Shown one piece after another: positions 1-64,000 of a stretch of DNA of 64,000 nt. How positions within the stretch are numbered: the stretch's first letter is position 1; each line of letters starts with the position of its first letter. The DNA is from an uncultured Acidobacteriota bacterium (lineage in GTDB: Bacteria; Acidobacteriota; Terriglobia; Terriglobales; Acidobacteriaceae): the NCBI GenBank assembly GCA_963842345.1, contig CAWJGD010000027.1:77383-141382 (forward strand), read 5' to 3'. The translations under genes and the position numbers were made by a program. Below the pieces are notes generated by a model, which did not search any database, had not been told where the DNA came from, and worked only from the letters and a program-made list of their open reading frames with translations.

Positions 1-1
1 C

Positions 2-784
2 GTCGATGACTACCTCGTCGGCGAAGAGCCGCTTGAGATACGCGTCGGAGATGCCGCCCTCAGCGTAACCATGCGAACCCCCGGTCACGACCTCGAGTTG
101 GCAACGGGATTTCTCTTTACGGAAGGCCTGATCAGGGGTCGCGGCCAGATCGCGTCCGCACGGCATGAAACAGGCGGGAAACAAAACGGCGCAAATCGCG
201 TGCGCGTGGACCTGGTTGCCGGAGTGACGCTGGATTCCGACGCGATGCGGCGCAATTTCTACACCGCATCGAGTTGCGGCGTTTGCGGCAAGGCTTCTAT
301 CGACGCCGTGCGGGCGCAGGGGATGGATGCGCCGAACCCGGACTTCCAACTCGACCCCGAAGTGCTTTGCCGGCTTCCCGATCAACTGCGCGCCTCGCAA
401 GCGATCTTCGGACGAACCGGAGGCTTGCACGCCGCCGGGTTGTTCAACTTGCACGGTGAGTTAATCGTGCTTCGCGAAGATGTAGGCCGTCACAATGCCG
501 TCGACAAGGTCGTCGGCTGGGCCCTGGCCAACGATCGGCTGCCGTTAAGCGACTCCGTGTTGCTGGTCAGCGGCCGCGGGGGCTTCGAAATCGTCCAGAA
601 GGCCTTGATGGCCGGCGTCCCGGTGCTGGCTTCGGTATCCGCGCCCTCCGATCTGGCGGTGAATCTTGCCCGCGAGTTCGGTATGGCGCTGATTGGTTTC
701 TTGCGCGGGCGGCGCTTTGTCATTTATTCGGGGTCGCAGAGGATTCAGAAGGCGGCCCGGCAAGCCATTCATCCGGCAGCGTAG
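2..784 (+). CDS. fdhD: Formate dehydrogenase accessory sulfurtransferase FdhD; 5' end lies outside the window
   Basis: The frame of ORF 71..784 stays open to the window edge (VDDYLVGEEPLEIRV...). It has the SSCGVCGK cysteine motif and the DVGRHNAVDK motif typical of the FdhD/NarQ family. Confidence 0.85.
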   Translation, partial: VDDYLVGEEPLEIRVGDAALSVTMRTPGHDLELATGFLFTEGLIRGRGQIASARHETGGKQNGANRVRVDLVAGVTLDSDAMRRNFYTASSCGVCGKASIDAVRAQGMDAPNPDFQLDPEVLCRLPDQLRASQAIFGRTGGLHAAGLFNLHGELIVLREDVGRHNAVDKVVGWALANDRLPLSDSVLLVSGRGGFEIVQKALMAGVPVLASVSAPSDLAVNLAREFGMALIGFLRGRRFVIYSGSQRIQKAARQAIHPAA

Positions 785-940
785 GCGTCGTGATGAAGAG
801 CAGTGACCGAGGTAGTGTATCCCTGAAATCTCTCGGCGACAGTTACATCCGATAATGCGCCGGCCGCCAAAGCCCCGCGAAGCTCACACCCCAACAAGCC
901 GCCAGGGGGCTTGTCGGGGACCTCGGCGTAAAATAGCAGC

Positions 941-3374
941 ATGTTTTCCAATTCCGGTTTCTTGCGTCTCTTTCTTGTCAGTGTGCTTTTGGGGGGAATT
1001 TTCGTACGCGCCGATAACCCCGCGTTCGATCTTTCAGGACCTCGTCTGGAGTTGAAGGTGACGCGGGCGGGGAAAACGCTGCCGGTTTCGCAGGTGCCGA
1101 ACTTGCAGCCCGGCGACCAGATGTGGATTCACCCTCTGCTGCCTTCCAGCCAATCCGTGCATTACCTGCTGGTGGTTGCGTTCCTGAGGGGCTCGACCAA
1201 TCCGCCGCCGGAAAACTGGTTCACGCGGGCAGAAACCTGGAACAAGCAAGTGCGGCAGGGGGGAATCTTCGTCACCGTTCCGCAGGACGCGCAGCAGGCG
1301 CTGTTGCTGCTGGCGCCGCAGACCGGAGGCGACTTCAACACCCTGCGTTCCACCGTGCGCCACAAGCCCGGGGCTTTCGTGAGGGCTTCGCAGGACCTCA
1401 ACCAGGCGAGTCTCGACCGTTCGCGTCTCGACAGATACCTTGACATCATCAAGCAGACATCCAGCACCGAACCCGAGGCGCTGCATGGCCGCTCCGTGCT
1501 GCTCGCCCGCAGCCTGAACATCAAGCTCGATAAGGAATGCTTTGATAAGCCGAGCGAGCAGCAGGCTCCCTGCCTGATGCAAAACACCAGCCAGCTCGTA
1601 CTGGAGGACGGACACAGTCAATCGATGGTGGCCGCTCTCACCTCCGGGCCGAACTCCGATCTGATTGGCGTGCTCAGCACAACGAAACAGGCCGGAGGAG
1701 GAGTTTATAGCCCTTACGTCGGAGCGTTCATGGATGTGGCGCGAATCATGGAAAACCTGCATACGGCGGAGTTCCAGTACATTCCGGCGCTGGCGTTATC
1801 GAAGGACGATGTTGTGGAGCTGAAGCTGAACAATCCGCCGTCTTTTCGCAAGCCGAAATCGGTCATCGTGGTCGGCCTGCCCGCGGTGGAAGCGGCGCAG
1901 TTTCCGCCACTGCGGCCGGTGGATACGAAGCAGGTGTTCTGCCTCGAACAGCCCGCGCTGGTATTGCCGGTGGAGGGCGCTCCGCTGGTGTTCTCCACCG
2001 GGTACGCACACGATCTGGTTCTGCGCGTGAAGGAGAAATCCGGTCTGAGCGCGGATCTGCCGGTGCATGCGGATGCCGCGCGCGGTGGAGTGGTGATCGA
2101 CACGCACACGCTGCGCGCCGGCCTCGATGCGGAGTTGACGGGAACGGTGCGCGGTTACTGGGGATTCGAAGCCTTCGACGGACCCAATCTTCACCTGCGC
2201 AGCGCGCACGCGGCGAAGTGGACGATGGCAGCGGCCGATGCCGAGCGCCCTGGTGGTGGGCCGCGAGGACGTGCTGCATCTGCAGGCCGACGATGCCGCC
2301 TGCGTCGATCAGGTCTCGATCAAGGATGAGCACGGCAAGATCGCCAAGGCGATCTGGAAGCTGAGCAAACCGAATGAGCTTGAGGTCAAGGTGCCGCTGA
2401 AAGACGCCACTCCGGGAAGGCTGACGATGCTGGTAAAAAAGCACGGCCTGGCGCAGCCGGATGAAATCCCGTTACAGACTTATTCCGAAGCGGGGCGCCT
2501 TGACAACCTGGTGATACACGCGGGCGACCAGCATGGCGTGCTGATAGGAACGCGGCTGGACGAAGTGGCCGGTCTGGAGGTCAACGGAGTTCATTTCGCT
2601 CCGGCGGGGCTGAGGCGCGCGCAACAGAAAGACGAACTCAAAGTAATGGCGCCGAGTGCGCAGCCGGCGGTTTTGCAGCAGGACCAGAAGTTACTGGCGC
2701 GCGTGGCGCTCAAGGATGGCCGGCTTCTGGAATTGCAAACCACCGTCGCAGCGGCGCGACCCAAGGTCTCCATCATCGGCAAGAGCGTACAGACGCCGCC
2801 GGGCGCAACCCGCTCGGCCATTCGGCTGGCGAACCAGGATGACCTTCCGCAAAACGGACTGCTGTCGTTTTTCCTCAAGGCGGAAACTCCCGCGACGTTT
2901 CCACGCAGCGAGAAGATCGAAGTCGCTGCGGAAGACGACTCCTTCCACGTTCTGCTGAGCTTCGCCGACGGCAATTTGACTTTGCAGGACCCCAAGACCG
3001 CCTTGGCCGTGCTCGATCCGCTCAAGAGCTTCGGGCCGTCCGCCTTCGGTCCGCTGCGCTTCCGTCCGGTTGACGTCAACGGTGCGGCGGGGGATTGGCA
3101 GCCGCTGGCAAACCTGGTGCGGATTCCCACACTCAAGGAGATACGTTGCCCCGATAGTCCGGACAAGCAATGCACCTTGTTTGGGACGAACCTGTTCCTG
3201 ATCGATTCGGTGGCCTCCGACGCGCAGTTTACGCACGTCGTGCCGGTGCCTGTGGGATTCGCCAATTCCACGCTTGCCGTGCCGCGTCCGAATGGAACGC
3301 TGCTGTATCTGAAGCTGCGCGACGATCCAGCGGCGGTCAACGCGGCAACACTTCCGGTGCTTCCGGAGGAATGA
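941..3374 (+). CDS. Large (~810 aa) secreted protein of unknown function; the reading frame switches +1 near 2225-2240
   Basis: ORFs 941..2329 and 2238..3374 abut. There is an N-terminal signal peptide (FLRLFLVSVLLGGIFVRA). The tail of the first ORF turns into Arg/Gly-rich nonsense exactly where the second frame becomes protein-like. I recognise no family by eye. Confidence 0.6.
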
Positions 3375-3666
3375 AGCTACTGTCTGGCCACCCGCGCGGC
3401 GTCTTTCGCATGCTCCGTACGGCCGGGTGCCCTGCCCTTCCGGCGAAGCCGGAGGTGGGGCTGTTCAACCGCGCGCGCGGAAAACCCGGCTGTGAGGCGG
3501 AACAAAGTCAAAAGCCCCACCCTGCGCCGAGAATCACGGCGCAAGGGAAGGGCACCCCCAACGCGCATCCGTTCGAGCCCCACACCGTAATGCCCCTTAC
3601 ATTCCAGTTAATAATTGTTCCCACACTGGCCAGATCACCAGGAATTGGAGTACCGTAACTTCCAAT

Positions 3667-4137
3667 GTGGGGGCGAGTATGAGGCTAGGAAGGCTCAGTA
3701 TCCTCGTCGGCCAACTCTCCGATTCCAACCTGAAGATAGGGCTGAGTGTGGCAATCGGCACCATTCTGTTCGGGGTGTTTGGTTTCACGGTTGACTCGAC
3801 GATGGTTTATCTCGGGGTTCCGAGTGACGTGCATGCCGGGCTGCAAGGGGCGGTAGTCGGGTTAGGCGCAGGGGCGGGCTTTTGGATTTTGCTGGCTGGC
3901 CTGCGCGCACGCCGAATGCGTGTGGCAGACGAGATTCACAGGTTGGCCGAGCTCAACCATACCGTTAGAAACTCACTGCACATCATTGCCTTGGCGCACC
4001 ACGCGGCGGACGCAGAGCACCGGGCACTTATTCTGGAATGCACCACTCGCATTGACGAAAAGCTGAGAGAGTTGTTCCCGGTTGTCGGTACACCCGGGAA
4101 GTGGGAAAGGAAGCGGCGGGAGGACGAGGTCAAGTGA
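3667..4137 (+). CDS. Small membrane protein with a HisKA_2-like helix and no kinase ATPase domain
   Basis: ORF 3667..4137 has two predicted TM helices, then LAELNHTVRNSLHII, which resembles the H-box (HRVKNNL) of HisKA_2/HWE kinases. Confidence 0.45.
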   Translation: MGASMRLGRLSILVGQLSDSNLKIGLSVAIGTILFGVFGFTVDSTMVYLGVPSDVHAGLQGAVVGLGAGAGFWILLAGLRARRMRVADEIHRLAELNHTVRNSLHIIALAHHAADAEHRALILECTTRIDEKLRELFPVVGTPGKWERKRREDEVK

Positions 4138-4162
4138 GGAGTACCGCGCACCCGCGTCACGC

Positions 4163-6720
4163 TTACTTGGTGCTGAGCAGGCGAATGCGGGTGGTGAAGG
4201 CGCGTCCGGTGAAGTTGCTGAAGGTGAGGAACTGCGACGAGTTGATGTCGTTATTTACGACCGTGGGATTCTGGTGGCCGGTGATGTTATCGAAGCCGGC
4301 GCGAATCGCAAGGTAGCGGCCGAAGGCGTGGAAGCGCTTTTCCACTTGCAGATTGAGCGTGAAGTAATTCGGGAATCGTTGTGAGCCGGGCGGTCCGACC
4401 AGTTGCAATTGGTCGTTCACGACACTGAAGTCGAAGCCGTCGCGCCACTCGGCGGAGTAGGCGAGATCAAGCTTCTTGATCAGCGGAAGTTTAAAGAACG
4501 GCAGCAGCCCCCAGGAGATGAATCGGTTCGGCGTATCCCAAGGATAAGGACCGGCGGCCTGCGGGCTGAGGACGGGGTTGTCCACATTGAAGTCGAGCAC
4601 CTGGTTGGAGCGGGTTTTCGAGCGCGTGTAAGAGCCGAACAGAACGTAGGGGCCGCGGAAGTGCTTGCGCAGAGCGAGTTGCACGGCGTCGTAGTGGTCC
4701 TCGCGCGTGCTCTGCAATTGGAAGTTGCCGCCAGGCGCTCCGTTGACGGTGTTGTAGACGAGTCCGTTGCTTCCGCGCCGCTCGATGAACTCGGCTTTCA
4801 GGTAAACGGCGGCAGGCAGCCGGCGCTCGATGGCAACGCTCCAGTTCAAAGAGCGGGGCGCGCTCAGCGAACTGGGGTTGGCGGAAAAGGTTGTGACCAC
4901 GGGCGCGCCCAGCGGGTTTCCATTGGCGTCGAAAAACGTATCCTGCCGCTGCGCCCGCCAGGGGACGCGCAATGAGCCTGATGCTGGTTTCGTCGTAGAC
5001 GAGGCCGATTCCGGCCGACAACTTGGTTTTGGCTTCGCTGTCCAGCGCGTAGGCAGCCGTCAGTCGCGGCGAAAAAAGCGACTGCCGCAAGATTTCATCC
5101 CAGTCATAGCGCAGGCCGGATTCAACGATGAGCCGGTTGGCCGGCGACCAGCGGTCCTGCACGTATCCCGAGGTTTGCAGGTTGTGAGTCAGCGACTCCG
5201 CGCCGCCGGAGAAAGTCGAGTAACGGGAGCAGGGTGACGGCATAACTGCGAGACAGTCGCCGTTCGGAGGAGAACTCTGTCCCTCGCGCAGAAACGCAAT
5301 CGGCTGGCGCTGGAAGGCAGCAGTCGTAGGCCAGGCGATCGAGATCGATGCCAAAGCGGAATTCGTGTCGCCCATGCCACTGGCGAGACGGCAGGTACAG
5401 GTTGGCCAGCGCCTGCCAGCGGCGGGCCTGAGTGCGGTCCGCGAGATAGTAGCTGCCACCGGAAGTTTCAGGCGTTATGAAATAGGGAAGGCTGCCGTGC
5501 GGATACTCGTTCAGGCCGTTCTGGACGAATCCAAAGCCGGTCTCGAGAAGTTCGCCGCCGCGAAAGTAATGTTGATCTTTGACGTTGGCGACGTAGGCGG
5601 CTTCGGCATCGACCGGAGAAGACTGCTGCGGAGCCAGAGCAGAGAGTCCCAGGTATTCGTCATGAAGATGGTTGTACAGAAAACTGGTGGTGAGAATGTT
5701 GCGCGAAGTCAGGTTGGTCTGCACTTTCGCCAGGTTGCTCATCCTCCAGACGTGGTCGCTGTTGGCGCCGGAGGGCAGTTCGGTGATGACAACATTGTCA
5801 TATTCTCCCTCCAGCGCATTGAAGAACCAAACCTTGCCCTTGCGCAGCGGACCGGAAAAAGTGAGGCGAGGGTCTACTTTATCGAAGGTAAGTCCGTTTT
5901 TGTTCTGCACCGAAGGAATGAAGTCGGTGACGGTGAAGCGGTAATGATCGTCGCCGGTGAGGGTGTTCATGCTCAAGACCCCGGCAGATGCCTTGCCGTA
6001 TTCGGCGGGGATTCTACTGCTCTCGACCTCGACCAGTCGAAAGGCGTCGGTGCTGAGGCGTACGAGCAGAAGGCCGTTGGCGGGCTGTGTGACGTTGAAG
6101 CCATCGAGCAGCGCCAGTGTCTGATAGGTCTCCGCGCCCGTCACGTGCGGCTGGCCGCTCGCGTCCTGCAGCACGCCGGGAATATAGTTGAGCGCATTGC
6201 GGTAATCGCGGGTGGAGGGATAAGGGATGTCGATGATGTTGAGGCCAGTGAGCTGCTCTTGCGAGGCAGTCTGCGCGGGATCGATTGCCGGCGGCGATTC
6301 CACTACATTCATTTCTTCGCGCACTTCGCGCTGCGGCGAGAGACGCACTTCCATATCGTTGGTGACGCCCACGCGGACCAGCGGCAGAACCAGCGCGTAG
6401 AAGCCCGGTTTCTCCACGCGCAACCGGTAATCGCCGGCGGGGATGCCGGCAAACTGGCAACGCCCGGAAAAGTTGGTATCGCAACGGAGAGCGGCCGATT
6501 GCGGCGTAAGCTGCAGCGAGACTCGAGCCGCGGCAATGGCAATTCCGTTTTCATCGGTTACGGTTACGGCGAGTTTCGCTACCGGGGAAGGCGTGGGAGG
6601 ATTGCCAGCCACCCCAGCGAGCCGAGCCTCGCTGGGGCCCCCGGTATTCACTTGCGGGCGAGCAGCGACAGATGAGGCCAGCAAAAACAAAATCGCGAAC
6701 TTTTGCCAGAACCGTAGCAC
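4163..6720 (-). CDS. TonB-dependent outer-membrane receptor with N-terminal carboxypeptidase-regulatory-like domain; two frameshifts (~5332 and ~4957)
   Basis: ORFs 5122..6720, 4491..5459 and 4163..4972 join into one ~850 aa protein. It has a signal peptide, a CarboxypepD_reg-like region (VTVTDENGIAIAAARVSL...GDYRLRVEKPGF), a plug region (NIIDIPYPSTRDYRNALNYIPGV) and a C-terminal barrel (YVQDRWSP...RLLSTK). Confidence 0.85.
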
Positions 6721-6910
6721 GGTTTGCCGGTCGCCTTTCGGAATCGGGCACTGCAGGTCAACCTGTGCTTAAGATCAGCCGCGGGGGCGCTCTGGATGCC
6801 CCACTTTGCCGCTTGCTAATTTCGACCCAAGACGTGGACTCGGCGAATCCTTATAATTCTTAGCAAAACGAAGCGACTTTGGAAGTGGATGCATTTTGTT
6901 TCATGGGCGA

Positions 6911-6946
6911 AAAGCAGATCCTTCGCTTGCGCTCAGGATGACACTC
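6911..6946. repeat. Repeat family A, half copy (AAAGCAGATCCTTCGCTTGCGCTCAGGATGACAC)
   Basis: Shares the CGAAGGATC / GTCATCCTGAGCG core with copies at 9773, 30075, 36908, 40468, 51079 and 52066. Confidence 0.8.
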
Positions 6947-7094
6947 ACGAGGGGCGTGATGGCACTGAAAAGGCGCGTTTAGAGAGCCGATTCACCGAAG
7001 CATATATTTTTTGGCGCGGGACAGCTAAAGTAGAGAAGTCATCTTAATTAACGATTGCATTAACAATTTTTCATTTAACGGTTTTTGCCCCTGA

Positions 7095-8513
<1,419 letters not shown>

Positions 8514-8638
8514 GCGAGGCGGGGCGGCAGCGGTTCGGTACGATTTGTAAGTGGTGAGAATGCCTGTTAGCAACAAGAACCGCGCGGTCGCCTTTATCTT
8601 GACTGGCATCCATGCTGCACCCGGTGTATTTTGATTTC

Positions 8639-9540
8639 ATGAAAAGCGCGGGAATCTGCGTGGTTCTGATAATGCTTGCGGTCGACCTCGTGGGAAAGCC
8701 GCTGGAATGGAAGCATTATTCCAACAAATCGCTGGGGTTCGCGTTGTCGTACCCGGGCAGCTATCGCCGGCAACGCTTGCCCAGCAACTACCGAGAATTG
8801 CCTGCTTTTTACCCCACGAATTCCACCCTACTGTTTTTGAAGACGGGAACGGTAGTAAACCGCGAAGAGAAGAAGCCGAAATTAAGATCTACTACGATAG
8901 CCGACCTTTCAAGTTCGAAACCATTATGAACAGTTACGATTCTGCTACAGGATGGGAGGGACCTGAGCGGTTACAGATCGGAGAGCACAGCTTTTATTAC
9001 TTCGGCGCTGGTGGCGGGGGCGTATCTTACCCAGACCGCTATATTTACAACCTCAATGGACATATTCTTGTAATCGACTTCGACGGCCCATATACCAATG
9101 ACAAGACTCCACCAGAAGAGACCAAGCAGATGGAGCGGGAGATGTTGCAGAGTCTAAATGTCCGAACGGCACGACCGGTCAAGTATCCTCGAATCACCAG
9201 CATAGCGGTCGAAGGGCCCCAAGTCGTGATTTGTGGGGCATATCTGGCCAAAGTGGAGGTATGGGCCATTCCTTCTGGCTCCGACACAATTGAGGAAGAC
9301 TACGCTCTAATTGGGACTGCCATGCGCATAGGTAGGGCAGGCAGCAGAGAGACTTGGACTGATCTTATTGATTGTGAAAATGTGCTTTATTTTGGAAATC
9401 TACCTACCTTCGATCAGGTTCCGACGATCTTCGCAAAGGTGCTAGATTCCTATGGACATGAAATTAACTTCAAGTCCCTATCGAAGAGACAGTCTTTCGA
9501 GTTGGTGAAAGCCAGATGTGAAAAACGGGGTCACCCTTAA
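8639..9540 (+). CDS. Hypothetical membrane-anchored/secreted protein with lower GC than its surroundings; frameshift(s) between ~8760 and ~8850
   Basis: ORFs 8612..8929 and 8707..9540 overlap in different frames. There is an N-terminal hydrophobic anchor (MKSAGICVVLIMLAVDLV). I recognise no family. Confidence 0.45.
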
Positions 9541-9584
9541 CTGTCGCAAAATCCCCTTAGCAACAATTACGGCCAGCATCTTAC

Positions 9585-9672
9585 GCCCGCTACGCGGGCT
9601 GGAACCGCGCAAATTTCATGCTTACCCCAGGCTTGCGCCGTGGGGCTATCGTCTATTGCCCGCTACGCGGGC
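9585..9672. repeat. Pair of identical GCCCGCTACGCGGGC hairpins 73 nt apart (REP-like)
   Basis: The perfect palindrome GCCCGC-TAC-GCGGGC occurs at 9585..9599 and again at 9658..9672. Confidence 0.75.
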
Positions 9673-9772
9673 TGAGTGACACCATCGACCGCCCCATCCC
9701 ACAAAATCTGCGGCCCTGTTGGCGAAAAAAGCCCCACCCGGCAAGCTTTGCTTGAATGGGGCACCCGACGAA

Positions 9773-9806
9773 AAAGCAGATCTTTCGCTACGCTCAGGAT
9801 GACGCC
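9773..9806. repeat. Repeat family A, half copy
   Basis: AAAGCAGATCTTTCGCTACGCTCAGGATGACGCC is near-identical to 6911..6946. Confidence 0.8.
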
Positions 9807-9828
9807 TCGTTTAATTTGTTCCCGGCGC

Positions 9829-11584
9829 TCAGCCGGAGACCTTCTGCGCCCGGAGCTTCGGCACCGTCTCTTTGATTTCAGGCTCACGCAGGAAGGTGAA
9901 GTCGCATCCCTGGTCGGCCTGCGTCACCGAGTCGAAGAACAGCTTGCGGTAGCCTCTGTGGTGGTCTTTCAGCTCAGGCTTGACCCAGGCGGCGGCGCGC
10001 TGCTTCAGCTCCGCGTCGCTGACCAGCAGTGAAATGGAGCGCGCCGAAACGCTGAGCTTGATCCGGTCGCCCGAGCGCACCAGCGCCAGCGGCCCGCCGA
10101 TGGCCGACTCCGGCATCACGTGCAAGACGATCGTACCAAAGGCGGTGCCACTCATCCGGCCGTCGGAGATGCGCACCATGTCCTTCACGCCCAGCTTGGC
10201 AAGTTTCTTCGGGATGGGAAGATAGCCTGCTTCGGGCATACCCGGCGCGCCAATCGGGCCGATGCACTTCAGCACCAGAATGTCGTCCGCTTTGACGTCG
10301 AGGTCCGGATCGTCGATCCGGTTCGCCATGTCCTGGTTGTTCTCAAACACCACCGCGCGGCCCTCATGCTCCATCAAGTTGGCCGAAGCGGCCGACTGCT
10401 TGATGAGCGCCCCGCCGGGCGCAAGATTGCCCTTCAGCACGGCGACCCCGCCAACCTTGTAAATGGGGTTGCTCAACGGCCGTATCACGTCCTGCTTAAA
10501 TGGCGCCGGGGCTCTCTCCAACTCTTCCGCCCAAGTGCGCCCGCTCACCGTGAGCGCGTCCAGATGAAGCAACGGCTTCAGTTCGCGCATGAGAGCGAGC
10601 ATGCCGCCGGCCTTGTGGAAGTCCTCCATGTATCCCTGGCCCGAGGGCTTCAGATCGACCAGCACAGGCGTTTCGCGGCTCATCGCGTCCCACCCTTCGC
10701 ATGTCGATGGCGATGCCGAGTCGGCCGGCGATGGCTGTCAGGTGGACGATGCCGTTGGTCGAGCCGCCAATCGCCAGCAGGACCCGCATGGCATTCTCGA
10801 ACGCCTTCCCCGTCATGATCTTGTCGGGCGTAAGTTTCTGCGCGATCATCTTGACGGCCTGGGTGCCGGATTCTTCGGCGATTCGCATCCGGTCGGCTGT
10901 CACCGCGGGCGGGCAAGCTCCGCCCGGCATCATCATGCCAAGCCCCTCTGCCATGCAGGCGACGGTGCTGGCCGTGCCCATCACGGAGCAGAAGCCCACG
11001 CTCGCCACCAGGGCGTTATTGACCTCATCGACCTCGGCGGCATCGATCTGCTCCCCGCGATACATTCCCCAGTAGCGGCGACAGTCGGTGCAAGCGCCTA
11101 CGCGCACCCCGCGATGCCCGCCGGTCAGCATGGCGCCGCTCACCAGCGAGATCGCCGGAATGCCAGCCGAGGCCGCGCCCATCAACTGGGCCGGCACGTT
11201 CTTGTCGCAGCCGCCGATCATGACCACGGCATCCATCGGCTGCGCCCGAATCATCTCCTCGGTGTCGATCGCCAACAGGTTGCGCAGAAACATGCTCGTG
11301 GGATAGGCAAAGCTCTCATGGATGGAGATCGTCGGGAATACCATCGGCAATCCGCCGGCGAGCATGACGCCACGCTTTACGGCTTCGATGAGCTGCGGTG
11401 CGTTGCCGTGACAGGGGTTGTAATCGCTTCCGGAGTTGATGATTCCCACGATCGGACGCGCGAGAACGTCATCGGTGTAACCTGCGCCCTTGATGAATGC
11501 CTTGCGCAGGAACAGGGAAAAGTCTTCATCGCCGTAACTCGTCAGCCCCTTGCGGAGACCGGTCTTATCTTTGTTATTTGTCAT
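9829..11584 (-). CDS. IlvD/Edd-family dehydratase, aldonate (sugar-acid) dehydratase-like; one frameshift near 10697
   Basis: ORFs 10496..11755 and 9829..10683 join (GIAIDM / EGWDAMSRETPVLVDLKPSG). The start is taken at ATG 11584 (MTNNKDKTGL). Motifs NPCH, GGCDKNVP, MGTASTV, GGSTNG and SDGRMSG are typical of the family. Confidence 0.9.
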
Positions 11585-11922
11585 ATCAGAGCAGTTCCGG
11601 GCTGGCGCTGAACCGAGATCCAGGTTCGGGATCTCTGGGCAAGAACAGAGTGCGCTCTCCGGAAACCCACCTTTCAACTTAGGAGTTACTCGAAAGCTAA
11701 CGCCGAAGGCGGCGGTTGTCAAATCGGGTGGCAGCCCCGTTCGGTGCTGACGCAAAAGTGCCGGTCTGTGCCCTCAGCTAGCCCCTGCGCAGCCGTGTAG
11801 AGTTTAGTTTTGGCGATTGTCATTGCGCGTTCAAGAGCCGATAATGTAGGCACATAAGCTATCAAACGCAGGCAAAGTCAGCTTCCCATGCAAGCCGGGA
11901 ACAGACGCCTCAGGAGATCACC

Positions 11923-13296
11923 ATGGCACAAGGCAACGTGGCACAAGTCGTCGATGAAAAGCAGGTCATGAACAAGATTTTTTGGCGGCTGACACCGTTA
12001 ATGGTGTTCCTGTACATCGTCTCGTACCTCGACCGGGTGAATGTCGGCTTCGCCGCATTGACGATGAATAAGGATATCGGACTCAGTCCGTACATGTATG
12101 GATTGGGCGCGGGCATTTTCTTTTGGGGGTACTTCATTTTTGAGATTCCCAGCAACCTGATCATGGCCAAGGTCGGCGCGCGAATATGGATTGCCCGTAT
12201 TCTTTTCACCTGGGGTCTGGTCGCCATCGCCATGGCTTGGGTTCAAGGACCCAAGAGCTTCTTGTGCATGCGATTCATCCTGGGCGTCGCCGAGGCAGGC
12301 TTCTTCCCTGGGGTGATTCTCTACTGGACTTATTGGTTCCCGGCCCGCTACCGGGCACGAATTATTTCCTACTTCATGTTGGCGATTCCGCTTTCGTTTG
12401 GCATTGGTGGGCCGATTTCGACCGGGATCATGCATTTGATGAACGGAGCCCTCGGCCTCAAGGGTTGGCAATGGCTCTTCATCATGGAGGGAGCGCCGGC
12501 GCTGCTGCTGCCCATCGTTGTGTACTTATGGCTGCCGGATAGGCCTAAGGACGCAAAGTGGCTCGACGAGGCCGAGAAAAGCTGGCTAGAGCATGAGTTG
12601 GAAGCGGATCGTGAACAGGTTTCTGTAAAGAAGACCGAGACTAGCGTGAAAAAAACCTTGATGAGTCCGATGGTCTGGGCGCTATGCATTATGTATTTCG
12701 CCCGCACCGGTTCCAATTATGGCCTCGGACTGTTCATGCCGCAAATCATCAAGGCGCAGGGCTACACCAACATGCAAACCGGTTGGATCATGGTCATTCC
12801 CTACGTCATCGGTTGCATCGCGATGGTGGCCTTCGGCTGGAGTTCCGATCGCCGCAAGGAACGCAAATGGCATTTGATTATCGCCTTCGTGCTCATCGTG
12901 GCCGGGCTGTGGGGAGCCGGTTTGGCCGGACGTACCACGCTTTCGCTTGCGGTGCTCTGCATCGCTACGATTGGCATTAACGGCAGCAATCCGCCATTCT
13001 GGCCGCTGCCATCCGCTTACCTGAAAGGTCCAGCCGCCGCCGCGGGCATTGCGCTTGTCAACTCGGTGGGCAATCTTGGCGGCTTTGCCGGTCCTTACAT
13101 GCTCGGCTGGGCCAAACAGTTCTCGACTAATTTCTCCAGCGGACTGTACATGCTTGGATGCCTGGGTGTGTTGGGAATGTTTGTCACGCTATTTGCCATT
13201 AAGAGTCAGAAGACGGACGCGCTAGCGCCACAAACGCCAGAGAAGAAGGCAACGATGCAAGCAGACAGATGGCAGAGGCGAAACTGCCGTAGATAA
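11923..13296 (+). CDS. MFS transporter, anion:cation symporter (ACS) family (aldonate/tartrate-type)
   Basis: ORF 11923..13296 has ~12 hydrophobic segments and the LDRVNVGFAAL and GVAEAGFFPG motifs. It is divergent from the dehydratase. The last ~9 codons run into the IS remnant. Confidence 0.85.
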   Translation: MAQGNVAQVVDEKQVMNKIFWRLTPLMVFLYIVSYLDRVNVGFAALTMNKDIGLSPYMYGLGAGIFFWGYFIFEIPSNLIMAKVGARIWIARILFTWGLVAIAMAWVQGPKSFLCMRFILGVAEAGFFPGVILYWTYWFPARYRARIISYFMLAIPLSFGIGGPISTGIMHLMNGALGLKGWQWLFIMEGAPALLLPIVVYLWLPDRPKDAKWLDEAEKSWLEHELEADREQVSVKKTETSVKKTLMSPMVWALCIMYFARTGSNYGLGLFMPQIIKAQGYTNMQTGWIMVIPYVIGCIAMVAFGWSSDRRKERKWHLIIAFVLIVAGLWGAGLAGRTTLSLAVLCIATIGINGSNPPFWPLPSAYLKGPAAAAGIALVNSVGNLGGFAGPYMLGWAKQFSTNFSSGLYMLGCLGVLGMFVTLFAIKSQKTDALAPQTPEKKATMQADRWQRRNCRR

Positions 13297-13600
13297 ACGC
13301 CTCGCTCCAGTCCAACAAGCCCTTGTGATTCAGTTCACCCAGAAACGTCCGCCAGATCGTCAGCCACACATCCTGCTCTTCCCAGTCGTGCAGTCGACGC
13401 CAACACGTCGCCGGGGAAGGATCCTCCGTCGGCAGATCCTGCCACCTCGCCGCACTACGCGCGATCCACAAAATGCCTTCCAGTACCCGGCGGCTATCCG
13501 ACCAGGGACGGCCTCCTCGCTTGCTCTTGCGCAACTTGGGCAGCAACGGCATGATCTTTTCCCACTGCCGGTCCGTCAACATCGGGCCGCCTCGTGGCAT
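13270..13600 (-). mobile_element. Truncated IS5-family transposase remnant (DUF4096-type N-terminus only)
   Basis: ORF 13199..13600 reads LTDRQWEKIMPLLP...GRPWSDSRRVLEGILWIARSAARWQDLP...CWRRLHDWEEQDVW...LDWSEAFIYGSF. This matches the first ~105 aa of IS5/IS4-type transposases. The DDE catalytic part is absent. Confidence 0.7.
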
Positions 13601-13837
13601 TCAAAGTTCCTCCTGCCACCTTATCGCCCAATGCCAACCGCCTCGCCAAGTACCGCCCTCGATTCAGAATCAGGTTATGAAACAGCTTCTAGTGAGCTGT
13701 CCCAGCGATAACGTTAGCTTTGATTCGCCATTGCGGATCAGTGATCGGAAAGTGGTTCCCAGAGAAGGAACTCGGACGCGCCAACGGTCTGGAGGATGAA
13801 CTCGGTTCAGGCGGCACGGTGATGGCCGCAGTCCACG

Positions 13838-14161
13838 CTAGGCTGCGGAGGCGGCGAGTGTGATGTCAGGGCTCGCGGAGACTGGTCCGGCCAGTCTGCG
13901 TGGCAGGTGCATGATGCGTTCCCACTGCAACCAGCAACGGTCGGCGGCGGCGGGAATCGGTGCCATCAGTTCGGCGGCCCGGCGCCACTCCAGCGCGGCC
14001 GTGATGGTGTATCCGTCCCGTTCGTCTCGCTGCGCCGCGTGGCCATATGCGATTCCGATCATGAGACCGGAGATAAGCGCCATCGCGTATCTCCAATCAA
14101 TCGTTCGCCGGGCAACCTTGGTATCCTGCTTTGCCACAATCTTCAAGTCTCCCACTCGCAT
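13838..14161 (-). CDS. Hypothetical single-pass membrane protein
   Basis: ORF 13838..14161 has an ATG preceded by the GGGAGAAAG Shine-Dalgarno-like sequence and one TM segment (AMALISGLMIGIAYG). I recognise no family. Confidence 0.35.
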   Translation of the reverse strand: MRVGDLKIVAKQDTKVARRTIDWRYAMALISGLMIGIAYGHAAQRDERDGYTITAALEWRRAAELMAPIPAAADRCWLQWERIMHLPRRLAGPVSASPDITLAASAA

Positions 14162-14374
14162 TCGCCACTTTCTCCCGGATGCCGCTCTTTCCCCGCGAGA
14201 GTTACGTGGCTGGTTCCACTACTGATAACCAAGGGCGGAGAGAAAAGTTCCTCAGGCGGATCAGGAGGGAAGAAAGAAAGATAGTTGGCGCTTGCCGCCC
14301 GCGCGGCGAAACGGCGTGGACTGGCTTACAGGAGCGGGTCTCCGCCCGGTGCTAATCCTGATAGGACGAAAGTG

Positions 14375-14390
14375 TCACATGGCGATGTGA
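14375..14390. promoter_or_regulatory. Perfect palindrome TCACAT-GGCG-ATGTGA upstream of crp (candidate operator)
   Basis: 6-bp arms with a 4-nt spacer, ~130 nt upstream of the Crp/Fnr start. Confidence 0.3.
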
Positions 14391-14468
14391 GCATTGTACT
14401 TGAGGCGGAGATGAAATCGTTGTTTATAGATATCCACGTTGGATTATCGAGTAGTGTGAGCGGTGAAT

Positions 14469-14486
14469 CCCGAGTAGTTACTCGGG
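14469..14486. promoter_or_regulatory. Perfect palindrome CCCGAGTA-GT-TACTCGGG upstream of crp (candidate operator)
   Basis: 8-bp arms with a 2-nt spacer, ~35 nt upstream of the Crp/Fnr start. The loop is too tight for a stable RNA hairpin. Confidence 0.3.
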
Positions 14487-14519
14487 GGCCATGCACCGTG
14501 AGCAAGGTAAGGTTTGCCG

Positions 14520-15257
14520 ATGCCATCATACGGGTTCGACATTATTGAAAGCTGTGCCGCCTGCACGATCAAAGGCGATAGAAGGTTCTGCGATCTGCCC
14601 GAGCGCACGCTCCACGCATTTGAGAACCTGAGATACACGACAGTTTTTCCCCGGGGCGCAGTTTTGTTCGCGGAGAGCCATGAACCGCGGGGCGTTTTCA
14701 TCCTATGCCGCGGCCGCGTCAAGCTTTCCTTCTCCTCGGCGGAGGGCAAGACGGTCATTATGAGAATCGCCGAGGCGGGAGAAGTGCTCGGCCTGAGCGC
14801 GACAGTCTCCGGCCAGCCCTATCTGGTGACCGCCGAGACGATCGAGTCCTGCCAGATCAACTTCATCAAGCGCGACGATTTTCTCCGCTTTCTGGCCGGC
14901 CACGCCGAAGCTTGCTTCCGCGTCGACCAGCAGTTGGCCGAAAAATACAATTACGCGTGCCGTGAATTGCGTTCGTTCAACATGGCGCAATCGGCCGCCG
15001 AGAAGGTCGCCAAACTGCTGCTGGACTGGATGATTCGCGCGGGGGAAGCAGAGCAGCCGGAACCACATTTCAGGCTCCTGCTTACCCACGAGGAGATGGG
15101 CCAGATGATCGCGGCATCACGCGAGACCGTGACCCGGGTGCTCATGGAGTTCAAGAAGCGGCACATTGTGCGGACCAAAGGAACGACTCTGATTGTTCGG
15201 AACAAGGAAGCCTTGAATTCCCTGGCCACCGCAACCCAGTTCATCAAACTGCGCTGA
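14520..15257 (+). CDS. Crp/Fnr-family transcriptional regulator
   Basis: ORF 14514..15257 (ATG at 14520) has a cNMP-binding beta-roll (FPRGAVLFAESHEPRGVFILCRGRVKLS...GEVLGL) and a C-terminal HTH (THEEMGQMIAASRETVTRVLMEFKK). Confidence 0.9.
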   Translation: MPSYGFDIIESCAACTIKGDRRFCDLPERTLHAFENLRYTTVFPRGAVLFAESHEPRGVFILCRGRVKLSFSSAEGKTVIMRIAEAGEVLGLSATVSGQPYLVTAETIESCQINFIKRDDFLRFLAGHAEACFRVDQQLAEKYNYACRELRSFNMAQSAAEKVAKLLLDWMIRAGEAEQPEPHFRLLLTHEEMGQMIAASRETVTRVLMEFKKRHIVRTKGTTLIVRNKEALNSLATATQFIKLR

Positions 15258-15278
15258 CTGCCGCAAGGTGAAGAGAAC

Positions 15279-15533
15279 ATGAGCGTGCGAATTGAACGTA
15301 TCCGCCCACGTTCCCCCAAAGGTGAACAGCCGTATCAGACAAAACGAGGAGACTACGAGCTCGCCGATCCGAGCTTAGGCCCTGAGTGGCACAAGGCGCA
15401 GAATGCTACCCGCGTAAAGACTCTTGAAGAGGCCGCCGATCTAATTGAGCATGGGGGTCTTGCAATTAGAATGTTTTGCCCAGGCAAACGTCCGTCTCTT
15501 ATTCGTCCGAGTGGGCTTCATATCCGACGTTGA
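15279..15533 (+). CDS. Small hypothetical protein downstream of crp
   Basis: ORF 15279..15533 has an SD-like AAGGTGAAGA upstream. No family is recognised. Confidence 0.3.
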   Translation: MSVRIERIRPRSPKGEQPYQTKRGDYELADPSLGPEWHKAQNATRVKTLEEAADLIEHGGLAIRMFCPGKRPSLIRPSGLHIRR

Positions 15534-15563
15534 GAATCTCAGCTGAGAACGTACAACGAAATC

Positions 15564-15631
15564 CCTCAGGGGCTAAAGCCCGCATTTTTTCGCGGTTGGG
15601 ACGGCACGGCTAAAAGCCGTGCCCCTTCAAA
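15564..15631. repeat. Repeat family C (double hairpin CCTCAGGGGCTAAAGCCC...GGCACGGCTAAAAGCCGTGCCCCTTCAAA); possible bidirectional terminator
   Basis: Colinear with 39056..39122 and 23565..23703. It lies between convergent genes. Confidence 0.8.
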
Positions 15632-15664
15632 GCGCCTCAAAGTCGAAGATTGTTTAGACCCGCT

Positions 15665-16498
15665 CTAGTAATCCAGCGGCAGTTGCTGGAGGTGCTCCAT
15701 GGTGAGCACGGGGCCCTCTTTGCAAACGTAGTGGGAGCCCACGTTGCAGCGCCCGCATTTGCCAACGCCGCACTTCATGCGGTTCTCAAGGCTGGTGTAA
15801 ACCGATGCCGGGCTGATCGCCATCTTCTGCAGCACGGGCAGTGTGTTCTTGATCATGATCGGCGGTCCAATCACCAGAACCACCGGGTCTTTGGACGATA
15901 CCTGTGCACGCTCGAAGACGGTGGGAACAAACCCGATGTCCCCTTTCCAGTCCGGGGTCTCGCCGCCCGGATCGACGCAGGTCACCACCCGCACGCGCTC
16001 GTGCTTTGCCCATTCCGCCAACTCGTCCACATAAACCAGATCAGCTACGGTGCGCGCGCCATAGACAACCGTGATCTCGCCGAAATCGGCGCGGTTTTCC
16101 AGGGCATACCAAACGGCGCAGCGAATCGGCGGCATGGCGATTCCGCCGCCGAGAAAGATCAGATCGTGCCCTTTCCACACATCCCACGGATAGCCGTTCC
16201 CGTAGGGCCCGCGGAAGCCGATGACGTCGCCGACTTCGATCTTCCACATGGCTTCGGTAACCCTGCCGACTTTGCGGAAACAGAACTCGATACGGTCTTT
16301 CCAGTTCGAACTCGAACAGATGTTGAAGGTCGATTCGCCGTATCCGAAGACGGAGAAGATGCCGAACTGGCCGACTTGAAACGAAAAAGTCCGGGCGCGC
16401 TCCGGATCAAGAAAGCGCAGGGCAACCGACTTGACGTCGATGGTTTGCTGGCGGACGGCGATCACTTCCATGAGTTCGGGTTTATAGATGTTGGCCAT
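15665..16498 (-). CDS. FAD/NAD(P)-binding [2Fe-2S] oxidoreductase, FlxA / sulfhydrogenase-gamma / AsrB-like
   Basis: ORF 15665..16498 has a ferredoxin-reductase-type fold (FRGPYGNG, LIFLGGGIAMPPI) and a C-terminal CGVGKCGRCNVG cluster motif. It overlaps the upstream gene by 17 nt. Confidence 0.85.
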   Translation of the reverse strand: MANIYKPELMEVIAVRQQTIDVKSVALRFLDPERARTFSFQVGQFGIFSVFGYGESTFNICSSSNWKDRIEFCFRKVGRVTEAMWKIEVGDVIGFRGPYGNGYPWDVWKGHDLIFLGGGIAMPPIRCAVWYALENRADFGEITVVYGARTVADLVYVDELAEWAKHERVRVVTCVDPGGETPDWKGDIGFVPTVFERAQVSSKDPVVLVIGPPIMIKNTLPVLQKMAISPASVYTSLENRMKCGVGKCGRCNVGSHYVCKEGPVLTMEHLQQLPLDY

Positions 16499-17492
16499 GT
16501 TGAATCTCAGTCAGCATGTTCAGCACGCCCAGGCCCACCGGGCAGTTGCGTACGCAATTACCGCAGCCGGTGCAGAGGATCTCGCCGAACTTTTCTGGAT
16601 AGATTGAAAACTTATGCAGAATGCGCTGCCGCTGACGCGCGGGTTGAAGCGCTCTCGGATTGTGTCCGGAGGCGTGAAGCGTGAAGATCGGGAACTGGCA
16701 TGTGTCCCAGGTCCTGACGCGAGCGTTGCCGGCGACTGCTCCGGCGTCGACGATGTCGAAGCAGTGGCACGTGGGACAGGAGTATGCGCAAACGCCGCAT
16801 GCCATGCAGGTTCGCCCATGCTCTGCCCAGAGCAAATCCTCGAAATGGCCGTCGACGAAAGCTCGAATCTTGCCGGGATCAAACTTGCGTTCGGGGGCCG
16901 GCGCGGCCTTTCCCGATTCCGCTGAAGTTTCAGTCTTGCCGGAGAACAGCGCTCGGCCTTTCGCGGTGATGCATCGCACCTCGTAACGGCCGCTGCCGAG
17001 GTCGAACAGAATCGCATCGCTGCCGCGAGTGTCGTCCGGAGCAAGGCCGACAGAGGCGCAGAAGCAAGATTCGTCCACCGCGCTACAGGCAACGGTAACA
17101 ATGGTGGTCGCGGCCCGGCGGCGGTTGTAAAAATCGTCCGCGAAATCCCAGTTGAATACATGGTCCAGGATGGGCAGGGCCGCCGCGTCGCACGGACGGG
17201 CAGCGATGATCAACTGCTCCGCGAACTCCGGGGCAGGCTCGATCAATTCTATGTTGCGGCCCCGTGTGCGGTATTGGTAAAGCGTTTCCTGCTTGGGAAA
17301 GAAGCACTCCTTGATGGAGTTGGCGGGACGCACGCCGCCGGGAGTGGACTCGATCAGCAGGGACTCGGGCGACTGCAGCGGCCTGTAGAGCACGCGATCC
17401 TTGATTCGAACCGGTCCGACGACCCGTTTGCCGCCGTCGATCCACTCGCCCGCAAGCTGCCGTAGCTTGGATTCCGTAATTAGCTCGCTCAC
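16482..17492 (-). CDS. 4Fe-4S dicluster protein, FlxB/C / sulfhydrogenase-beta / AsrA-like
   Basis: ORF 16482..17492 has cysteine motifs CMACGVCAYSCPTCHC and CTGCGNCVRNCP. It has an ATGA overlap with the upstream gene. Confidence 0.8.
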   Translation of the reverse strand: MSELITESKLRQLAGEWIDGGKRVVGPVRIKDRVLYRPLQSPESLLIESTPGGVRPANSIKECFFPKQETLYQYRTRGRNIELIEPAPEFAEQLIIAARPCDAAALPILDHVFNWDFADDFYNRRRAATTIVTVACSAVDESCFCASVGLAPDDTRGSDAILFDLGSGRYEVRCITAKGRALFSGKTETSAESGKAAPAPERKFDPGKIRAFVDGHFEDLLWAEHGRTCMACGVCAYSCPTCHCFDIVDAGAVAGNARVRTWDTCQFPIFTLHASGHNPRALQPARQRQRILHKFSIYPEKFGEILCTGCGNCVRNCPVGLGVLNMLTEIQHGQHL

Positions 17493-18787
17493 CCGATGAA
17501 CTCCTCTTTGTCCTGTTGCGAGAACGCACCGATCAGCATTTCCGCCGACGGGTCAACCCCCGCCTGATAAGCGAAGTGCTTTTTGGCGGCTCTGGCCAAC
17601 TGCATGTTCAGCAGTCCGAGGTCGATCCCCACCGGACAGGCCTGGGTGCACGCACCGCATCCGATGCAGCGGCCGGCAAGGTGAAAGGCCCGCGCGATGT
17701 GCCATGCGAAGTTTCCCTTGGTGCCCGGCGCCGGGTCGATACTGATGGGCTGGTTCTTATCCACGATGCAGCGCTCGCAGTAGCACATGGAACATACCTG
17801 GCGGCAGGCATAGCACTTCACGCAGCGATCGAACTCCTGCACCCAGAAGGCCATGCGCTCGCCGCGAGACATTGCCAGCAGCGAGTCCAGTTTGCCCGGC
17901 CGCGGAGTTGGCGTTTGATCGGGGACCTGCCCGATGGTAGTGTCCGCGAAACGAGGCGTTCGCACGCCGCAGTTCGCGCAACGCGGCTGCTCCATGCCGT
18001 CGCAGGCCATGCCGATGACGTGCAAATCCTTGCGTTCGAACTGCGATTCCTTTTCCAGCACCACCAGCGAGCGTTCATCGCAAGCCTTGACCACGATGGC
18101 CGCTCTGCCGAGCGCTTTGACCTCCTTGCGCTTGAGATACATCGCCAGGTTCGCGGTCGAGCGATTGTTCCAGACGAGCCGATCGGCATCCTCGGGCCGC
18201 GTCACCAGCACTGGACCACGCTCGCCATAACCGATCACCACCTTTACCGTGGCCTCGGCCAGCAGTTTGCGGGCTTCGGCGCGCAGTTCGTTCTCGGTGG
18301 CGAAGGTTTGCAACTGGAAAGGCTTCGGCTCCGGCTGCGGCAGGTCTTTTGCCAATGCCGGGGCCGCCGCGTAAAGCTCCGTGTACGGACCGAGCTTCCG
18401 CGTTTTTTCGGTGATGTCGGTAACGACCTGCTGGAATTTTTTGCCCTCGGCGGCGGAGATCCACGTGAAGTGAATGCGCTCAAGGTCAAACCCGAGCAGG
18501 TCGAGCAGCTCACGGAAGAGAATCCACCGCCGCCGGGCGTGGTAGTTGCCGGAGGTGTAGTGGCAATCGCCGGGATGGCATCCGGAGACGAGGACGGCGT
18601 CGGCACCGACTTCGAAGGCCTTGACGAGCAAGTTGAAATCAATGCGACCAGTGCAGGGCAGCCGGACGATGCGAATGTTCGGCGGATACTCTAGTCGTGT
18701 CGTACCCGCCAGATCGGCGCCCAGGTAGGTGCACCAGTTGCAGACGTAAGCCAGGATCTTCGGCTCAAATTGGGTCGCATCATTCAT
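17489..18787 (-). CDS. MvhD-domain protein (FlxD-like) fused to a C-terminal 2x[4Fe-4S] domain
   Basis: ORF 17489..18787. The N-terminus (ILAYVCNWCTYLGADLAG...VRLPCTGRID...GADAVLVSGCHPGDCHY) is the MvhD signature. The C-terminus carries CVKCYACRQVCSMCYC and CIGCGACTQACP. Confidence 0.8.
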   Translation of the reverse strand: MNDATQFEPKILAYVCNWCTYLGADLAGTTRLEYPPNIRIVRLPCTGRIDFNLLVKAFEVGADAVLVSGCHPGDCHYTSGNYHARRRWILFRELLDLLGFDLERIHFTWISAAEGKKFQQVVTDITEKTRKLGPYTELYAAAPALAKDLPQPEPKPFQLQTFATENELRAEARKLLAEATVKVVIGYGERGPVLVTRPEDADRLVWNNRSTANLAMYLKRKEVKALGRAAIVVKACDERSLVVLEKESQFERKDLHVIGMACDGMEQPRCANCGVRTPRFADTTIGQVPDQTPTPRPGKLDSLLAMSRGERMAFWVQEFDRCVKCYACRQVCSMCYCERCIVDKNQPISIDPAPGTKGNFAWHIARAFHLAGRCIGCGACTQACPVGIDLGLLNMQLARAAKKHFAYQAGVDPSAEMLIGAFSQQDKEEFIG

Positions 18788-20787
18788 GCCATGCTCTCGA
18801 CCATCGCGTAGATCTGCTGCTCGGTGAAGCCCTGCAGCTCAATGCTCTTGGAAGGACAAACGGAAACGCAGGTTCCGCAACCCATGCACAGGCCGGGATT
18901 CACCCGCGCCGTGTGCTTGATGAAAACGCCACGCCCGGTCCGCACTTCGGCGCGATCGATGGCGTGATAGGCGCAGGCCCGGAGGCAGGTGTAACAGGCC
19001 GCGCAGGTCTGTTCGCTAACGCCGGCGATCTCCGGTTCGCGGAGCAGGTGATCGGCCGCCAGCGTAATTTGCACTTTGCTGGCCGCCGCCGAAGCCTGCG
19101 CCACCGATTCGGGGATGTCCTTGGGCGCATGCACCGCGCCGGCGATGTAGATACCGGCCGTATTGGTCTCGACCGGTCGCAGCTTGGGGTGCGACTCCAG
19201 CAGGAAGCCATGCTCGTCATAGCCCACGTTCAGCTTCTGGGCAAGCTCCTCGATGCCGGGCGCCGGGCGCATGGCGGAGGCCAGCACCACCAGGTCGGCT
19301 TCCACCGTAATCGGCATTCCGGCCAGAGTGTCTGCGCCGCGCACGATCAACTTCCCGTTTTCCTGGGAGATTTTGGAAACCCGGCCGCGATAATAGTTTG
19401 CGCCGTCCTGTTCGATGGCGCGCCGCACAAACTCATCGTAGCCTTTGCCGCCGGAACGGATATCCATGTAGAAGACATGCGCTTGCCCGTCATGCACCTT
19501 GTGCTTGTAGAGCATGGTGTGCTTGGCGGTGTACATGCAGCAAATCTTGGAGCAGTAAGCGACGCCTTTCGCATTGTCGCGCGAGCCGACGCAGGCGATG
19601 AAGACCACGTTCTTGGGAATCGCGCCGTCCGAAGGCCTCTTCAGCACGCCGCCGGTCGGGCCGGAGGCGGATACCAGGCGCTCGAACTGGAGCGAATCGA
19701 TCACATCCTTATATTTGCCGTATCCGTATTCGCCGTAGCCGCTCAGCGATTTCTTGTCCTGCTCTTTGGAAATACTGTAGAGCGTGTAACCGGTGGCAAC
19801 TACGATGGCGCCAACGCTCTCCTCGACGAACTTCTCCTGGTCATTGAAGTCGATGGCCCCGGCCTTGCACTTCTTGGCGCAGATTTCGCAACCTTTGCCG
19901 CGCTTCAGCCGCGTGCAGTTGATCTTGTCAATCACGGGACGGGCCGGCACCGCCTGCGGAAACGGAATGAAGATCGCCGGGCGATTGCCCATGCCGTAAT
20001 CGAATTCGCTGGGATTCTTCTTGATCGGGCAACTGTTCCAGCAGTCGCCGCAGCCCGTGCACTTGCTCATGTCCACATAGCGGGGCTTCTGCCGGATCTT
20101 AACTTTGAAGTTGCCGATGAAGCCCTCGACGGCCTCCACCTCGGAGTAGCTGTAAAGCTTGATGCGCGGATGCTGGCCGACCTCGACCATGCGCGGAGTG
20201 AGAATGCACTGCGAGCAGTCCAAGGTGGGGAAGGTCTCGGAAAGGCCGGCCATCTTGCCGCCAATGGCAGGCTCGCGCTCCACCATCACCACTTCGTAGC
20301 CGGCGTCGGCGATATCGAGCGCCGCCTGAATTCCGGCGACACCACCGCCGATGACCATCGCACGGCGCGTCACCGGCACGCTGATGGGAGCCAGCGCCCG
20401 GTCGTTACGCACCTTCTGCACGGACATGCGGATAATATCGATCGCCTTGTTGGTGGCCGCCCCGCGGTCATGGTGTACCCACGAGCAATGCTCGCGGACG
20501 TTGGCCATCTCCACCAGGTATGGATTCAGTCCGGCGGTTTGCGCGGCTTTGCGGAAGGTCTTGAGGTGCATGTGCGGCGAACAGGAGGCGACGACGACGC
20601 CATCCAAACGCTCTGAGGCGATCTTTTCTCGCACGATGCCCTGTCCCGGGTCCGAGCACATGTACTTGTAGTTCAGGGAGCAGACGACACCAGGCAGCTC
20701 GCCAACCTGCTTGGCGACTTCATCCACGTCTACCGTGCGCGCGATATTCTCGCCGCACCAGCACGTAAAGACACCGATTCTGGACAT
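18784..20787 (-). CDS. hdrA: Heterodisulfide reductase subunit A-like flavoprotein
   Basis: ORF 18784..20787 (667 aa) has an FAD Rossmann motif (VIGGGVAGIQAALDIADAG), several Cys clusters (CTGCGDCWNSCP, CMGCGTCVSVCP) and the typical N-terminal CSPHMH/REHCSW region. Confidence 0.9.
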   Translation of the reverse strand: MSRIGVFTCWCGENIARTVDVDEVAKQVGELPGVVCSLNYKYMCSDPGQGIVREKIASERLDGVVVASCSPHMHLKTFRKAAQTAGLNPYLVEMANVREHCSWVHHDRGAATNKAIDIIRMSVQKVRNDRALAPISVPVTRRAMVIGGGVAGIQAALDIADAGYEVVMVEREPAIGGKMAGLSETFPTLDCSQCILTPRMVEVGQHPRIKLYSYSEVEAVEGFIGNFKVKIRQKPRYVDMSKCTGCGDCWNSCPIKKNPSEFDYGMGNRPAIFIPFPQAVPARPVIDKINCTRLKRGKGCEICAKKCKAGAIDFNDQEKFVEESVGAIVVATGYTLYSISKEQDKKSLSGYGEYGYGKYKDVIDSLQFERLVSASGPTGGVLKRPSDGAIPKNVVFIACVGSRDNAKGVAYCSKICCMYTAKHTMLYKHKVHDGQAHVFYMDIRSGGKGYDEFVRRAIEQDGANYYRGRVSKISQENGKLIVRGADTLAGMPITVEADLVVLASAMRPAPGIEELAQKLNVGYDEHGFLLESHPKLRPVETNTAGIYIAGAVHAPKDIPESVAQASAAASKVQITLAADHLLREPEIAGVSEQTCAACYTCLRACAYHAIDRAEVRTGRGVFIKHTARVNPGLCMGCGTCVSVCPSKSIELQGFTEQQIYAMVESMA

Positions 20788-20790
20788 GAT

Positions 20791-21678
20791 CTAGTGTTCC
20801 GATCCGGGGCCCCCGGCGACTGCCGTTTTTGCACTCGTAGGGGCGGGTGTGACGAAATGCCGGTCGATGCCCAACTGCTCGCCCGACAAGCCCAAAGCCA
20901 GCCCCACCACGTCGGACAGGTAATACACCGTCAGGTCGAGCTTTTTGCCGTACTTGCGTTCCACTGCCGCCTGCTTCATGTCGAGGTTGACGTGGCACAT
21001 GGGGCAGGCGACGACGACGCAGTTCGCGCCGTGCTCGACAGCGTTGGTAAGAATTTTGCAAGCGAGCTCCAACACCGTGTCTTCGCTCGCCATGGTCATG
21101 CCCGCGCCGCAACACTCGGTCTTGTAACTCCACTCCACCGTCTTGGCGCCGAGCGCCGCCAGCAGCGTTTCCATGGACTTGGGTTGTTCGAAGTCGTCGA
21201 ACTTGACGACGCCCGGCGGGCGAAGCAGCAGGCAGCCGTAGTAGCACGCCGCCGTTATGGATTCGAGCGGCTGCGTGACGGCTGTCTTGAGACGGTCTCC
21301 GCCGATGGTCTCGAACAACTGGATCAGGTTGAGGACCTCGGCGTCTCCGCGAAGCTCGGCTTCGACGATCTGCGACAGCTCCTGGCGCACGCTATCGTCG
21401 GCGACCGCCTGACGCACCTTCAGAAGCTGCATCGAACACAGCGGACAAGGCGCAAAAACTTCTTTAAATCCGTCGCGTTCGGCGAGGGCCAGATTCCTGG
21501 CGGGAAGCGCCAGAGCCAGCTTGTGGTTCAGCGAGTGCGCCGCCGTCGCCCCGCAACAGATCCAGTCCTTCACTTCCTGAAGGCTGACGCCAAGCGCGCC
21601 CAGGCAGGCTTTCAGCGACTGATCGTAGTCATTGGACGAGCCATGCAGCGCGCATCCGGGATAGTAGCCGATGTTCAT
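20791..21678 (-). CDS. hdrB: Heterodisulfide reductase subunit B-like (two CCG domains)
   Basis: The true start is ATG 21678 (MNIGYYPGCALHGS) inside ORF 20791..22074. CCG motifs are WICCGATAAH and ECCGAGMT, plus PCPLC and CPMCH. There is an ATGA overlap with hdrC. Confidence 0.9.
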   Translation of the reverse strand: MNIGYYPGCALHGSSNDYDQSLKACLGALGVSLQEVKDWICCGATAAHSLNHKLALALPARNLALAERDGFKEVFAPCPLCSMQLLKVRQAVADDSVRQELSQIVEAELRGDAEVLNLIQLFETIGGDRLKTAVTQPLESITAACYYGCLLLRPPGVVKFDDFEQPKSMETLLAALGAKTVEWSYKTECCGAGMTMASEDTVLELACKILTNAVEHGANCVVVACPMCHVNLDMKQAAVERKYGKKLDLTVYYLSDVVGLALGLSGEQLGIDRHFVTPAPTSAKTAVAGGPGSEH

Positions 21679-22331
21679 TTGGCGACAGCCTCCACGGGAG
21701 CCCCGGCGGGAGATGTCCGGGATCCCCGGCGATTGCCTTCTTTGCAATCGCTGGGGTGGAAGGATGGCGCGCAACGGGCGTAAATGCGGCCTACGACCGC
21801 GCAATCGCGCGCCCGGTCGGATGCCAGATGCAGCTTCTTGCGCGACATCAGTTGCGGAGCCAGTCCGGCGTCCTTGAAAAGGAAGGCAAGCTGCCGCGTG
21901 CGCGACAGGACAGCAAGTTTGAAGCGCGCGATCAGTTCCAACTCGTTCAAACGGCCGTTGCGCTTGATGTTGTCGAGAAATGCCTGCTGAAAGGCCACCA
22001 CGGTTTGCGCCTCCGGACTCACCTTGCCTTCCCGCAGCGAGAACTCGCGCAACGCGTCCAGCAGGGCGGCACAATCAACCTGCTTGGGACACCTCGTCGA
22101 GCAGGTCAGACACGATACGCAGGCCCAGATGGAAGGCGAAGTCAAGGCAAGATCGTCGCGACCGAGTTGCAGAAGCCGGATCAGTTGATTCGGCACCAGA
22201 TCCATACGCGAGGCGACCGGGCAGCCGGCCGTACACTTGCCACACTGGTAGCAGTTTGCGATCTTGCTGCCGGCGAGCGATTCAATGCGCGCGGAGTGCG
22301 TGATAGCGCCAGACGGTTCCATGGGAGTCAA
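21675..22331 (-). CDS. hdrC: Heterodisulfide reductase subunit C-like (4Fe-4S dicluster)
   Basis: ORF 21675..22331 has CYQCGKCTAGCP and CVSCLTCSTRCP. The start is either TTG 22331 or ATG 22322. Confidence 0.85.
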   Translation of the reverse strand: MTPMEPSGAITHSARIESLAGSKIANCYQCGKCTAGCPVASRMDLVPNQLIRLLQLGRDDLALTSPSIWACVSCLTCSTRCPKQVDCAALLDALREFSLREGKVSPEAQTVVAFQQAFLDNIKRNGRLNELELIARFKLAVLSRTRQLAFLFKDAGLAPQLMSRKKLHLASDRARDCAVVGRIYARCAPSFHPSDCKEGNRRGSRTSPAGAPVEAVAK

Positions 22332-22514
22332 TTATTACTTTATGTCGAATGCGGAGCTTCGCAGTGACGGGCGGCACGTCGTCGCGTATTGCAGGCCACA
22401 CGCGCTGAGGGTACGGATTGCCAAACCAACGATGGAAATGGCCTAGCGCTTATTCTGGTGGGGTTGTCCCGACACAAACTCGGACTGTCATGGCGAGCGA
22501 AGTCGAGCCGGGGT

Positions 22515-22548
22515 CCCCAACATGCGCTGCAGTTGCGCGTGTTCGGGG
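22515..22548. repeat. Repeat family D hairpin
   Basis: CCCCAACATGCGCTGCAGTTGCGCGTGTTCGGGG. Confidence 0.7.
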
Positions 22549-22605
22549 TGGATGAGCTACCTTTCGTTTCTGCTGCTGAAGAACAAAGGGTGGCTCCACT
22601 CCCTA

Positions 22606-22646
22606 CCCCAGCACGCGCAACTACGGCGCGTGCCGGGGACCCCGCG
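22606..22646. repeat. Repeat family D hairpin
   Basis: CCCCAGCACGCGCAACTACGGCGCGTGCCGGGGACCCCGCG is close to 37055..37094. Confidence 0.8.
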
Positions 22647-22872
22647 CGCCGGAATAGCCTCTTGCAGATCGAATGTAATGTCGGTTACGCAGCTTGGCTC
22701 GGGTGCCCAGGTTCCGCGCCGCGCTTTCGGCGCTAACCTGGGTAGTATCTTTCTGATTTTGTCGCGAATAAGCTGAGGATCAAACGCAGAGCACCTGGCT
22801 TGGCCAGATGCTCATCCGCTTGCCTGTTCTTAGCGTTTGTTCTCGCCTGTATGGCCGCGCCCATCCCGCACT

Positions 22873-23232
22873 TCATTCCCTTTGAAATGGGACATGTTCT
22901 GGGCATGCGTTGCGGGCTCGTGCTTTCTCGCCACGTTGTGGCGTCGCGCCTTTATAGCCGTGTTCAGGGTGATAATTGTTATTTACGTGGCCGCGGAAGT
23001 TATCGCGGCCATGAAACCACGGACCGGCACCGACGAAAACACCACCGGTAAACCATTCCGGACCGTAGTAGCCGGAGGGAGCGCAGCCATACGGAGAGGC
23101 GTCATAGTACCCGTAAGGACATTCAGGGGCGACTCCAATGTTAATGCTGACCCCAGCCTCTATTTTCGGAGTGGCTACCATAAAGCAAATTGCGGCAACG
23201 CTGGCTAGTGCAAAATATTTAAGTCTGTTCAT
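22873..23232 (-). CDS. Small secreted Gly/Tyr/Pro-rich protein
   Basis: ORF 22873..23232 has a signal peptide (MNRLKYFALASVAAICFMVA) followed by PECPYGYYDASPYGCAPSGYYGPEWF. Confidence 0.5.
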   Translation of the reverse strand: MNRLKYFALASVAAICFMVATPKIEAGVSINIGVAPECPYGYYDASPYGCAPSGYYGPEWFTGGVFVGAGPWFHGRDNFRGHVNNNYHPEHGYKGATPQRGEKARARNACPEHVPFQRE

Positions 23233-23564
23233 TAGTTCTCCTCGTCATCGTGAATGCGGTCATCCACTGCCCCTACGAGGATCGTCTAGTCACGACACCA
23301 TGTCTGTATTGTTTTGCTCACAAGTGCAAAACCCTTTAAGAAACCTTTCCAAACAGGGACCCGACGTCTGCGGTCAACCCATCGCCAGGGCCTCACGGAA
23401 CGTGACCCGTAAGGCCCCGACCATCAACCCCTGCCCCACCCGCGCGTGCCGCCATCCCCTCCCAGAAGCGCGAGGAGCACCAGCGAAGTACTGGCTATTA
23501 AAGGGGTGACCGATTAAGGCTAAATCCGCTGCATAACTCATTTCGGACCGGAACCAACGACAAT

Positions 23565-23703
23565 CCTCAGCGGCTAAAGCCGGAGAATATGCGGCTAGGA
23601 AACGGCGCGGCTAACATGAACTCTTTTGAGACCGGAGTGATGTCTAACCCGAGGCATTAAGCCCGTAGCGAAGAGCTGTCATGTAAGCCGCGCCACTTCA
23701 AAA
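23565..23703. repeat. Family C copy with a ~72-nt insertion in the second hairpin loop
   Basis: CCTCAGCGGCTAAAGCCGG...AACGGCGCGGCT[23613..23684]AAGCCGCGCCACTTCAAAA. Confidence 0.7.
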
Positions 23704-23722
23704 CCGAGTTGTGAAACGGCTT

Positions 23723-25901
23723 CTAGGCTTTAGAGGTGAAAGGTTTTTTCTTCAGCAACACGTTCTGGGAGCTGATTGCTTCTTCACCTGCGCCGGGTTG
23801 CAGCCGGACGTAGGTGCCATCCGGCTTCATCTCGCGCGCCTTGACGTTATCGGCGAGGTAGGTGCCGAGCACGTTGTCGTGGAGATGGCGAATCATTTTC
23901 CGGTCTTCGATCGGGAACAACAATTCAACCCGCCGGTTGAGATTCCGCGGCATCAGGTCCGAACTGCCGAGGTAGATGCACTCTTCGCCATTGTTGCGGA
24001 AATAATAGATGCGGCTGTGTTCCAGGAAGCGTCCAACAATGCTGATGACGCGGATATTATCGCTGACCCCGGGTATTCCCGGACGCAGACAGCAGATGCC
24101 GCGCACCAGCAGATCGATTTTCACCCCCGCCTGAGAGGCCTGGTACAACAGCCGGATCATCTTCTTATCGACCAGCGAGTTCATCTTGAGGATCATCCTG
24201 CCGTTGCCGTGGTTGCGCTGGTGTTCGATTTCGCGTTCGATCAACTGCGCGAATTTCTTCCGCAGGTTCGTCGGCGCAACCAGCAACTTGCGGTAATCGG
24301 TCTTGGCGGAATAGCCGGTCAGGTAATTGAAAAGGTCGGTGACGTCGGCAGCCAGATCCTCGTCGGTAGTAAGCAGGCCGAGGTCTGTGTAAAGGTGCGC
24401 GGTAACGGCATTGTAGTTACCGGTTGCCAGGTGAACGTATCGCCGGATGCTGTTGCCCTCGCGGCGGACAATCAGCATCGCCTTGCAATGGACCTTGAGG
24501 CCGACAAGTCCGTAGACGACGTGAGCGCCCTGTTGCTCCAAAGCCCGGGCCCAGCCAATATTGCTCTCCTCATCGAAACGCGCCTTGAGTTCGACTACGG
24601 CAGCCACCTGCTTGGGATCTTCCATGGCCTCAAGCAGCGCCTGCACCGCGGGAGAGTTCCTGCCCACGCGGTACAAGGTCATCTTGATGGCCAGCACCGC
24701 CGGGATCGCCAGCCGCAAGCTGCAACATGTCGACGATCGGTTGAAAGGAATCAAATGGCTGGTGCAGCAGGATGTCACGTTGGCGGATGACGGAGAAAAT
24801 GTCGTCATCCTCGTTTTCAGGCTTCAAATCCGCCGGCACGTTGGGAACAAAGGGATGCCACTTGAGGTCGGGCCGATTCAGCGCGACCAGGTGTTTCAGG
24901 CGGCCGAAGGAAAGCGGACCGTTCTGCTTGTAGATGCACTCCGGCTCGATTTCCAGGTTGGTTACCAGTATCTTGAGCATGCTGGAAGACATGCCGGTGT
25001 TCACCTGTAATCGGACCACGGCTCCAAAGCGGCGCTGGCGGACACCCTCTTCCATCACCTCCAGCAAATCTCCGGCGTCCAACTCGTCCTTGGTCGCCAA
25101 ATCGGCGTTGCGGGTAATGTGAAACGGACTGGCTTCGACGATTTGCATGCCGGGAAACAGTTTGCCGAGATTCGCCGCGATCAGGTCTTCCAGCCATAAA
25201 AACGATTGTTCGTTGCTCGCCTTGCCGCCGTTCTTGCGCCGTGGCGCACGGTCGATGGGGACCAGTTGCGGCAGCGTATCGGGCACTTTGACGCGCGCAA
25301 AACACTCCTCGCCGTGGTTGTCACGGATCAGGACGGCGAGGTTCAAACTCAAATTCGAAATGTGAGGGAAGGGATGACCCGGATCAAAGGCCAGAGGAGT
25401 CAGCACCGGAAGAACCGTGTCATCGAAATAGCTATCCGCCTTGGCCTGCTGCCGCGGGGTGAGCTGAGCGTATTCCAGCAGGTGAATGCCGCTGGCCTCC
25501 AGAGCCGGCAGCAATTTCCTGCGGAAGCAGCGCTGCGCGGCGACGAGCAGCGAGGCGACGCCCTTGCGGATCGCTTCCAGCTGCTCGATGGAACTCATGC
25601 CGTCCGGTCCTTCGTCGGAGATCCCCGAGTCAACCTCGCGCATAAGGCCGGAGACCCGCACCATGAAGAACTCGTCCAGATTGGAGCCGACGATGGAAAG
25701 GAAAAAGATGCGCTCCAGCAGCGGGTTGGAGGCGTCCTGCGCCTCTTCCAAAACTCGCCATTGGAAGGCCAGCAGGCTCAGTTCGCGATTGACGTAGTAG
25801 GACGGATCGTCAAGATCAATCAGCGCAGCCCTCTTCTCGACTGGCTTTGAATCGTGATGCTTCGTCGTTTGTCACAGGCGTCAACTGAGTGTTGGTTGTC
25901 A
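23723..25901 (-). CDS. ppk: Polyphosphate kinase 1; frameshift near 24700 and probably another near 25860 (5' end uncertain)
   Basis: ORFs 24630..25751 and 23723..24808 join at ...[25 protein letters not shown]1 hallmarks are [37 protein letters not shown], the HxK-like [10 protein letters not shown], and [15 protein letters not shown]. The best ATG (25901) is in another frame. Confidence 0.9.
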
Positions 25902-26446
25902 TACGAGGAGCCATTCAGACCGTAGCGTCAGAACCACAAGCACGGCACTAACTCGAGCAGTTTCAGAACAGGTGTACCCGGAGCCGGGCTGCATGGGAGT
26001 TACCTTTCGCGAAACTGGCCTGGAAACAACGTCCACAGACAGGCAGTCCATCATACCGCGAGGCACGCAACCCTGTAAGTGGCTGTGTTGGGGTCGGCGG
26101 AAATTGCCGACGTTTTTAACGTTCCTTTAACAATACCGCTTCAACGTTCCTGACAGAAATCATCTAAGTAGTTGTAATTGTGTCGCTTATCTGCTCCGGA
26201 AAGTGTTTCGCGAGGAGGTGAGGTAGAGAGCGGGTGAGGTCGGCCTGATTACTCATAAGTAATTCTCGCTCCTCGAGATTTAGTTTTGCGGACAGGCACG
26301 AAGGTTGAAGTGGCATGAAATTACGGTGAATTTCACGGTGTTTGACAATTAACTCTATCGTAATGAAAGTCCAGTAGTAAGTAGACTGGCTGGGCGCAAT
26401 TTGGCGCGAGCGAAGGAATTCCAGCACGGCGCGAGCTGAGGCAACA

Positions 26447-26490
26447 ACCCCACATTAGCTCCGCCCGTGGCTCCGCAAATGTGGGCCACC
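26447..26490. repeat. Repeat family B hairpin (CCCCACATTAGC...GCAAATGTGGGCCACC)
   Basis: Differs at about 4 positions from 30325..30367. The stem is CCCACATT / AATGTGGG. Confidence 0.85.
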
Positions 26491-26542
26491 ATTTTTTGAT
26501 GCGAGCTATTTCGGGGACGCCGTACCAGGAGAAAGTTGCCAT

Positions 26543-27875
26543 GTGGTGCATGCATTGAGCTTCCCATCCGATTTTCTTTGGGGCGTGTCGACCTCGGCAC
26601 ACCAGTTTGAAGGTGGGAACCTGCACAATCAGTGGGCCGCGTGGGAGCGCCGTGGCGGAATTCGCTCCGGGCACGCCTGCGCCGCCGCATGCAACTGGTG
26701 GCAAGAGGCGGAAGCGGATCTGGATCTGTGTCGCGAATTAGGCTTGAACGCCATCCGCATCTCGGTCGACTGGGGACGGGTGGAACCGGCTGAAGGCCAG
26801 TGGAACCGAAGCGCCATGGCGCGTTATCGCGCGATGCTGTGCGCGGCGGTGCAGCGCGGTATGCGGCCGTTCGTGACGTTGCATCACTTTACCCATCCGC
26901 AATGGTTGGAAGAGTCGGGCGGGTTCACCGCCATGAGCGCCGCCGCGAAGTTCGCGCTTTTTGCCGAACGAATGGCCGGCGAACTGGGCGAGTTCTGCCG
27001 CGACTGGCTGACCTTCAACGAACCGAATGTCTATGCCAGTTTCGGTTATGTATTCGGCGAATTTCCGCCCGGTTTGCGCTTTCGCATGTATGACTATGCG
27101 CTGGTGATGGCCACCATGCATCGGGCGCATGCGCTGGCCTATGAGCGCATCCACCGCGTGCAACCGGAGGCCGCTGTCGGCATCGCCACCAACTGGGTCG
27201 AGTTCCAGGCGGCAAGCAATTCCGCCCTCAGACCGGTTGATGGCTTACGCCTACGACACGGTTTTCAATCGCTCTACGTTGCAATTGTTCACCTGCGGCA
27301 ATTTGCAGTTTCCCTTCGGAGCGCTCGCGCCGGAGGTTCCCGAAGTGATGCAGAAGATCGATTTCATTGGGCTGAATGTCTACAACCGTCTGCACGTGCG
27401 AGCGCCCTGGAACGAGGCTTCGCGTCGCAGCGGCGGACTGTTCGTGCCCGACGACGCGCCGCAGGGCGATCACGGAGTCGAATTGCCTTATGGCGAAGCC
27501 TATCCGGACGCGATCGTGGCGGCCGCAACCGAATATGCGCGCCTCGGCGTTCCGCTCTATATCACGGAAAACGGAGTGCCGGACCGCGCCGACCGCATCC
27601 GCCCGTGGGTGATCGTGCAAAGCTTGCGGCGCATCGAGGATCTGGTTACGCGCGGAGTCGACGTGCGTGGATACTTTCACTGGAGCCTGGTGGACAATTT
27701 CGAATGGAGCGAGGGCTGGACGCTGCGCTTCGGGCTCTATGAGATGGACCCAGTGACGCAGTCCAGAAGACCGAGAGCGAGCGCCGGTTTATATCGCGAC
27801 ATCATCGCGCGGAACGGATTGAGTTACGAGCAGCTCAGCAGGTTCTCTGAACCGCCCGCCCCATGCAGCGGCTAA
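26543..27875 (+). CDS. Glycoside hydrolase family 1 (beta-glucosidase-like); +1 frameshift near 27227
   Basis: ORFs 26543..27742 and 27129..27875 join. Motifs are FLWGVSTSAHQFEG, the acid/base TFNEP, the nucleophile YITENG, and WSLVDNFEW. Confidence 0.9.
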
Positions 27876-28615
27876 TTTGGTCGTATGCCGCTGTCAACCT
27901 CGGTCCAATAGTTCTGATCGCGAAGGAAATAAGTGCGATCGAACGTGTGTAGCGCGGTGTTCAGGAACATGCGCGCTATTTTCAGACGCCCCATCTTCTG
28001 GAAGCGCCGATTGGAAGTCAGTACGTGGCCTCTGAGGATGCCGAAGCGGCGCGGACTCACCTGCTTGCTCAGCAGGTAATCTTCGGCGTAGAGCGCGCGC
28101 TCGTCGAAGCCGCCAAGCTCGTTGAACCTGGTCCGGTCAAACAACATGAACATGCCGGTGGCGAACGGTTTCGCCCATGACGCGAGCCGTTGCGCCAGGT
28201 TGCTGCCGGCAAACAGCAGATGGTCGGGAACCGCTCCCTCGGTGCAGCGAATGTTGGTCGTCAGGCAGTGCAGCTTCCGCCGCTTCATGGCGTCCATCGC
28301 ACGGCGCAGCAAGGTGTCGTCGTTGAATTCGATATCGGCGTCGATGAACAGCACATACGGCGTGGTGGCGAGGCGCGCGCCGCGGTTGCGTCCAACGGCC
28401 GGAAGTCCACCGGCGATCACCGAAATTCTCAAGCGATCGGCGAACATGGCGGCCAGCCCCACGGTGTCGTCGGTCGAGCCCGCATCAGCAACGTAGACTC
28501 TCGTATGCGGCAAAAGCGGGTAGTCCTGCCTGCTCAAAGAGATCAGCAGCCGTGGGAGGGTGCGGGCCTCGTTTTTCGCGGGGATCACGATGGTCAGTTC
28601 GGGCTGTGTAAGCAT
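27872..28615 (-). CDS. Family 2 glycosyltransferase
   Basis: The internal ATG 28615 (MLTQPELTIVIPAKNEA) lies in ORF 27872..28744. It has DAGSTDDT and a FIDADI (DxD) motif. Confidence 0.8.
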   Translation of the reverse strand: MLTQPELTIVIPAKNEARTLPRLLISLSRQDYPLLPHTRVYVADAGSTDDTVGLAAMFADRLRISVIAGGLPAVGRNRGARLATTPYVLFIDADIEFNDDTLLRRAMDAMKRRKLHCLTTNIRCTEGAVPDHLLFAGSNLAQRLASWAKPFATGMFMLFDRTRFNELGGFDERALYAEDYLLSKQVSPRRFGILRGHVLTSNRRFQKMGRLKIARMFLNTALHTFDRTYFLRDQNYWTEVDSGIRPN

Positions 28616-29315
28616 GGATGGAGACTCCTTCCTCGTCGATGGTGATGTACGTAGGCTGCTCGTCGACCCAGGACCCTGCGTTGTAGTAAGCGACCCCTTG
28701 CTGCTCGGTGTGCAAGGCGACGTGGGTGTGTCCGCAGAAGACACGGTCTACGCGGCCTTGGCGCGCGTAGGCGATGGCTCCGGCGGCGACCTTGGAAGAG
28801 AGCCGCAACCAGCGGGTGTTCATGCGGTCGAGAAAGCGCGAAAACGCTTTGTTGCGGCGGTCGAGCTTCTGGATTTCGTGAAACAGAAACTCGCCGAAGC
28901 GGCTGAGAAGCAGATTGCGGCTGACGAAGCGATCGAACTGGTGTCCGTGGATGGCAAGATGCCGCTTGTCCGCGTAGTGCCAGACATAACGCTGGTAGAC
29001 AGGCACTCCGACCAGGTGCGACATGATGTTGGCCAGGCCCTGATCGTGGTTTCCTTCAACCCAAACCACTTCCACCTTACGTTTTGGATTGGAGAGCTTG
29101 CGAATGCAGGAGAGAAACTTCCAATGTTCGCCGGTAAGACGGCGGAAATTGAGGTCGGAAAAAATATCTCCCAGCAAAATCAGCCTTGCATAGCGCAATG
29201 ATTGCAGCAGCTCGAGTGCTTCACGGGCCCGGCTCAGTTCAGATCCCAAGTGCAGGTCGGAAATAATCAGCGTGTCAAGAGTCGCATCCGACATGCTTAT
29301 TACGATGCTCCGCAT
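28485..29315 (-). CDS. Calcineurin-like metallophosphoesterase, LpxH-like (UDP-2,3-diacylglucosamine diphosphatase family)
   Basis: ORF 28485..29315 has ISDLHLG, LLGDIFD-like LLGDIFS, GNHD and GHTH motifs. The 3' end overlaps the GT2 start by ~130 nt, so the true stop is uncertain. Confidence 0.8.
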   Translation of the reverse strand: MRSIVISMSDATLDTLIISDLHLGSELSRAREALELLQSLRYARLILLGDIFSDLNFRRLTGEHWKFLSCIRKLSNPKRKVEVVWVEGNHDQGLANIMSHLVGVPVYQRYVWHYADKRHLAIHGHQFDRFVSRNLLLSRFGEFLFHEIQKLDRRNKAFSRFLDRMNTRWLRLSSKVAAGAIAYARQGRVDRVFCGHTHVALHTEQQGVAYYNAGSWVDEQPTYITIDEEGVSIHAYTARTDHRDPREKRGPHPPTAADLFEQAGLPAFAAYESLRC

Positions 29316-29525
29316 TGTTAAAGACTTGATAAACGAGAGATGAAAACACGGAGAATACCGGGGGATGAAAAGTGGGTGGAACCACGATGGTTATTGGGGT
29401 TTTCGATTCCGCAAGGGGTTTAACATTGCGTTAACCTTATTTTCATGTCGTTCTAACATACGAAGGTTACAGTAAGCATTATTGAGGAGCGATCAAGTCC
29501 CGAACCTGGGAAGCTCCTCTGCCGG

Positions 29526-30071
29526 TTGGAACGGAACCCCGGAGGCTCCTGGCGCACGCCGCCTCGAGACATAGGATATAGGCCCTTGGCTACGAACCTG
29601 ATTTCTTACGAATGGAATTCCCCCGCAACCCCCGCAAAGGTCGCGGCCGTCTGCTACCGCGTGAATCGTGAAAGCGAGATCGAATTTCTGCTGGTGCGGA
29701 CTGCCAGCGGCCGCTGGACCTTTCCCAAAGGCGGAGTCGACGGCGATGCCAGCGCCGCAGCCGCCGCTGCCCGCGAGGCTTTCGAAGAGGCCGGCGTATG
29801 CGGTCGGATCGAGCCATCGTCGTTCGCGCGATACCTGCATCAGAAGCGCAATCCATTTCGGCGCGCCCGCGCACAGGAAATGGCCATCGAGGCCTATCTT
29901 TGCCGGGTGTTGCAATTGGTGGCTCCGCTGGAGATCGATCGCGACCCGACCTGGTTTTCGGCGAGCCGGGCCAAGCGCCGGTTGCGCGAGTCCAGAGCGG
30001 CAAAGTACGGAGCCGAACTGGAGCGCGTGGTCGATTGCGCGGTCGAGCGAATCGCAAAAAGGCTGCACTGA
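29526..30071 (+). CDS. NUDIX hydrolase
   Basis: ORF 29526..30071 has the Nudix box GGVDGDASAAAAAAREAFEEAGV. The start codon (TTG) is uncertain. Confidence 0.8.
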   Translation: MERNPGGSWRTPPRDIGYRPLATNLISYEWNSPATPAKVAAVCYRVNRESEIEFLLVRTASGRWTFPKGGVDGDASAAAAAAREAFEEAGVCGRIEPSSFARYLHQKRNPFRRARAQEMAIEAYLCRVLQLVAPLEIDRDPTWFSASRAKRRLRESRAAKYGAELERVVDCAVERIAKRLH

Positions 30072-30074
30072 GGG

Positions 30075-30232
30075 TCTGCTGCAAAACTGTTCTCCGAGGG
30101 TGTCATCCTGAGAGTTTGTGACTTTATTGAATTCGCAAAAATCCGATGTTGCAAGCAAAGACGTTACGGGCGAAAAAATGCCTGAAAATCAATAAAGTCA
30201 CAAACTCTGAGCGCAGCGAAGGATCTGCTGTT
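30075..30232. repeat. Repeat family A copy carrying a nested 94-bp MITE
   Basis: CTGCTGCAAAACTGTTCTCCGAGGGTGTCATCCTGAG ... CGCAGCGAAGGATCTGCTG matches the left arm of 36908..37142, interrupted at CTGAG. Confidence 0.85.
30113..30206. mobile_element. 94-bp MITE with perfect 18-bp terminal inverted repeats and a 5-bp target duplication
   Basis: The TIR AGTTTGTGACTTTATTGA (30113..30130) is the reverse complement of 30189..30206. It is flanked by direct CTGAG at 30108..30112 and 30207..30211. Removing it restores the family A consensus GTCATCCTGAGCGCAGCGAAGGATC. Confidence 0.8.
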
Positions 30233-30324
30233 TGAATCATCGTTACGTGGCGAACTTCGGATTCAGGACACTAGAGCCGGATAATACGCTCAAGCGGCAC
30301 CAATAATTTCAACCGACAACCCGA

Positions 30325-30367
30325 CCCCACATTAGCTACGCCTGCGGCTCCGCAAATGTGGGCCACC
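30325..30367. repeat. Repeat family B hairpin
   Basis: CCCCACATTAGCTACGCCTGCGGCTCCGCAAATGTGGGCCACC. Confidence 0.85.
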
Positions 30368-30431
30368 AGCCCACTACCCATCCCTGCCATCCAATTGCAG
30401 CCGTGCGGATGCTGGCCTACAATCCTCGTCT

Positions 30432-31932
30432 ATGGATGACGCCGCCAAAGCGAAAGAGCAGCGCGAACGCGGGATCGGCTACTGGATGGAACGAGTCGTC
30501 GCCGAAGCCGAGAAGACGCGCGCCGATTTCGCCGCCGATCCGGTTCACGATCTGCGGGTGGCGCTGCGGCGTTGCCGCTCGATGGCGGAAAGCTTTCGCG
30601 CGGTAGATCCCGACCCGGCCTGGAACAAGATGCGCAAAGCCGGCAAAGCCGTGTTCTCCGCGCTGGGAGAGCTGCGCGACTGTCAGGTATTGATGGAATG
30701 GATTACCAAACTGAGCGGCAAAGAAGACGCTGCCGGCGGCAAACTGATGGCCCACTGCCTGGCGCGTGAGCAGCAGCTTAAGAGCACGGCGGCGGAGGTG
30801 CTGACCGGCTTCGACGCGCGGCAATGGCTTCATTGGGCGCAGACGCTGGAGGCTCGCGCCCGCCGCATCGAGGGCCACGAAGATGTGTTCCAGGTGCTGG
30901 CACTGGAAAAATGGCAGGAGGCGCGGCATCTGCACTCGACCGCGCTGCGCAATCGCAGCAAGGTCGCGCTGCATCAGCTTCGCATCGGAGTCAAGCGATT
31001 CCGCTATGTCATCGAGAATTTTCTGCCGCGTCATCACGAGAAGTGGGGCGGGGATATGAAAGCCATCCAGGATGAACTAGGTGACGTGCACGATCTCGAT
31101 GTGCTTTGGGCCACCGCGTGCGCGATCCATGCCTTCGGCGGCGAAGAAGAGCGATCGCGTTGGAACCGGGTCGTTTCGGCGGAGCGCGAAAAACGGGTGC
31201 AGGCATACCGCGACAAAATGCTCGGCCCAGCTTCGCTTTGGCGGCAATGGCGAGATGGATTGCTGAAGGGCGACGAGTTGCGCCGGGCGGTGCTGAAGAG
31301 GTTCGAAATCTGGGCGGCCTTTCAGGATGAAGATCAGCGGCATGCCAGGCACGTTTTGCGCCTGAGCCTGGAGCTTTACGATGGCCTTCGCCGGGCGGGC
31401 GTGCTGAAGGTGAACGAATATGAGGGAGTGACCGCGCGGGATCTGTTGACGGTTGCATCGCGGGCTCATGACGTTGGCGTTGGCACGGGCACGCGCGCGC
31501 ATCACAAGCGAGCGCACCGAATTATGCGAAAAGCTTGAACCGCCGCCGGGCTGGACGGCGGAGCACTTATCTATGGCGGGGCTGATCAGCCGCTACCATC
31601 GCGGGGCTTTGCCGGGGACGCAGGCGAGCTATAGCAGCCTGCCGGCTGCCGCGCGTAAGGCCGTCAATGCGCTGGCCGGAATCCTTAGGCTGGCCGACCG
31701 CCTCGACGAAGCTCACGATCAATCGATTGCGCGAATCCGCGTCGAGCGAGCCGACGGGTTCGTGCTGATACGGGCCGACGGTTATCGCGAACTCACCCGT
31801 TCCGCCGAGCACATCGCGGCCGCTCGGCATCTGCTGGAAGCTGTCTGCGGGATGCCGGTATTGATCCGTCCCGGCGCGGACGGAAAGACTCCCAGGGCGG
31901 CAAAAAAACCAAGCGCAACTCATGCTCCGTAG
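30432..31932 (+). CDS. CHAD-domain protein fused to a Ppx/GppA C-terminal (HD-like) domain; +1 frameshift near 31520
   Basis: ORFs 30432..31538 and 31453..31932 join. The CHAD region has helical His/Arg motifs (VHDLRVALRRCRS, LHQLRIGVKRFRY, ELGDVHDLDV). This is followed by AHDVG...HHKRA...PPGW...LISRYHRG...ILRLADRLD, as in Ppx domains III-IV. Confidence 0.75.
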
Positions 31933-32099
31933 GCAAAACTACCACGACCAACACCGGGCTAGGCTGGACATTCACGCTGTTTCAGGTGAAGTGAAACGAA
32001 GAGTCTCTTTGCGTTGAGCCCGGGAGACCATGCAACCGCGCGAGGTGAGAGAATAGGACCATAGCCCTGGGGTGTGGCTAGCCAGGCGGAGGTGAAGGA

Positions 32100-32945
32100 A
32101 TGGAACGACGTCATTTCGGTCCCAGCAAGAGCGAAGTGGCGGTCATCGGTCAGGGTACCTGGTACATCGAAGACGGCGCTCGCAAGACGGTGATCGCCGC
32201 TTTGCAACTGGGCCTCGACCTGGGGGCCACGCACATCGACACGGCCGAGATGTACGGCTCGGGCGCCGCCGAGGAGATCGTCGGCGAGGCTATCGCAGGC
32301 CGGCGTAACGAGGTTTTTCTGGTCTCGAAGGTCCTTCCCAGCAACGCCAGCCGCCGGGGAACCATTGCAGCCTGTGAGCGTTCGCTGGCGCATCTGAAGA
32401 CCGACCGGCTTGATTGTTACCTGCTGCACTGGTCAGGCAGCCATCCGCTGGAGGAGACCATCGCCGCTTTCGAACAGCTGCAAAGCCAGGGCAAAATCAT
32501 GTCCTGGGGGGTGAGCAACTTCGACGTCTCCGAGTTGGAAGAGGTGTACAACATTGCCGGCGAAGGACGCCTGGTTTGCAACCAAGTGCTTTACCATCTG
32601 AAAGAACGGGCCATCGAGCATGGCGTGCTTCCCTGGTGCGAAAGACACGGCGTTGCGGTGGTCGCCTACAGCCCATTCGGTCACGGGGATTTTCCCGGGC
32701 CCGGCAGCGCCGGAGGCCGCGTGCTGCAAGCAATTGCCGACGCCCACGACGCGACTCCACGGCAGGTTGCACTGCGATTCCTGCTGCGGCGCTCGTCGGT
32801 GTTTACCATTCCTAAGGCTTCAACCGCCGAGCATGCGGCGGAAAACGCGGGGGCCGGAAAGCTTCACTTGACCGACGCCGAGATCGCACGGCTCGACGAG
32901 GCGTTCCCGCGCGGGCCTAAGCCTCGCGCCCTGCCAATGCTGTAG
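32100..32945 (+). CDS. Aldo/keto reductase
   Basis: ORF 32100..32945 has HIDTAEMYG, LVSKV, LDCYLLHW, GVSNF and SPFG motifs. Confidence 0.9.
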   Translation: MERRHFGPSKSEVAVIGQGTWYIEDGARKTVIAALQLGLDLGATHIDTAEMYGSGAAEEIVGEAIAGRRNEVFLVSKVLPSNASRRGTIAACERSLAHLKTDRLDCYLLHWSGSHPLEETIAAFEQLQSQGKIMSWGVSNFDVSELEEVYNIAGEGRLVCNQVLYHLKERAIEHGVLPWCERHGVAVVAYSPFGHGDFPGPGSAGGRVLQAIADAHDATPRQVALRFLLRRSSVFTIPKASTAEHAAENAGAGKLHLTDAEIARLDEAFPRGPKPRALPML

Positions 32946-33152
32946 AAGCCCGCTTTAATCAAAATGAATGCAATTTAGATTGCGGCGAACGATAAAACGC
33001 CGCGTGGCGTGAAATCAAGCAAGGGTGGAATCCGCAGACCATGCGGCAATTGTTGCCCGCTCTGGACTGAATTTAATTTAATTAAAATCATAAATTTACG
33101 AAGATTGCACGGTCAACCGACAGGTTTGCTCGGAGGCTTGGCGGATTTTGCC

Positions 33153-33209
33153 TTGACGTGCAGAATCGCCGTACCGTATTGTTTTGCTCGAACCGATTGT
33201 ATGCAATCG
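33153..33209 (+). promoter_or_regulatory. Candidate sigma70-type promoter (TTGACG-18-TATTGT) followed by palindrome CGATTG-TATG-CAATCG
   Basis: Lies in the 450-bp AT-rich gap upstream of the UPF0261 gene. A related palindrome (GCAAT-TTAG-ATTGC) is at 32970..32983. Confidence 0.3.
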
Positions 33210-33396
33210 TAAGTCAGTTTTTATCATAAGAAAGAGTGGGCCTGTCCGGCGGGCTGCATGGTTGCCTTGCAGAGGCAGACCAGCTTCGCAAAAGGTATAT
33301 CCTATTAGCCCGGCTGCGGGTCTACCTGCATGGAAACCGCTTCTAGCTGCTCATGCACGATCAGCCGGTTGCCGCTGAAAAGAGTTTTGAACATCG

Positions 33397-34683
33397 ATGC
33401 CGATCGCACTGATAAGCACACTGGACACAAAAGGGCGCGAGGTCGCGTATCTCAAGTCGTGCCTCAAGGAGTTGGGGCGGTCGGTGGTGGTGATCGATGT
33501 AGGTATGGCGGAGCCTGTCGGAGTTGCGCCGGAGATTTCGCGTTTCGAGGTGGCCGAGGCCGCAGGCACCGATCTGCGCAAGCTGAGCGGACGGCAGCGC
33601 GATGAAGTGATGGCTACGATGGGACGCGGAGCCGGCGAGGTGTTGCACAGGCTCTGGGCCCAGGCCGAACTGTCGGGTGTGCTTGGACTGGGCGGAAACC
33701 AGGGTACGGCTGTCGTCTGCGCCGCCATGCGCGAACTGCCGCTGGGTGTTCCCAAGTTCATGGTGTCGACGGTTGCCTCGGGGAACATGCGTCCCTACAT
33801 CGGGACCAGTGATATCGCCGTGCTGTTTTCGGTGGCCGATCTGTTAGGCGGGCCGAACCCGGTGCTCGAACCGGTGCTGCGAAACGCGGCGGCGGCGATT
33901 GCCGGCATGGCTGCCATGCCGCCGGTTTCAGATTCATCGGACAAACCCTTGGTGGCAATCACGGCTTTGGGAAACACGCACCCGGCGGTTGCGAGAGCGG
34001 TGGAAATTCTGCGTGGCGCGGGATTGCAGATTGCCGTCTTCCATGCTTCCGGGGCCTGCGGCTCCGCCATGGAACGATTGATTCGCGCCGGCCGCGTGGC
34101 GGCGGTGCTGGAGCTTACGCCGCATGAGCTGACGGAAGAGGTATTGAAAGCCGGCGTCTACCAGCCGGTGGAAGGCAAACGTCTGATTGCCGCCGGAGAG
34201 ATGGGTATTCCTCAGGTGGTGGCTCCGGGCAGCGTCGAGTATCTTTGCTTCGGACCGCGGGAGTCGATTCCGGCGCGCTTGCGGCGAAGACGCACGTATT
34301 TGCACAACCGCTCGAACGCCAACGTCAGGACCAGCCGCGAAGAGATGGCCAAAGTGGGCGGGGTACTCGCCGAACGGCTGAATCGGGCCAAGGGTCCGGT
34401 TGCCATGGTCTTGCCGCTGAAAGGCTGGTCGGTCTACGGCGCTCCCGGGGGACCGTTGCACGATGCTAAGGCCGATGCGGCTTTTGTGCAATCGCTGACG
34501 CGCACTTTGCGCAAGAACATAGCGTTCCACAAGCTTCCGCTGCATATCAACGACCCGGCATTTGCCCAGCACTGCTGTCAATTGCTGATGCAGTTTATGG
34601 CGAAGCAAGAGGGTAGCGCGGGCGATGACAAAACGATCAGCTCTGGAGCTAGGGCTGTTACTGGTGGAACTACCCCACGTTAG
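33397..34683 (+). CDS. UPF0261 (Tm-1-like ATP-binding) family protein
   Basis: ORF 33397..34683. The pattern MPIALISTLDTKGREVAYLK...GLGGNQGT...PKFMVSTVASG...ITALGNT...FHASGACG...GIPQVVAPG is typical of UPF0261. The last codons run into a REP-like repeat. Confidence 0.8.
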   Translation: MPIALISTLDTKGREVAYLKSCLKELGRSVVVIDVGMAEPVGVAPEISRFEVAEAAGTDLRKLSGRQRDEVMATMGRGAGEVLHRLWAQAELSGVLGLGGNQGTAVVCAAMRELPLGVPKFMVSTVASGNMRPYIGTSDIAVLFSVADLLGGPNPVLEPVLRNAAAAIAGMAAMPPVSDSSDKPLVAITALGNTHPAVARAVEILRGAGLQIAVFHASGACGSAMERLIRAGRVAAVLELTPHELTEEVLKAGVYQPVEGKRLIAAGEMGIPQVVAPGSVEYLCFGPRESIPARLRRRRTYLHNRSNANVRTSREEMAKVGGVLAERLNRAKGPVAMVLPLKGWSVYGAPGGPLHDAKADAAFVQSLTRTLRKNIAFHKLPLHINDPAFAQHCCQLLMQFMAKQEGSAGDDKTISSGARAVTGGTTPR

Positions 34684-34710
34684 CCAAAAGCAGGCGAACA
34701 TGGGGCACCC
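34673..34710. repeat. Repeat family B hairpin
   Basis: CCCCACGTTAGCCAAAAGCAGGCGAACATGGGGCACCC, preceded by ACTA as at 42371 and 55781. Confidence 0.8.
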
Positions 34711-34750
34711 GCGGTGCAGTTTCTCGAACTTAGGTTGGTGGAGAGGGACG

Positions 34751-35893
34751 ATGAATAAGGCGACGACGAAAACGGTTGAAGACAGCGATTATGCCGTTCC
34801 GGCGACCATGAAAGCGTGGGTCATAGACGGTCCGGGGCAGCTCAGGTTCGCAGAAAAAGCGGTTCCGGAGCCGGGGCCGGCCGAAGTTTTGGTGCGCGTC
34901 GATGCCTGCGCCTTTTGCGGCACCGATGTCGAGATTATTGCCCGGGGAGTGCCGGCGATGATCGAGGGCGGCCTGCCGTTCAACAAGCAGTTCACCCCCG
35001 GCCACGAATACATGGGCACGGTGGTCAAACTCGGAGCCGGTGTCGATGAGTATAGCGTTGGCGACCGTGTGGCGGTCGAAATCCACGCCGGATGCGGGCG
35101 CTGCGAAAGATGCCGTTCGGGCATGTACACCGCCTGCACCAACTACGGCAAGAATTACGGTGAACACGACAAGGGACATCGCGCCAACGGCTTCACCACC
35201 GACGGAGGTTTTGCGGAATATGCGATCAACCACGTCAATACGCTGGTGCATGTGCCCGACTGGATGAGCGACGAAGAGGCTACGCTGATTGTGACGGCCG
35301 GGACAGCCATGTACGGGCTGGACGCGCTCGGCGGATTGATTGCCGGAGAAAGCCTGGTGGTCACCGGTCCCGGGCCGATCGGACTCATGGGTGTAGCGGT
35401 GGGCAAGGCGCTGGGCGCGGACCCGGTGATCCTGACGGGCACTCGCGATGCCCGGTTGAATCTTGGCCTGAAGCTGGGCGCCGACTATGTGATCAACGTC
35501 AGGAACGAGGACCCGGTGCAGGCGGTGCGGCGGATCACCGGCGGCAAAGGGGTTCACTATGTAATGGAGTGCTCGGGCAATCCCGGAGCTCTCAACGAGG
35601 CGCTGGACATGGTAAACCGCGGAGGCAAGATATGCCTGGCCTCGTACCCGTCGGAGCCTGTGCTGGTGGACCTGGCCAAACTGACGCGCAACAATATCTT
35701 CTTGTACGGCATTCGCGGCGAAGGCAGGAGCGCGACCCACAGGGCGGCGGCGCTGATGAAGCAGAAACGCTTCGACGCCAAGCTGCTGCACACGCACACC
35801 TTCCCGCTGGCGGAGGTGCCGACCGCGTTGAAGTATTGTCGCGAGAGAATCGAAGACGCTATCAAGGTCGTGGTCAAGGTGCACGGCTCCTGA
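34751..35893 (+). CDS. Zn-dependent medium-chain dehydrogenase (sorbitol/threonine dehydrogenase-like)
   Basis: ATG 34751 with a GGAGAGGGA SD lies inside ORF 34625..35893. Motifs are CAFCGTDVE, GHEYMGTV, the structural Zn site CGRCERCRSGMYTAC, and GPGPIG. Confidence 0.9.
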   Translation: MNKATTKTVEDSDYAVPATMKAWVIDGPGQLRFAEKAVPEPGPAEVLVRVDACAFCGTDVEIIARGVPAMIEGGLPFNKQFTPGHEYMGTVVKLGAGVDEYSVGDRVAVEIHAGCGRCERCRSGMYTACTNYGKNYGEHDKGHRANGFTTDGGFAEYAINHVNTLVHVPDWMSDEEATLIVTAGTAMYGLDALGGLIAGESLVVTGPGPIGLMGVAVGKALGADPVILTGTRDARLNLGLKLGADYVINVRNEDPVQAVRRITGGKGVHYVMECSGNPGALNEALDMVNRGGKICLASYPSEPVLVDLAKLTRNNIFLYGIRGEGRSATHRAAALMKQKRFDAKLLHTHTFPLAEVPTALKYCRERIEDAIKVVVKVHGS

Positions 35894-36005
35894 CGGCTAT
35901 TAACGGCGGGCTAACTGTCACCCGCAACAAACGCCAAAGGGCGTTTGCCGGGGGCTTCGTGTCACCGCAACAAACACTGAATAAGTTCCAAAGGAGAAAG
36001 CAAGC

Positions 36006-36901
36006 ATGGCAACGCTACCGAAATATGATCTTCTCGAGGTGCCGTGGACCGATGTGGCCGCATGGATCAAGGCTGGAAACGACGTGGTGATGATCCCGAT
36101 CGGCAGCATGGAGAAGCACGGCCATCACGTGCCCCTGGGAGTCGATTCCTATACCACCATGGGCAGCGTGGAACGGGCGGCTGTGAAAGCCAAAGTTCCC
36201 TACACCCCGCTGATGCCTTTTGGCGTTTCCCCGCACCATATGGGGGAAGCGGGTTGGGGCACCGGGACCATCTCGCTTGCCGTTTGAGATCTACCGGACC
36301 GTTCTGTATGCCATCGGCCGCAGCCTGATTTTTTCCGGCTTCAACAAGCTGGTCTTCGTTTCGCACCACGGCACGAACATGCAGCCGCAGGGAGAGGTGC
36401 TGCGTACGCTGCGGGCTGAGACCGGCTGCTTCTGCGCCTTTTATAAGACTCCAACCGAGAGGGACTGCGCGGTCGTGGCCGACCTCATGACCGGTCCAGC
36501 CGAGGAGACTCCGGGCTGGCATGCGGGCGAGTTGGAGACCTCTACCTGCATGGCGTACATGAAGGAAAAGGGGACCTATGAAGGTTCCATCCTCATGGAA
36601 CGCGGCAAGCCCGACCGGGCGCACGCTCCCAAGTGGATGGGGCCGAAGTTCACCAAGCGCGACGGAACCAATACCGTGATCTTCCAGGGCTCGGAGAACA
36701 TTTTCATTCCGATGCTGCATCACGAGTACTCGGATACGGCGACCATCGGCAACCCGCTGCGCTCCAGCGTGGAGCAGGGCGTTGCAGTTTTCGAGCGCAT
36801 CAGCGATCATTTGGCCGGCGTTCCTGGAAGAGGTCAAGAAGTTCCCGTTCAAGGTGCCCGCCGAAAAGAGGGATTGGCCGGGCCGCTTCTGGAGAGGGTA
36901 A
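36006..36901 (+). CDS. Creatininase-family amidohydrolase; two +1 frameshifts (~36275, ~36812)
   Basis: ORFs 36006..36287 and 36220..36915, plus a third frame giving AFLEEVKKFPFKVPAEKRDWPGRFWRG*. Motifs are IPIGSMEKHGHHVPLGVD, FVSHHGTN and WHAGELETS. Confidence 0.8.
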
Positions 36902-36907
36902 TAAAAG

Positions 36908-37142
36908 GCTGCTGAAAAACTCTTCTCCGAGGGTGTCATCCTGAGCGCAGCCGGGGTCCCCGGCGAGCCCTGCTCGCTGGGGTGATTGCGGTGGAGGAGC
37001 GAAGGATCTGCTGTTTGCGCGCGTTAAGAGTAAAGCAGATCCTTCGGTCGCCCGCCCCAACATGCGCAACTACGGCGCCTGTCGGGGACCCCGCAAAACC
37101 GACGCGACCTCAGGATGACACTGGTACGAGTTTTTCAGCAGC
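36908..37142. repeat. Composite 235-bp palindromic element (family A arms enclosing two family D hairpins)
   Basis: GCTGCTGAAAAACTC...GTCATCCTGAG at the left end mirrors CTCAGGATGAC...GAGTTTTTCAGCAGC at the right end. The internal CGAAGGATCTGCTG / CAGATCCTTCG pair and the D-type hairpins lie at 36951..36986 and 37055..37094. Confidence 0.85.
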
Positions 37143-37182
37143 CCGCTAGGCAATTTTTACGAACTACAATCAAGGATCGAAT

Positions 37183-37815
37183 ATGGCAGGCATCAGCGAA
37201 GGGAAGGTCACGGGGCAGACAGACGCGGTGGTCGCGCGTTGTGCTGAAGAATTGCAAGCAATCTGTCAAAGGGCCTACGACCGAGGTCTGGTCGGCGGAG
37301 CCGGAGGCAACATCAGCGTCCGCATTCCCGGCAGGGAAGAGGCGTTGATTTCAGCGACCGGCGTCTCGTTGGGCGAAATAATGCCGGCGACGATGGTGCG
37401 GGTCAGCCTGCAGGGAGAGGTTCTGGAGGCGCACGGGGGCTGCCGTCCCTCGAAGGAAACTGGATTTCATGTCTGCGCCTACCGGCTGCGTCCGCAGGTT
37501 GGGGCGGTGGTACACCTTCATCCGCCCTTTGCCACGGCCTTTGCCGTACGGGGCAAAGAGATTCCGCTGGTCACCGACGGCGCGATGCTCATTCTGAAGC
37601 GCGTTCCGGTGGTTGGCCATGCGCCGTCCGGGTCGGCGGAGTTGCACCGCATCGTCGAGGAGGGACTGCTGCGTTATCCCGAGGCGAAAGTGATCCTCAT
37701 GGAGCGCCATGGCATGTTCAGTATGGGAGCCGACTTGACGATGGCATACAACTTGGCCGACCTGGTGGAAGACACAGCAAAAATCGCGCTTCTGTCTCGG
37801 CTGATTCCGGATTAG
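37183..37815 (+). CDS. Class II aldolase/adducin-family protein (fuculose-phosphate aldolase / 3-oxo-acid-phosphate decarboxylase-like)
   Basis: ORF 37183..37815 has GGAGGNISVR, PSKETGFH, VVHLHPPFATAF and MERHGMFSMG motifs. Confidence 0.85.
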   Translation: MAGISEGKVTGQTDAVVARCAEELQAICQRAYDRGLVGGAGGNISVRIPGREEALISATGVSLGEIMPATMVRVSLQGEVLEAHGGCRPSKETGFHVCAYRLRPQVGAVVHLHPPFATAFAVRGKEIPLVTDGAMLILKRVPVVGHAPSGSAELHRIVEEGLLRYPEAKVILMERHGMFSMGADLTMAYNLADLVEDTAKIALLSRLIPD

Positions 37816-37862
37816 GCGCACGCGTACTTAATATAGCTGTCGCTGCCCACAAATCTACAAGA

Positions 37863-37897
37863 CCCACATCTGCTAACTGCGGCAGATATGGGGCACC
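37863..37897. repeat. Repeat family B-like hairpin
   Basis: CCCACATCTGCTAACTGCGGCAGATATGGGGCACC. Confidence 0.6.
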
Positions 37898-37935
37898 AGG
37901 CAGTTTCAGTGGTGTACACAAGAAAGATTATTCCA

Positions 37936-38138
37936 GCGTGTCACCCTGAGGAGCGTCCGTTAGGACGCGACGTGAGGGTCTATGTATTTACTTTTTGCGG
38001 CCTTCGGGTGGCACTCGGTCAAATGCATAGATCGTCACGTCGGTTCACAAACCGGGGTCTCCGGCAACGGCTGTTTCTGCCGTTGCTGGGGTGGAAAAGC
38101 GGCGAACCTCCTCACGATGACACCCGCAGCGAAGGATA
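37936..38138. repeat. Degenerate family A-like palindromic element
   Basis: GTCACCCTGAGGAGCG...GTGAGGGTCTATG on the left pairs with CATAGATCGTCAC... and CACGATGACACCCGCAGCGAAGGATAC on the right. Confidence 0.5.
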
Positions 38139-38181
38139 CAGTATCTCTGGTACCGCTCTGGTGACTAGGGCTCGTCGCTTC

Positions 38182-38943
38182 CTACCGACTTTTTTCCGTC
38201 TGCTCCGGTGGCGAATCTACGTCCGGGGTGAGCGTCTTCGCGGAAGCTGTTTCCCGCTTGCTTTCCTTTTCCAGGGCGTTGAAATGATCGACCACGCGTT
38301 GCGTCTGCGCGTGCAGATGCTGGCGCAGCAACTGGCCAAGCTCCGCGCCCGAGCGCCGCACCAAGGCGTCGAGAATCGCCTCATGCGACTTGATGGCGTC
38401 GGCCCAACGGGTGTGATCCCAAAGGTTCATGAGAAAACGGGCGCGCATGACGCGCAGCGCCAGAGCATCGTGGTTGGCGGTCAGCAACTGGTTGCCGGCA
38501 GCCTCGACAATGCGCCGGTGAATGGATTGATTGACCCGGAAGTACTCGGGCACCTGGGCGCGCAGGTAGTGCGCGAACATCTGGTAGTGCAGCGCCCGGA
38601 TGTCGGCGATGACATCGTCGGCAGCACGCTCGGCCGCCAGTTCCCCGGCCAGGCCTTCGAGCGCGGCCATGATCTCCATGGCATCGCAAATCTCTTTTTT
38701 GCGGAAGGTGGGGACGCGCGCTCCCCGGTTGGGGAGGATTTCGACCAAGCCTTCGGAGCGGAGCACCTTGAAGGCCTCGCGCAACGGGGTGCGCGAAACC
38801 TTGAAGCGTTCGCACAGGGAGCGCTCGACGATGCGCGAGCCGGGCTCAAGCTCTCCCTGGAGGATCATCTGCCGGATCTTCGAGAGAACTTCTTCGTGCA
38901 GACTGCCGGAATTTTTGTTCTTGCCTGTTTCCAGCGATTGCAT
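38182..38943 (-). CDS. GntR-family (FadR/FCD subfamily) transcriptional regulator
   Basis: ORF 38182..38943 has a winged HTH (ERSLCERFKVSRTPLREAFKVLRSEGLVEILPNRGARV) followed by an FCD-type helical domain. Confidence 0.9.
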   Translation of the reverse strand: MQSLETGKNKNSGSLHEEVLSKIRQMILQGELEPGSRIVERSLCERFKVSRTPLREAFKVLRSEGLVEILPNRGARVPTFRKKEICDAMEIMAALEGLAGELAAERAADDVIADIRALHYQMFAHYLRAQVPEYFRVNQSIHRRIVEAAGNQLLTANHDALALRVMRARFLMNLWDHTRWADAIKSHEAILDALVRRSGAELGQLLRQHLHAQTQRVVDHFNALEKESKRETASAKTLTPDVDSPPEQTEKSR

Positions 38944-39055
38944 GCAAATCTAAGGGTTGAGTAACCAACGCTATTTTAGTGTCAAGAGCGCGGCTGGGTC
39001 TAGCGTTGTTTAGAAGCTTGTTTCACCAACCGAAGTCAGAGGAAGAGGCGAATTT

Positions 39056-39122
39056 CCTCAGGGGCTAAAGCCCGTATTTTTGTTGTTTCTTAACGGCGCG
39101 GCTGAAGCCGCGCCCCTTCAAA
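39056..39122. repeat. Repeat family C
   Basis: CCTCAGGGGCTAAAGCCCGTATTTTTGTTGTTTCTTAACGGCGCGGCTGAAGCCGCGCCCCTTCAAA. Confidence 0.8.
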
Positions 39123-39236
39123 TAACCATTTCCAAGGCGTCGAAGATCGCAGTGCATTGTATGTCCGAAGCAGACGACGCCGCTATGGTGCGGACGGCAT
39201 GCTTCAAATCGCAAGTGAATGCAATCATGAGTGCTG

Positions 39237-40436
39237 CTAAACTGCCTGGCCGGCGCAGAATCCCGACGCCCAGGCCCACTGGAAGTTGAAGCCGCCGAGC
39301 TGTCCAGTTACATCCACCACCTCGCCGATGAAGTACAGACCCGGCACTTTGTGACTTTCCATGGTTTTGGCGGATAGCTCGCCGGTATCCACCCCGCCGG
39401 CGGTGACCTCGGCTTTCTCATAGCCTTCGGTGTCCGCGGGAATAATCTCCCAGTGATGGAGGCGTCGCTCCAGCTCGGCAAGGGAGTGGTTGCTCCAATT
39501 GTCCGGCGAGTTTGCCTCCAGCCAGCGGTCGGCAAAGCGGGCAGGCAAAGCCTTGCGGAGCGCTGTTCGCGCCGCAGCCGTGTCGCGGCCAGCGCTTTGC
39601 GCCAGCATCGGCGTAATGACGCCCTGTGCCGGTGCCAGATCGAGAACGACTGCCTCCGGCTGGCGCCAGTAAGAGGAGAGTTGAAGGATAGCCGGGCCGC
39701 TGAGGCCGCGATGCGTGATGAGCATCTTTTCCGCGAAGCGCCGGCGTCCGATGGAAGCGGCGACGCCGAGGGAGACTCCGGCAAGATCGCACCAGCGTTG
39801 CCGATCCGGATCGTCAAACAGCAGCGGAACCAGCGCGGGACGGCATGGCTGGACACGCAGCCCGAATTGGCGCGCCAGTTCATAGCCGAATGCGGTGGCG
39901 CCCAGCTTGGGAATCGAGAGCCCGCCGGTGGCCACTACGAGCGCGGGAGCATGGAACTCATCTCGATCGGTGCGGACGACGAAATGCTCTGGCCGCGAAA
40001 CCTCGCGGATTTCCGTTCCAGTGACGATGCGGACGCCAGCCCGGCGGCACTCTTCCTCGAGCATGGCGAGAATCTGCTGGGCGGAGCCATCGCAGAAAAG
40101 CTGGCCCAGGGTCTTCTCGTGATAGGCAATGGAGTGCTTGCCGACTAAGGCAATGAAATCGGCGGGCGTGTAGCGGGCGAGCGCCGATTTGGCGAAATGT
40201 GGGTTGGCGGAGATAAAGTTTTCCGGTCCGCAATAGATGTTGGTGAAATTGCAGCGTCCGCCACCGGAGATGAGGATCTTTTTGCCGATGCGGGGAGCAT
40301 GGTCGTGCAGGCATACGCGGCGGCCTCGCTTGCCGGCCTCGATGGCACACATCAGTCCGGCGGCGCCCGCACCTAGAATGATGACATCAAAAGTTTGTTT
40401 CACGGGGACGCGATCGGTAGCTATTGACCGCCGCAA
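39237..40436 (-). CDS. HI0933/BaiN-like NAD(P)/FAD-dependent oxidoreductase
   Basis: ORF 39237..40436 has DVIILGAGAAGLMCA, GKKILISGGGRCNFTN and C-terminal GLYFIGEVVDVTGQLGGFNFQWAWASG. Confidence 0.85.
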   Translation of the reverse strand: MRRSIATDRVPVKQTFDVIILGAGAAGLMCAIEAGKRGRRVCLHDHAPRIGKKILISGGGRCNFTNIYCGPENFISANPHFAKSALARYTPADFIALVGKHSIAYHEKTLGQLFCDGSAQQILAMLEEECRRAGVRIVTGTEIREVSRPEHFVVRTDRDEFHAPALVVATGGLSIPKLGATAFGYELARQFGLRVQPCRPALVPLLFDDPDRQRWCDLAGVSLGVAASIGRRRFAEKMLITHRGLSGPAILQLSSYWRQPEAVVLDLAPAQGVITPMLAQSAGRDTAAARTALRKALPARFADRWLEANSPDNWSNHSLAELERRLHHWEIIPADTEGYEKAEVTAGGVDTGELSAKTMESHKVPGLYFIGEVVDVTGQLGGFNFQWAWASGFCAGQAV

Positions 40437-40467
40437 CCTAACTCCCTACCATACAATTCGACTTAGA

Positions 40468-40620
40468 GTGCTGTCCCGTAAGTTCGCTGCATAAATTTCA
40501 GGATGTCATCCTGAGCGAAGCGAAGGATCTATGCATTGCAAATCAAATACATAGATTCTTCACTCGCGCCGCTCGTTCAGAATGACACTTCCAAGGATTA
40601 TTACGCGAACTCCTGGGACG
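40468..40620. repeat. Family A long form (~150 bp)
   Basis: GTGCTGTCCCGTAAGTTCGCTGCATAAATTTCAGGATGTCATCCTGAGCGAAGCGAAGGATCT...GCGCGAACTCCTGGGACG is colinear with 52066..52238 and 51079..51297. Confidence 0.85.
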
Positions 40621-40690
40621 CGACACTTAATCATATCAATTCAAGTTCTGTAGTTTTACGAATGCATGCAGAAGCGAGAGACAGATCATC

Positions 40691-42341
40691 ATGAAGAGCA
40701 CAGCCATGCGGGGAGCAGATGCGCTGCTCGAAGCCCTGAAAGTTGCGGGTATCCGGACGATCTTCACCCTGTCCGGAAATCACGTCATGTCGGTTTTCGA
40801 TGCCGCCGTAGATAACGAAAACGAAATCGAACTCATTCACGTTCGCCAGGAGGGCGCGGCGGTTCACATGGCCGACGCCTGGGCGCGCATGAGCGGCAAA
40901 GTCGGCGTCGCGCTGGTGACCGGTGGACCGGGGCATGCCAATGCGATCAGCGCTTTGTATACCGCCAAGTGCGGGGAAATGCCGGTGGTTCTGCTCTCCG
41001 GTCACGCGCCGTTGCGCGAGCTTGGGCTGGGTGCATTCCAGGAAATGAGACAGGCGGAGATGGCTGCGCCGGTGACCAAGGCGTCGTGGACGGCTCAGTC
41101 CACGGCCACGTTGCCGAAAGACCTTGCCCGCGCCTTTCGCATTGCGCAATCGGGGCGTCCCGGCCCGGTTCATCTGAGCTTGCCGTCAGACGTGCTGGAG
41201 ACCGACTTCAGCGGAAGCCGCCCCGAGGCCGGCGGAGTTCGCGGCGGAGCCGCAGGCGCTGGCGTTGCCGGCGGCGCGGGCGATTGTGCGGGAGATGGCG
41301 AACGCGCAGCGGCCGCTGGTTATTGCGCCTCCCTTGCTGGCCACGCCCCCGGGACGAAAGCTGGTCGACGGGCTGCGGCAGGCTTTAGGTGTGCCGGTGG
41401 TGGTGATGGAGAGTCCGCGCGGCGTCAACGATCCGGGTCTGGGAGCCATCGCCGAGATACTTGCCGAATGCGACTTGATCGTCTTGCTCGGCAAAGCGTT
41501 GGATTTCACTTTGCGCTTCGGCAAAGCGCCGGCCATGGCGGCGCAATGCCGCTGGATCGTGATCGAGCCGGATGTCGAGCTGCTGGCACGCGCGGCACGA
41601 ACGCAAAAGGAGCGCTTGAGCCTGTCGGCGATTGCCGACGCCCGCAGCGCGGCGAACGCTTTGATGCAGGCGGCGGCAGATGGAGGCGCGGGCCGTCACG
41701 AGCAGTGGGCGGCGGAGGTGCAGGCGGCAATCGATTACCGTCCTTGGTCATCCGATGCGGCGTCGTATTCACGAAATGGCGGGATGCACTCGACGGCGAT
41801 GTGCCTTGGCCTGCAACCATTTCTGGACCGCCATGCCGATGCCATCTTCGTCTGCGATGGCGGCGAAGTCGGGCAGTGGGCCCAAGCGGTATTGAAGGCT
41901 CCGCAGAGGGTCATCAACGGCTTTGCCGGGGCCATCGGCTCGGCGATCCCGTTCGCCATAGGAGCCAAGAAAGCATGCCCGGGCAGCCCGGTTCTGACTG
42001 TGCTGGGCGATGGCACGTTTGGTTTCCACATGGCTGAGTTCGACACCGCCGTGCGCAATAATCTGCCGTTCGTGGCGGTCGTCGGCAACGATGCCAAGTG
42101 GAACGCCGAGTACCAGATCCAGGTGCGCGATTTCGGCGAGCCGCGGGCACTGGGCTGCACGCTGGGGCAGGCGACCCGCTACGACTTGGTCGCCAGCGCC
42201 CTGGGCGGTCATGGCGAGTTCGTGGTAAAAGGCGAGGATTTGCCCGGCGCGCTCGACCGGGCGTTCGCCAGCGGCAAGCCGGCGTGCGTCAATGTTTTGA
42301 TTCAGGGGACTCCGGCGCCGATTGTGCGGCGGAAGAAGTGA
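40691..42341 (+). CDS. Thiamine-diphosphate-dependent enzyme (acetolactate synthase large subunit-like); +1 frameshift near 41215
   Basis: ORFs 40691..42037 and 41265..42341 join. Motifs are FTLSGNHVMSVFDA, VRQEGAAVHMADAWAR, TGGPGHANA, and the TPP motif GDGTFGFHMAEFDTAVRNNLPFVAVVGND. Confidence 0.85.
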
Positions 42342-42374
42342 GTTAGAAGGCGCTTTAGGTGCGCCACCAAACTA

Positions 42375-42411
42375 CCCCAGGTTAGCCAAAGGCGGGCGAA
42401 CCTGGGGCACC
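42375..42411. repeat. Repeat family B hairpin
   Basis: CCCCAGGTTAGCCAAAGGCGGGCGAACCTGGGGCACC. Confidence 0.8.
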
Positions 42412-42435
42412 ATTGAGCTTCAAGTCTTGCGCGGG

Positions 42436-43895
42436 CTACCAGATCCCGATCAACTTCCAATAGGGCAAGCCGATGGCGAAGTTGATCAGGAAGCTCACGG
42501 CGGCGACGGCAGCGCCCATCTTCCACCAGGTGCGCTGGTCGACATATCCGGTTCCGAACAAGACGGGCGACAAGGCTCCACCGTAGTGCGTGAGCATGCC
42601 GCCGTATCCCGCGCCGAAGGCAACCAGGAAGAACAGCGGCAGAGCAGGAACCCGCGTAACCACCGCGATGGTGAAGACGACGGGGATCATGGTTGCCACG
42701 AACGCCGCCATCGAGGCGAATACGTACCTGACGCCACGCTCAGAAAAACCAGGGCGGCGATGATGAGCAGCGGATGGAATCGGGTGACGTTGAGGTTGGC
42801 GGCGATTGCTTTGGCCAGCCAGTCGAAGAACTTCACTCGCGACAGCGCCTCGGCCACGCCGATGATTCCGCCGTACCAGATGAATGTGCTCCAGGCCGCT
42901 TTGGATTGCAGAATGGTTTCCCAGGTGACCACGCCGGTGAGCAGACATCCGGCGACGAAGCCGATGGCAACCGCGGTGGCGTCGATCTTGAGAAACGATC
43001 CCAAAGCCCATCCGGTCACCGCCAGCACAAACAGCACGGCGAGGATCTTTTCCTTTGCCGACATGGGCCCCAATGCCGCGAGCCCCTTCTCGGCAATGGC
43101 GCGGTTGTCAATCCTGGTGAGTTCCGGCGGGTACAGCTTGTAAACCACCCACGGAATCGCCAGCAGGCACGCCAGGCCGGGCACCAGCGCCGCTTTGGCC
43201 CATAGCAGCCAATCGACGTGAATCTTCAGGATGCTCTCGCCAAAGGAGAGGACGAGCGCATTCGGAGCCATGGCGGTGAGGAAGGTGTAGCCGGTGGTGA
43301 AGCTGGTGTAATAGAGGACCAGGGTCAGATAAGCGCCGATGCGGCGAGCGGTTGGTCCAGGGTAAGAATCCAGGGCTACGGACACGCTCTGGAAGACGGG
43401 ATAAACCATGCCGCCGGTTCTGGCGGTATTCGATGGCGTCGCCGGACTGATGACCAGGTCGGTCAAGACGGCGACATAGCCCAATCCCAGCGTGGTCCTT
43501 CCGAGCTTGGCGATGAGAAAATAAGCGACTCGCCGGCCCAGTCCGGTGGAGATGAAAGCCGCGCTGATCATGAACGCCGAAAAGACCAGCCAGGCGGTCG
43601 TACTGGCGTAGCCGCTCAGCAGGGCACCCAGATTGCCGAAGGCCAGGCCGGAGATCGCGATCACGGCAATCAAGATCACTGCTTCATCGAAGGGCCGCAG
43701 GATCAGCCCGACGATAGCCGCCAGATAAACCGCGAACAGCCGCCACGCGCCAACACTCAACCCGGCGGGCGCGGGAAGCAAGACGAGGACGAGCAGTACG
43801 GCCACGCACACGCCCAGTTTCCATATTTTGGGATCGAGCTTGCTTTTCTGTGCTGGTTCGGTGCGGCCCTGGCGCACTTCGCTTCCGGCAGCCAT
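42436..43895 (-). CDS. DASS-family (SLC13/CitT-like) divalent anion:Na+ symporter; frameshift at a T5/T6 run near 42745
   Basis: ORFs 42687..44069 and 42436..43011 join. The start is ATG 43895 with an AAGGGAGGGG SD. The protein is polytopic with the PATPSNTARTGG hairpin motif typical of DASS permeases. Confidence 0.85.
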
Positions 43896-44263
43896 AACCC
43901 CTCCCTTTGCGGCCTGTAGAAGACAGGCGTTTTTCCCGGTGTCAATGGTATAGCACCGCAAGCGAACAAGTTGGAAGCCGAAAACGCCGGAGGATTGGCA
44001 TCCCTGACAAACGCCAAAGCGCTCGTCGGAGACCCCGAGATGTGTGGTTGAGGACTTCGGTTGAGTCAAAGGCGCAGGTTACTAGGAAAGATGAAGGGCT
44101 CGGCCGGAAGCGATTGCTCTCGACGAGAACAGCGCTTCCTGCCCAGCCCCTCGGAGGTTCAACCGTCCAGCTAGAGCAGTTTAGGAATTAGTGTGTTGCA
44201 CGTTCACCGCCGGGCTGAACAACGTCCGGCTGCTTTGCCGACTACACCTTTCGCTAAACTGGT

Positions 44264-46601
<2,338 letters not shown>

Positions 46602-46848
46602 TCAATTAGTTGGTCAGCTTCTTATTCATGGCAGGTAAACCTCCTAGTAAACCCTAAGGCATTTACAGTATACGGCAGGTGGACTGCATTGCAAATCAAG
46701 CTGCACCTGGCTAAACCGTCCACCCTGACCGCGAAGCCCGCAGGTGTGGACAAGTAATATCGGGCCGGAGAGGGACTCAGAACGATCCGACCTGGCTCCG
46801 GTGGAATCGTCGGCAGTCTGGTCGCCCGCCACCGAACTCTAGGGGTTG

Positions 46849-48391
46849 CTAGTTGACCTTTGGATTTCGTACCGGTTTGGCTGGGGTGGCGTGCGCGGTC
46901 ACGTTGGGCGGCGTGCTGGCCGTGGGCTTGGGCTCCAGGATGATATAGGGAACCCTGTCCTGCTGATAAAGCGCGCGCAGTTGGTTGGTCATAAACGGCG
47001 GCGCGTGGTCGCCGGCAATGATCACCGTCATCGGCGGAAGGTCCGGGCGCAACACCAGTTTGGCGATCGCCTGGTTGGTTTCAAACTGCACCCTGACCAC
47101 GTTGCAGACCTCGTGATAACGCCGCGTGAAGTCGAAGTTCTCGCAGGGGAATTGCGAACTTGCGGCGGTCTTATCATCGACCGGAAGATGAGCGGTCAAG
47201 GTCACCCAGTGGATGAACAAGCGCTGGTTTCTGCGCGCGGCAATCAGGTCGCCAATGTAGGACGCAACCTCCGTATCGCAATTGCCGGGGAATGCCGAAC
47301 CGCATACCCCCTTCAACTTGGCCGCAAGCTCTTCCCGGAAGATCAACTCCTGGAAGCCGATCTGCGGATACCAGCTTTGACGGTCGAACATCTTCTTGGT
47401 GAATCCGTGCACGCCGATGGTGTGATAGCCGAGCTTGCGGAATTTCCAGGGCAGACACTCGCGGAGGGTATCGGGCGTATTATCTCCGGGGCCATAGAGC
47501 GTATCGCACAACTCCCGCATTTCTCCTCCGACGGTGCCTCCCCAAAAAAGCCACGGAACCGCGACGGAACGTGTACCGGGCTTTCACCTCGGGGCTCTCC
47601 AGAGGGGCGAGCACGGCGTCCTGGTCGGCTGCGTTCTTCAGGCCGCCAAGCGATTCCTCCAGGATGATCAGCACGTTTTGTGGAGATGATCCATCCCCGT
47701 AGGCGAGGGCGGGCGCCGCAAAGTATGCGGCGGACTGAGTCCTTTCCCGGATTGCCAAAGGTGCGAACAGCGCCATGCTTTCCTTGATCTCGGTGGCCAC
47801 CGACGAGCCGACCAGGACCTCGGGACCCTGCGTGGTCCACGAATCGGTAAGAACTCCGCGGGCCAGCCAAACGGGAACGAGCAGAACAGAGGCCGCGCCC
47901 AGCAACAGGGAGGCATGGCGCGATTCTTTCCGCATATCGCCCGCACAGCCCATCCAGGCTATGGCGCAGGCAACCGCCAGCAGAGCAAGAGCCATGGGCG
48001 CGGTGAGCCAAGGCGAGACTTGCCGCAGGTCCTTCAGATAGCGGAGTGCGGTTCCGAAATTAAAATAATAAATCTCGGAAAAGGAGCAGATAGCGTCGGC
48101 ACAATACAGAAGTATCGCCACCATTGCTATATAAAGCTTTCTTCCTCGAAACCAGCAGACGAGAAAGCCCAGGGCAAGGTAGTCGATGGAGATCCAGGCT
48201 CTTCGCACCGGAAGGATGAAACGCAAGAGCGCAAAGATCAGGTTGGGCAGAGCAAAGACGGTGAGCAGGGGCAAAAAAGCGCGCCAGTGCTGCTTGCTCC
48301 AGTCGGGAATCTTCCGGAAAATCGGGAACAACCGGTCCACCCAGTGCGAGTTGGCGTCAGTCGGCACTAATTCCTTACAGCATACCCGCAC
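46849..48391 (-). CDS. Membrane-anchored sulfatase / LTA-synthase-like (alkaline phosphatase superfamily) enzyme; frameshift at an A6 run near 47555
   Basis: ORFs 47480..48391 (about 5 TM helices, NVLIILEESLG) and 46849..47520 (GYHTIGVHG, HWVTLTAHLP, IIAGDHAPP) join. Confidence 0.75.
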
Positions 48392-48466
48392 CGCCTAAAG
48401 ATTCAAGTCATTACCAAGGTGCATGCAGCAATGGCCAATGACTGGTGATGGGCTTCCGGCTAAACA

Positions 48467-48539
48467 ACCCCACGTTAGCCCAATCACCCCAGCGAGCGGT
48501 GCTCGCCGGGGACCCCGATGCGGGCGAACATGGGGCACC
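48467..48539. repeat. Family B hairpin with a family D element nested in its loop
   Basis: CCCCACGTTAGCCCAA[TCACCCCAGCGAGCGGTGCTCGCCGGGGACCCCGAT]GCGGGCGAACATGGGGCACC. Compare the uninterrupted copy at 34673..34710. Confidence 0.8.
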
Positions 48540-48565
48540 AAGGCAGCACCGCCGGGTTTCAGCCT

Positions 48566-49108
48566 TCAACGGGGCAAGCCCAGTCCCCAAGCAACCAGGC
48601 TGATGATGGTGCCCGCCGCCAGAGCCCAAGCCGGATTGCGTTCGCTGCGGAGGACGAAGACCGCTGCTGCCAGGGTGATGACGACCGTGAGGATGCCGCG
48701 GTCGGCGGCGCGGGCCATGACGACGCCTCCCGCCAGGATCAGGCCAATGGTGACCGGCACCAGACCGGTCTTTGCCACGGCGATCCAGGAGGTATCGGCG
48801 TGGCGGTGGACAACCCGGCCCACGATCAGGGCCAGAATCGAGGAGGGCACAACCATAGCCAACATGGCGACAGCCAGTCCGGCCAGCCCGGTGATGTGCC
48901 AGCCGATCAGGCCGACGACAATCACGTTCGGCCCCGGTGCCGCCTGCGCAATGGCATAAAGGTTGGCGAACGTGGTGTCATTCATCCAACCCTGCACATC
49001 CACCACTTGCCGGTGAATGCCGGGAAGCGCGGCAGTGATCCCTCCCACGGCAACGAACGACAGCGAGGCAAAGGTTACAAAGATGCGCCAGAGCAGATTA
49101 TCTTTCAC
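48566..49108 (-). CDS. chrA: Chromate transporter family protein (short-chain, second half of a pair)
   Basis: ORF 48566..49150 with GTG 49108 taken as the start. Motifs are FVAVGGITAALPGI and AIAQAAPGPNVIVVG. Confidence 0.8.
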   Translation of the reverse strand: MKDNLLWRIFVTFASLSFVAVGGITAALPGIHRQVVDVQGWMNDTTFANLYAIAQAAPGPNVIVVGLIGWHITGLAGLAVAMLAMVVPSSILALIVGRVVHRHADTSWIAVAKTGLVPVTIGLILAGGVVMARAADRGILTVVITLAAAVFVLRSERNPAWALAAGTIISLVAWGLGLPR

Positions 49109-49793
49109 GGCGACGCCCCAGATATGCCGCCCCGATGCTGAGCGGAGCAAGGACGGCCACCGCCGGAATCAGCGACACCTTGAGTAACCCTACGGCGATG
49201 AACGCCAGCAAGCCAAAGACAATTGCTATCGCGGTTGGATGCAGGCGCCGCGCCATTTTGAGCGCCGCGCCTATGACCAAACCGGCGGCTGCGGCGGCGG
49301 AGCCGCTGATGGCAGCCTGCACCTGCGGCAACGCGGCGAAGCGCTGGTAGAGCACTCCCAGGCCGGTGACGATGACCAGCGGCATGACCATCAGGCTGAC
49401 GACGCAAACGACCGCTCCTGCCATGCCCTGGAACCTGTCGCCGATCATTACGGCTGCGTTAATGGTATTTGCGCCGGGCAGGACTTGCCCGATCCCCATG
49501 ACCGACGCGTATTCCTCTTCGGTGAGCCAGGCGCGATCTTCGACGATGACATGACGAGCGATGGGAGCGACCCCGCCAAAACCAAGCAGGCCAATCTTCA
49601 GGAAGCCGGATAAAAGATGCCGTAGCGTGACGGTGCCAGCCACTCCGGTAGGGGTTGAAACAGGATTTGTGCCGCTCTGCATGAAAGATCTCGCTGTGAT
49701 CAACTCTTGTTTTTCGTGAGGGGCGATCCAGTCCCTCTCTATTGCGCCCGTCCCCGTTCCCGGCTTTGTCGGGCGATAAGCTTCACGCGCCAA
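49098..49793 (-). CDS. chrA: Chromate transporter family protein (short-chain, first half of a pair)
   Basis: ORF 49098..49793 has FLKIGLLGFGGVAPIA and GIGQVLPGANTINAAV. The start may instead be ATG 49682. Confidence 0.8.
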   Translation of the reverse strand: MAREAYRPTKPGTGTGAIERDWIAPHEKQELITARSFMQSGTNPVSTPTGVAGTVTLRHLLSGFLKIGLLGFGGVAPIARHVIVEDRAWLTEEEYASVMGIGQVLPGANTINAAVMIGDRFQGMAGAVVCVVSLMVMPLVIVTGLGVLYQRFAALPQVQAAISGSAAAAAGLVIGAALKMARRLHPTAIAIVFGLLAFIAVGLLKVSLIPAVAVLAPLSIGAAYLGRRRER

Positions 49794-49984
49794 ATCATAC
49801 CAGTGGCGAGTCGGGACAGAACATAGCTGTTGTGACCGCAGTCATACGCTCAATGCCAGCTCCGGGATACACTAATCCTAAAATAGCGCTAAAGTCAGCG
49901 AGTTCCGAACCGGCGGGGATTGCGCACGGTTGAGCAGAGAGGCGTTGAGCGCAAGTGTTGAAGGAAAGTGAGGATTGGGCGACC

Positions 49985-51104
49985 ATGGAAATGATTGATT
50001 TACGAAGCGACACCGTTACAAAACCTACCCGCGAAATGCGATTGGCAATGTTCAACGCGGAGGTGGGAGACGATGGCTACGGAGAAGATCCGACGGTGCG
50101 CAACCTCGAGGAGCTGGCGGCGCAAATGACCGGCAAAGAGGAAGGAATGTTCGTGGCCAGCGGCACCATGGGAAACCAGGCCGCCATCATGGTTCATACG
50201 AGGAAGTGCGACACCGTCATTTGCGAGGCTTCGGCGCATATTTACGGATCGGAAGCAGGCGCCATCGCCGGACTGTCAGGCGCTCAGCCGCTACCGGTTG
50301 CGGCGGTTCATGGAAAACTGACGCCTGAGATGATCGAGGACCTCATCAAGAGCGACAAAAAAAGGAATGTTTCACGCACGGCGCTGATCGCGGTCGAGAA
50401 CACTCACAACCGGGCAGGCGGCACCTATTACACGCCGGCGGAGTTGGAGGCGATCAAGCGGCTGGCGGGCAAATACTCGGTGCCGGTCCACATGGACGGG
50501 GCGCGGATTTTCAACGCCGCGGTAGCCCAGGGCATAGCGGTGGCAACGCTCGCCCAACATGCGGATTCGATGCAGTTTTGTCTCTCGAAGGGATTGGGCG
50601 CGCCGGTGGGGTCGATGGTGGTCGGAAGCCGGGATTTCATTTTCCAGGCGCGCCGTGCGCGGAGCATACTGGGCGGCGCCATGCGGCAGGCAGGCATTCT
50701 GGCCGCCGCCGGCATTGTGGCACTCACCACCATGGTAGAGCGTCTGGCCGAAGATCATGCGCCACGCGCGCATACTTGCCGAAGCGGTCGCTAATACCAA
50801 GGTGAAGATCGATTTATCAAGCGTGCAAACCAACATAGTCATATTCGATGTGTCTCCTCTAGGAATGAAGGCTGCCGAGTTTATCGACGAGCTGAAAGGA
50901 AGCAACATAAAGGCGAGTGAATATGGCAAATATCTGGTGCGTCTGGTTACGCATAAAGATGTCTCGCGCGCCGACATCGACTATGCGGTGGAGCGTGCTC
51001 GCGAGGCAGTGCAACCGGCAGAAGACGTCGCAGACGCACGCATAGCAGGCCACGATCTTTGCGGGGCGGCACACCGGTGTGGTGTCCCGGAAGTTCGTGC
51101 ATAA
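49985..51104 (+). CDS. ltaE: Low-specificity L-threonine aldolase; +1 frameshift near 50757; the last codons lie in a repeat element
   Basis: ORFs 49955..50794 and 50757..51104 join. Motifs are [49 protein letters not shown] and the PLP lysine in [12 protein letters not shown]. Confidence 0.85.
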
Positions 51105-51297
51105 ATGTTTAGGAGTGTCATTCTGAGCGACCGCAGGGAGTGAAGAATCCCGACACGGCGCGGGGCTGAGGCGCAGTCGAAGGATTTCATCAGAAAGCCC
51201 AGAGCGGCGCAGGGCGGAGCAATTCCTTGGGATGCTTCGCTGCGCTCAGCATGACAGCATGGAATCTGTTCTTCTGCGCGCGGCGTGACGCCCTGAG
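51079..51297. repeat. Family A long form; its GCATAA supplies the ltaE stop codon
   Basis: GTGGTGTCCCGGAAGTTCGTGCATAAATGTTTAGGAGTGTCATTCTGAGCG...CTGCGCTCAGCATGACAGC. Confidence 0.8.
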
Positions 51298-51380
51298 TTA
51301 TGTCACAAACTTTTGGGACACACACTAGCTCGCGCAAGGTCATCAACGGGAAAGACCGATTTCTTGCGAGGTGTTGGCAA

Positions 51381-52040
51381 ATGAAGGTGATGGCATTCAA
51401 CGGAAGTCCGCGAAAGACATGGAACACGGCGACTCTGCTGGCGAAAGCTCTGGAAGGAGCAGCGTCCAAGGGAGCGCAGACGAAACTCGTCCATTTGTAT
51501 GATCTGAAATATACGGGCTGCAAGAGCTGCTTTGCCTGCAAAACAAAAGACGGCCCAAGCTATGGCAGGTGCGCGGCGCAGGATGACTTAACGCCGATCC
51601 TGAAAGAGGTCGCAGACGCCGATGCCCTTATTCTGGGCTCGCCGATCTACTTTGGGACCGTTTCCGGCGAGATGAAATCGTTCATGGAGCGCTTGCTATT
51701 TCCGTATCTGAAATACAGCCTTCCGTCGTCGCCGGAGTCTCTCTTTCCCAGGAAGATACATACCGGCCTCATCTATGCGATGAATGTCACCGAGCAGGTG
51801 ATGAATGAACGGGGCTACAAGAATCATATCGTTTTGAACGAAGGTTTCCTGCGGCGGATGTTCGGCGCCGCGGAGACACTTTGCTGCTTCGACACTTACC
51901 AGTTCGACGATTACTCGAAGATGGTGGCGGATCGCTACAATGTGGAAGAGAAAGCGGCGAGGCGCAAGCAAGTGTTTCCGCAGGATTGCGAAAAAGCATT
52001 CCAGATGGGCGCCAGGTTCGCCAGCACAGTTGTTGCGTAG
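51381..52040 (+). CDS. Flavodoxin-like fold FMN reductase / iron-sulfur flavoprotein-like
   Basis: ATG 51381 (MKVMAFNGSPRK) lies in ORF 51300..52040. It has a Cys cluster (GCKSCFACK...GRC) and the GSPIYFGTVSGEMKSFMER motif. Confidence 0.75.
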   Translation: MKVMAFNGSPRKTWNTATLLAKALEGAASKGAQTKLVHLYDLKYTGCKSCFACKTKDGPSYGRCAAQDDLTPILKEVADADALILGSPIYFGTVSGEMKSFMERLLFPYLKYSLPSSPESLFPRKIHTGLIYAMNVTEQVMNERGYKNHIVLNEGFLRRMFGAAETLCCFDTYQFDDYSKMVADRYNVEEKAARRKQVFPQDCEKAFQMGARFASTVVA

Positions 52041-52065
52041 GCGAGGCGCAACAGGATACAGCGTG

Positions 52066-52238
52066 GTGCTGTCCCGTCGGTCTCGCTGCATAAGTCTTCA
52101 GGCATGTCATCCTGAGCAAAGCGAAGGATCTCCAGTCGGCTAGCTTACGACAATCGAAGGATACATCAGATTCTTCAGTTCGCTACGCTCGCTCAGACCT
52201 GACTACTTACGAACGCTTGTGCGCGAACTCCTGGGACG
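52066..52238. repeat. Family A long form
   Basis: GTGCTGTCCCGTCGGTCTCGCTGCATAAGTCTTCAGGCATGTCATCCTGAGCAAAGCGAAGGATCT...GCGCGAACTCCTGGGACG. Confidence 0.85.
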
Positions 52239-52268
52239 ACGATATTAGTTTATTCAGCAAGGAGCGCT

Positions 52269-53367
52269 ATGAAAAAATCAATCAAAGCCCTGGTCATCGG
52301 GGATGCCATGATCTTGGGCAGCGAATTCAAACTCGCCGCGGAGAAGTATCTGGGAGATGTGCTGGCGGAGACCAAGGTCGGCAATTGGGAGACAAGTTGG
52401 CCGAAGCTTCAGGACAGGCGTCTGGTGGTGGAGAAGAAAGGACCTGAAGTCGAGGTGGTGGATTCGCTGATTCTTGAGCATGGGACAGGACGCGGAGCTT
52501 TTGGCCGGGTTGTTCGTTCCCATTTCTTCCAAGGTGTTCGACGCCATGCCTAAGCTGCGCATTGCCGGCGTGTCGCGTGCGGGGGTCGAAAACGTCAACG
52601 TCGCCGAGGCCACAAAGCGCGGCGTCGTGGTTTTCAATATCGAAGGACGCAACGCCGAGGCGGTGTCGGATTTCGCGGTCGGCATGATGCTGGCGGAGTG
52701 CCGCAATATCGCCCGGGCGCACTTTGCCATCAAGAGCGGCCAGTGGAGAAAGACGTTTTCCAACTCCGACTGGGTTCCGGAATTGAAGGGAAAGAAGGTC
52801 GGCATCATCGGCTTCGGTTATATTGGCCGGCTGGTTGCCCAGAAGCTGTCAGGATTCGGAGTCATACGGCTGGTTTACGATCCCTTTGTGAGCGCCGAGG
52901 ATGTGCGCGCGGCGGGCTGCGTACCCGTGGACAAGGAGACCTTGTTTAAGGAAAGCGATTTCGTGACCCTGCATGCGCGCATGAGCGAAAGCACGAAGAA
53001 CATGGTCGGAGAAAAAGAACTGGCATTGATGAAACCGACCGCTTACGTGGTGAACACCGCGCGGGCCGGGATGATCGATGCCAACGCACTGGCTGCCGCG
53101 CTGAAAGAGAAGAGAATTGCCGGCGCGGGGCTGGACGTGTTTCCGGACGAACCGCCCAAGCCGGATAGCCCATTTCTTTCCCTCGACAATGTGACCTTGA
53201 CGACCCACATCGCGGGCACTACCAAGGAAGCTCTTTCGCGCTCGCCAGAGATTCTCATGGAAGATATAGCGCTGCTTCTCAAGGGGCAAAAGCCGCGGTT
53301 CGTCGTCAACAAGGAAGTGCTGGAACGGCCCGAATTCAAGACATGGCTGGCAGGTATCCAACAATGA
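52269..53367 (+). CDS. D-isomer-specific 2-hydroxyacid dehydrogenase (PGDH-like); +1 frameshift near 52487
   Basis: ORFs 52269..52553 and 52474..53367 join. It has the NAD motif GIIGFGYIGRLVAQKL, plus TARAGMID, GAGLDVF and TTHIAGTT. Confidence 0.85.
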
Positions 53368-54200
53368 TGGTCAACTTTTCCGCAATGCTGAAAGAGGCCC
53401 GGCGCGGCGGGTATGCCGTCGGCTCTTTCAACGTCTACAACTACGAAACGATTCGTGGAGTCATCGAGGCGGGGCAGGAACTCGGATATCCCACGATTGT
53501 CGCTTTCGGCGAAGCCTATTTGCCGAACATGGGACTTGACGAGGTGTTCGGCGTGGTCAGCGCCATGGCCCGGAGGGTCGAAATCCCGCTGGTTCTCCAT
53601 CTGGACCATTGCAAATCCTTCGACAATATTGTCAAGGCGATCAGGGCCGGATTCACTTCGGTGATGTTTGACGGGTCGAGCCTGCCGTTTGAAAAGAACA
53701 TGGAAGCGACCGCCCAGGTGGTTGCCATGGCTCACGCGGCCGGCGTCAGCGTGGAAGCAGAGCTGGGAGCGCTGGCGGGCGGAGAGTTCTCCAACGAAGA
53801 ATCGGGTGAAGAGATTTACACCAACCCCGGGCAGGCCGGCCAGTTTGTGGCGCGCACCGGAATCGACGCCCTGGCGGTTTCCATCGGCACGGTTCACGGA
53901 ATGTATAAAGGCACACCGAAAATTGACGTGGGGGTGCTGAAGAAGATCGCGGCGGCGATTGATATTCCGCTGGTTTTGCACGGCGGCTCCGGCACGCCGG
54001 AAGAGATCGTCCGCGAGTGCATCCACAACGGCATCGCCAAGATTAACGTCAATACCGAAATCTCTTTCTATACGGTGGAAAAGGTGAAAGCCCTGCTGGA
54101 GTCGGGAAAGAGCTATCACCTGTCACAGTTGGCGCTGAAGGAAGTCGGATTCATCAAGGAAGTGGTGCACAAGTACGCGACGATGTTCCGTTCGGCATAA
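53364..54200 (+). CDS. Class II (ketose-bisphosphate) aldolase family protein, tagatose/fructose-bisphosphate aldolase-like
   Basis: ATG 53364 overlaps the preceding stop (ATGATG). Motifs are GYAVGSFNVYN, LHLDHC, VMFDGS, VEAELG and LVLHGGSG. Confidence 0.9.
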   Translation: MMVNFSAMLKEARRGGYAVGSFNVYNYETIRGVIEAGQELGYPTIVAFGEAYLPNMGLDEVFGVVSAMARRVEIPLVLHLDHCKSFDNIVKAIRAGFTSVMFDGSSLPFEKNMEATAQVVAMAHAAGVSVEAELGALAGGEFSNEESGEEIYTNPGQAGQFVARTGIDALAVSIGTVHGMYKGTPKIDVGVLKKIAAAIDIPLVLHGGSGTPEEIVRECIHNGIAKINVNTEISFYTVEKVKALLESGKSYHLSQLALKEVGFIKEVVHKYATMFRSA

Positions 54201-54233
54201 CCAATTTCGCAGGGCGAGGCGCGGAGAGAGAAG

Positions 54234-55745
54234 ATGGAGCACATCTTAGTCGTCGATGTCGGCACGTCCAGCCTGAAGGCGATGCTTTACGACCGGACCG
54301 GCAAGCTACTGAATCGCGCCTCGAAGGAGTATCACTCGGAATTCAGCGCGAACAACTATGTCGAGCAAAGCGCTTCCACCTGGAAGAGCGCGTTGCTCGC
54401 CAGCCTGAAGCAAACCGGCGAATTCCTGAACGCCAGAGGCATCGGCGTGGAGGCGATTGCGGTTACGTCGCAACGGGCGTCGGTGATCCCCATCGACGGC
54501 GACGGAGAGCCTTTGCACAGCGCCATCATGTGGCAGGACAAACGGAGCCGGCCGCAGTGCGCTGAATTGCTGCGGCAGATGGGTCTGCGGGATATCTATC
54601 TCCGCACGGGGCTGCGGGTGGACCCTTATTTTTCGGCTCCAAAAATGATGTGGCTGCGGCAGGAGCGTCCCGAGATTTATGCAGCGGCCGAGAAGTTAAT
54701 CGGAGTGCAGGATTACGTCGTCTATCTGCTGACGGGCGCGTACGTTACCGATTGGTCGCAGGCCTGCCGCACGCTGCTGATGAATATCAGCAACTTTTCC
54801 TGGGACAAGGACATGCTGGAGATCAGCGGCGTTTCCACGTCGAAACTGCCGGAACTTTGTGCGCCCGGTTCGGCCGCGGGCTCTCTGGACAGCGCAATGG
54901 CGAAGGCCACCGGACTGGTGCCGGGAATTCCGGTGATCGTCTGCGGCGGCGATCAGCAATGCGCGGCGCTGGCTTTGAACATTCTTCGCCCGGGCTATGC
55001 CGAGGCCAATACCGGGACCGGATCGTTCGTCATTGCCTACTCGGAAGCGCCGCAGTTCGACGACGAGTGCCGCACCCTCTGCAGCGCGGCAGCCGTGCCC
55101 GGCAAGTGGATTGCGGAAGCCGGGATCTTCAATACCGGCTCGGTTCACCGCTGGTTCAAAGAGCAGTTTTACCCCGAAGGCGAAGATGTCTACGTCCTGA
55201 TGAACAAAGAGGCCGCCGAATCTCCCGTGGGGGCCAACGGCGTGATGATGCTGTCGCACTTCGAGGGAAGCGCCGCTCCCTATTGGAACCCGCTGGCCAA
55301 GGGAATTTTCTTCAACCTGTCGCTGGGAACGCGGCGCAGCGACATGGTGAGGGCAATCCTCGAGGGCATAGCGCTGGAAATCGGCCATAACCTTTCGCTG
55401 ATCGAAAACCTGGTGAAGAATATCTCCATGGTCAGCGTCGCGGGCGGGCTGGTGGCATTCGATCTGTTTAATCAGATACAGGCGGACGCTTTCAACAAAA
55501 CGGTGATTCGTTACGACAACAGCGAAGCATCGTCGCTGGGGGCGGTGATGAGCGCCTCGGTCACGCTCGGCATCCATCGGGATCACGCGGCAGCTTTTCG
55601 GGCCGTGTGTTGCAGCGATCCGATTGTTTTTCAGCCCGATGAGATCAACGTTACGAAATACCGCGCGCTTTTGCAGCGAAAGAACGCGTTGTACCAGGCA
55701 CTCAACCAGAACAAAGTGTACGAATCATTCTGCCAGCCGGTGTGA
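54234..55745 (+). CDS. FGGY-family carbohydrate kinase
   Basis: ORF 54234..55745 has VVDVGTSSLKA, IMWQDKRS and GGDQQCAALA, plus the C-terminal FGGY_C-like VAGGL. Confidence 0.9.
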   Translation: MEHILVVDVGTSSLKAMLYDRTGKLLNRASKEYHSEFSANNYVEQSASTWKSALLASLKQTGEFLNARGIGVEAIAVTSQRASVIPIDGDGEPLHSAIMWQDKRSRPQCAELLRQMGLRDIYLRTGLRVDPYFSAPKMMWLRQERPEIYAAAEKLIGVQDYVVYLLTGAYVTDWSQACRTLLMNISNFSWDKDMLEISGVSTSKLPELCAPGSAAGSLDSAMAKATGLVPGIPVIVCGGDQQCAALALNILRPGYAEANTGTGSFVIAYSEAPQFDDECRTLCSAAAVPGKWIAEAGIFNTGSVHRWFKEQFYPEGEDVYVLMNKEAAESPVGANGVMMLSHFEGSAAPYWNPLAKGIFFNLSLGTRRSDMVRAILEGIALEIGHNLSLIENLVKNISMVSVAGGLVAFDLFNQIQADAFNKTVIRYDNSEASSLGAVMSASVTLGIHRDHAAAFRAVCCSDPIVFQPDEINVTKYRALLQRKNALYQALNQNKVYESFCQPV

Positions 55746-55784
55746 GCGCCGTTGGAGCGCCACCCGAAGAAACTACCCCACGTC

Positions 55785-55826
55785 AGTCCCAAAAGCGGGA
55801 CGGGACGTGGGCCACCCGGCAGACGT
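55785..55826. repeat. Repeat family B hairpin
   Basis: CCCCACGTCAGTCCCAAAAGCGGGACGGGACGTGGGCCACCC. Confidence 0.8.
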
Positions 55827-55862
55827 GGATAATAGTTACACGAGCTGAGGAAGCGGAAGCCG

Positions 55863-57395
55863 ATGCCAACGCCGAACACTGTCGCGGCTGACTGCGTGCC
55901 GACACTGGCTGAAGCGCTGGGGATCGCCGCTTTCGGTCCAGCAACCGGGGACGTTCTCGCGGAGTCCCAGGGCTGTGAAGTGGTGGCGTTCACCGGCAGC
56001 GGTGGTAAGACTACGGCTATGTTCCGGCTGGCCGCCGAGCTGGTTGCACGCGGGGCACGCGTGCTGATCACGACCACAACTCACATCTATCCCCCGGATT
56101 CGCAACAGTTCCCCGCCACGGTCATCCCCGTGGTCATGGAAGACTCGCTGGAAACCCTTGTGCGCAGCGCACGGAGTGCCCTGGATCGGGGGCAACCCGC
56201 AGTGATCCTCGCGCGAGGGTTGGGGACAGACGGCAAACTTGTGGGCATCGATCCCGGATGGATAGAGCAACTGCCGAAGCGACTCCACGTCACCCACCTG
56301 CTGGTTGAGGCCGACGGCTCGCGGGGGCGGCCGTTCAAGGCTCCGGCGGAGCACGAGCCGGTGATACCGCCGTCCGCAGACTTGGTGGTGGCCGTGGTTG
56401 GACTTTCGGTGATCGGCCAGCCGCTATCGGAGGAGTTTGTGCACCGTCCCGAGCGCGTGGCGGACTTGGCGGGATGCCAGTTGGGCGACAGAGTCAGCCC
56501 GGCGTTGGTTGCCGGCGTGCTGCGGCATCCGGAGGGAAGCACGCGCGGAACGCCGGCCGGCGCCAGGGTGGTGGCACTGCTCAACCAGGCCGACGACGCA
56601 AGCCGCTTCGAGTCCGGTTGCGAGGTCGCCCGCGAGTTGATGGAGCGCGGCGCGGAACGGGTGGTCATCGCGGCTTTGCGCGAGGCGATGCCGATTCGCC
56701 GGGTGATCACCGGAAGCGCTCATGACGGCGCTTCCAGCGCGACGAGGGTTTCCGCCATCGTGCTGGCCGCCGGTGAAGGACGCCGTATGAGGTCGCTCAC
56801 GGCACCCCAGCGAGCCAAAGGCAGGCTTGCCGGGGACCCCGCGCTCAAGCTGGCCCTGCGGCTTGGCGGAAAAAGTCTCTTGCGCCATGTGGTAGAGGCC
56901 GCACTGGCGTCGCCGGTGGACGAGGTTGTGGTTGTGCTTGGACACGGCGCGGCGGAATTGGAGCTAGAGCTGCCACGCGATCCCCGGGTCCGCACCGCCT
57001 TCAATCCGGACTACGCCACAGGCCAAAGTTCGTCGGTCAAGGCAGGGATCAACGTGCTCGCTCCCCAGGCGCAGGCGGCGGTATTTCTGCTCGGCGACCA
57101 GCCGTTGGTCAGTTCGCGGGCCATCGCGGCCCTCGTCGGTGCCTTCCGCAGCGGCGGCAGCGCGGTGGTGCGGCCACGGTACCGAGGGACTCCGGGAAAT
57201 CCTGTGCTTTTCTCGCGGGCGCTATTCGCGGAGCTGTTGCAGGTTACGGGCGATCAGGGAGGACGGGAGCTGCTAGCTCGCCATCAGGCTGAGGTTGCAA
57301 TGGTGGATCTGAATCTGGAGTCGCCAGTCGACATTGACACCAAAAAAGATTACTCCCAACTTGTAAGAAACCTTCCCGATTTGGAAAAGCTGTGA
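55863..57395 (+). CDS. Fusion protein: YqeC-family selenium-dependent hydroxylase accessory domain + MocA-like molybdenum cofactor cytidylyltransferase domain
   Basis: ORF 55863..57395. The N-half has a P-loop (FTGSGGKTT) and VEADGSRGRPFKAPAEHEPVIP, as in YqeC (TIGR03172-like). The C-half has IVLAAGEGRRM...LGGKSLL...VVVVLGH...FLLGDQP, as in MobA/MocA NTP transferases. Confidence 0.8.
   Translation: MPTPNTVAADCVPTLAEALGIAAFGPATGDVLAESQGCEVVAFTGSGGKTTAMFRLAAELVARGARVLITTTTHIYPPDSQQFPATVIPVVMEDSLETLVRSARSALDRGQPAVILARGLGTDGKLVGIDPGWIEQLPKRLHVTHLLVEADGSRGRPFKAPAEHEPVIPPSADLVVAVVGLSVIGQPLSEEFVHRPERVADLAGCQLGDRVSPALVAGVLRHPEGSTRGTPAGARVVALLNQADDASRFESGCEVARELMERGAERVVIAALREAMPIRRVITGSAHDGASSATRVSAIVLAAGEGRRMRSLTAPQRAKGRLAGDPALKLALRLGGKSLLRHVVEAALASPVDEVVVVLGHGAAELELELPRDPRVRTAFNPDYATGQSSSVKAGINVLAPQAQAAVFLLGDQPLVSSRAIAALVGAFRSGGSAVVRPRYRGTPGNPVLFSRALFAELLQVTGDQGGRELLARHQAEVAMVDLNLESPVDIDTKKDYSQLVRNLPDLEKL
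56796..56843. repeat. Family D-like 48-nt element lying in frame inside the MocA-domain coding sequence
   Basis: CACCCCAGCGAGC...GCCGGGGACCCCG shares both 13-nt arms with intergenic copies at 48485..48517 and 36951..36986 (reverse complement). Confidence 0.7.
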
Positions 57396-58327
57396 GAAAA
57401 TCCCGGCACCGAGTTATTAGAAGAGCTGAGAATCCGTGTCCGAGACGTACGGATTCTTCCGCTTCCAGTTCGGTTGAGCGAAGGATTGGGCCCGTGTTTG
57501 AAGACGCAGTTGTGGTGATTAAAGGTGCGGGAGACTTGGCCAGTGGAGTGATTCTGCGGCTTCATCGCGCGGGGCTCCGGCTGGTTGTGACCGAGATTGA
57601 ACAGCCGACTACGGTGCGGCGGACGGTAGCTTTTTCCGAGGCGATCTACTGCGGAGAAGTCGAAGTCGAGGGAGTGCGCGCGCGCAAGATTAAAGATAGC
57701 AATGAAATTCCGCGAGCGTGGAGCGAGGGTGTGGTGCCTGTACTGGTCGATCCGTGGGCCGAGATCGTGCCACGGCTTCGTCCAGCGGCGGTGGTTGACG
57801 CCATTCTCGCCAAGCGCAACCTTGGGACACGGATCTCGGATGCGGATGTCGTGATTGGTCTCGGACCGGGCTTCGAGGCGGGAGTCGATGTCCACGCGGT
57901 GGTGGAAACCAACCGTGGCCATCAGCTTGGCCGGGTTTTATGGCATGGCTTCGCCGAACCGGATACGGGTGTGCCTGGCGAAATCGCGGGCCATGGCCTG
58001 CAACGGCTGCTGCGGGCTCCATCGGCGGGATTGTTTCGGGGCGAGAGAGCGATTGGGGATCGGGTTGAAGCCGGCGAGGTGGTCTGTTGGATCGACCAGA
58101 CGCCGGTAAAGGCCGGCATTGCGGGCGTGCTGCGCGGACTGCTGCATGACGGCTTGTGCGTTTATCCGGGAATGAAGATTGGCGACATCGATCCGAGGGC
58201 TGCTCGCGAACATTGCTTCACTGTGTCGGATAAGTCGCTGGCGATCGCAGGAGGAGTCCTGGAGGCAGTGCTTTACCTTTTGCGCGGGCAATGCCGCGCG
58301 TTTGCCCAGAGCGCTTCCGTCCGATAG
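57392..58327 (+). CDS. YqeB-family selenium-dependent molybdenum hydroxylase system protein
   Basis: ORF 57392..58327 overlaps the upstream stop (GTGA). The pattern VVIKGAGDLASGV...RRTVAFSEAIY...VVDAILAKRNLGT...ETNRGHQLGRV...GVLRGLL...G.KIGDIDPR matches the YqeB C-terminal family (TIGR03309-like). The start may instead be GTG 57494. Confidence 0.75.
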   Translation: MRKSRHRVIRRAENPCPRRTDSSASSSVERRIGPVFEDAVVVIKGAGDLASGVILRLHRAGLRLVVTEIEQPTTVRRTVAFSEAIYCGEVEVEGVRARKIKDSNEIPRAWSEGVVPVLVDPWAEIVPRLRPAAVVDAILAKRNLGTRISDADVVIGLGPGFEAGVDVHAVVETNRGHQLGRVLWHGFAEPDTGVPGEIAGHGLQRLLRAPSAGLFRGERAIGDRVEAGEVVCWIDQTPVKAGIAGVLRGLLHDGLCVYPGMKIGDIDPRAAREHCFTVSDKSLAIAGGVLEAVLYLLRGQCRAFAQSASVR

Positions 58328-58483
58328 TGGCGGGCGTTGGCGGTGGAGCGCAGGAATCGCCGCGAATGGAACGTAGGGCTCAAAAGTCCGGAGATTCTGC
58401 TTGACAAACGCGAGCAGCGACGGCACGCTGCGAAGGGTCGATCCAGGGCACAAAAAGGGTGATGAGGACGGAAGGGGGAAACT

Positions 58484-59122
58484 ATGGAAAAAGAACGAGA
58501 CGTGTCAACTTCTGGTGAGGAGCAGGAAACAGGTAAGCTCCGCGTCTCGCGTCGTGGCTTCCTGAAGGGGATGGGGGTCAGCACCGCGGCGGCGGCCATG
58601 GCGACGGCGATGGTGCCCCAACTGGAAGCGGAGACGGCTCCCCTGGTGAAGGGGATTCGCGAGGCGGTAATCGTAACCGAGATTAACGGCAAGAAGTATC
58701 GTCTGGCGGTCAAATCGCACTGGACGCTGCTCGACGTGTTGCGACGGGAACTTGGCCTGACCGGCACGAAGAAGACCTGTGACCGCTCCAGTTGCGGAGC
58801 CTGCACGGTCCTCATGGACGGCAAGGCCGTCTATGCCTGTACTCAATTGGCCATCGAGGCGGACAAGCGCAAGATCACCACGATCGAGGCGTTGTCCGAG
58901 GGAGAAACGCCGCATCCGATTCAGGCGGCCTTCATACGGGAGGACGCATATCAGTGCGGTTTCTGCACGCCAGGCCAGATCATGTCGACGAAGGCGTTGC
59001 TCGACTCCAACCCGCGGGCGAGCCTGGCCGAGATAAAAGAAGCCCTTTCGGGAAACATCTGCCGATGCAGCGCCTACCCCAAGATCACCAAAGCGGTGTT
59101 ATCGCTGGCGCGGAAGGCATAG
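58484..59122 (+). CDS. Molybdenum hydroxylase small subunit, 2x[2Fe-2S], with twin-arginine signal peptide (PaoA-like)
   Basis: ORF 58484..59122 has a strong SD and the Tat motif SRRGFLKGMGVSTAAAAMA. Cluster motifs are CDRSSCGACTV and CGFCTPG...CRCSAY. Confidence 0.9.
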   Translation: MEKERDVSTSGEEQETGKLRVSRRGFLKGMGVSTAAAAMATAMVPQLEAETAPLVKGIREAVIVTEINGKKYRLAVKSHWTLLDVLRRELGLTGTKKTCDRSSCGACTVLMDGKAVYACTQLAIEADKRKITTIEALSEGETPHPIQAAFIREDAYQCGFCTPGQIMSTKALLDSNPRASLAEIKEALSGNICRCSAYPKITKAVLSLARKA

Positions 59123-59137
59123 GGGGAGGGAGATACT

Positions 59138-61366
59138 ATGAGCTCGGAATTTAGAGTTATCGGAAAGCCTCAACCAAAGATGGACGGGTTTGAAAAAGTA
59201 ACCGGACGGGCGAAGTATGCCACGGATTTCTCCCTTCCCGGCATGCTCTGCGTGAAGGTCTTGAGAAGCCCGTACCCGCATGCGCGGGTTGTCAACATCG
59301 ATGCCTCGAAAGCCCTGGCATTGCCGGGCGTAAAGGCGGTGCTTACCCACAAGGATATCGCGGCGTATCCCCGCTGGAATCCCGTTTACCCAATCCTCAC
59401 GGATGTCGCCCGCTTCGTTGGCGATGACATTGCTTTGGTAGCCGCGGTGGATGAGGAGACGGCTGTGGAAGCGCTGGCCTTGATCAAGGTCGACTACCAG
59501 GTTCTTCCCTTTGTGCTGGATCCGGAAGAAGCGCTGAAGCCGAGCGCCCCCAAGTTATTTCCGGAGGGCAACCTGGTCGGTGGTAAGCCGACGGTGGTCA
59601 GCAGGGGGGACGTGGCGAAAGGTTTTGCCGAGGCCGATCTGGTCTACGAAGCACGCTATCGGACTCCCATCAATCAGCACGCGACCATGGAGGCCAGGGC
59701 CGCGATTGCCCAGTGGGAAGGCGGCAGGTTGACCATCTGGGATTCCACCCAGGCTCCGTTCGAAGTGCAGAAAGCAGTCGCCAAAGCGCTCAAGATCCCG
59801 CAGAGCAAAGTGCATGTGATCTGCGAGTTTATGGGAGGCGGCTTCGGCGACAAATCCTCCCCGGGACGGCAAAGTGTTCAGGCCGCCATCGTCGCCCGGA
59901 AGACGGGCCGCCCGGCAAGAATCGAGTTAGAAAGAGAGGAATGCTATCTTGAGGGCCTGCACCGCTATGCGGCCATCATTGACCTGAAGTACGGGGTGAA
60001 GAAGGACGGCACGCTTACTGCTATCGAGGCGAAAGTTGTCGCAGATGGTGGAGCTTATGCTGTCTTTGGGCTCGCCGCACTCGGGGTACTGCAAATTCCG
60101 ATGGATGTTTACCGTTGCCCGAATATGAAAGGCGAGGGCTATACGGTGAATACGAACAACCCGGCAACCGGCCCCATGCGCTGTGTCGGGCATCCCCAGG
60201 GAACGTTTGCCCAGGAAGTCCACATGGACATCATCGCCGAGAAGCTGGGGATGGACCCGGTGGAATTGCGCTTGAAAAATTATGCGCGGCTGGAAGATGG
60301 CGACCAGTTCAGGAAGATTCCTTTCACCAGCAACGGCATGGAAGAGTGCATCAAGCGTGGCGCGGAAACCTTCCAGTGGAAAGAGAAGATGCAGAAGGCG
60401 GCCGCCCAGGCTGGTCCGGTCAAGAAGGGTTTTGGCGTATCGGTTCACGCATGCCGCCATGGCGGCATGCCTCCGGGAATGCCTTTGTCAGGCATGGTGC
60501 GGATCAACGCCGATGGCACATTGAATGTGTTCACCGGCGCAACCGAGCTTGGATGCGGGCAGAAAACCACCATGGCGATGATCGCCGCCGAAGAGTTCGG
60601 GATGTTGTTGAACGATGTGTACGTCACTACGGGCGATACCGACAAGACGACGGACACAGGCAGCACTTCCGGGAGTCGCCAGACAATCACCGGCGGAACC
60701 GGCGTGAAGATGGCGGCGGCGGACGCCAAGAACCAATTGCTTGACGTGGCGGCTGCCGAGCTGAAGACGGACAAGAAGAACCTGAGCATTCGGGACAGCA
60801 TGGTCTATGTGGCGGGCTCCGACAAAGGTGTTCCGCTGGATCAGATTGCGGCAAAAATGCCGGGCGGGGTCATTCACGGCCGCGGCTACATGAAGATTCC
60901 CACGGATGTTTTTTTCCATGGGTTCGCGGCGCAGTTTGCCGAGGTGGAAGTGGACACCCGCAACGGCCATGTCAAAGTTCTCAAGATCGTGGCGGCTCAC
61001 GATCTCGGTCGGGTCATCAACCCACTGACGGCCGAGAGCCAGATCGAGGGAGGCGTGATTCAGGGAATGGCCTTTGGCTTGTCTGAAGATCAGATCTACG
61101 ACAAAGCCACCGGCATTTGCGTGAACCCGAATCATCTCAATTACAAGCTGATGACGATGAAGGATGTGCCGGAGATCGTGCCGATCATGGTGGAGTCGAT
61201 CGATAAACTAGGCCCGTTCGGGGCGAAGGGTATTGGGGAACCACCCTACAGCCCGCCCGCACCGGCCATAGCGAATGCGATCTACAACGCGATCGGCGTC
61301 CGCTTCTCGGAACTTCCGATCACCAACCGTGCGATCCTCATGGGCCTGAAGGCGAAAAAGGGCTAG
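59138..61366 (+). CDS. Molybdenum hydroxylase large (molybdopterin-binding) subunit, xanthine dehydrogenase / aldehyde oxidoreductase family
   Basis: ORF 59138..61366 (742 aa) has the KVTGRAKYATD start and GGGFGDK, then a C-terminal GAKGIGEPP motif. Confidence 0.9.
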   Translation: MSSEFRVIGKPQPKMDGFEKVTGRAKYATDFSLPGMLCVKVLRSPYPHARVVNIDASKALALPGVKAVLTHKDIAAYPRWNPVYPILTDVARFVGDDIALVAAVDEETAVEALALIKVDYQVLPFVLDPEEALKPSAPKLFPEGNLVGGKPTVVSRGDVAKGFAEADLVYEARYRTPINQHATMEARAAIAQWEGGRLTIWDSTQAPFEVQKAVAKALKIPQSKVHVICEFMGGGFGDKSSPGRQSVQAAIVARKTGRPARIELEREECYLEGLHRYAAIIDLKYGVKKDGTLTAIEAKVVADGGAYAVFGLAALGVLQIPMDVYRCPNMKGEGYTVNTNNPATGPMRCVGHPQGTFAQEVHMDIIAEKLGMDPVELRLKNYARLEDGDQFRKIPFTSNGMEECIKRGAETFQWKEKMQKAAAQAGPVKKGFGVSVHACRHGGMPPGMPLSGMVRINADGTLNVFTGATELGCGQKTTMAMIAAEEFGMLLNDVYVTTGDTDKTTDTGSTSGSRQTITGGTGVKMAAADAKNQLLDVAAAELKTDKKNLSIRDSMVYVAGSDKGVPLDQIAAKMPGGVIHGRGYMKIPTDVFFHGFAAQFAEVEVDTRNGHVKVLKIVAAHDLGRVINPLTAESQIEGGVIQGMAFGLSEDQIYDKATGICVNPNHLNYKLMTMKDVPEIVPIMVESIDKLGPFGAKGIGEPPYSPPAPAIANAIYNAIGVRFSELPITNRAILMGLKAKKG

Positions 61367-61383
61367 GGTGAAGGAGATAAACG

Positions 61384-62373
61384 ATGAAACCATTCGATTA
61401 CTATCGAGTCACCACGGTCGGGCAGGCTGTAGCCCTTTTGACGAAGTATCAAGAGAAGGCTGCCATTCTCGCCGGCGGAAGCGACCTGCTGGGCTTGATC
61501 AAAGACGGCATTGAAGGCCCGGCGCTGAAAACACCGAAGCACTTGATCGATATCAAGGGGATCAAGGACTTCGCCTACATCAAGGAGCAGAAGACCGGCC
61601 TGAGGATTGGCGCCGGGACCACGCTCAGCGAGATCATCCACTCCGATCTTATCGAGAGCAAGTATCCGCTCGTGGCGCAGGCGGCCAAGCAGGTGGCGGT
61701 TCCGCAGATCAGGAATGTAGCCACCCTTGGCGGCAACCTGTGCCAGCGGCCGCGCTGCTGGTACTTCCGGGGAAAGCTTTTCTCGGACTGCATTCGCAAG
61801 GGCGGCGCAAACTGCTACGGCAAGGATGGAGAGAACCAGTACCATGCCATCATGGGAGGCGACATCTGCTGCATGGCTTACCCCTCGGACATGGCTCCGG
61901 CACTGATTGCGCTCGACGCCAAGGCCGAGATCGCGGGCCCGAAAGGGACGAGAATCATTCCCTTGGAGAAGTTCTACATCTCCCCCGAGCAAGCCCTGAC
62001 GAAGGAAAACGTGCTTTCCCCGCAGGAAATGCTGGTGGCGGTAGAGATTCCGGCTGCTTCGCAGGGCAGGAAGGGCGTCTACCTGAAGCTAAAGGAAAGA
62101 CAGGCCTTCGACTTCGCGGTGGTCAGCGTTGCGGTAAGTGTAGCGCTGAAGGGATCCACGGTTACGGACTCGCGGGTGGTTTTTGGCGGCCTGGCGCCGT
62201 TCCCCACCAGGAGCATGAAAGCAGAGAGCGCCCTGAAAGGCAAGGACCTGAAGAGCGCTGTCAGCGCGGCCTGTGTCGCCTCGGTTCAAGGCGCACAACC
62301 GTTGAGCAAGAATGCTTACAAGATCGAAGCGACCAAGGGAGTACTGGAAGAAGCGCTGAACCTGTTAGCCTGA
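61384..62373 (+). CDS. Molybdenum hydroxylase FAD-binding medium subunit (CoxM/PaoB-like)
   Basis: ORF 61384..62373 has ILAGGSDLL, RNVATLGGNLCQRPRCWYFR (a 4-Cys stretch as in PaoB-type subunits) and a CO_deh_flav_C-like tail. Confidence 0.9.
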   Translation: MKPFDYYRVTTVGQAVALLTKYQEKAAILAGGSDLLGLIKDGIEGPALKTPKHLIDIKGIKDFAYIKEQKTGLRIGAGTTLSEIIHSDLIESKYPLVAQAAKQVAVPQIRNVATLGGNLCQRPRCWYFRGKLFSDCIRKGGANCYGKDGENQYHAIMGGDICCMAYPSDMAPALIALDAKAEIAGPKGTRIIPLEKFYISPEQALTKENVLSPQEMLVAVEIPAASQGRKGVYLKLKERQAFDFAVVSVAVSVALKGSTVTDSRVVFGGLAPFPTRSMKAESALKGKDLKSAVSAACVASVQGAQPLSKNAYKIEATKGVLEEALNLLA

Positions 62374-62494
62374 CGCCTGGTTGCGGGTGGTGGGGCTATC
62401 TAAACGAAGCACTATGTGTGCCTCGCAGAGCTGCAGCGCAATCGTTTGTATGCTCACATCAGAGCAAGCCTGTTTTTCAGTAGCCTGCTGAGCG

Positions 62495-62525
62495 GGTGGC
62501 ATTTTCGAATGCCACCTTTTTCTTT
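62495..62525 (+). terminator. Rho-independent terminator after the hydroxylase operon
   Basis: GGTGGCATT-TTCG-AATGCCACC perfect 9-bp stem followed by TTTTTCTTT. Confidence 0.8.
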
Positions 62526-62551
62526 CGGCGCTCATTGTGATCGTTGATGCC

Positions 62552-63650
62552 ATGAAGATATCGCGAGTTCATACGCAAATCGTAAACGTTCCCGAAGCGC
62601 AATCGCTTGCGGGGTTGCCGTTACAGCCTCCCGTGGTGCGGCCATTTGTTACGCTTGCGACTCGAGACCGATGAAGGCATCGACGGAATCGCAGTGAGTT
62701 TTACTTTCTATTCCAAAGCAATGACCAACGCGCTGAGGAGCGCTGTCCACGACTTGGCGTCACTCGCCATCGGCGAGAACCCGCTGGTTCCGGGGCCGAT
62801 TCTGGAGAAACTGCGCGCTGCCGCAGGTGGCTCGGGTCCCGGGGGCATCTTCATGCTGGCGTTTTCAGCCATCGACATTGCGTTGTGGGATATCCGCGGC
62901 AAGGCGCTGAATCAGCCGCTGTGGAAGTTGCTTGGCGGAGGGCGGCAGCAGGTGCCCGCTTACGCCAGTGGCACGCTTCAACGGAACCTGTCGGATGACG
63001 AGGTGGTTCAGGCTGCCCGTTGCCTGGTCGAAAAAGGTTTCCGGCAGATCAAAATGCAGCTCGGGCTTGCCGGCGAGCACTCGCCCGCGAAGGAAGTGGA
63101 GCGGGCACGAATCGTGCGCGAGAGTGTCGGTCCCGACGTCAAGCTGATGGCGGATGTAAACCAGGGCTGGCGCGTGGAGCAGGCGATCGATGTTGGCCGG
63201 CGACTGGAAGAACTCCAGTTCTTCTGGCTGGAAGATCTCACGGTGCACGACGACTTCGCGGGACTGGCTCGTATCTCTGACGCACTGGTGACGCCCGTGG
63301 CCGGCGGCGAATATGTCTGGGGTATCATTCCATTCCGCCACATGCTGGAGGCGCGCTCGGTTGACATCCTGATCATCGACGCCTTGCGGGTGGGCGGGAT
63401 CACGCAATGGATGAAGGTCGCGGGCATGGCCGAGGCATTCAACACGCGGGTTGTGAACCACTGCTTCCCGGAATTCCTGGTGCACCTGGTGGCGGCCGCC
63501 CCGAACGCTTTCACGCTTGAATACATGCCATGGACGCTGCCGTTGTTCGAAGAGGTCCCCCAACTTCGGAACGGTGAAGTTATCGTGCCGGATCGTCCCG
63601 GACTCGGACTCAAGTTTGATGAGGACTTCATACGGCGGCACGGGGCCTGA
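62552..63650 (+). CDS. Enolase-superfamily enzyme (mandelate racemase / muconate lactonizing family); +1 frameshift near 62657
   Basis: ATG 62552 (MKISRVHTQIVNVP...) joins ORF 62607..63650 at FVTL/RLETDEGIDG. Motifs are IDIALWDIRGKA, MADVNQGW, FFWLEDL and ILIIDA. Confidence 0.85.
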
Positions 63651-63755
63651 TCGTTTTTCTTTGTAAAGCGTCCGGATTGCGGTTGCCGCCGGACGCCATG
63701 GTAAAGCTCAACAGTTGGCAAAAGCTGACAACGCAGCAGGAAAAGGAGGGAATTC

Positions 63756-64000
63756 ATGCGGAACAATGGCTGGAGCCGCCGGGAGTTTCTGACAACGGTT
63801 CCTGTGATGGTTGCCGGGTTGGCCGCCATGGCGCACGGCGAGTCCGTAGCGAGTGGTCAGGCTGTTAAATGGTCGTCAGGCACGGAGCTGCCTCGCCTCA
63901 AGGTGCCACCGAACGCGACCGACTGTCACCACCACATTTATGACTCGCACTTTCCGGCGGATGCGACCATAAAATTGCGGCCGGGCGACGCGCTCATCTC
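63756..64000 (+). CDS. Amidohydrolase-2-like protein with twin-arginine signal; 3' end outside the window
   Basis: ATG 63756 has an AAGGAGGG SD. It has the Tat motif WSRREFLTTVPVMVAGLAAMAHG and then DCHHHIYD, the metal-binding start of amidohydrolase_2 enzymes. Confidence 0.7.
   Translation, partial: MRNNGWSRREFLTTVPVMVAGLAAMAHGESVASGQAVKWSSGTELPRLKVPPNATDCHHHIYDSHFPADATIKLRPGDALI

Follow-up and report, generated by a model that had tools for sequence, protein, structure and literature searches.

The genes listed in Table 1, which lie in a 64-kb stretch of DNA (the window), are best read as encoding an exported hydroxylase of the molybdopterin cytosine dinucleotide (MCD) type that would be matured by an XdhC-less module, composed of a YqeC-MocA fusion and YqeB, and that is a candidate selenium enzyme. 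To this reading as a whole we assign a probability of about 0.45. One part of it is much firmer: the enzyme is very probably a PaoABC-like, Tat-exported heterotrimeric molybdenum hydroxylase preceded by its own cofactor-maturation module.

Table 1. Coordinates of the operon and its features in the window
Feature	Position	Strand	Description
Fusion protein	55863..57395	+	510 aa; N-terminal YqeC P-loop NTPase, variable linker, C-terminal MocA-like nucleotidyltransferase; single ORF
YqeC domain, residues 40-260	55980..56642	+	Walker A GSGGKT; Walker B-like EADG
MocA-like NTP_transf_3 domain, residues 297-500	56751..57362	+	Putative CTP:molybdopterin cytidylyltransferase
yqeB	57494..58327	+	~277 aa from likely GTG start; longest ORF 57392-58327
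Fe-S small subunit	58484..59122	+	Two [2Fe-2S] clusters; Fer2, Fer2_2 domains; Tat signal peptide
Twin-arginine signal, residues 21-46	58544..58621	+	SRRGFLKG, then hydrophobic stretch
Molybdopterin-binding large subunit	59138..61366	+	742 aa; Ald_Xan_dh_C, MoCoBD_1, MoCoBD_2 (xanthine-oxidase family)
FAD subunit	61384..62373	+	329 aa; FAD_binding_5, CO_deh_flav_C; PaoB-type Cys-rich insert
Putative [4Fe-4S] insert of FAD subunit, residues ~110-151	61711..61836	+	Cys115, Cys125, Cys133, Cys150
Intrinsic-terminator-like hairpin and T-run (operon end)	62494..62527	+	Stem 62494-62517

Gene Arrangement and Hydroxylase Subunits

The five co-directional ORFs reported in the first-pass annotation of this DNA were recovered, and each is full length in comparison with its homologs. 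The tight spacing or overlap ascribed there to all five genes applies only to the structural genes, which are separated by 15 and 17 nt; around yqeB the arrangement is looser, with ~98 nt between the fusion and yqeB and 156 nt between yqeB and the Fe-S gene. The terminator noticed past the FAD gene is present as a hairpin with a 10-bp stem, containing 5 GC pairs, followed by TTTTCTTTCG.

The twin-arginine signal claimed for the subunit with two [2Fe-2S] clusters was borne out by the TIGR01409 profile (24.5 bits, cutoff 16.7), and PF10518 scored marginally below its cutoff (22.4 against 22.7 bits). The best NCBIfam match of this subunit, PaoA (181.9 bits, under cutoff), spans the signal region, and members of its 90% cluster carry the JGI name YagT (PaoA). 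For the molybdopterin-binding subunit, which reached no NCBIfam equivalog cutoff, the nearest solved structures are HcrA (1rm6_A, 370 bits) and PaoC (251 bits), and for the FAD subunit they are 5y6q_B (177.5 bits) and PaoB (5g5g_B, 141.5 bits). In alignments, the four cysteines of the FAD-subunit insert line up with four cysteines of both 5y6q_B and PaoB; the PaoB counterparts are the ligands of the [4Fe-4S] cluster in the PaoABC structure. This insert, together with the PaoA match of the small subunit, upholds the PaoABC-like architecture proposed earlier.

The YqeC-MocA Fusion

The first accessory ORF belongs to the YqeC family, as was originally suggested, and is not a generic MobB-like protein. 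In the profile search, residues 40-260 scored 195.7 bits against TIGR03172 (cutoff 73), and Pfam YqeC (PF19842) gave 153 bits. The motif FTGSGGKTT and VEADGSRGRPFKAPAEHEP fall on invariant columns of the YqeC-domain alignment, which comprise G16, G18, G19, K20, E120, D122, G123, R127, K130-P132, E136, and P137. The AF2 model of this domain (pLDDT 93, pTM 0.91) has a SIMIBI-class fold, for which MeaB, HypB, SRP54/FtsY, and MinD are the nearest (TM 0.4-0.46). MobB structures were not matched by sequence when the YqeC profile was compared with the PDB. The proposal that the second half is MocA holds in part: this half (residues 297-500) is MocA-like, with TIGR03310 as its best transferase match, but the 165 bits obtained lie under the equivalog cutoff of 186.45. 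Pfam NTP_transf_3 (PF12804) scored 119.7 bits, and the PDB relatives of the domain are the MobA/MocA-related proteins 2waw and 2we9.

Both domains occur in one protein in more than 100 clusters (36-91% identity) from Acidobacteriota, Chloroflexota, and Moorellaceae, and the linker between the two halves is unbroken in 24 aligned homologs. Judged from these comparisons, the fusion is a genuine and common architecture and not, as had been supposed, a new configuration. YqeC-MocA fusions already carry automatic NCBI and JGI annotation. Related loci were surveyed in two samples, one of 80 genome loci anchored on YqeB and one of 67 metagenome loci anchored on the Mo subunit. The first sample contains eight single-ORF YqeC-MocA fusions, five YqeC>MocA pairs whose genes adjoin or overlap (L023, which would be the sixth, is broken by frameshifts), and three adjacent MocA>YqeC pairs. 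In the same loci XdhC is fused to YqeB once (L074) and lies within 150 nt of it in nine. The idea that fusions say something about the function of the accessory proteins is thus supported; they point to a pairing of YqeC with MocA and of XdhC with YqeB.

YqeB

The second accessory ORF was likewise assigned correctly to the YqeB family (TIGR03309, 380.1 bits, cutoff 220) rather than to generic XdhC proteins, for which hhalign gave a probability of 10%. The GTGA overlap with the stop of the fusion is present in the sequence, but it was probably wrong to take it as the start of yqeB. The start is most likely GTG 57494, ~98 nt past that stop, because homologs are 265-290 aa long and their first residue aligns with V35 of the longest ORF (alignment A1), and because an AAGGA motif lies 9-13 nt upstream of this codon. 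In the AF2 model (pLDDT 82.5) YqeB consists of a Rossmann-like and a beta-hybrid domain, and no structural analogue with a TM above 0.24 was found. Cys275 and a His/Asp/Arg cluster are invariant in the homolog alignment.

Proposed Maturation Pathway

The analysis shows which genes are present, the families they belong to, the Tat signal, the fold classes, and how often the genes occur together; each biochemical step described here, the substrate, and most of all the nature of the ligand are inferred. The MocA-like domain would add CMP to Mo-molybdopterin, yielding the cytosine dinucleotide cofactor, and the fused YqeC domain, which shares its broad class (SIMIBI P-loop NTPases) with MeaB and HypB, chaperones that deliver cofactors, might gate transfer of the new cofactor by NTP hydrolysis. 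In this proposal the cofactor next passes to YqeB, which would equip it with the terminal chalcogen ligand and place it in the large subunit. For PaoD/XdhC, Moco binding, sulfuration, and insertion have been described (PMC2997495). As there is no gene for an XdhC/PaoD chaperone in the vicinity, YqeB would act alone in the maturation encoded by this operon. The module is predicted to be cytoplasmic, and the enzyme would be loaded before export, with the folded, cofactor-loaded trimer leaving via Tat and the two remaining subunits hitch-hiking on the signal of the small subunit. Such hitch-hiker export is described for PaoABC in PMC4273604. The substrate is likely an aldehyde or an N-heterocycle.

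Selenium or Sulfur

Since YqeB and YqeC mark the selenium-cofactor trait, the enzyme can tentatively be regarded as a candidate periplasmic selenium-dependent hydroxylase; that selenium is the ligand has not far short of an even chance. It is also quite possible, though we would not call it probable, that YqeB and the YqeC-MocA fusion form a general system for MCD synthesis, sulfuration, and insertion that replaces XdhC/PaoD, leaving an ordinary terminal sulfido ligand and no selenium. A replacement of this kind is consistent with XdhC being absent from the window and from every acidobacterial-type locus, yet being no more than 10 kb away from yqeB in 28 of the 80 YqeB-anchored loci, and with the pair being found with Tat-type hydroxylases, with cytoplasmic hydroxylases, or with no hydroxylase. 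Against it stand the score of YqeB, far over the equivalog cutoff of a family confined to selD-positive genomes (PMC2276186), and the finding that C. difficile lacking yqeB phenocopies a selD mutant (PMC11448449). Loss of yqeC in C. difficile gave no phenotype (PMC11448449), which counts against our main reading. Peng et al. reported YqeB/YqeC homologs in genomes without the complete selenium trait and considered selenium-independent roles possible, which favors the sulfido ligand.

The selenium genes themselves bear on the question in both directions. The search for selD came up empty in the window, in a further 10 kb to its left as represented by syntenic contigs, and in ~75 acidobacterial-type loci, and neither selD nor another selenium gene was found in ~0.8 Mb of related loci; tRNA-Sec, SECIS, and a Sec-interrupted gene were also looked for and none was found. 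However, where a genome also uses selenocysteine, selD would be expected at a distance from yqeB, and Ellin345, the reference genome of Ca. Korobacteraceae (Acidobacteriota), the family in which the organism studied here is placed, uses selenocysteine and is SelD+/SelA+/SelB+. This counts for selenium, as do the 7 of the 80 YqeB-anchored loci in which selD adjoins yqeB. The selenium-cofactor trait has been linked to anaerobic, host-associated niches. KatG is encoded in this genome, an aerobe-type context counted against the selenium reading, whereas a HdrA/MvhD-type cluster in the window is typical of anaerobic metabolism and speaks against the sulfido alternative. No residue signature distinguishes selenium from sulfur enzymes.

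Conservation of the Locus

The five-gene operon recurs in L001, L002, L023, L086/L124, L088-L090, L092, L103, and L149. The coupling of the enzyme to its accessory genes that was postulated initially is real but facultative: accessory genes are in cis in 8 of 24 informative enzyme relatives and missing in the other 16. These 16, the loci with the fusion-YqeB pair but without this enzyme (L081, L084, L085, L087), and the 156-nt and 98-nt gaps after and before yqeB could all be explained if the adjacency were incidental, with the pair maturing other, cytoplasmic molybdenum hydroxylases and the periplasmic enzyme being transcribed independently and matured by factors encoded elsewhere. We consider this improbable: the order fusion, YqeB, FeS, Mo, FAD is kept at 59%-93% accessory-protein identity in at least 10 independent contigs, no other maturation gene was ever seen beside the enzyme in the loci surveyed, and Tat-type small subunits recur beside yqeB/yqeC both in the Ca. 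Korobacteraceae lineage and in a second phylum, in Ca. Limnocylindria (L030, L064). Nevertheless, in related MAGs the pair is solitary or adjoins a bis-MGD enzyme, so that its role may be a cell-wide one and not specific to this enzyme. The possibility that the fusion or the structure of the operon arose from indel errors of an error-prone assembly is effectively refuted; many other genes of the window, some close to the operon, are visibly split by frameshifts relative to syntenic contigs and the L023 operon is riddled with them, but independent assemblies from several phyla share the continuous fusion and all five ORFs have the lengths of their homologs.

The claim that a Tat-exported enzyme accompanied by selenium-marker genes is new stands within the literature searched, where no such configuration is described; it is not confined to this lineage, given its occurrence in Ca. 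Limnocylindria.

Comparison with Known Systems

The enzyme resembles E. coli PaoABC(D) in its heterotrimeric make-up, in the Tat signal of the subunit carrying two [2Fe-2S] clusters, in the four-Cys [4Fe-4S] insert of the FAD subunit, and in a large subunit of MCD type that belongs to the xanthine-oxidase family and whose cofactor would be loaded before export; JGI uses the names YagT and YagS for its subunits. It differs in gene order (A-C-B here, A-B-C in Pao), in having YqeC-MocA and YqeB as accessory genes instead of a PaoD/XdhC chaperone, in a large subunit that PaoC matches less closely than HcrA and E. coli XdhA models do, and in reaching none of the Pao equivalog cutoffs. With the accessory set of selenium-dependent molybdenum hydroxylases (YqeB, YqeC, YgfJ/MocA, and SelD of E. 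coli, Enterococcus faecalis, Clostridioides difficile, and Haloarcula) it shares YqeB and YqeC over curated cutoffs, a MocA-like transferase, and proximity to an enzyme that belongs to the xanthine-oxidase family. It departs from that set in the Tat export of the enzyme, in the absence of XdhC and of a nearby selD, and in its host, a soil/peat member of the Korobacteraceae rather than a gut or strictly anaerobic organism.

HcrABC (4-hydroxybenzoyl-CoA reductase, 1RM6) provides the best solved match of the large subunit, and its beta subunit likewise has an Fe-S insert. However, HcrABC is cytoplasmic and acts on a CoA thioester, so its activity is incompatible with Tat export, and the scores obtained here lie under its equivalog cutoffs (552 against 994 and 208 against 405). 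Among solved structures, the FAD subunit is closest to the medium subunit of the Methylobacillus sp. aldehyde oxidase (5Y6Q), with the Cys insert aligned, but the large subunit of that oxidase is only distantly related (236.8 bits). MobB of MGD synthesis is a SIMIBI-class P-loop NTPase partner of a nucleotidyltransferase. By analogy from fold class, the fusion would resemble MobA/MobB in pairing such an NTPase with a nucleotidyltransferase for a dinucleotide cofactor, the nucleotide here presumably being CTP rather than GTP.

Operon layout and genomic setting

The operon consists of five co-directional ORFs, all of which were found where the first-pass annotation had placed them, and the terminator described after the FAD gene is a hairpin with a T-run that closes the cluster. 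The genes had also been presented as overlapping or tightly spaced. Their common direction stands, but the GTGA-overlap start of yqeB is probably not used, because the first residue of YqeB homologs (265–290 aa) aligns with V35 and an AAGGA motif lies 9–13 nt 5' of the GTG at 57494. If this GTG is the start, about 98 nt separate the fusion gene from yqeB, and another 156 nt separate yqeB from the Fe-S gene. A cluster encoding a sugar kinase, an aldolase, and a dehydrogenase is located directly upstream of the operon.

Three unrelated proteins of the window fall into clusters of at least 90% identity with NCBI members named Candidatus Korobacteraceae bacterium, a family in Terriglobales, Acidobacteriota. 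The window also encodes KatG, FdhD, and an HdrA/MvhD/CCG-type cluster. The gene content of this heterodisulfide-reductase-like cluster suggests that a KatG-encoding Korobacteraceae genome may possess anaerobic electron-bifurcating capacity. The window edge truncates the FdhD/NarQ-family gene, whose homologs measure ~280–293 aa, and no gene for FdhA/formate dehydrogenase was found in 10 kb of upstream sequence from syntenic contigs. Many genes are split or truncated in the window but intact in the syntenic contigs L155–L157, which is consistent with indel errors in an error-prone long-read MAG assembly; in the hydroxylase operon, all five genes are intact.

Coordinates of features in the window and in compared loci (L-numbers denote loci from genomes or metagenomes compared with the window operon)
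Source	Coordinates	Strand	Feature
Window	71-784	+	FdhD/NarQ-family sulfur-transfer chaperone
Window	15665-22074	-	Five-gene Hdr-like cluster: CCG-domain HdrB-like, 667-aa HdrA-like flavo-FeS, MvhD (FlpD)-domain, Fer4_22, and NAD-binding/DHODB-FeS proteins
Window	941-2329, 10496-11755, 24630-25751, 26543-27742, 46849-48391, 48566-49793, 49955-51104		Split or truncated genes: 810-aa unknown protein, IlvD, polyphosphate kinase, GH1, sulfatase, chromate transporter, beta-eliminating lyase
Window	55863-57395	+	YqeC-MocA fusion, 510 aa
Window	57392-58327	+	YqeB, longest ORF (57494-58327 from the probable start)
Window	58484-59122	+	Tat-type FeS subunit
Window	59138-61366	+	Mo subunit
Window	61384-62373	+	FAD subunit
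Window	62494-62527		Terminator
Window	62607-63650		MR/MLE enolase-superfamily gene
L030	12713-19782		Two tandem Tat-FeS/Mo gene pairs, then one FAD subunit gene
L081	4075-12516		ModABC, Tat-exported bis-MGD-type molybdoenzyme (signal VSRRSFLKSAA), 4Fe-4S protein, then fusion and YqeB-sized gene
L085	5208-12465		Cytoplasmic Mo-FAD-FeS hydroxylase and PF04199 cyclase, fusion-YqeB pair downstream
L087	5049-13462		As L085, with an inserted CN_hydrolase gene
L094	5022-9172		Enzyme relative, 81% identity, without yqeB/yqeC in cis
L101	8186-10405		Orphan large-subunit paralogue

The YqeC-MocA fusion and YqeB

The first protein had been read as a YqeC-like domain joined to a MocA-like cytidylyltransferase. 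Its N-terminal half exceeds the cutoffs of the curated YqeC models, TIGR03172 (residues 40–260, 195.7 bits against 73.05) and PF19842 (153.1 bits against 27.6), and the GxGGKT and EADG motifs are invariant columns in the alignment of YqeC domains. The C-terminal half contains a MobA-like NTP transferase domain (PF12804, NTP_transf_3, 119.7 bits), whose relatives in the PDB are MobA/MocA-related proteins. The top transferase model is that of MocA (TIGR03310, residues 297–500, model positions 1–188 of 188), but the score of 165 bits is below the equivalog cutoff of 186.45, and for this reason the domain is called here MocA-like and not MocA. We take its LAAG motif to be more MocA-like than MobA-like.

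The fusion is real and common. Searching 5.8 billion protein clusters with it gave 1177 matches at E<=1e-10; among the best 120, nearly all carry both PF19842 and PF12804 (435–535 aa, 36–91% identity to the query), and source names of the relatives include Korobacteraceae, Anaerolineae, and Chloroflexota. These shared two-domain clusters, together with a linker of variable length that is unbroken in 24 aligned homologs, exclude a frameshift artefact. Their occurrence across lineages also rules out novelty of the fusion as such.

The AF2 model of the YqeC domain is very confident (pLDDT 93, pTM 0.91) and predicts the fold of a SIMIBI-class P-loop NTPase. Among solved folds, it comes nearest to the cofactor/metal delivery chaperones MeaB and HypB and to SRP-/MinD-type NTPases, at modest TM values of 0.4–0.46, and the sequence profile gives only weak matches to FtsY, FlhF, ParA, and Mur ligases. 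MobB was absent among the matches of this profile to solved structures, and identification of YqeC as MobB finds no support in sequence, the SIMIBI class being all that is common to both.

The assignment of the second protein to the YqeB family holds by a wide score (TIGR03309, 380.1 bits against an equivalog cutoff of 220, model positions 1–255 of 256). A Pfam search with YqeB gave no match, and no relative was found when solved structures were searched with its sequence. The model (pLDDT 82.5) predicts a Rossmann-like domain and, C-terminal to it, a biotinyl/lipoyl-type beta-hybrid domain, and its comparison with solved structures gave no whole-chain analogue with TM >0.24. The C-terminal half also resembles C-terminal domains of the AstE/aspartoacylase family. 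Among the residues that do not vary are Cys275, within HCF[TS]xSDK, and a His/Asp/Glu/Arg cluster at 166–177. That YqeB might be a disguised XdhC was rejected by the structure comparison and by hhalign, in which its profile and that of 28 XdhC sequences from the survey loci were related with a probability of 10% over 44 columns, corresponding to the Rossmann beta-alpha-beta motif only; a generic XdhC identity had been named in the first-pass annotation as a case against its reading.

Distribution of the accessory pair

Three surveys were made: (a) 80 genome loci anchored on YqeB, (b) five further fusion relatives with precomputed gene tables, and (c) 67 metagenome loci anchored on the large subunit. 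In the first of them, YqeC and MocA form a single ORF at 8 of the 80 loci (Acidobacteriota, Chloroflexota, Moorellaceae); YqeC precedes an adjacent or overlapping MocA at five more, to which L023, with an arrangement obscured by frameshifts, can be added, and MocA precedes an adjacent YqeC at three. An XdhC-family gene is present within 10 kb of yqeB at 28/80 loci and within 150 nt at nine, and it is fused to YqeB in L074. An iterated XdhC HMM gave no match in the window or in acidobacterial-type loci. The three Acidobacteriota MAGs of this survey have an operon arrangement identical to that of the window. The acidobacterial loci and two loci of Ca. Limnocylindria have Tat-type small subunits beside yqeB/yqeC, and all remaining neighbouring small subunits are without an N-terminal extension. 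In the Ca. Limnocylindria locus L030, the Tat-FeS/Mo pairs adjoin yqeB and a divergent, unfused yqeC.

Among the five loci of survey (b), where neither XdhC nor AIRS-domain SelD was found, the fusion-YqeB pair adjoins a Tat-type enzyme (L086), cytoplasmic hydroxylases in CoxLMS order (L085 and L087), or a Tat-exported bis-MGD enzyme with ModABC (L081), and it stands by itself in L084. The contexts of L085 and L087, with a kynurenine-formamidase-like cyclase and, in L085, a TetR regulator and MFS transporters upstream, look like an N-heterocycle catabolic cluster. L081 lies on a 2.9-Mb MAG contig and contains no xanthine-oxidase-family enzyme within 10 kb, which hints that the pair can belong to a general molybdenum island.

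According to survey (c), peat and soil commonly contain the FeS(Tat)-Mo-FAD enzyme. It had been proposed to survey how often the fusion and a Tat-type subunit co-occur. The combination is recurrent, with YqeC-MocA and YqeB directly upstream of the enzyme at 8 of the 24 loci with enough upstream sequence, but the pair is absent in cis from the other 16, including relatives at 81–83% identity. The flanks of enzymes without the pair are unrelated, and no alternative maturation genes were found beside them; neither XdhC nor SelD was found at any of the 67 loci. One such relative, in L094, is flanked by genes for an M20 peptidase, an amidohydrolase, an Asp/Glu/hydantoin racemase, and a class II aldolase, a set reminiscent of the hydantoinase/peptidase genes in purine-degradation clusters and a possible hint at the substrate class. 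Orphan large-subunit paralogues with 69–73% identity and no Fe-S/FAD gene nearby occur in L099–L102 and L106–L108; the one in L101 adjoins an MR/MLE enolase-superfamily gene, as does the window operon.

Does the enzyme contain selenium?

The case for selenium comes from published work on YqeB and selD. All genomes in which TIGR03309 was found were selD-positive, and the protein was often a fusion with XdhC (PMC2276186). In C. difficile, the yqeB mutant resembles the selD mutant on xanthine and urate, and the yqeC mutant has no phenotype (PMC11448449); DOPDH of C. sporogenes is inactive when purified from a selD mutant (bioRxiv 10.1101/2025.04.24.650524). Reviews regard the trait of labile, non-selenocysteine selenium in molybdenum hydroxylases as marked only by SelD, YqeB, and YqeC together and tie it to low-oxygen, host-associated niches. 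A 2016 survey listed no acidobacterial genome with YqeB or YqeC and many with SelD/SelA/SelB, among them the Korobacteraceae reference genome, that of Ca. Koribacter versatilis Ellin345.

The window operon holds both YqeB and YqeC. For the third marker, loci were probed by tblastn with an E. coli SelD sequence and then with an HMM rebuilt from the positive-control matches. The probe was validated by selD genes beside yqeB at 7 of the 80 loci, mostly of Firmicutes and one of Anaerolineae. No selD was found in the window, in the 10 kb past its left edge in syntenic contigs, or in any acidobacterial-type locus fetched. This absence is what one would expect if selD serves selenocysteine synthesis from a distant site in the genome. 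Judging by the prior for the family and by the exclusivity published for YqeB, the source genome probably does encode SelD. As regards selenocysteine, the stop codon at the HdrB/HdrA junction is TAG, the Hdr and MvhD proteins are of the Cys and not the Sec form, the L081 molybdoenzyme is not Sec-truncated, and tRNA-Sec and Rfam searches gave no match. We know of no sequence signature for labile selenium in hydroxylases, and the presence of selenium in the window enzyme is proposed tentatively, at a little under even odds. The full reading, to which we give a probability of roughly 0.4, is that soil and peat members of Korobacteraceae, and likewise Ca. Limnocylindria, produce an MCD hydroxylase that contains selenium and is exported by Tat. 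Its labile Se ligand would be put in place in the cytoplasm, by a YqeC-MocA/YqeB module that works without XdhC, before export of the holoenzyme.

A proposed maturation module

The fusion had been taken to suggest a functional order for the accessory proteins, and this idea gains from the surveys, in which YqeC is repeatedly paired with MocA, and XdhC with YqeB. The recurrent pairings fit a four-part MCD maturation module. MocA would add the nucleotide, the YqeC NTPase would control hand-over of the product, XdhC would hold the cofactor, and YqeB would modify it before insertion, an order that we infer from gene fusions and adjacency. The Korobacteraceae version would be a reduced, XdhC-less one, placed directly in front of the exported enzyme.

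Of the routes by which organisms use selenium, its insertion into molybdenum hydroxylases is understood least. The operon is a minimal self-contained set in which an enzyme is accompanied by a single fusion protein and YqeB but by no XdhC, and is therefore suited to heterologous reconstitution. If the selenium reading is true, the enzyme would be the first selenium-dependent molybdenum hydroxylase of the periplasm, the third selenium-utilisation trait would reach beyond anaerobic, mostly host-associated bacteria, and YqeB alone would be able to act as a cofactor chaperone. Should selD be present in the lineage, abundant soil bacteria would be predicted from this operon to have a periplasmic selenium enzyme. 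As for novelty, which had been claimed for Tat export combined with selenium markers, a Tat-exported PaoB-type hydroxylase after selenium-marker genes without XdhC, in an acidobacterial lineage of soil or peat and also in Ca. Limnocylindria, was not found in the literature searched; each operon gene, however, is from a known family and auto-annotated in public databases.

Comparison with PaoABC and related hydroxylases

The small subunit is a 2x[2Fe-2S] protein, and the twin-arginine signal reported for it (SRRGFLKG) is supported by the TIGR01409 TAT model (24.5 bits against a cutoff of 16.7). Its top model is PaoA, with a match that takes in the signal region (181.9 bits against 322). The large subunit (742 aa, xanthine-oxidase family) scores 390.5 bits with the PaoC model (cutoff 1180), and the 4-hydroxybenzoyl-CoA reductase models are likewise below cutoff (alpha, 552.2 against 994.55; beta, 207.7 against 404.55 bits). 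Cluster members of the subunits are named YagT and YagS by JGI pipelines. No subunit reaches any equivalog cutoff, and orthology to PaoABC, XdhABC, or HcrABC is rejected. A CoA thioester is an implausible substrate because the enzyme is Tat-exported.

The enzyme shares with E. coli PaoABC the Tat signal on the small subunit and a Cys insert in the FAD subunit (329 aa), whose closest solved relatives are the medium subunit of Methylobacillus aldehyde oxidase (5y6q_B) and PaoB; four Cys residues of the insert align with all four of both, forming a putative [4Fe-4S] site. It differs in gene order (A-C-B), in the absence of a PaoD/XdhC chaperone gene from the operon, and in the large subunit, which among solved structures matches HcrA, at 370 bits, more closely than PaoC, at 251 bits; on this ground and that of the cutoffs, it is not filed as a PaoABC orthologue. 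As described in PMC4273604, PaoABC is loaded with cofactor in the cytoplasm, and the folded trimer is exported via the small-subunit signal. By analogy, the window enzyme can be described as working like PaoABC, with cytoplasmic cofactor loading that would precede its export as a folded trimer.

Follow-up and report, generated by a model that had tools for sequence, protein, structure and literature searches.

Can a mobile palindromic repeat enter the catalytic signature of an enzyme, and what becomes of the enzyme if it does? The question is raised by a gene in the window analyzed here (the whole stretch of 64,000 nucleotides, from an uncultured Acidobacteriota bacterium), where the original prediction placed a 48-nt REP-like segment (56796-56843) in the loop of a MocA domain. 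The letters quoted for that segment are those of the DNA, and they lie in frame within a + strand ORF (55863-57395). We consider it very probable that the segment records one insertion of a 39-bp palindromic, non-autonomous mobile element, made with a 9-bp duplication, that has been tolerated and is now being deleted.

Host gene and insert

The host gene and the three parts of its insert are as follows:

55863-57395, + strand: yqeC-mocA fusion gene of 510 aa, host of the insert (ORF translation)
56754-57290, + strand: MocA-type (MobA-like NTP transferase) domain (PF12804, E = 1.8e-34)
56793-56801, + strand: upstream target copy, decayed, TCGCTCACG = Ser-Leu-Thr; ancestral GCGCTCAAG = Ala-Leu-Lys (ortholog DNA)
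56802-56840, + strand: 39-nt palindromic element GCACCCCAGCGAGCCAAAGGCAGGCTTGCCGGGGACCCC, translated APQRAKGRLAGDP (arms, consensus, hairpin, empty site)
56841-56849, + strand: downstream target copy, intact, GCGCTCAAG = Ala-Leu-Lys, which gives conserved Lys329 (equals the single copy in ortholog L090)

The YqeC domain (PF19842 in Pfam) covers aa 41-197 with 153 bits, and the protein passes the YqeC model TIGR03172 (195.7 bits, cutoff 73). NTP_transf_3 (PF12804 in Pfam) covers aa 298-476 with 119.7 bits (cutoff 27), and the MocA domain has a sequence match to 2waw (E = 9e-21). Neighbors of the gene are YqeB (TIGR03309, 380 bits) and an XdhA-like Mo-hydroxylase. The downstream ORF 57392-58327 was considered as XdhC and rejected; it has no Pfam match and falls in the YqeB family TIGR03309 instead.

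The MocA signature (LAAGEGRRM...K329) is present in the window protein, with 19 residues rather than the usual 3 between Arg-Arg-Met and Lys. In an alignment of 115 homologs, the Lys329 column is nearly invariant, and the catalytic signature residues are conserved alongside it. The aligned stretch of E. coli K-12 MocA reads ITAAGLSSRM----------------GQWKMML, and the stretches of the window protein that span the insert are RRMRSLTAPQR and AKGRLAGDPALK. Given this gap in the product of the real K-12 mocA gene, the window protein carries exactly 16 extra residues (SLTAPQRAKGRLAGDP), and Lys is in register, as the original prediction had it.

Curated annotation is sensitive to the insert. The MocA equivalog model TIGR03310 scores the window protein at 165-169 bits with the insert, under its curated cutoff of 186.45. 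When the 16 residues are taken out, the score is 186.5 bits, just over the cutoff, and the insert-less ortholog L090 scores 191.7 bits. The return to 186.5 bits indicates that a gap penalty alone was lost and that the match itself was kept. The insert thus costs about 17 bits, and the domain falls under NCBI's cutoff for naming MocA.

Orthologous sites

Orthologs provide both states of the site. L090 has an empty site, ATGGGT GCGCTCAAG CTGGCC (codons ATG GGT GCG CTC AAG CTG in the ortholog DNA), from which the element is absent. L083 and L086 have filled sites, in which two copies of GCGCTCAAG enclose 39 nt and the upstream copy is exact. The upstream copy is TCGCTCAAG in L081, and that of the window, TCGCTCACG, matches GCGCTCAAG at 7 of 9 positions; the downstream GCGCTCAAG is retained in every deletion derivative. 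Taken together, the empty and filled sites indicate that the 48 nt are best parsed as the 39-nt element plus a 9-bp target-site duplication, by which the Ala-Leu-Lys codons, conserved Lys included, are doubled. All 48 nt had originally been taken as inserted repeat; 39 nt of them are attributed here to the element and 9 nt to duplicated target. The earlier boundaries (56796-56843) are frame-equivalent to ours and are shifted by 3-6 nt from the best parse (56793-56849).

In the homolog tree, the insert is limited to one monophyletic clade (P0001-P0020). The sister group and all other homologs, E. coli MocA included, have 3 residues between RRM and K, so the refuting case named in the original prediction, distant orthologs with the same segment, does not hold. 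The tree argues strongly for a single origin of the insertion, in the ancestor of the insert-bearing clade. Protein P0025 (RRMGLLKPDVLK, ERR12037363) could be the scar of an independent insertion at the same site.

Length variants within the clade have 16, 15, 14, 12, 8, 7, 6, or 2 extra residues, every one in frame, and the deletions in insert-bearing orthologs are all multiples of three. The shortest inserts are in P0013 and P0019 (2 extra residues), followed by P0010, P0011, P0017, and P0018 (6-8). Deletion variants are nested among full-length relatives in the tree, and the remainder of the domain is equally conserved in lineages with shortened inserts. This distribution is strong evidence that the insert shrank repeatedly and independently by in-frame deletion within the clade. 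L089 appears to carry a second, nested family copy. Of the 15 orthologous loci read, 14 retain an intact ORF. The remaining one, L007 (CAWAZO010000015.1, ~259.9-260.0 kb), is frameshifted twice, once at the insert's 5' junction and once in the YqeC part, which might reflect genuine pseudogenization and not an error of long-read sequencing.

Family of palindromic elements

The element belongs to a dispersed hairpin family; the window contains about 11 copies, and metagenomes gave at least 120 stretches with members. Family members are 31-41 nt in size, with two inverted arms of about 12 bp and a 3-8-nt loop. Covariation in the stem includes four pairs altered on both sides, and the observed score was reached by 0 of 500 shuffles. 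Nearly all copies have the head (T/C/G)CAC-CCCC, in which CAC is GTG on the opposite strand; a CTAC head is found in only a few copies, such as that at 22606 and separate family B. Besides the MocA copy, the window includes the following members:

48484-48519, + strand: intergenic copy cited in the original prediction, lying within the loop of another hairpin repeat (48463-48539)
36952-36988, - strand: intergenic copy also cited there, nested in a GTCATCCTGAGCGCAGC/GAAGGATCT repeat
6612-6637, - strand: the window's second copy that is in frame within a gene, GGPSEARLAGVAG (ORF 5122-6720)
21719-21756, - strand: copy that codes for a portion of the C-terminal tail in an HdrC-like ferredoxin (ORF 21675-22331)
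20805-20848, - strand: diverged copy making up the C-terminal tail in an HdrB-like (CCG-domain) ORF
22606-22644, + strand: intergenic copy with a different, compensated stem (ACGCGC/GCGCGT)

The hairpin that hosts the 48484-48519 copy has uninterrupted paralogs at 34668-34709 and 42370-42411. Two inverted doublets are present, one formed by 36952-36988 (-) and 37055-37094 (+) and the other by 22606-22644 and an inverted copy at 22509-22547. The 6612-6637 copy directly follows the signal peptide in a CarboxypepD_reg-domain protein.

Both arms of the MocA element recur in the window as exact 13-nt matches, including those that had been claimed for the repeats at 48485 and in the 36951 region. 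Arm CACCCCAGCGAGC is exact at 56803, 48485, 36972 (-), and 6610; even when one mismatch is allowed, 0.20 matches are expected by chance, and four matches occurred in 0 of 100 shuffles. Arm GCCGGGGACCCCG is exact at 56829, 48505, 36952 (-), and 22632, and with up to one mismatch it has 9 matches against 0.30 expected. The core (56803-56841) is identical to the 39-nt subfamily consensus at 36 of 39 positions (92%) and equal to it in length. The element is predicted to fold into a hairpin on either strand, with free energies of -24 (+) and -31.5 (-) kcal/mol. None of the six frames contains a stop codon, and the encoded peptide, APQRAKGRLAGDP, is Arg- and Lys-rich. The proposal that a palindromic repeat landed in a coding sequence, in frame and with no stop, thus agrees with the empty and filled sites, the 9-bp duplication, the restriction to one clade, and the 92% family match.

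Members of the family also lie in other genes. The original prediction called for a count of copies within coding sequences, and at least 15 of about 130 sampled copies are in frame in recognizable genes. Its description of the repeat as intergenic fits the copies it cited, but about one copy in 8-10 is intragenic. Host genes of the other in-frame copies encode Cu-oxidase_4, CHAT, IS256 transposase, aconitase/LeuC, Cation_efflux, LpxI, RlmN, and HemN-like proteins, and these unrelated proteins are entered in all frames and in both orientations. An Rfam scan of the whole window returned no family at gathering score, so the hairpins are not a curated RNA family, and the window yielded no tRNA or tmRNA. 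In a literature search on the motif strings and on acidobacterial palindromic or MITE elements, the family was undescribed, and a general REP paper (PMC3733652) alone surfaced.

Origin and mobilization

Flanking direct repeats are a possible trace of transposition. Repeats scoring at least 6 flank 14 of 93 copies, whereas permuted flanks predict 0.8 (about 17-fold enrichment), and in several independent copies they begin right at the element ends. Their length is 9 bp at MocA, 9 bp with one mismatch at RlmN (flanks GGTTTCTGC/GGTTTCTAC) and L149, and 7 bp at L112. A clear 9-bp duplication is seen at MocA, L119, and L149; elsewhere the repeats are 6-7 bp, and in many copies, 48487 and L128 among them, none are visible, so the family as a whole is not proven to duplicate 9 bp of target. 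At the intergenic copy L085:493, the 5' flank agrees with the flank of the MocA site at 8/10 positions, and the apparent duplication at MocA might therefore be partly carried sequence or target preference. Empty-site comparison at L085:493 left the boundaries undefined, as the orthologous spacers were too divergent. Another intergenic site (61366-61381) has a filled/empty pattern, with no clear duplication longer than about 3 bp. A search for an autonomous partner, in the form of lone 5' and 3' ends 0.5-3.5 kb apart, found none in the window or in any of the close and metagenome loci. We infer insertion by staggered-cut transposition in trans.

Two other origins can be weighed against a mobile element that duplicates its target. 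A GC-rich coding loop could resemble the repeat by chance, or the repeat family could derive from the mocA gene itself; the genome has 60% G+C, and low-complexity runs of C and G make up the element. This explanation has almost no probability left and we regard it as refuted, because the observed arm counts were reached by 0 of 100 shuffles, the 92% identity covers all 39 nt with no difference in length, the sister clade has a precise empty site, and at least 120 unrelated contexts contain family members. The similarity questioned in the original prediction is therefore well beyond chance. An origin as a classical REP or REPIN moved by a RAYT-type (IS200/IS605-like, HUH-Tyr) transposase is unlikely. 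Such transposases do not make target duplications, and the 9-bp repeat would then be incidental, arising from microhomology or local duplication. The 31-41-nt size and pure hairpin form, the inverted doublets (22509/22606 and 36952/37055), the copies nested in loops of other hairpins, and the many copies without flanking repeats all suit it. Acidobacteria also have RAYT-like "TIRYT" genes with flanking repeats that contain a GGGGWSAS motif (PMC3733652). Against it stand the excess of flanking direct repeats that start at element ends and the lack of a GTAG or CGTC head in most copies. In addition, phmmer found no RAYT or Y1 transposase match in the 64-kb window, a weak search with an approximate E. 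coli RayT query. We tentatively propose that the CACCCCAGC...GCYGGGGACCCC hairpins may be undescribed minimal transposable elements of 31-41 bp, moved in trans with duplications of about 9 bp and acting as a widespread generator of loops and tails, although we hold this at somewhat less than even probability.

Effect on the MocA domain

Evolutionary rates and predicted structure bear on whether the domain survived. Among insert-bearing orthologs, dN/dS is 0.16-0.36 for the MocA domain and 0.15-0.26 for YqeC, and dS since insertion reaches about 0.6. These values are strong evidence that the MocA domain is under purifying selection and the gene is not dead. Judging solely by this selection, the insert-bearing protein is probably still catalytically active. 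The AlphaFold2 model of the window protein has a mean pLDDT of 89, and residues 310-328 are coil with pLDDT 59-71 between flanks above 90. Foldseek matches the model to 2waw and 2wee (Rv0371c-type MocA/MobA-related) with TM 0.87-0.91 and E 2e-16 to 2e-14. The model supports a retained MocA fold in which the insert is predicted to be a low-confidence coil forming a surface loop. The insert evolves faster than the remaining MocA domain. Its dN/dS is 0.08-0.8, below 1 for most pairs (0.24 for the window and L081), which leaves room for some constraint; it is about 1 in several pairs (L081-L086, L081-L084, and L083-L084). The insert is probably near-neutral, and our reading is that it is a tolerated, decaying loop extension, neither inactivating nor demonstrably domesticated.

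The original prediction offered inactivation or domestication as the outcome. A domesticated loop, in which APQRAKGRLAGDP was co-opted, perhaps as a contact for the fused YqeC domain or for phosphates of CTP or Mo-MPT, and is kept by selection, would fit the position of the insert over the nucleotide-binding signature, the dN/dS below 1 in most pairs, and the persistence of 14-16-residue versions across lineages dS 0.3-0.45 apart. We consider it improbable, given the repeated independent in-frame deletions (to 2 or 6-8 residues) in equally conserved domains, the low-pLDDT coil, and the pairs with dN/dS near 1; insertion of the family in every frame and in either orientation, across a range of unrelated proteins, also argues against a specific peptide function. 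The description as a surface loop is supported; that of a domesticated one is improbable. Inactivation, with the GxGxRM...K signature split and MocA left as a decaying pseudo-domain on a useful YqeC, is very improbable. It would account for the insert lying within the signature motif, for the TIGR03310 score of 169 bits against the 186.45 cutoff, and for the frameshift at the insert in L007, but not for a MocA-domain dN/dS as low as that of YqeC over a dS of up to about 0.6, nor for 14 of 15 intact ORFs and deletions that are all multiples of three. Lys329 and the residues of the signature remain conserved, the modeled fold is intact, and the TIGR03310 score recovers once the 16 residues are removed, so the claim of inactivation is unsupported.

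A tolerated insertion would have the following history. In the common ancestor of one clade of soil Acidobacteriota, a lineage in which the family is abundant, the element would have entered the Gly-Ala-Leu-Lys codons of the MocA signature (LAAGxGRRM-GxL-K), and 9 bp of target (GCGCTCAAG) would have been duplicated. As 39 + 9 nt make 48 nt and the element has no stop in six frames, the reading frame would have survived. The translated insert would lengthen a flexible loop by 16 residues, taking the distance from Arg-Arg-Met to Lys from 3 to 19. The downstream Ala-Leu-Lys duplicate would provide the functional Lys while the upstream duplicate decays. In-frame deletions in different lineages would then whittle the passenger insert, with the domain remaining folded and under purifying selection.

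Implications

As a natural experiment, the locus suggests that an enzyme of an essential pathway can survive the arrival of a selfish palindromic repeat in its active-site signature. Target duplication would have rebuilt the catalytic Lys beside its native context, with the extra 16 residues bulging as a loop. The ortholog series from 16 to 2 extra residues, together with the insert-free state, is usable for studying loop-length tolerance in MobA/MocA-type nucleotidyltransferases. Sibling copies make spurious-looking segments in many acidobacterial proteins, and repeat-derived peptides (…HPSxxxxxPGTP…, …GVPGDRSxSLGW…, and …PQxAKGxLAGDP…) are of concern to annotators and structure predictors of soil metagenomes. 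If the hairpins are minimal transposable elements, Acidobacteriota (Terriglobia-type) proteomes would owe loop insertions, tandem peptide repeats, and C-terminal tails to them on a wide scale, since none of their six frames is closed by a stop. The MocA locus would then document a dated, whole life cycle of insertion, tolerance, nested re-insertion, and piecemeal deletion.

Relation to known enzymes and elements

The window domain has the same fold and LAAGxxxRM...K signature as E. coli MocA and M. tuberculosis Rv0371c (2we9, 2wee, and 2yes), and it shares with MocA/MobA-like enzymes a gene neighborhood with yqeB, yqeC, and a Mo-hydroxylase. It differs from known MocA in its fusion to YqeC and in having 19 residues, not 3, from RRM to Lys.

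MITEs resemble the window family in being non-autonomous, in having two terminal inverted repeats and, at some copies, an apparent target-site duplication, and in being co-translated when located in genes. Coxiella MITEs add residues to proteins (PMC5896051), and further MITEs are Correia/NEMIS and RUP (reviewed in PMC10969869). However, MITEs are typically at least 50-300 bp (the class spans ~50-500) and have a recognizable parent IS. The window elements have little but two inverted ends and a 3-8-nt loop, and no parent element was found in the sequences scanned.

REPs (GTAG- or CGTC-tagged) are palindromes of 20-40 bp that occur in many copies and for the most part lie downstream of genes (Di Nocera et al., 2013; PMC3733652). 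A minority lie wholly within ORFs and encode extra residues, and their termini sometimes give stops or C-terminal tails (PMC3733652). The window family is similar in size, copy number, and mostly extragenic location, and its tails at 20805 and 21719 are comparable. It differs in that most copies are missing the GTAG/CGTC tag and in its enriched flanking direct repeats, which are not a REP/RAYT trait.

The closest parallel in behavior comes from Rickettsia. Rickettsia palindromic elements (RPE), which Ogata and colleagues reportedly described in 2000 (refs 13 and 14 of PMC3733652), are said to be mobile repeats located both between genes and in frame inside apparently functional ones. RPEs are ~100-150 bp, AT-rich, and confined to Rickettsia. 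Both families are palindromic and non-coding, inter- and intragenic, and translated as an extra surface segment in many unrelated hosts. The window family differs in its 31-41-bp size, GC-rich composition, and occurrence in Acidobacteriota; size, composition, and host exclude membership in RPE-1 to RPE-8, and only the in-frame intragenic behavior is common to both. An empty site, a 9-bp duplication, and a decay series are documented at the MocA locus. By analogy, the window family can be regarded as an acidobacterial addition to a known kind, that of Rickettsia palindromic elements and of REPs inside genes.

An In-Frame Insert in yqeC-mocA

The 48-nt segment at 56796-56843, described in the original prediction as a REP-like element within MocA, proved exact on re-reading and is in frame in a 510-aa ORF. 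The N-terminal part of this ORF is YqeC (PF19842, aa 41-197; also TIGR03172), and the C-terminal part is a MobA/MocA-type nucleotidyltransferase domain (PF12804, aa 298-476). Its neighbors encode a YqeB-family protein (TIGR03309, 380 bits) and XdhA-like molybdenum hydroxylase subunits, and gene order parallels E. coli yqeB-yqeC-mocA. Alignment with the fetched E. coli K-12 mocA gene sequence sets ITAAGLSSRM-GQW-KMML against LAAGEGRRM-[19 residues]-KLAL. The conserved Lys aligns as had been claimed, and 19 residues against GQW mean 16 extra residues in the window protein.

Arms of the insert recur in the window. Arm CACCCCAGCGAGC matches exactly at 56803, 48485, 36972 (- strand), and 6610, and arm GCCGGGGACCCCG at 56829, 48505, 36952 (- strand), and 22632. 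With up to one mismatch, 0.2-0.3 chance matches per arm are expected; none of 100 dinucleotide-preserving shuffles equalled the observed counts, so the similarity exceeds chance. The window contains about 11 hairpin elements built as (T/C)CACCCCAGC-stem-loop-stem-GCCGGGGACCCCG (889, 6612, 20805, 21719, 22509, 22606, 36952, 37055, 38054, 48484, and 56802). Scanning public metagenome contigs for exact matches found at least 120 stretches with the family pattern, largely from peat and soil samples judging by contig names. Subfamilies have common flanks and stems that differ yet stay mutually complementary (GCAAGCC/GGCTTGC, GCGGGCC/GGCCCGC, GCGCGCC/GGCGCGC, and GCGACGAAGACCTGTCGC, among others). 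Across 27 distinct 39-nt copies, 91.7% of alignment cells pair, both sides changed in 4 pairs, and the covariation score was equalled in 0 of 500 shuffles. The repeat is thus a real, large family, without a match among Rfam families, and the MocA coding copy is equal in length and 36/39 identical to the 39-nt subfamily consensus.

In alignment A4, the element's pair 7-29 is an A-C mismatch on the + strand in 15 of 27 copies and would be G-U on the - strand. The MocA copy folds at -31.5 kcal/mol on the - strand versus -24 kcal/mol on the + strand. This pattern may point to selection acting on a minus-strand transcript or single-stranded DNA.

Origin by a Single Insertion

The insertion site was read in each of 14 retrieved orthologous loci. 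The sister-clade gene in L090 has an empty site, CGC ATG GGT GCG CTC AAG CTG GCC, encoding RRM-GAL-K, and L083 and L086 have the filled site, ATG GGC GCGCTCAAG [A/G CACCCC...GGGGACCCC] GCGCTCAAG TTG GCC. Comparison of the two resolves the 48 nt into a 39-nt element and an exact 9-bp direct target duplication, which doubles the codons for Ala-Leu-Lys, the conserved Lys among them, and regenerates the predicted catalytic Lys context. The features in the window are:

55863-57395, + strand, yqeC-mocA ORF, 510 aa
56793-56801, + strand, upstream target copy, drifted to TCGCTCACG (Ser-Leu-Thr)
56841-56849, + strand, downstream target copy, intact

A neighbor-joining tree with insert columns left out groups every insert-bearing protein (P0001-P0020) in a single clade. 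RRM and K are three residues apart in the sister group (P0021-24) and in all the remaining homologs inspected, among them those from Chloroflexota, Firmicutes-type genomes, and E. coli, so distant orthologs do not have the 16-residue segment. The insertion is a single event. Together with the family match and the empty and filled sites, this upholds the proposal that a palindromic repeat landed in a coding sequence.

Homolog P0025, outside the insert clade, reads RRMGLLKPDVLKLAL with LK doubled in the protein sequence, and may bear the scar of a separate insertion into the codons that were hit in the insert clade. An intergenic copy (L085:481-531) has a 5' flank, CAGCTCAAGGCA, that matches the MocA-site flank GCGCTCAAGGCA at 8/10 positions (chance probability ~0.06 over sampled copies), and GCTCAAG may be a preferred target.

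Decay and Tolerance of the Insert

Within the clade, extra residues number 16, 15, 14, 12, 8, 7, 6, or 2. The shortened inserts are in-frame deletions at the DNA level that removed different parts of the element, as in these orthologous loci:

L082, upstream target copy shortened by 6 nt
L001 and L003, 5' arm gone
L088, 3' arm gone
L002, L087 type minus 21 nt
L085, only GAC CCC left, a "DP" scar

The deletions are independent because short forms nest among full-length relatives in the tree (P0013, for example, is sister to P0006). Every deletion form keeps the downstream Ala/Ser-Leu-Lys copy. L089 (P0020) has 27 extra residues, apparently from another family copy nested within the loop of the original one. 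The closest named-MAG ortholog (L007:10001-11613; CAWAZO010000015.1) has at least two frameshifts, a +1 at the insert's 5' junction and another within YqeC; the rest of the MocA frame is without fault. The frameshifts reflect either an error in long-read assembly or recent pseudogenization.

Among insert-bearing orthologs (Nei-Gojobori, dS <= ~0.6), dN/dS is 0.16-0.36 for the MocA domain, insert excluded, and 0.15-0.26 for YqeC, and the gene is predicted to be alive. The insert gives 0.08-1.1 on ~50 sites, indicating weaker constraint on the whole than in the rest of the MocA domain. An AlphaFold2 model (115 homologs; mean pLDDT 89) has residues 310-328 as coil (pLDDT 59-71) and flanking segments above 90, making the insert a predicted loop. 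The modelled domain superposes on MocA/MobA-related Rv0371c structures (TM 0.87-0.91), and the best solved relative by sequence is 2waw (E = 9e-21). The NCBI MocA equivalog model (cutoff 186.45 bits) scores 169.1 bits with the insert and 186.5 without, a penalty of ~17 bits; an insert-less ortholog scores 191.7.

The observation is real and the core interpretation of the original prediction is right. It had offered inactivation or a domesticated surface loop: the coil agrees with a surface loop, the MocA-domain dN/dS speaks against inactivation, and erosion of the insert speaks against domestication. Judged from these sequences, the insert is a tolerated loop extension under erosion that would not inactivate MocA, with no signs of adaptive domestication.

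Mobility of the Element

A second hairpin family (AACTACCCCACGTTAGCCAAAgGCGGGCGAACATGGGGCACC; 34668-34709, 42370-42411, 48463-48539, 55771-55820) has an AGCCAAAGGCrGGC centre in common with the MocA-type element; one of its copies lies just ahead of yqeC-mocA. The loop of the 48463-48539 repeat is broken by the 48484-48519 element, and its paralogs at 34668 and 42370 are unbroken. A third family, GTCATCCTGAGCG(A/C)AGCGAAGGATCT (30199, 36933, 40503, 52104, and 9778 on the - strand), often has a hairpin element at its centre (36933/36998, L085:3325, L098); repeats of the GTCATCCTGAGCG...GAAGGATC type are split by the 36952 copy and by L085:3325. These uninterrupted paralogous repeats, or "empty sites", indicate that the element is mobile.

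Flanking direct repeats scoring >=6 occur at 14 of 93 copies versus 0.8 expected from permuted 5'/3' flank pairings. They are clear at MocA (GCGCTCAAG, 9 bp), RlmN (GGTTTCTGC/GGTTTCTAC), L149 (GGCAAGGTT/GGAAAGGTT), and L112 (GGATCGC). This enrichment favors staggered-cut, MITE-like insertion, a reading weakened by the many copies without any duplication and by elements far below the usual MITE size. REPIN/RAYT-like movement would fit the RAYT-like "TIRYT" transposases known in Acidobacteria (PMC3733652) and the inverted doublets akin to REPINs in the window:

22509-22547 and 22606-22644, arms 82% complementary, 58-nt spacer
36952-36988 and 37055-37094

The flanking repeats count against such movement, however, and we consider it rather unlikely. 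No transposase partner was found in the window or the retrieved sequences.

No copy occupies the short spacer that separates the Mo-hydroxylase large-subunit stop from the following gene (61366-61381) in the window, L003, L087, or L090; L001 (15491-15529) and L002 (15454-15492) have a 39-nt copy there, and L007 (near 15850) has a remnant, GCCAAGAGCAA. Such patchy occupancy implies that copies were lost repeatedly or that one site was hit repeatedly.

Copies Inside Other Genes

The element, as read from its sequence, is open in all six frames without a stop codon. At least 15 of ~130 sampled copies are in frame within recognisable genes, in both orientations. Some lie inside a single Pfam domain envelope: Cu-oxidase_4 (L105), CHAT (L107), IS256-type transposase (L128), Cation_efflux (L195), LpxI_C (L202), and aconitase/LeuC (L192). 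Others are in linkers of RlmN (L119), HemN-like (L146), MiaB-like (L189), and GcvP (L185) proteins, and one is in an LptC/LptD-domain protein (L207). Copies in L174 and L204 are read in the same frame as the MocA copy (PPQQARSGLAGDP and PPQRRRPVAGDPG). Four copies stand in tandem in L180 (8744-8893; HPSADAAPGTPPW four times), all in frame in a protein that carries transpeptidase and SpoIID domains. Tandem arrays with 39-42-nt periods occur in L180 and also in L131, L136, L160, and L204. Coding copies in the window include:

6612-6637, - strand, GGPSEARLAGVAG, closely following the predicted signal peptide in a CarboxypepD_reg protein (ORF 5122-6720)
20805-20848, - strand, C-terminal tail of an HdrB-like (CCG domain) ORF
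21719-21756, - strand, C-terminal tail of an HdrC-like (4Fe-4S) ORF

The stops of the two Hdr-like ORFs fall just past the elements, immediately before the next hdrCBA-like operon gene.

These copies are evidence that the family peppers many acidobacterial proteins and that intragenic copies are a habit. The value of the locus lies in this and in an unusually complete one-site record of empty site, 9-bp duplication, apparent nested re-insertion, and graded deletions.

Comparison with Known Systems

The Rickettsia palindromic elements are an established example of palindromic repeats lying in frame within functional genes. Such in-frame copies are likewise established for GTAG/CGTC REPs in several bacteria (PMC3733652), and proteins can gain residues from MITEs (PMC5896051). 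The flanking repeats of acidobacterial TIRYT genes have a GGGGWSAS motif in common (PMC3733652). No description of the MocA-type hairpin family was found in the searchable literature. It behaves like the Rickettsia elements, REPs, and MITEs but is a member of none; unlike the GTAG/CGTC REPs, most of its copies have no GTAG/CGTC tag, and its own features are a GC-rich sequence, a length of 31-41 bp, and occurrence in Acidobacteriota.
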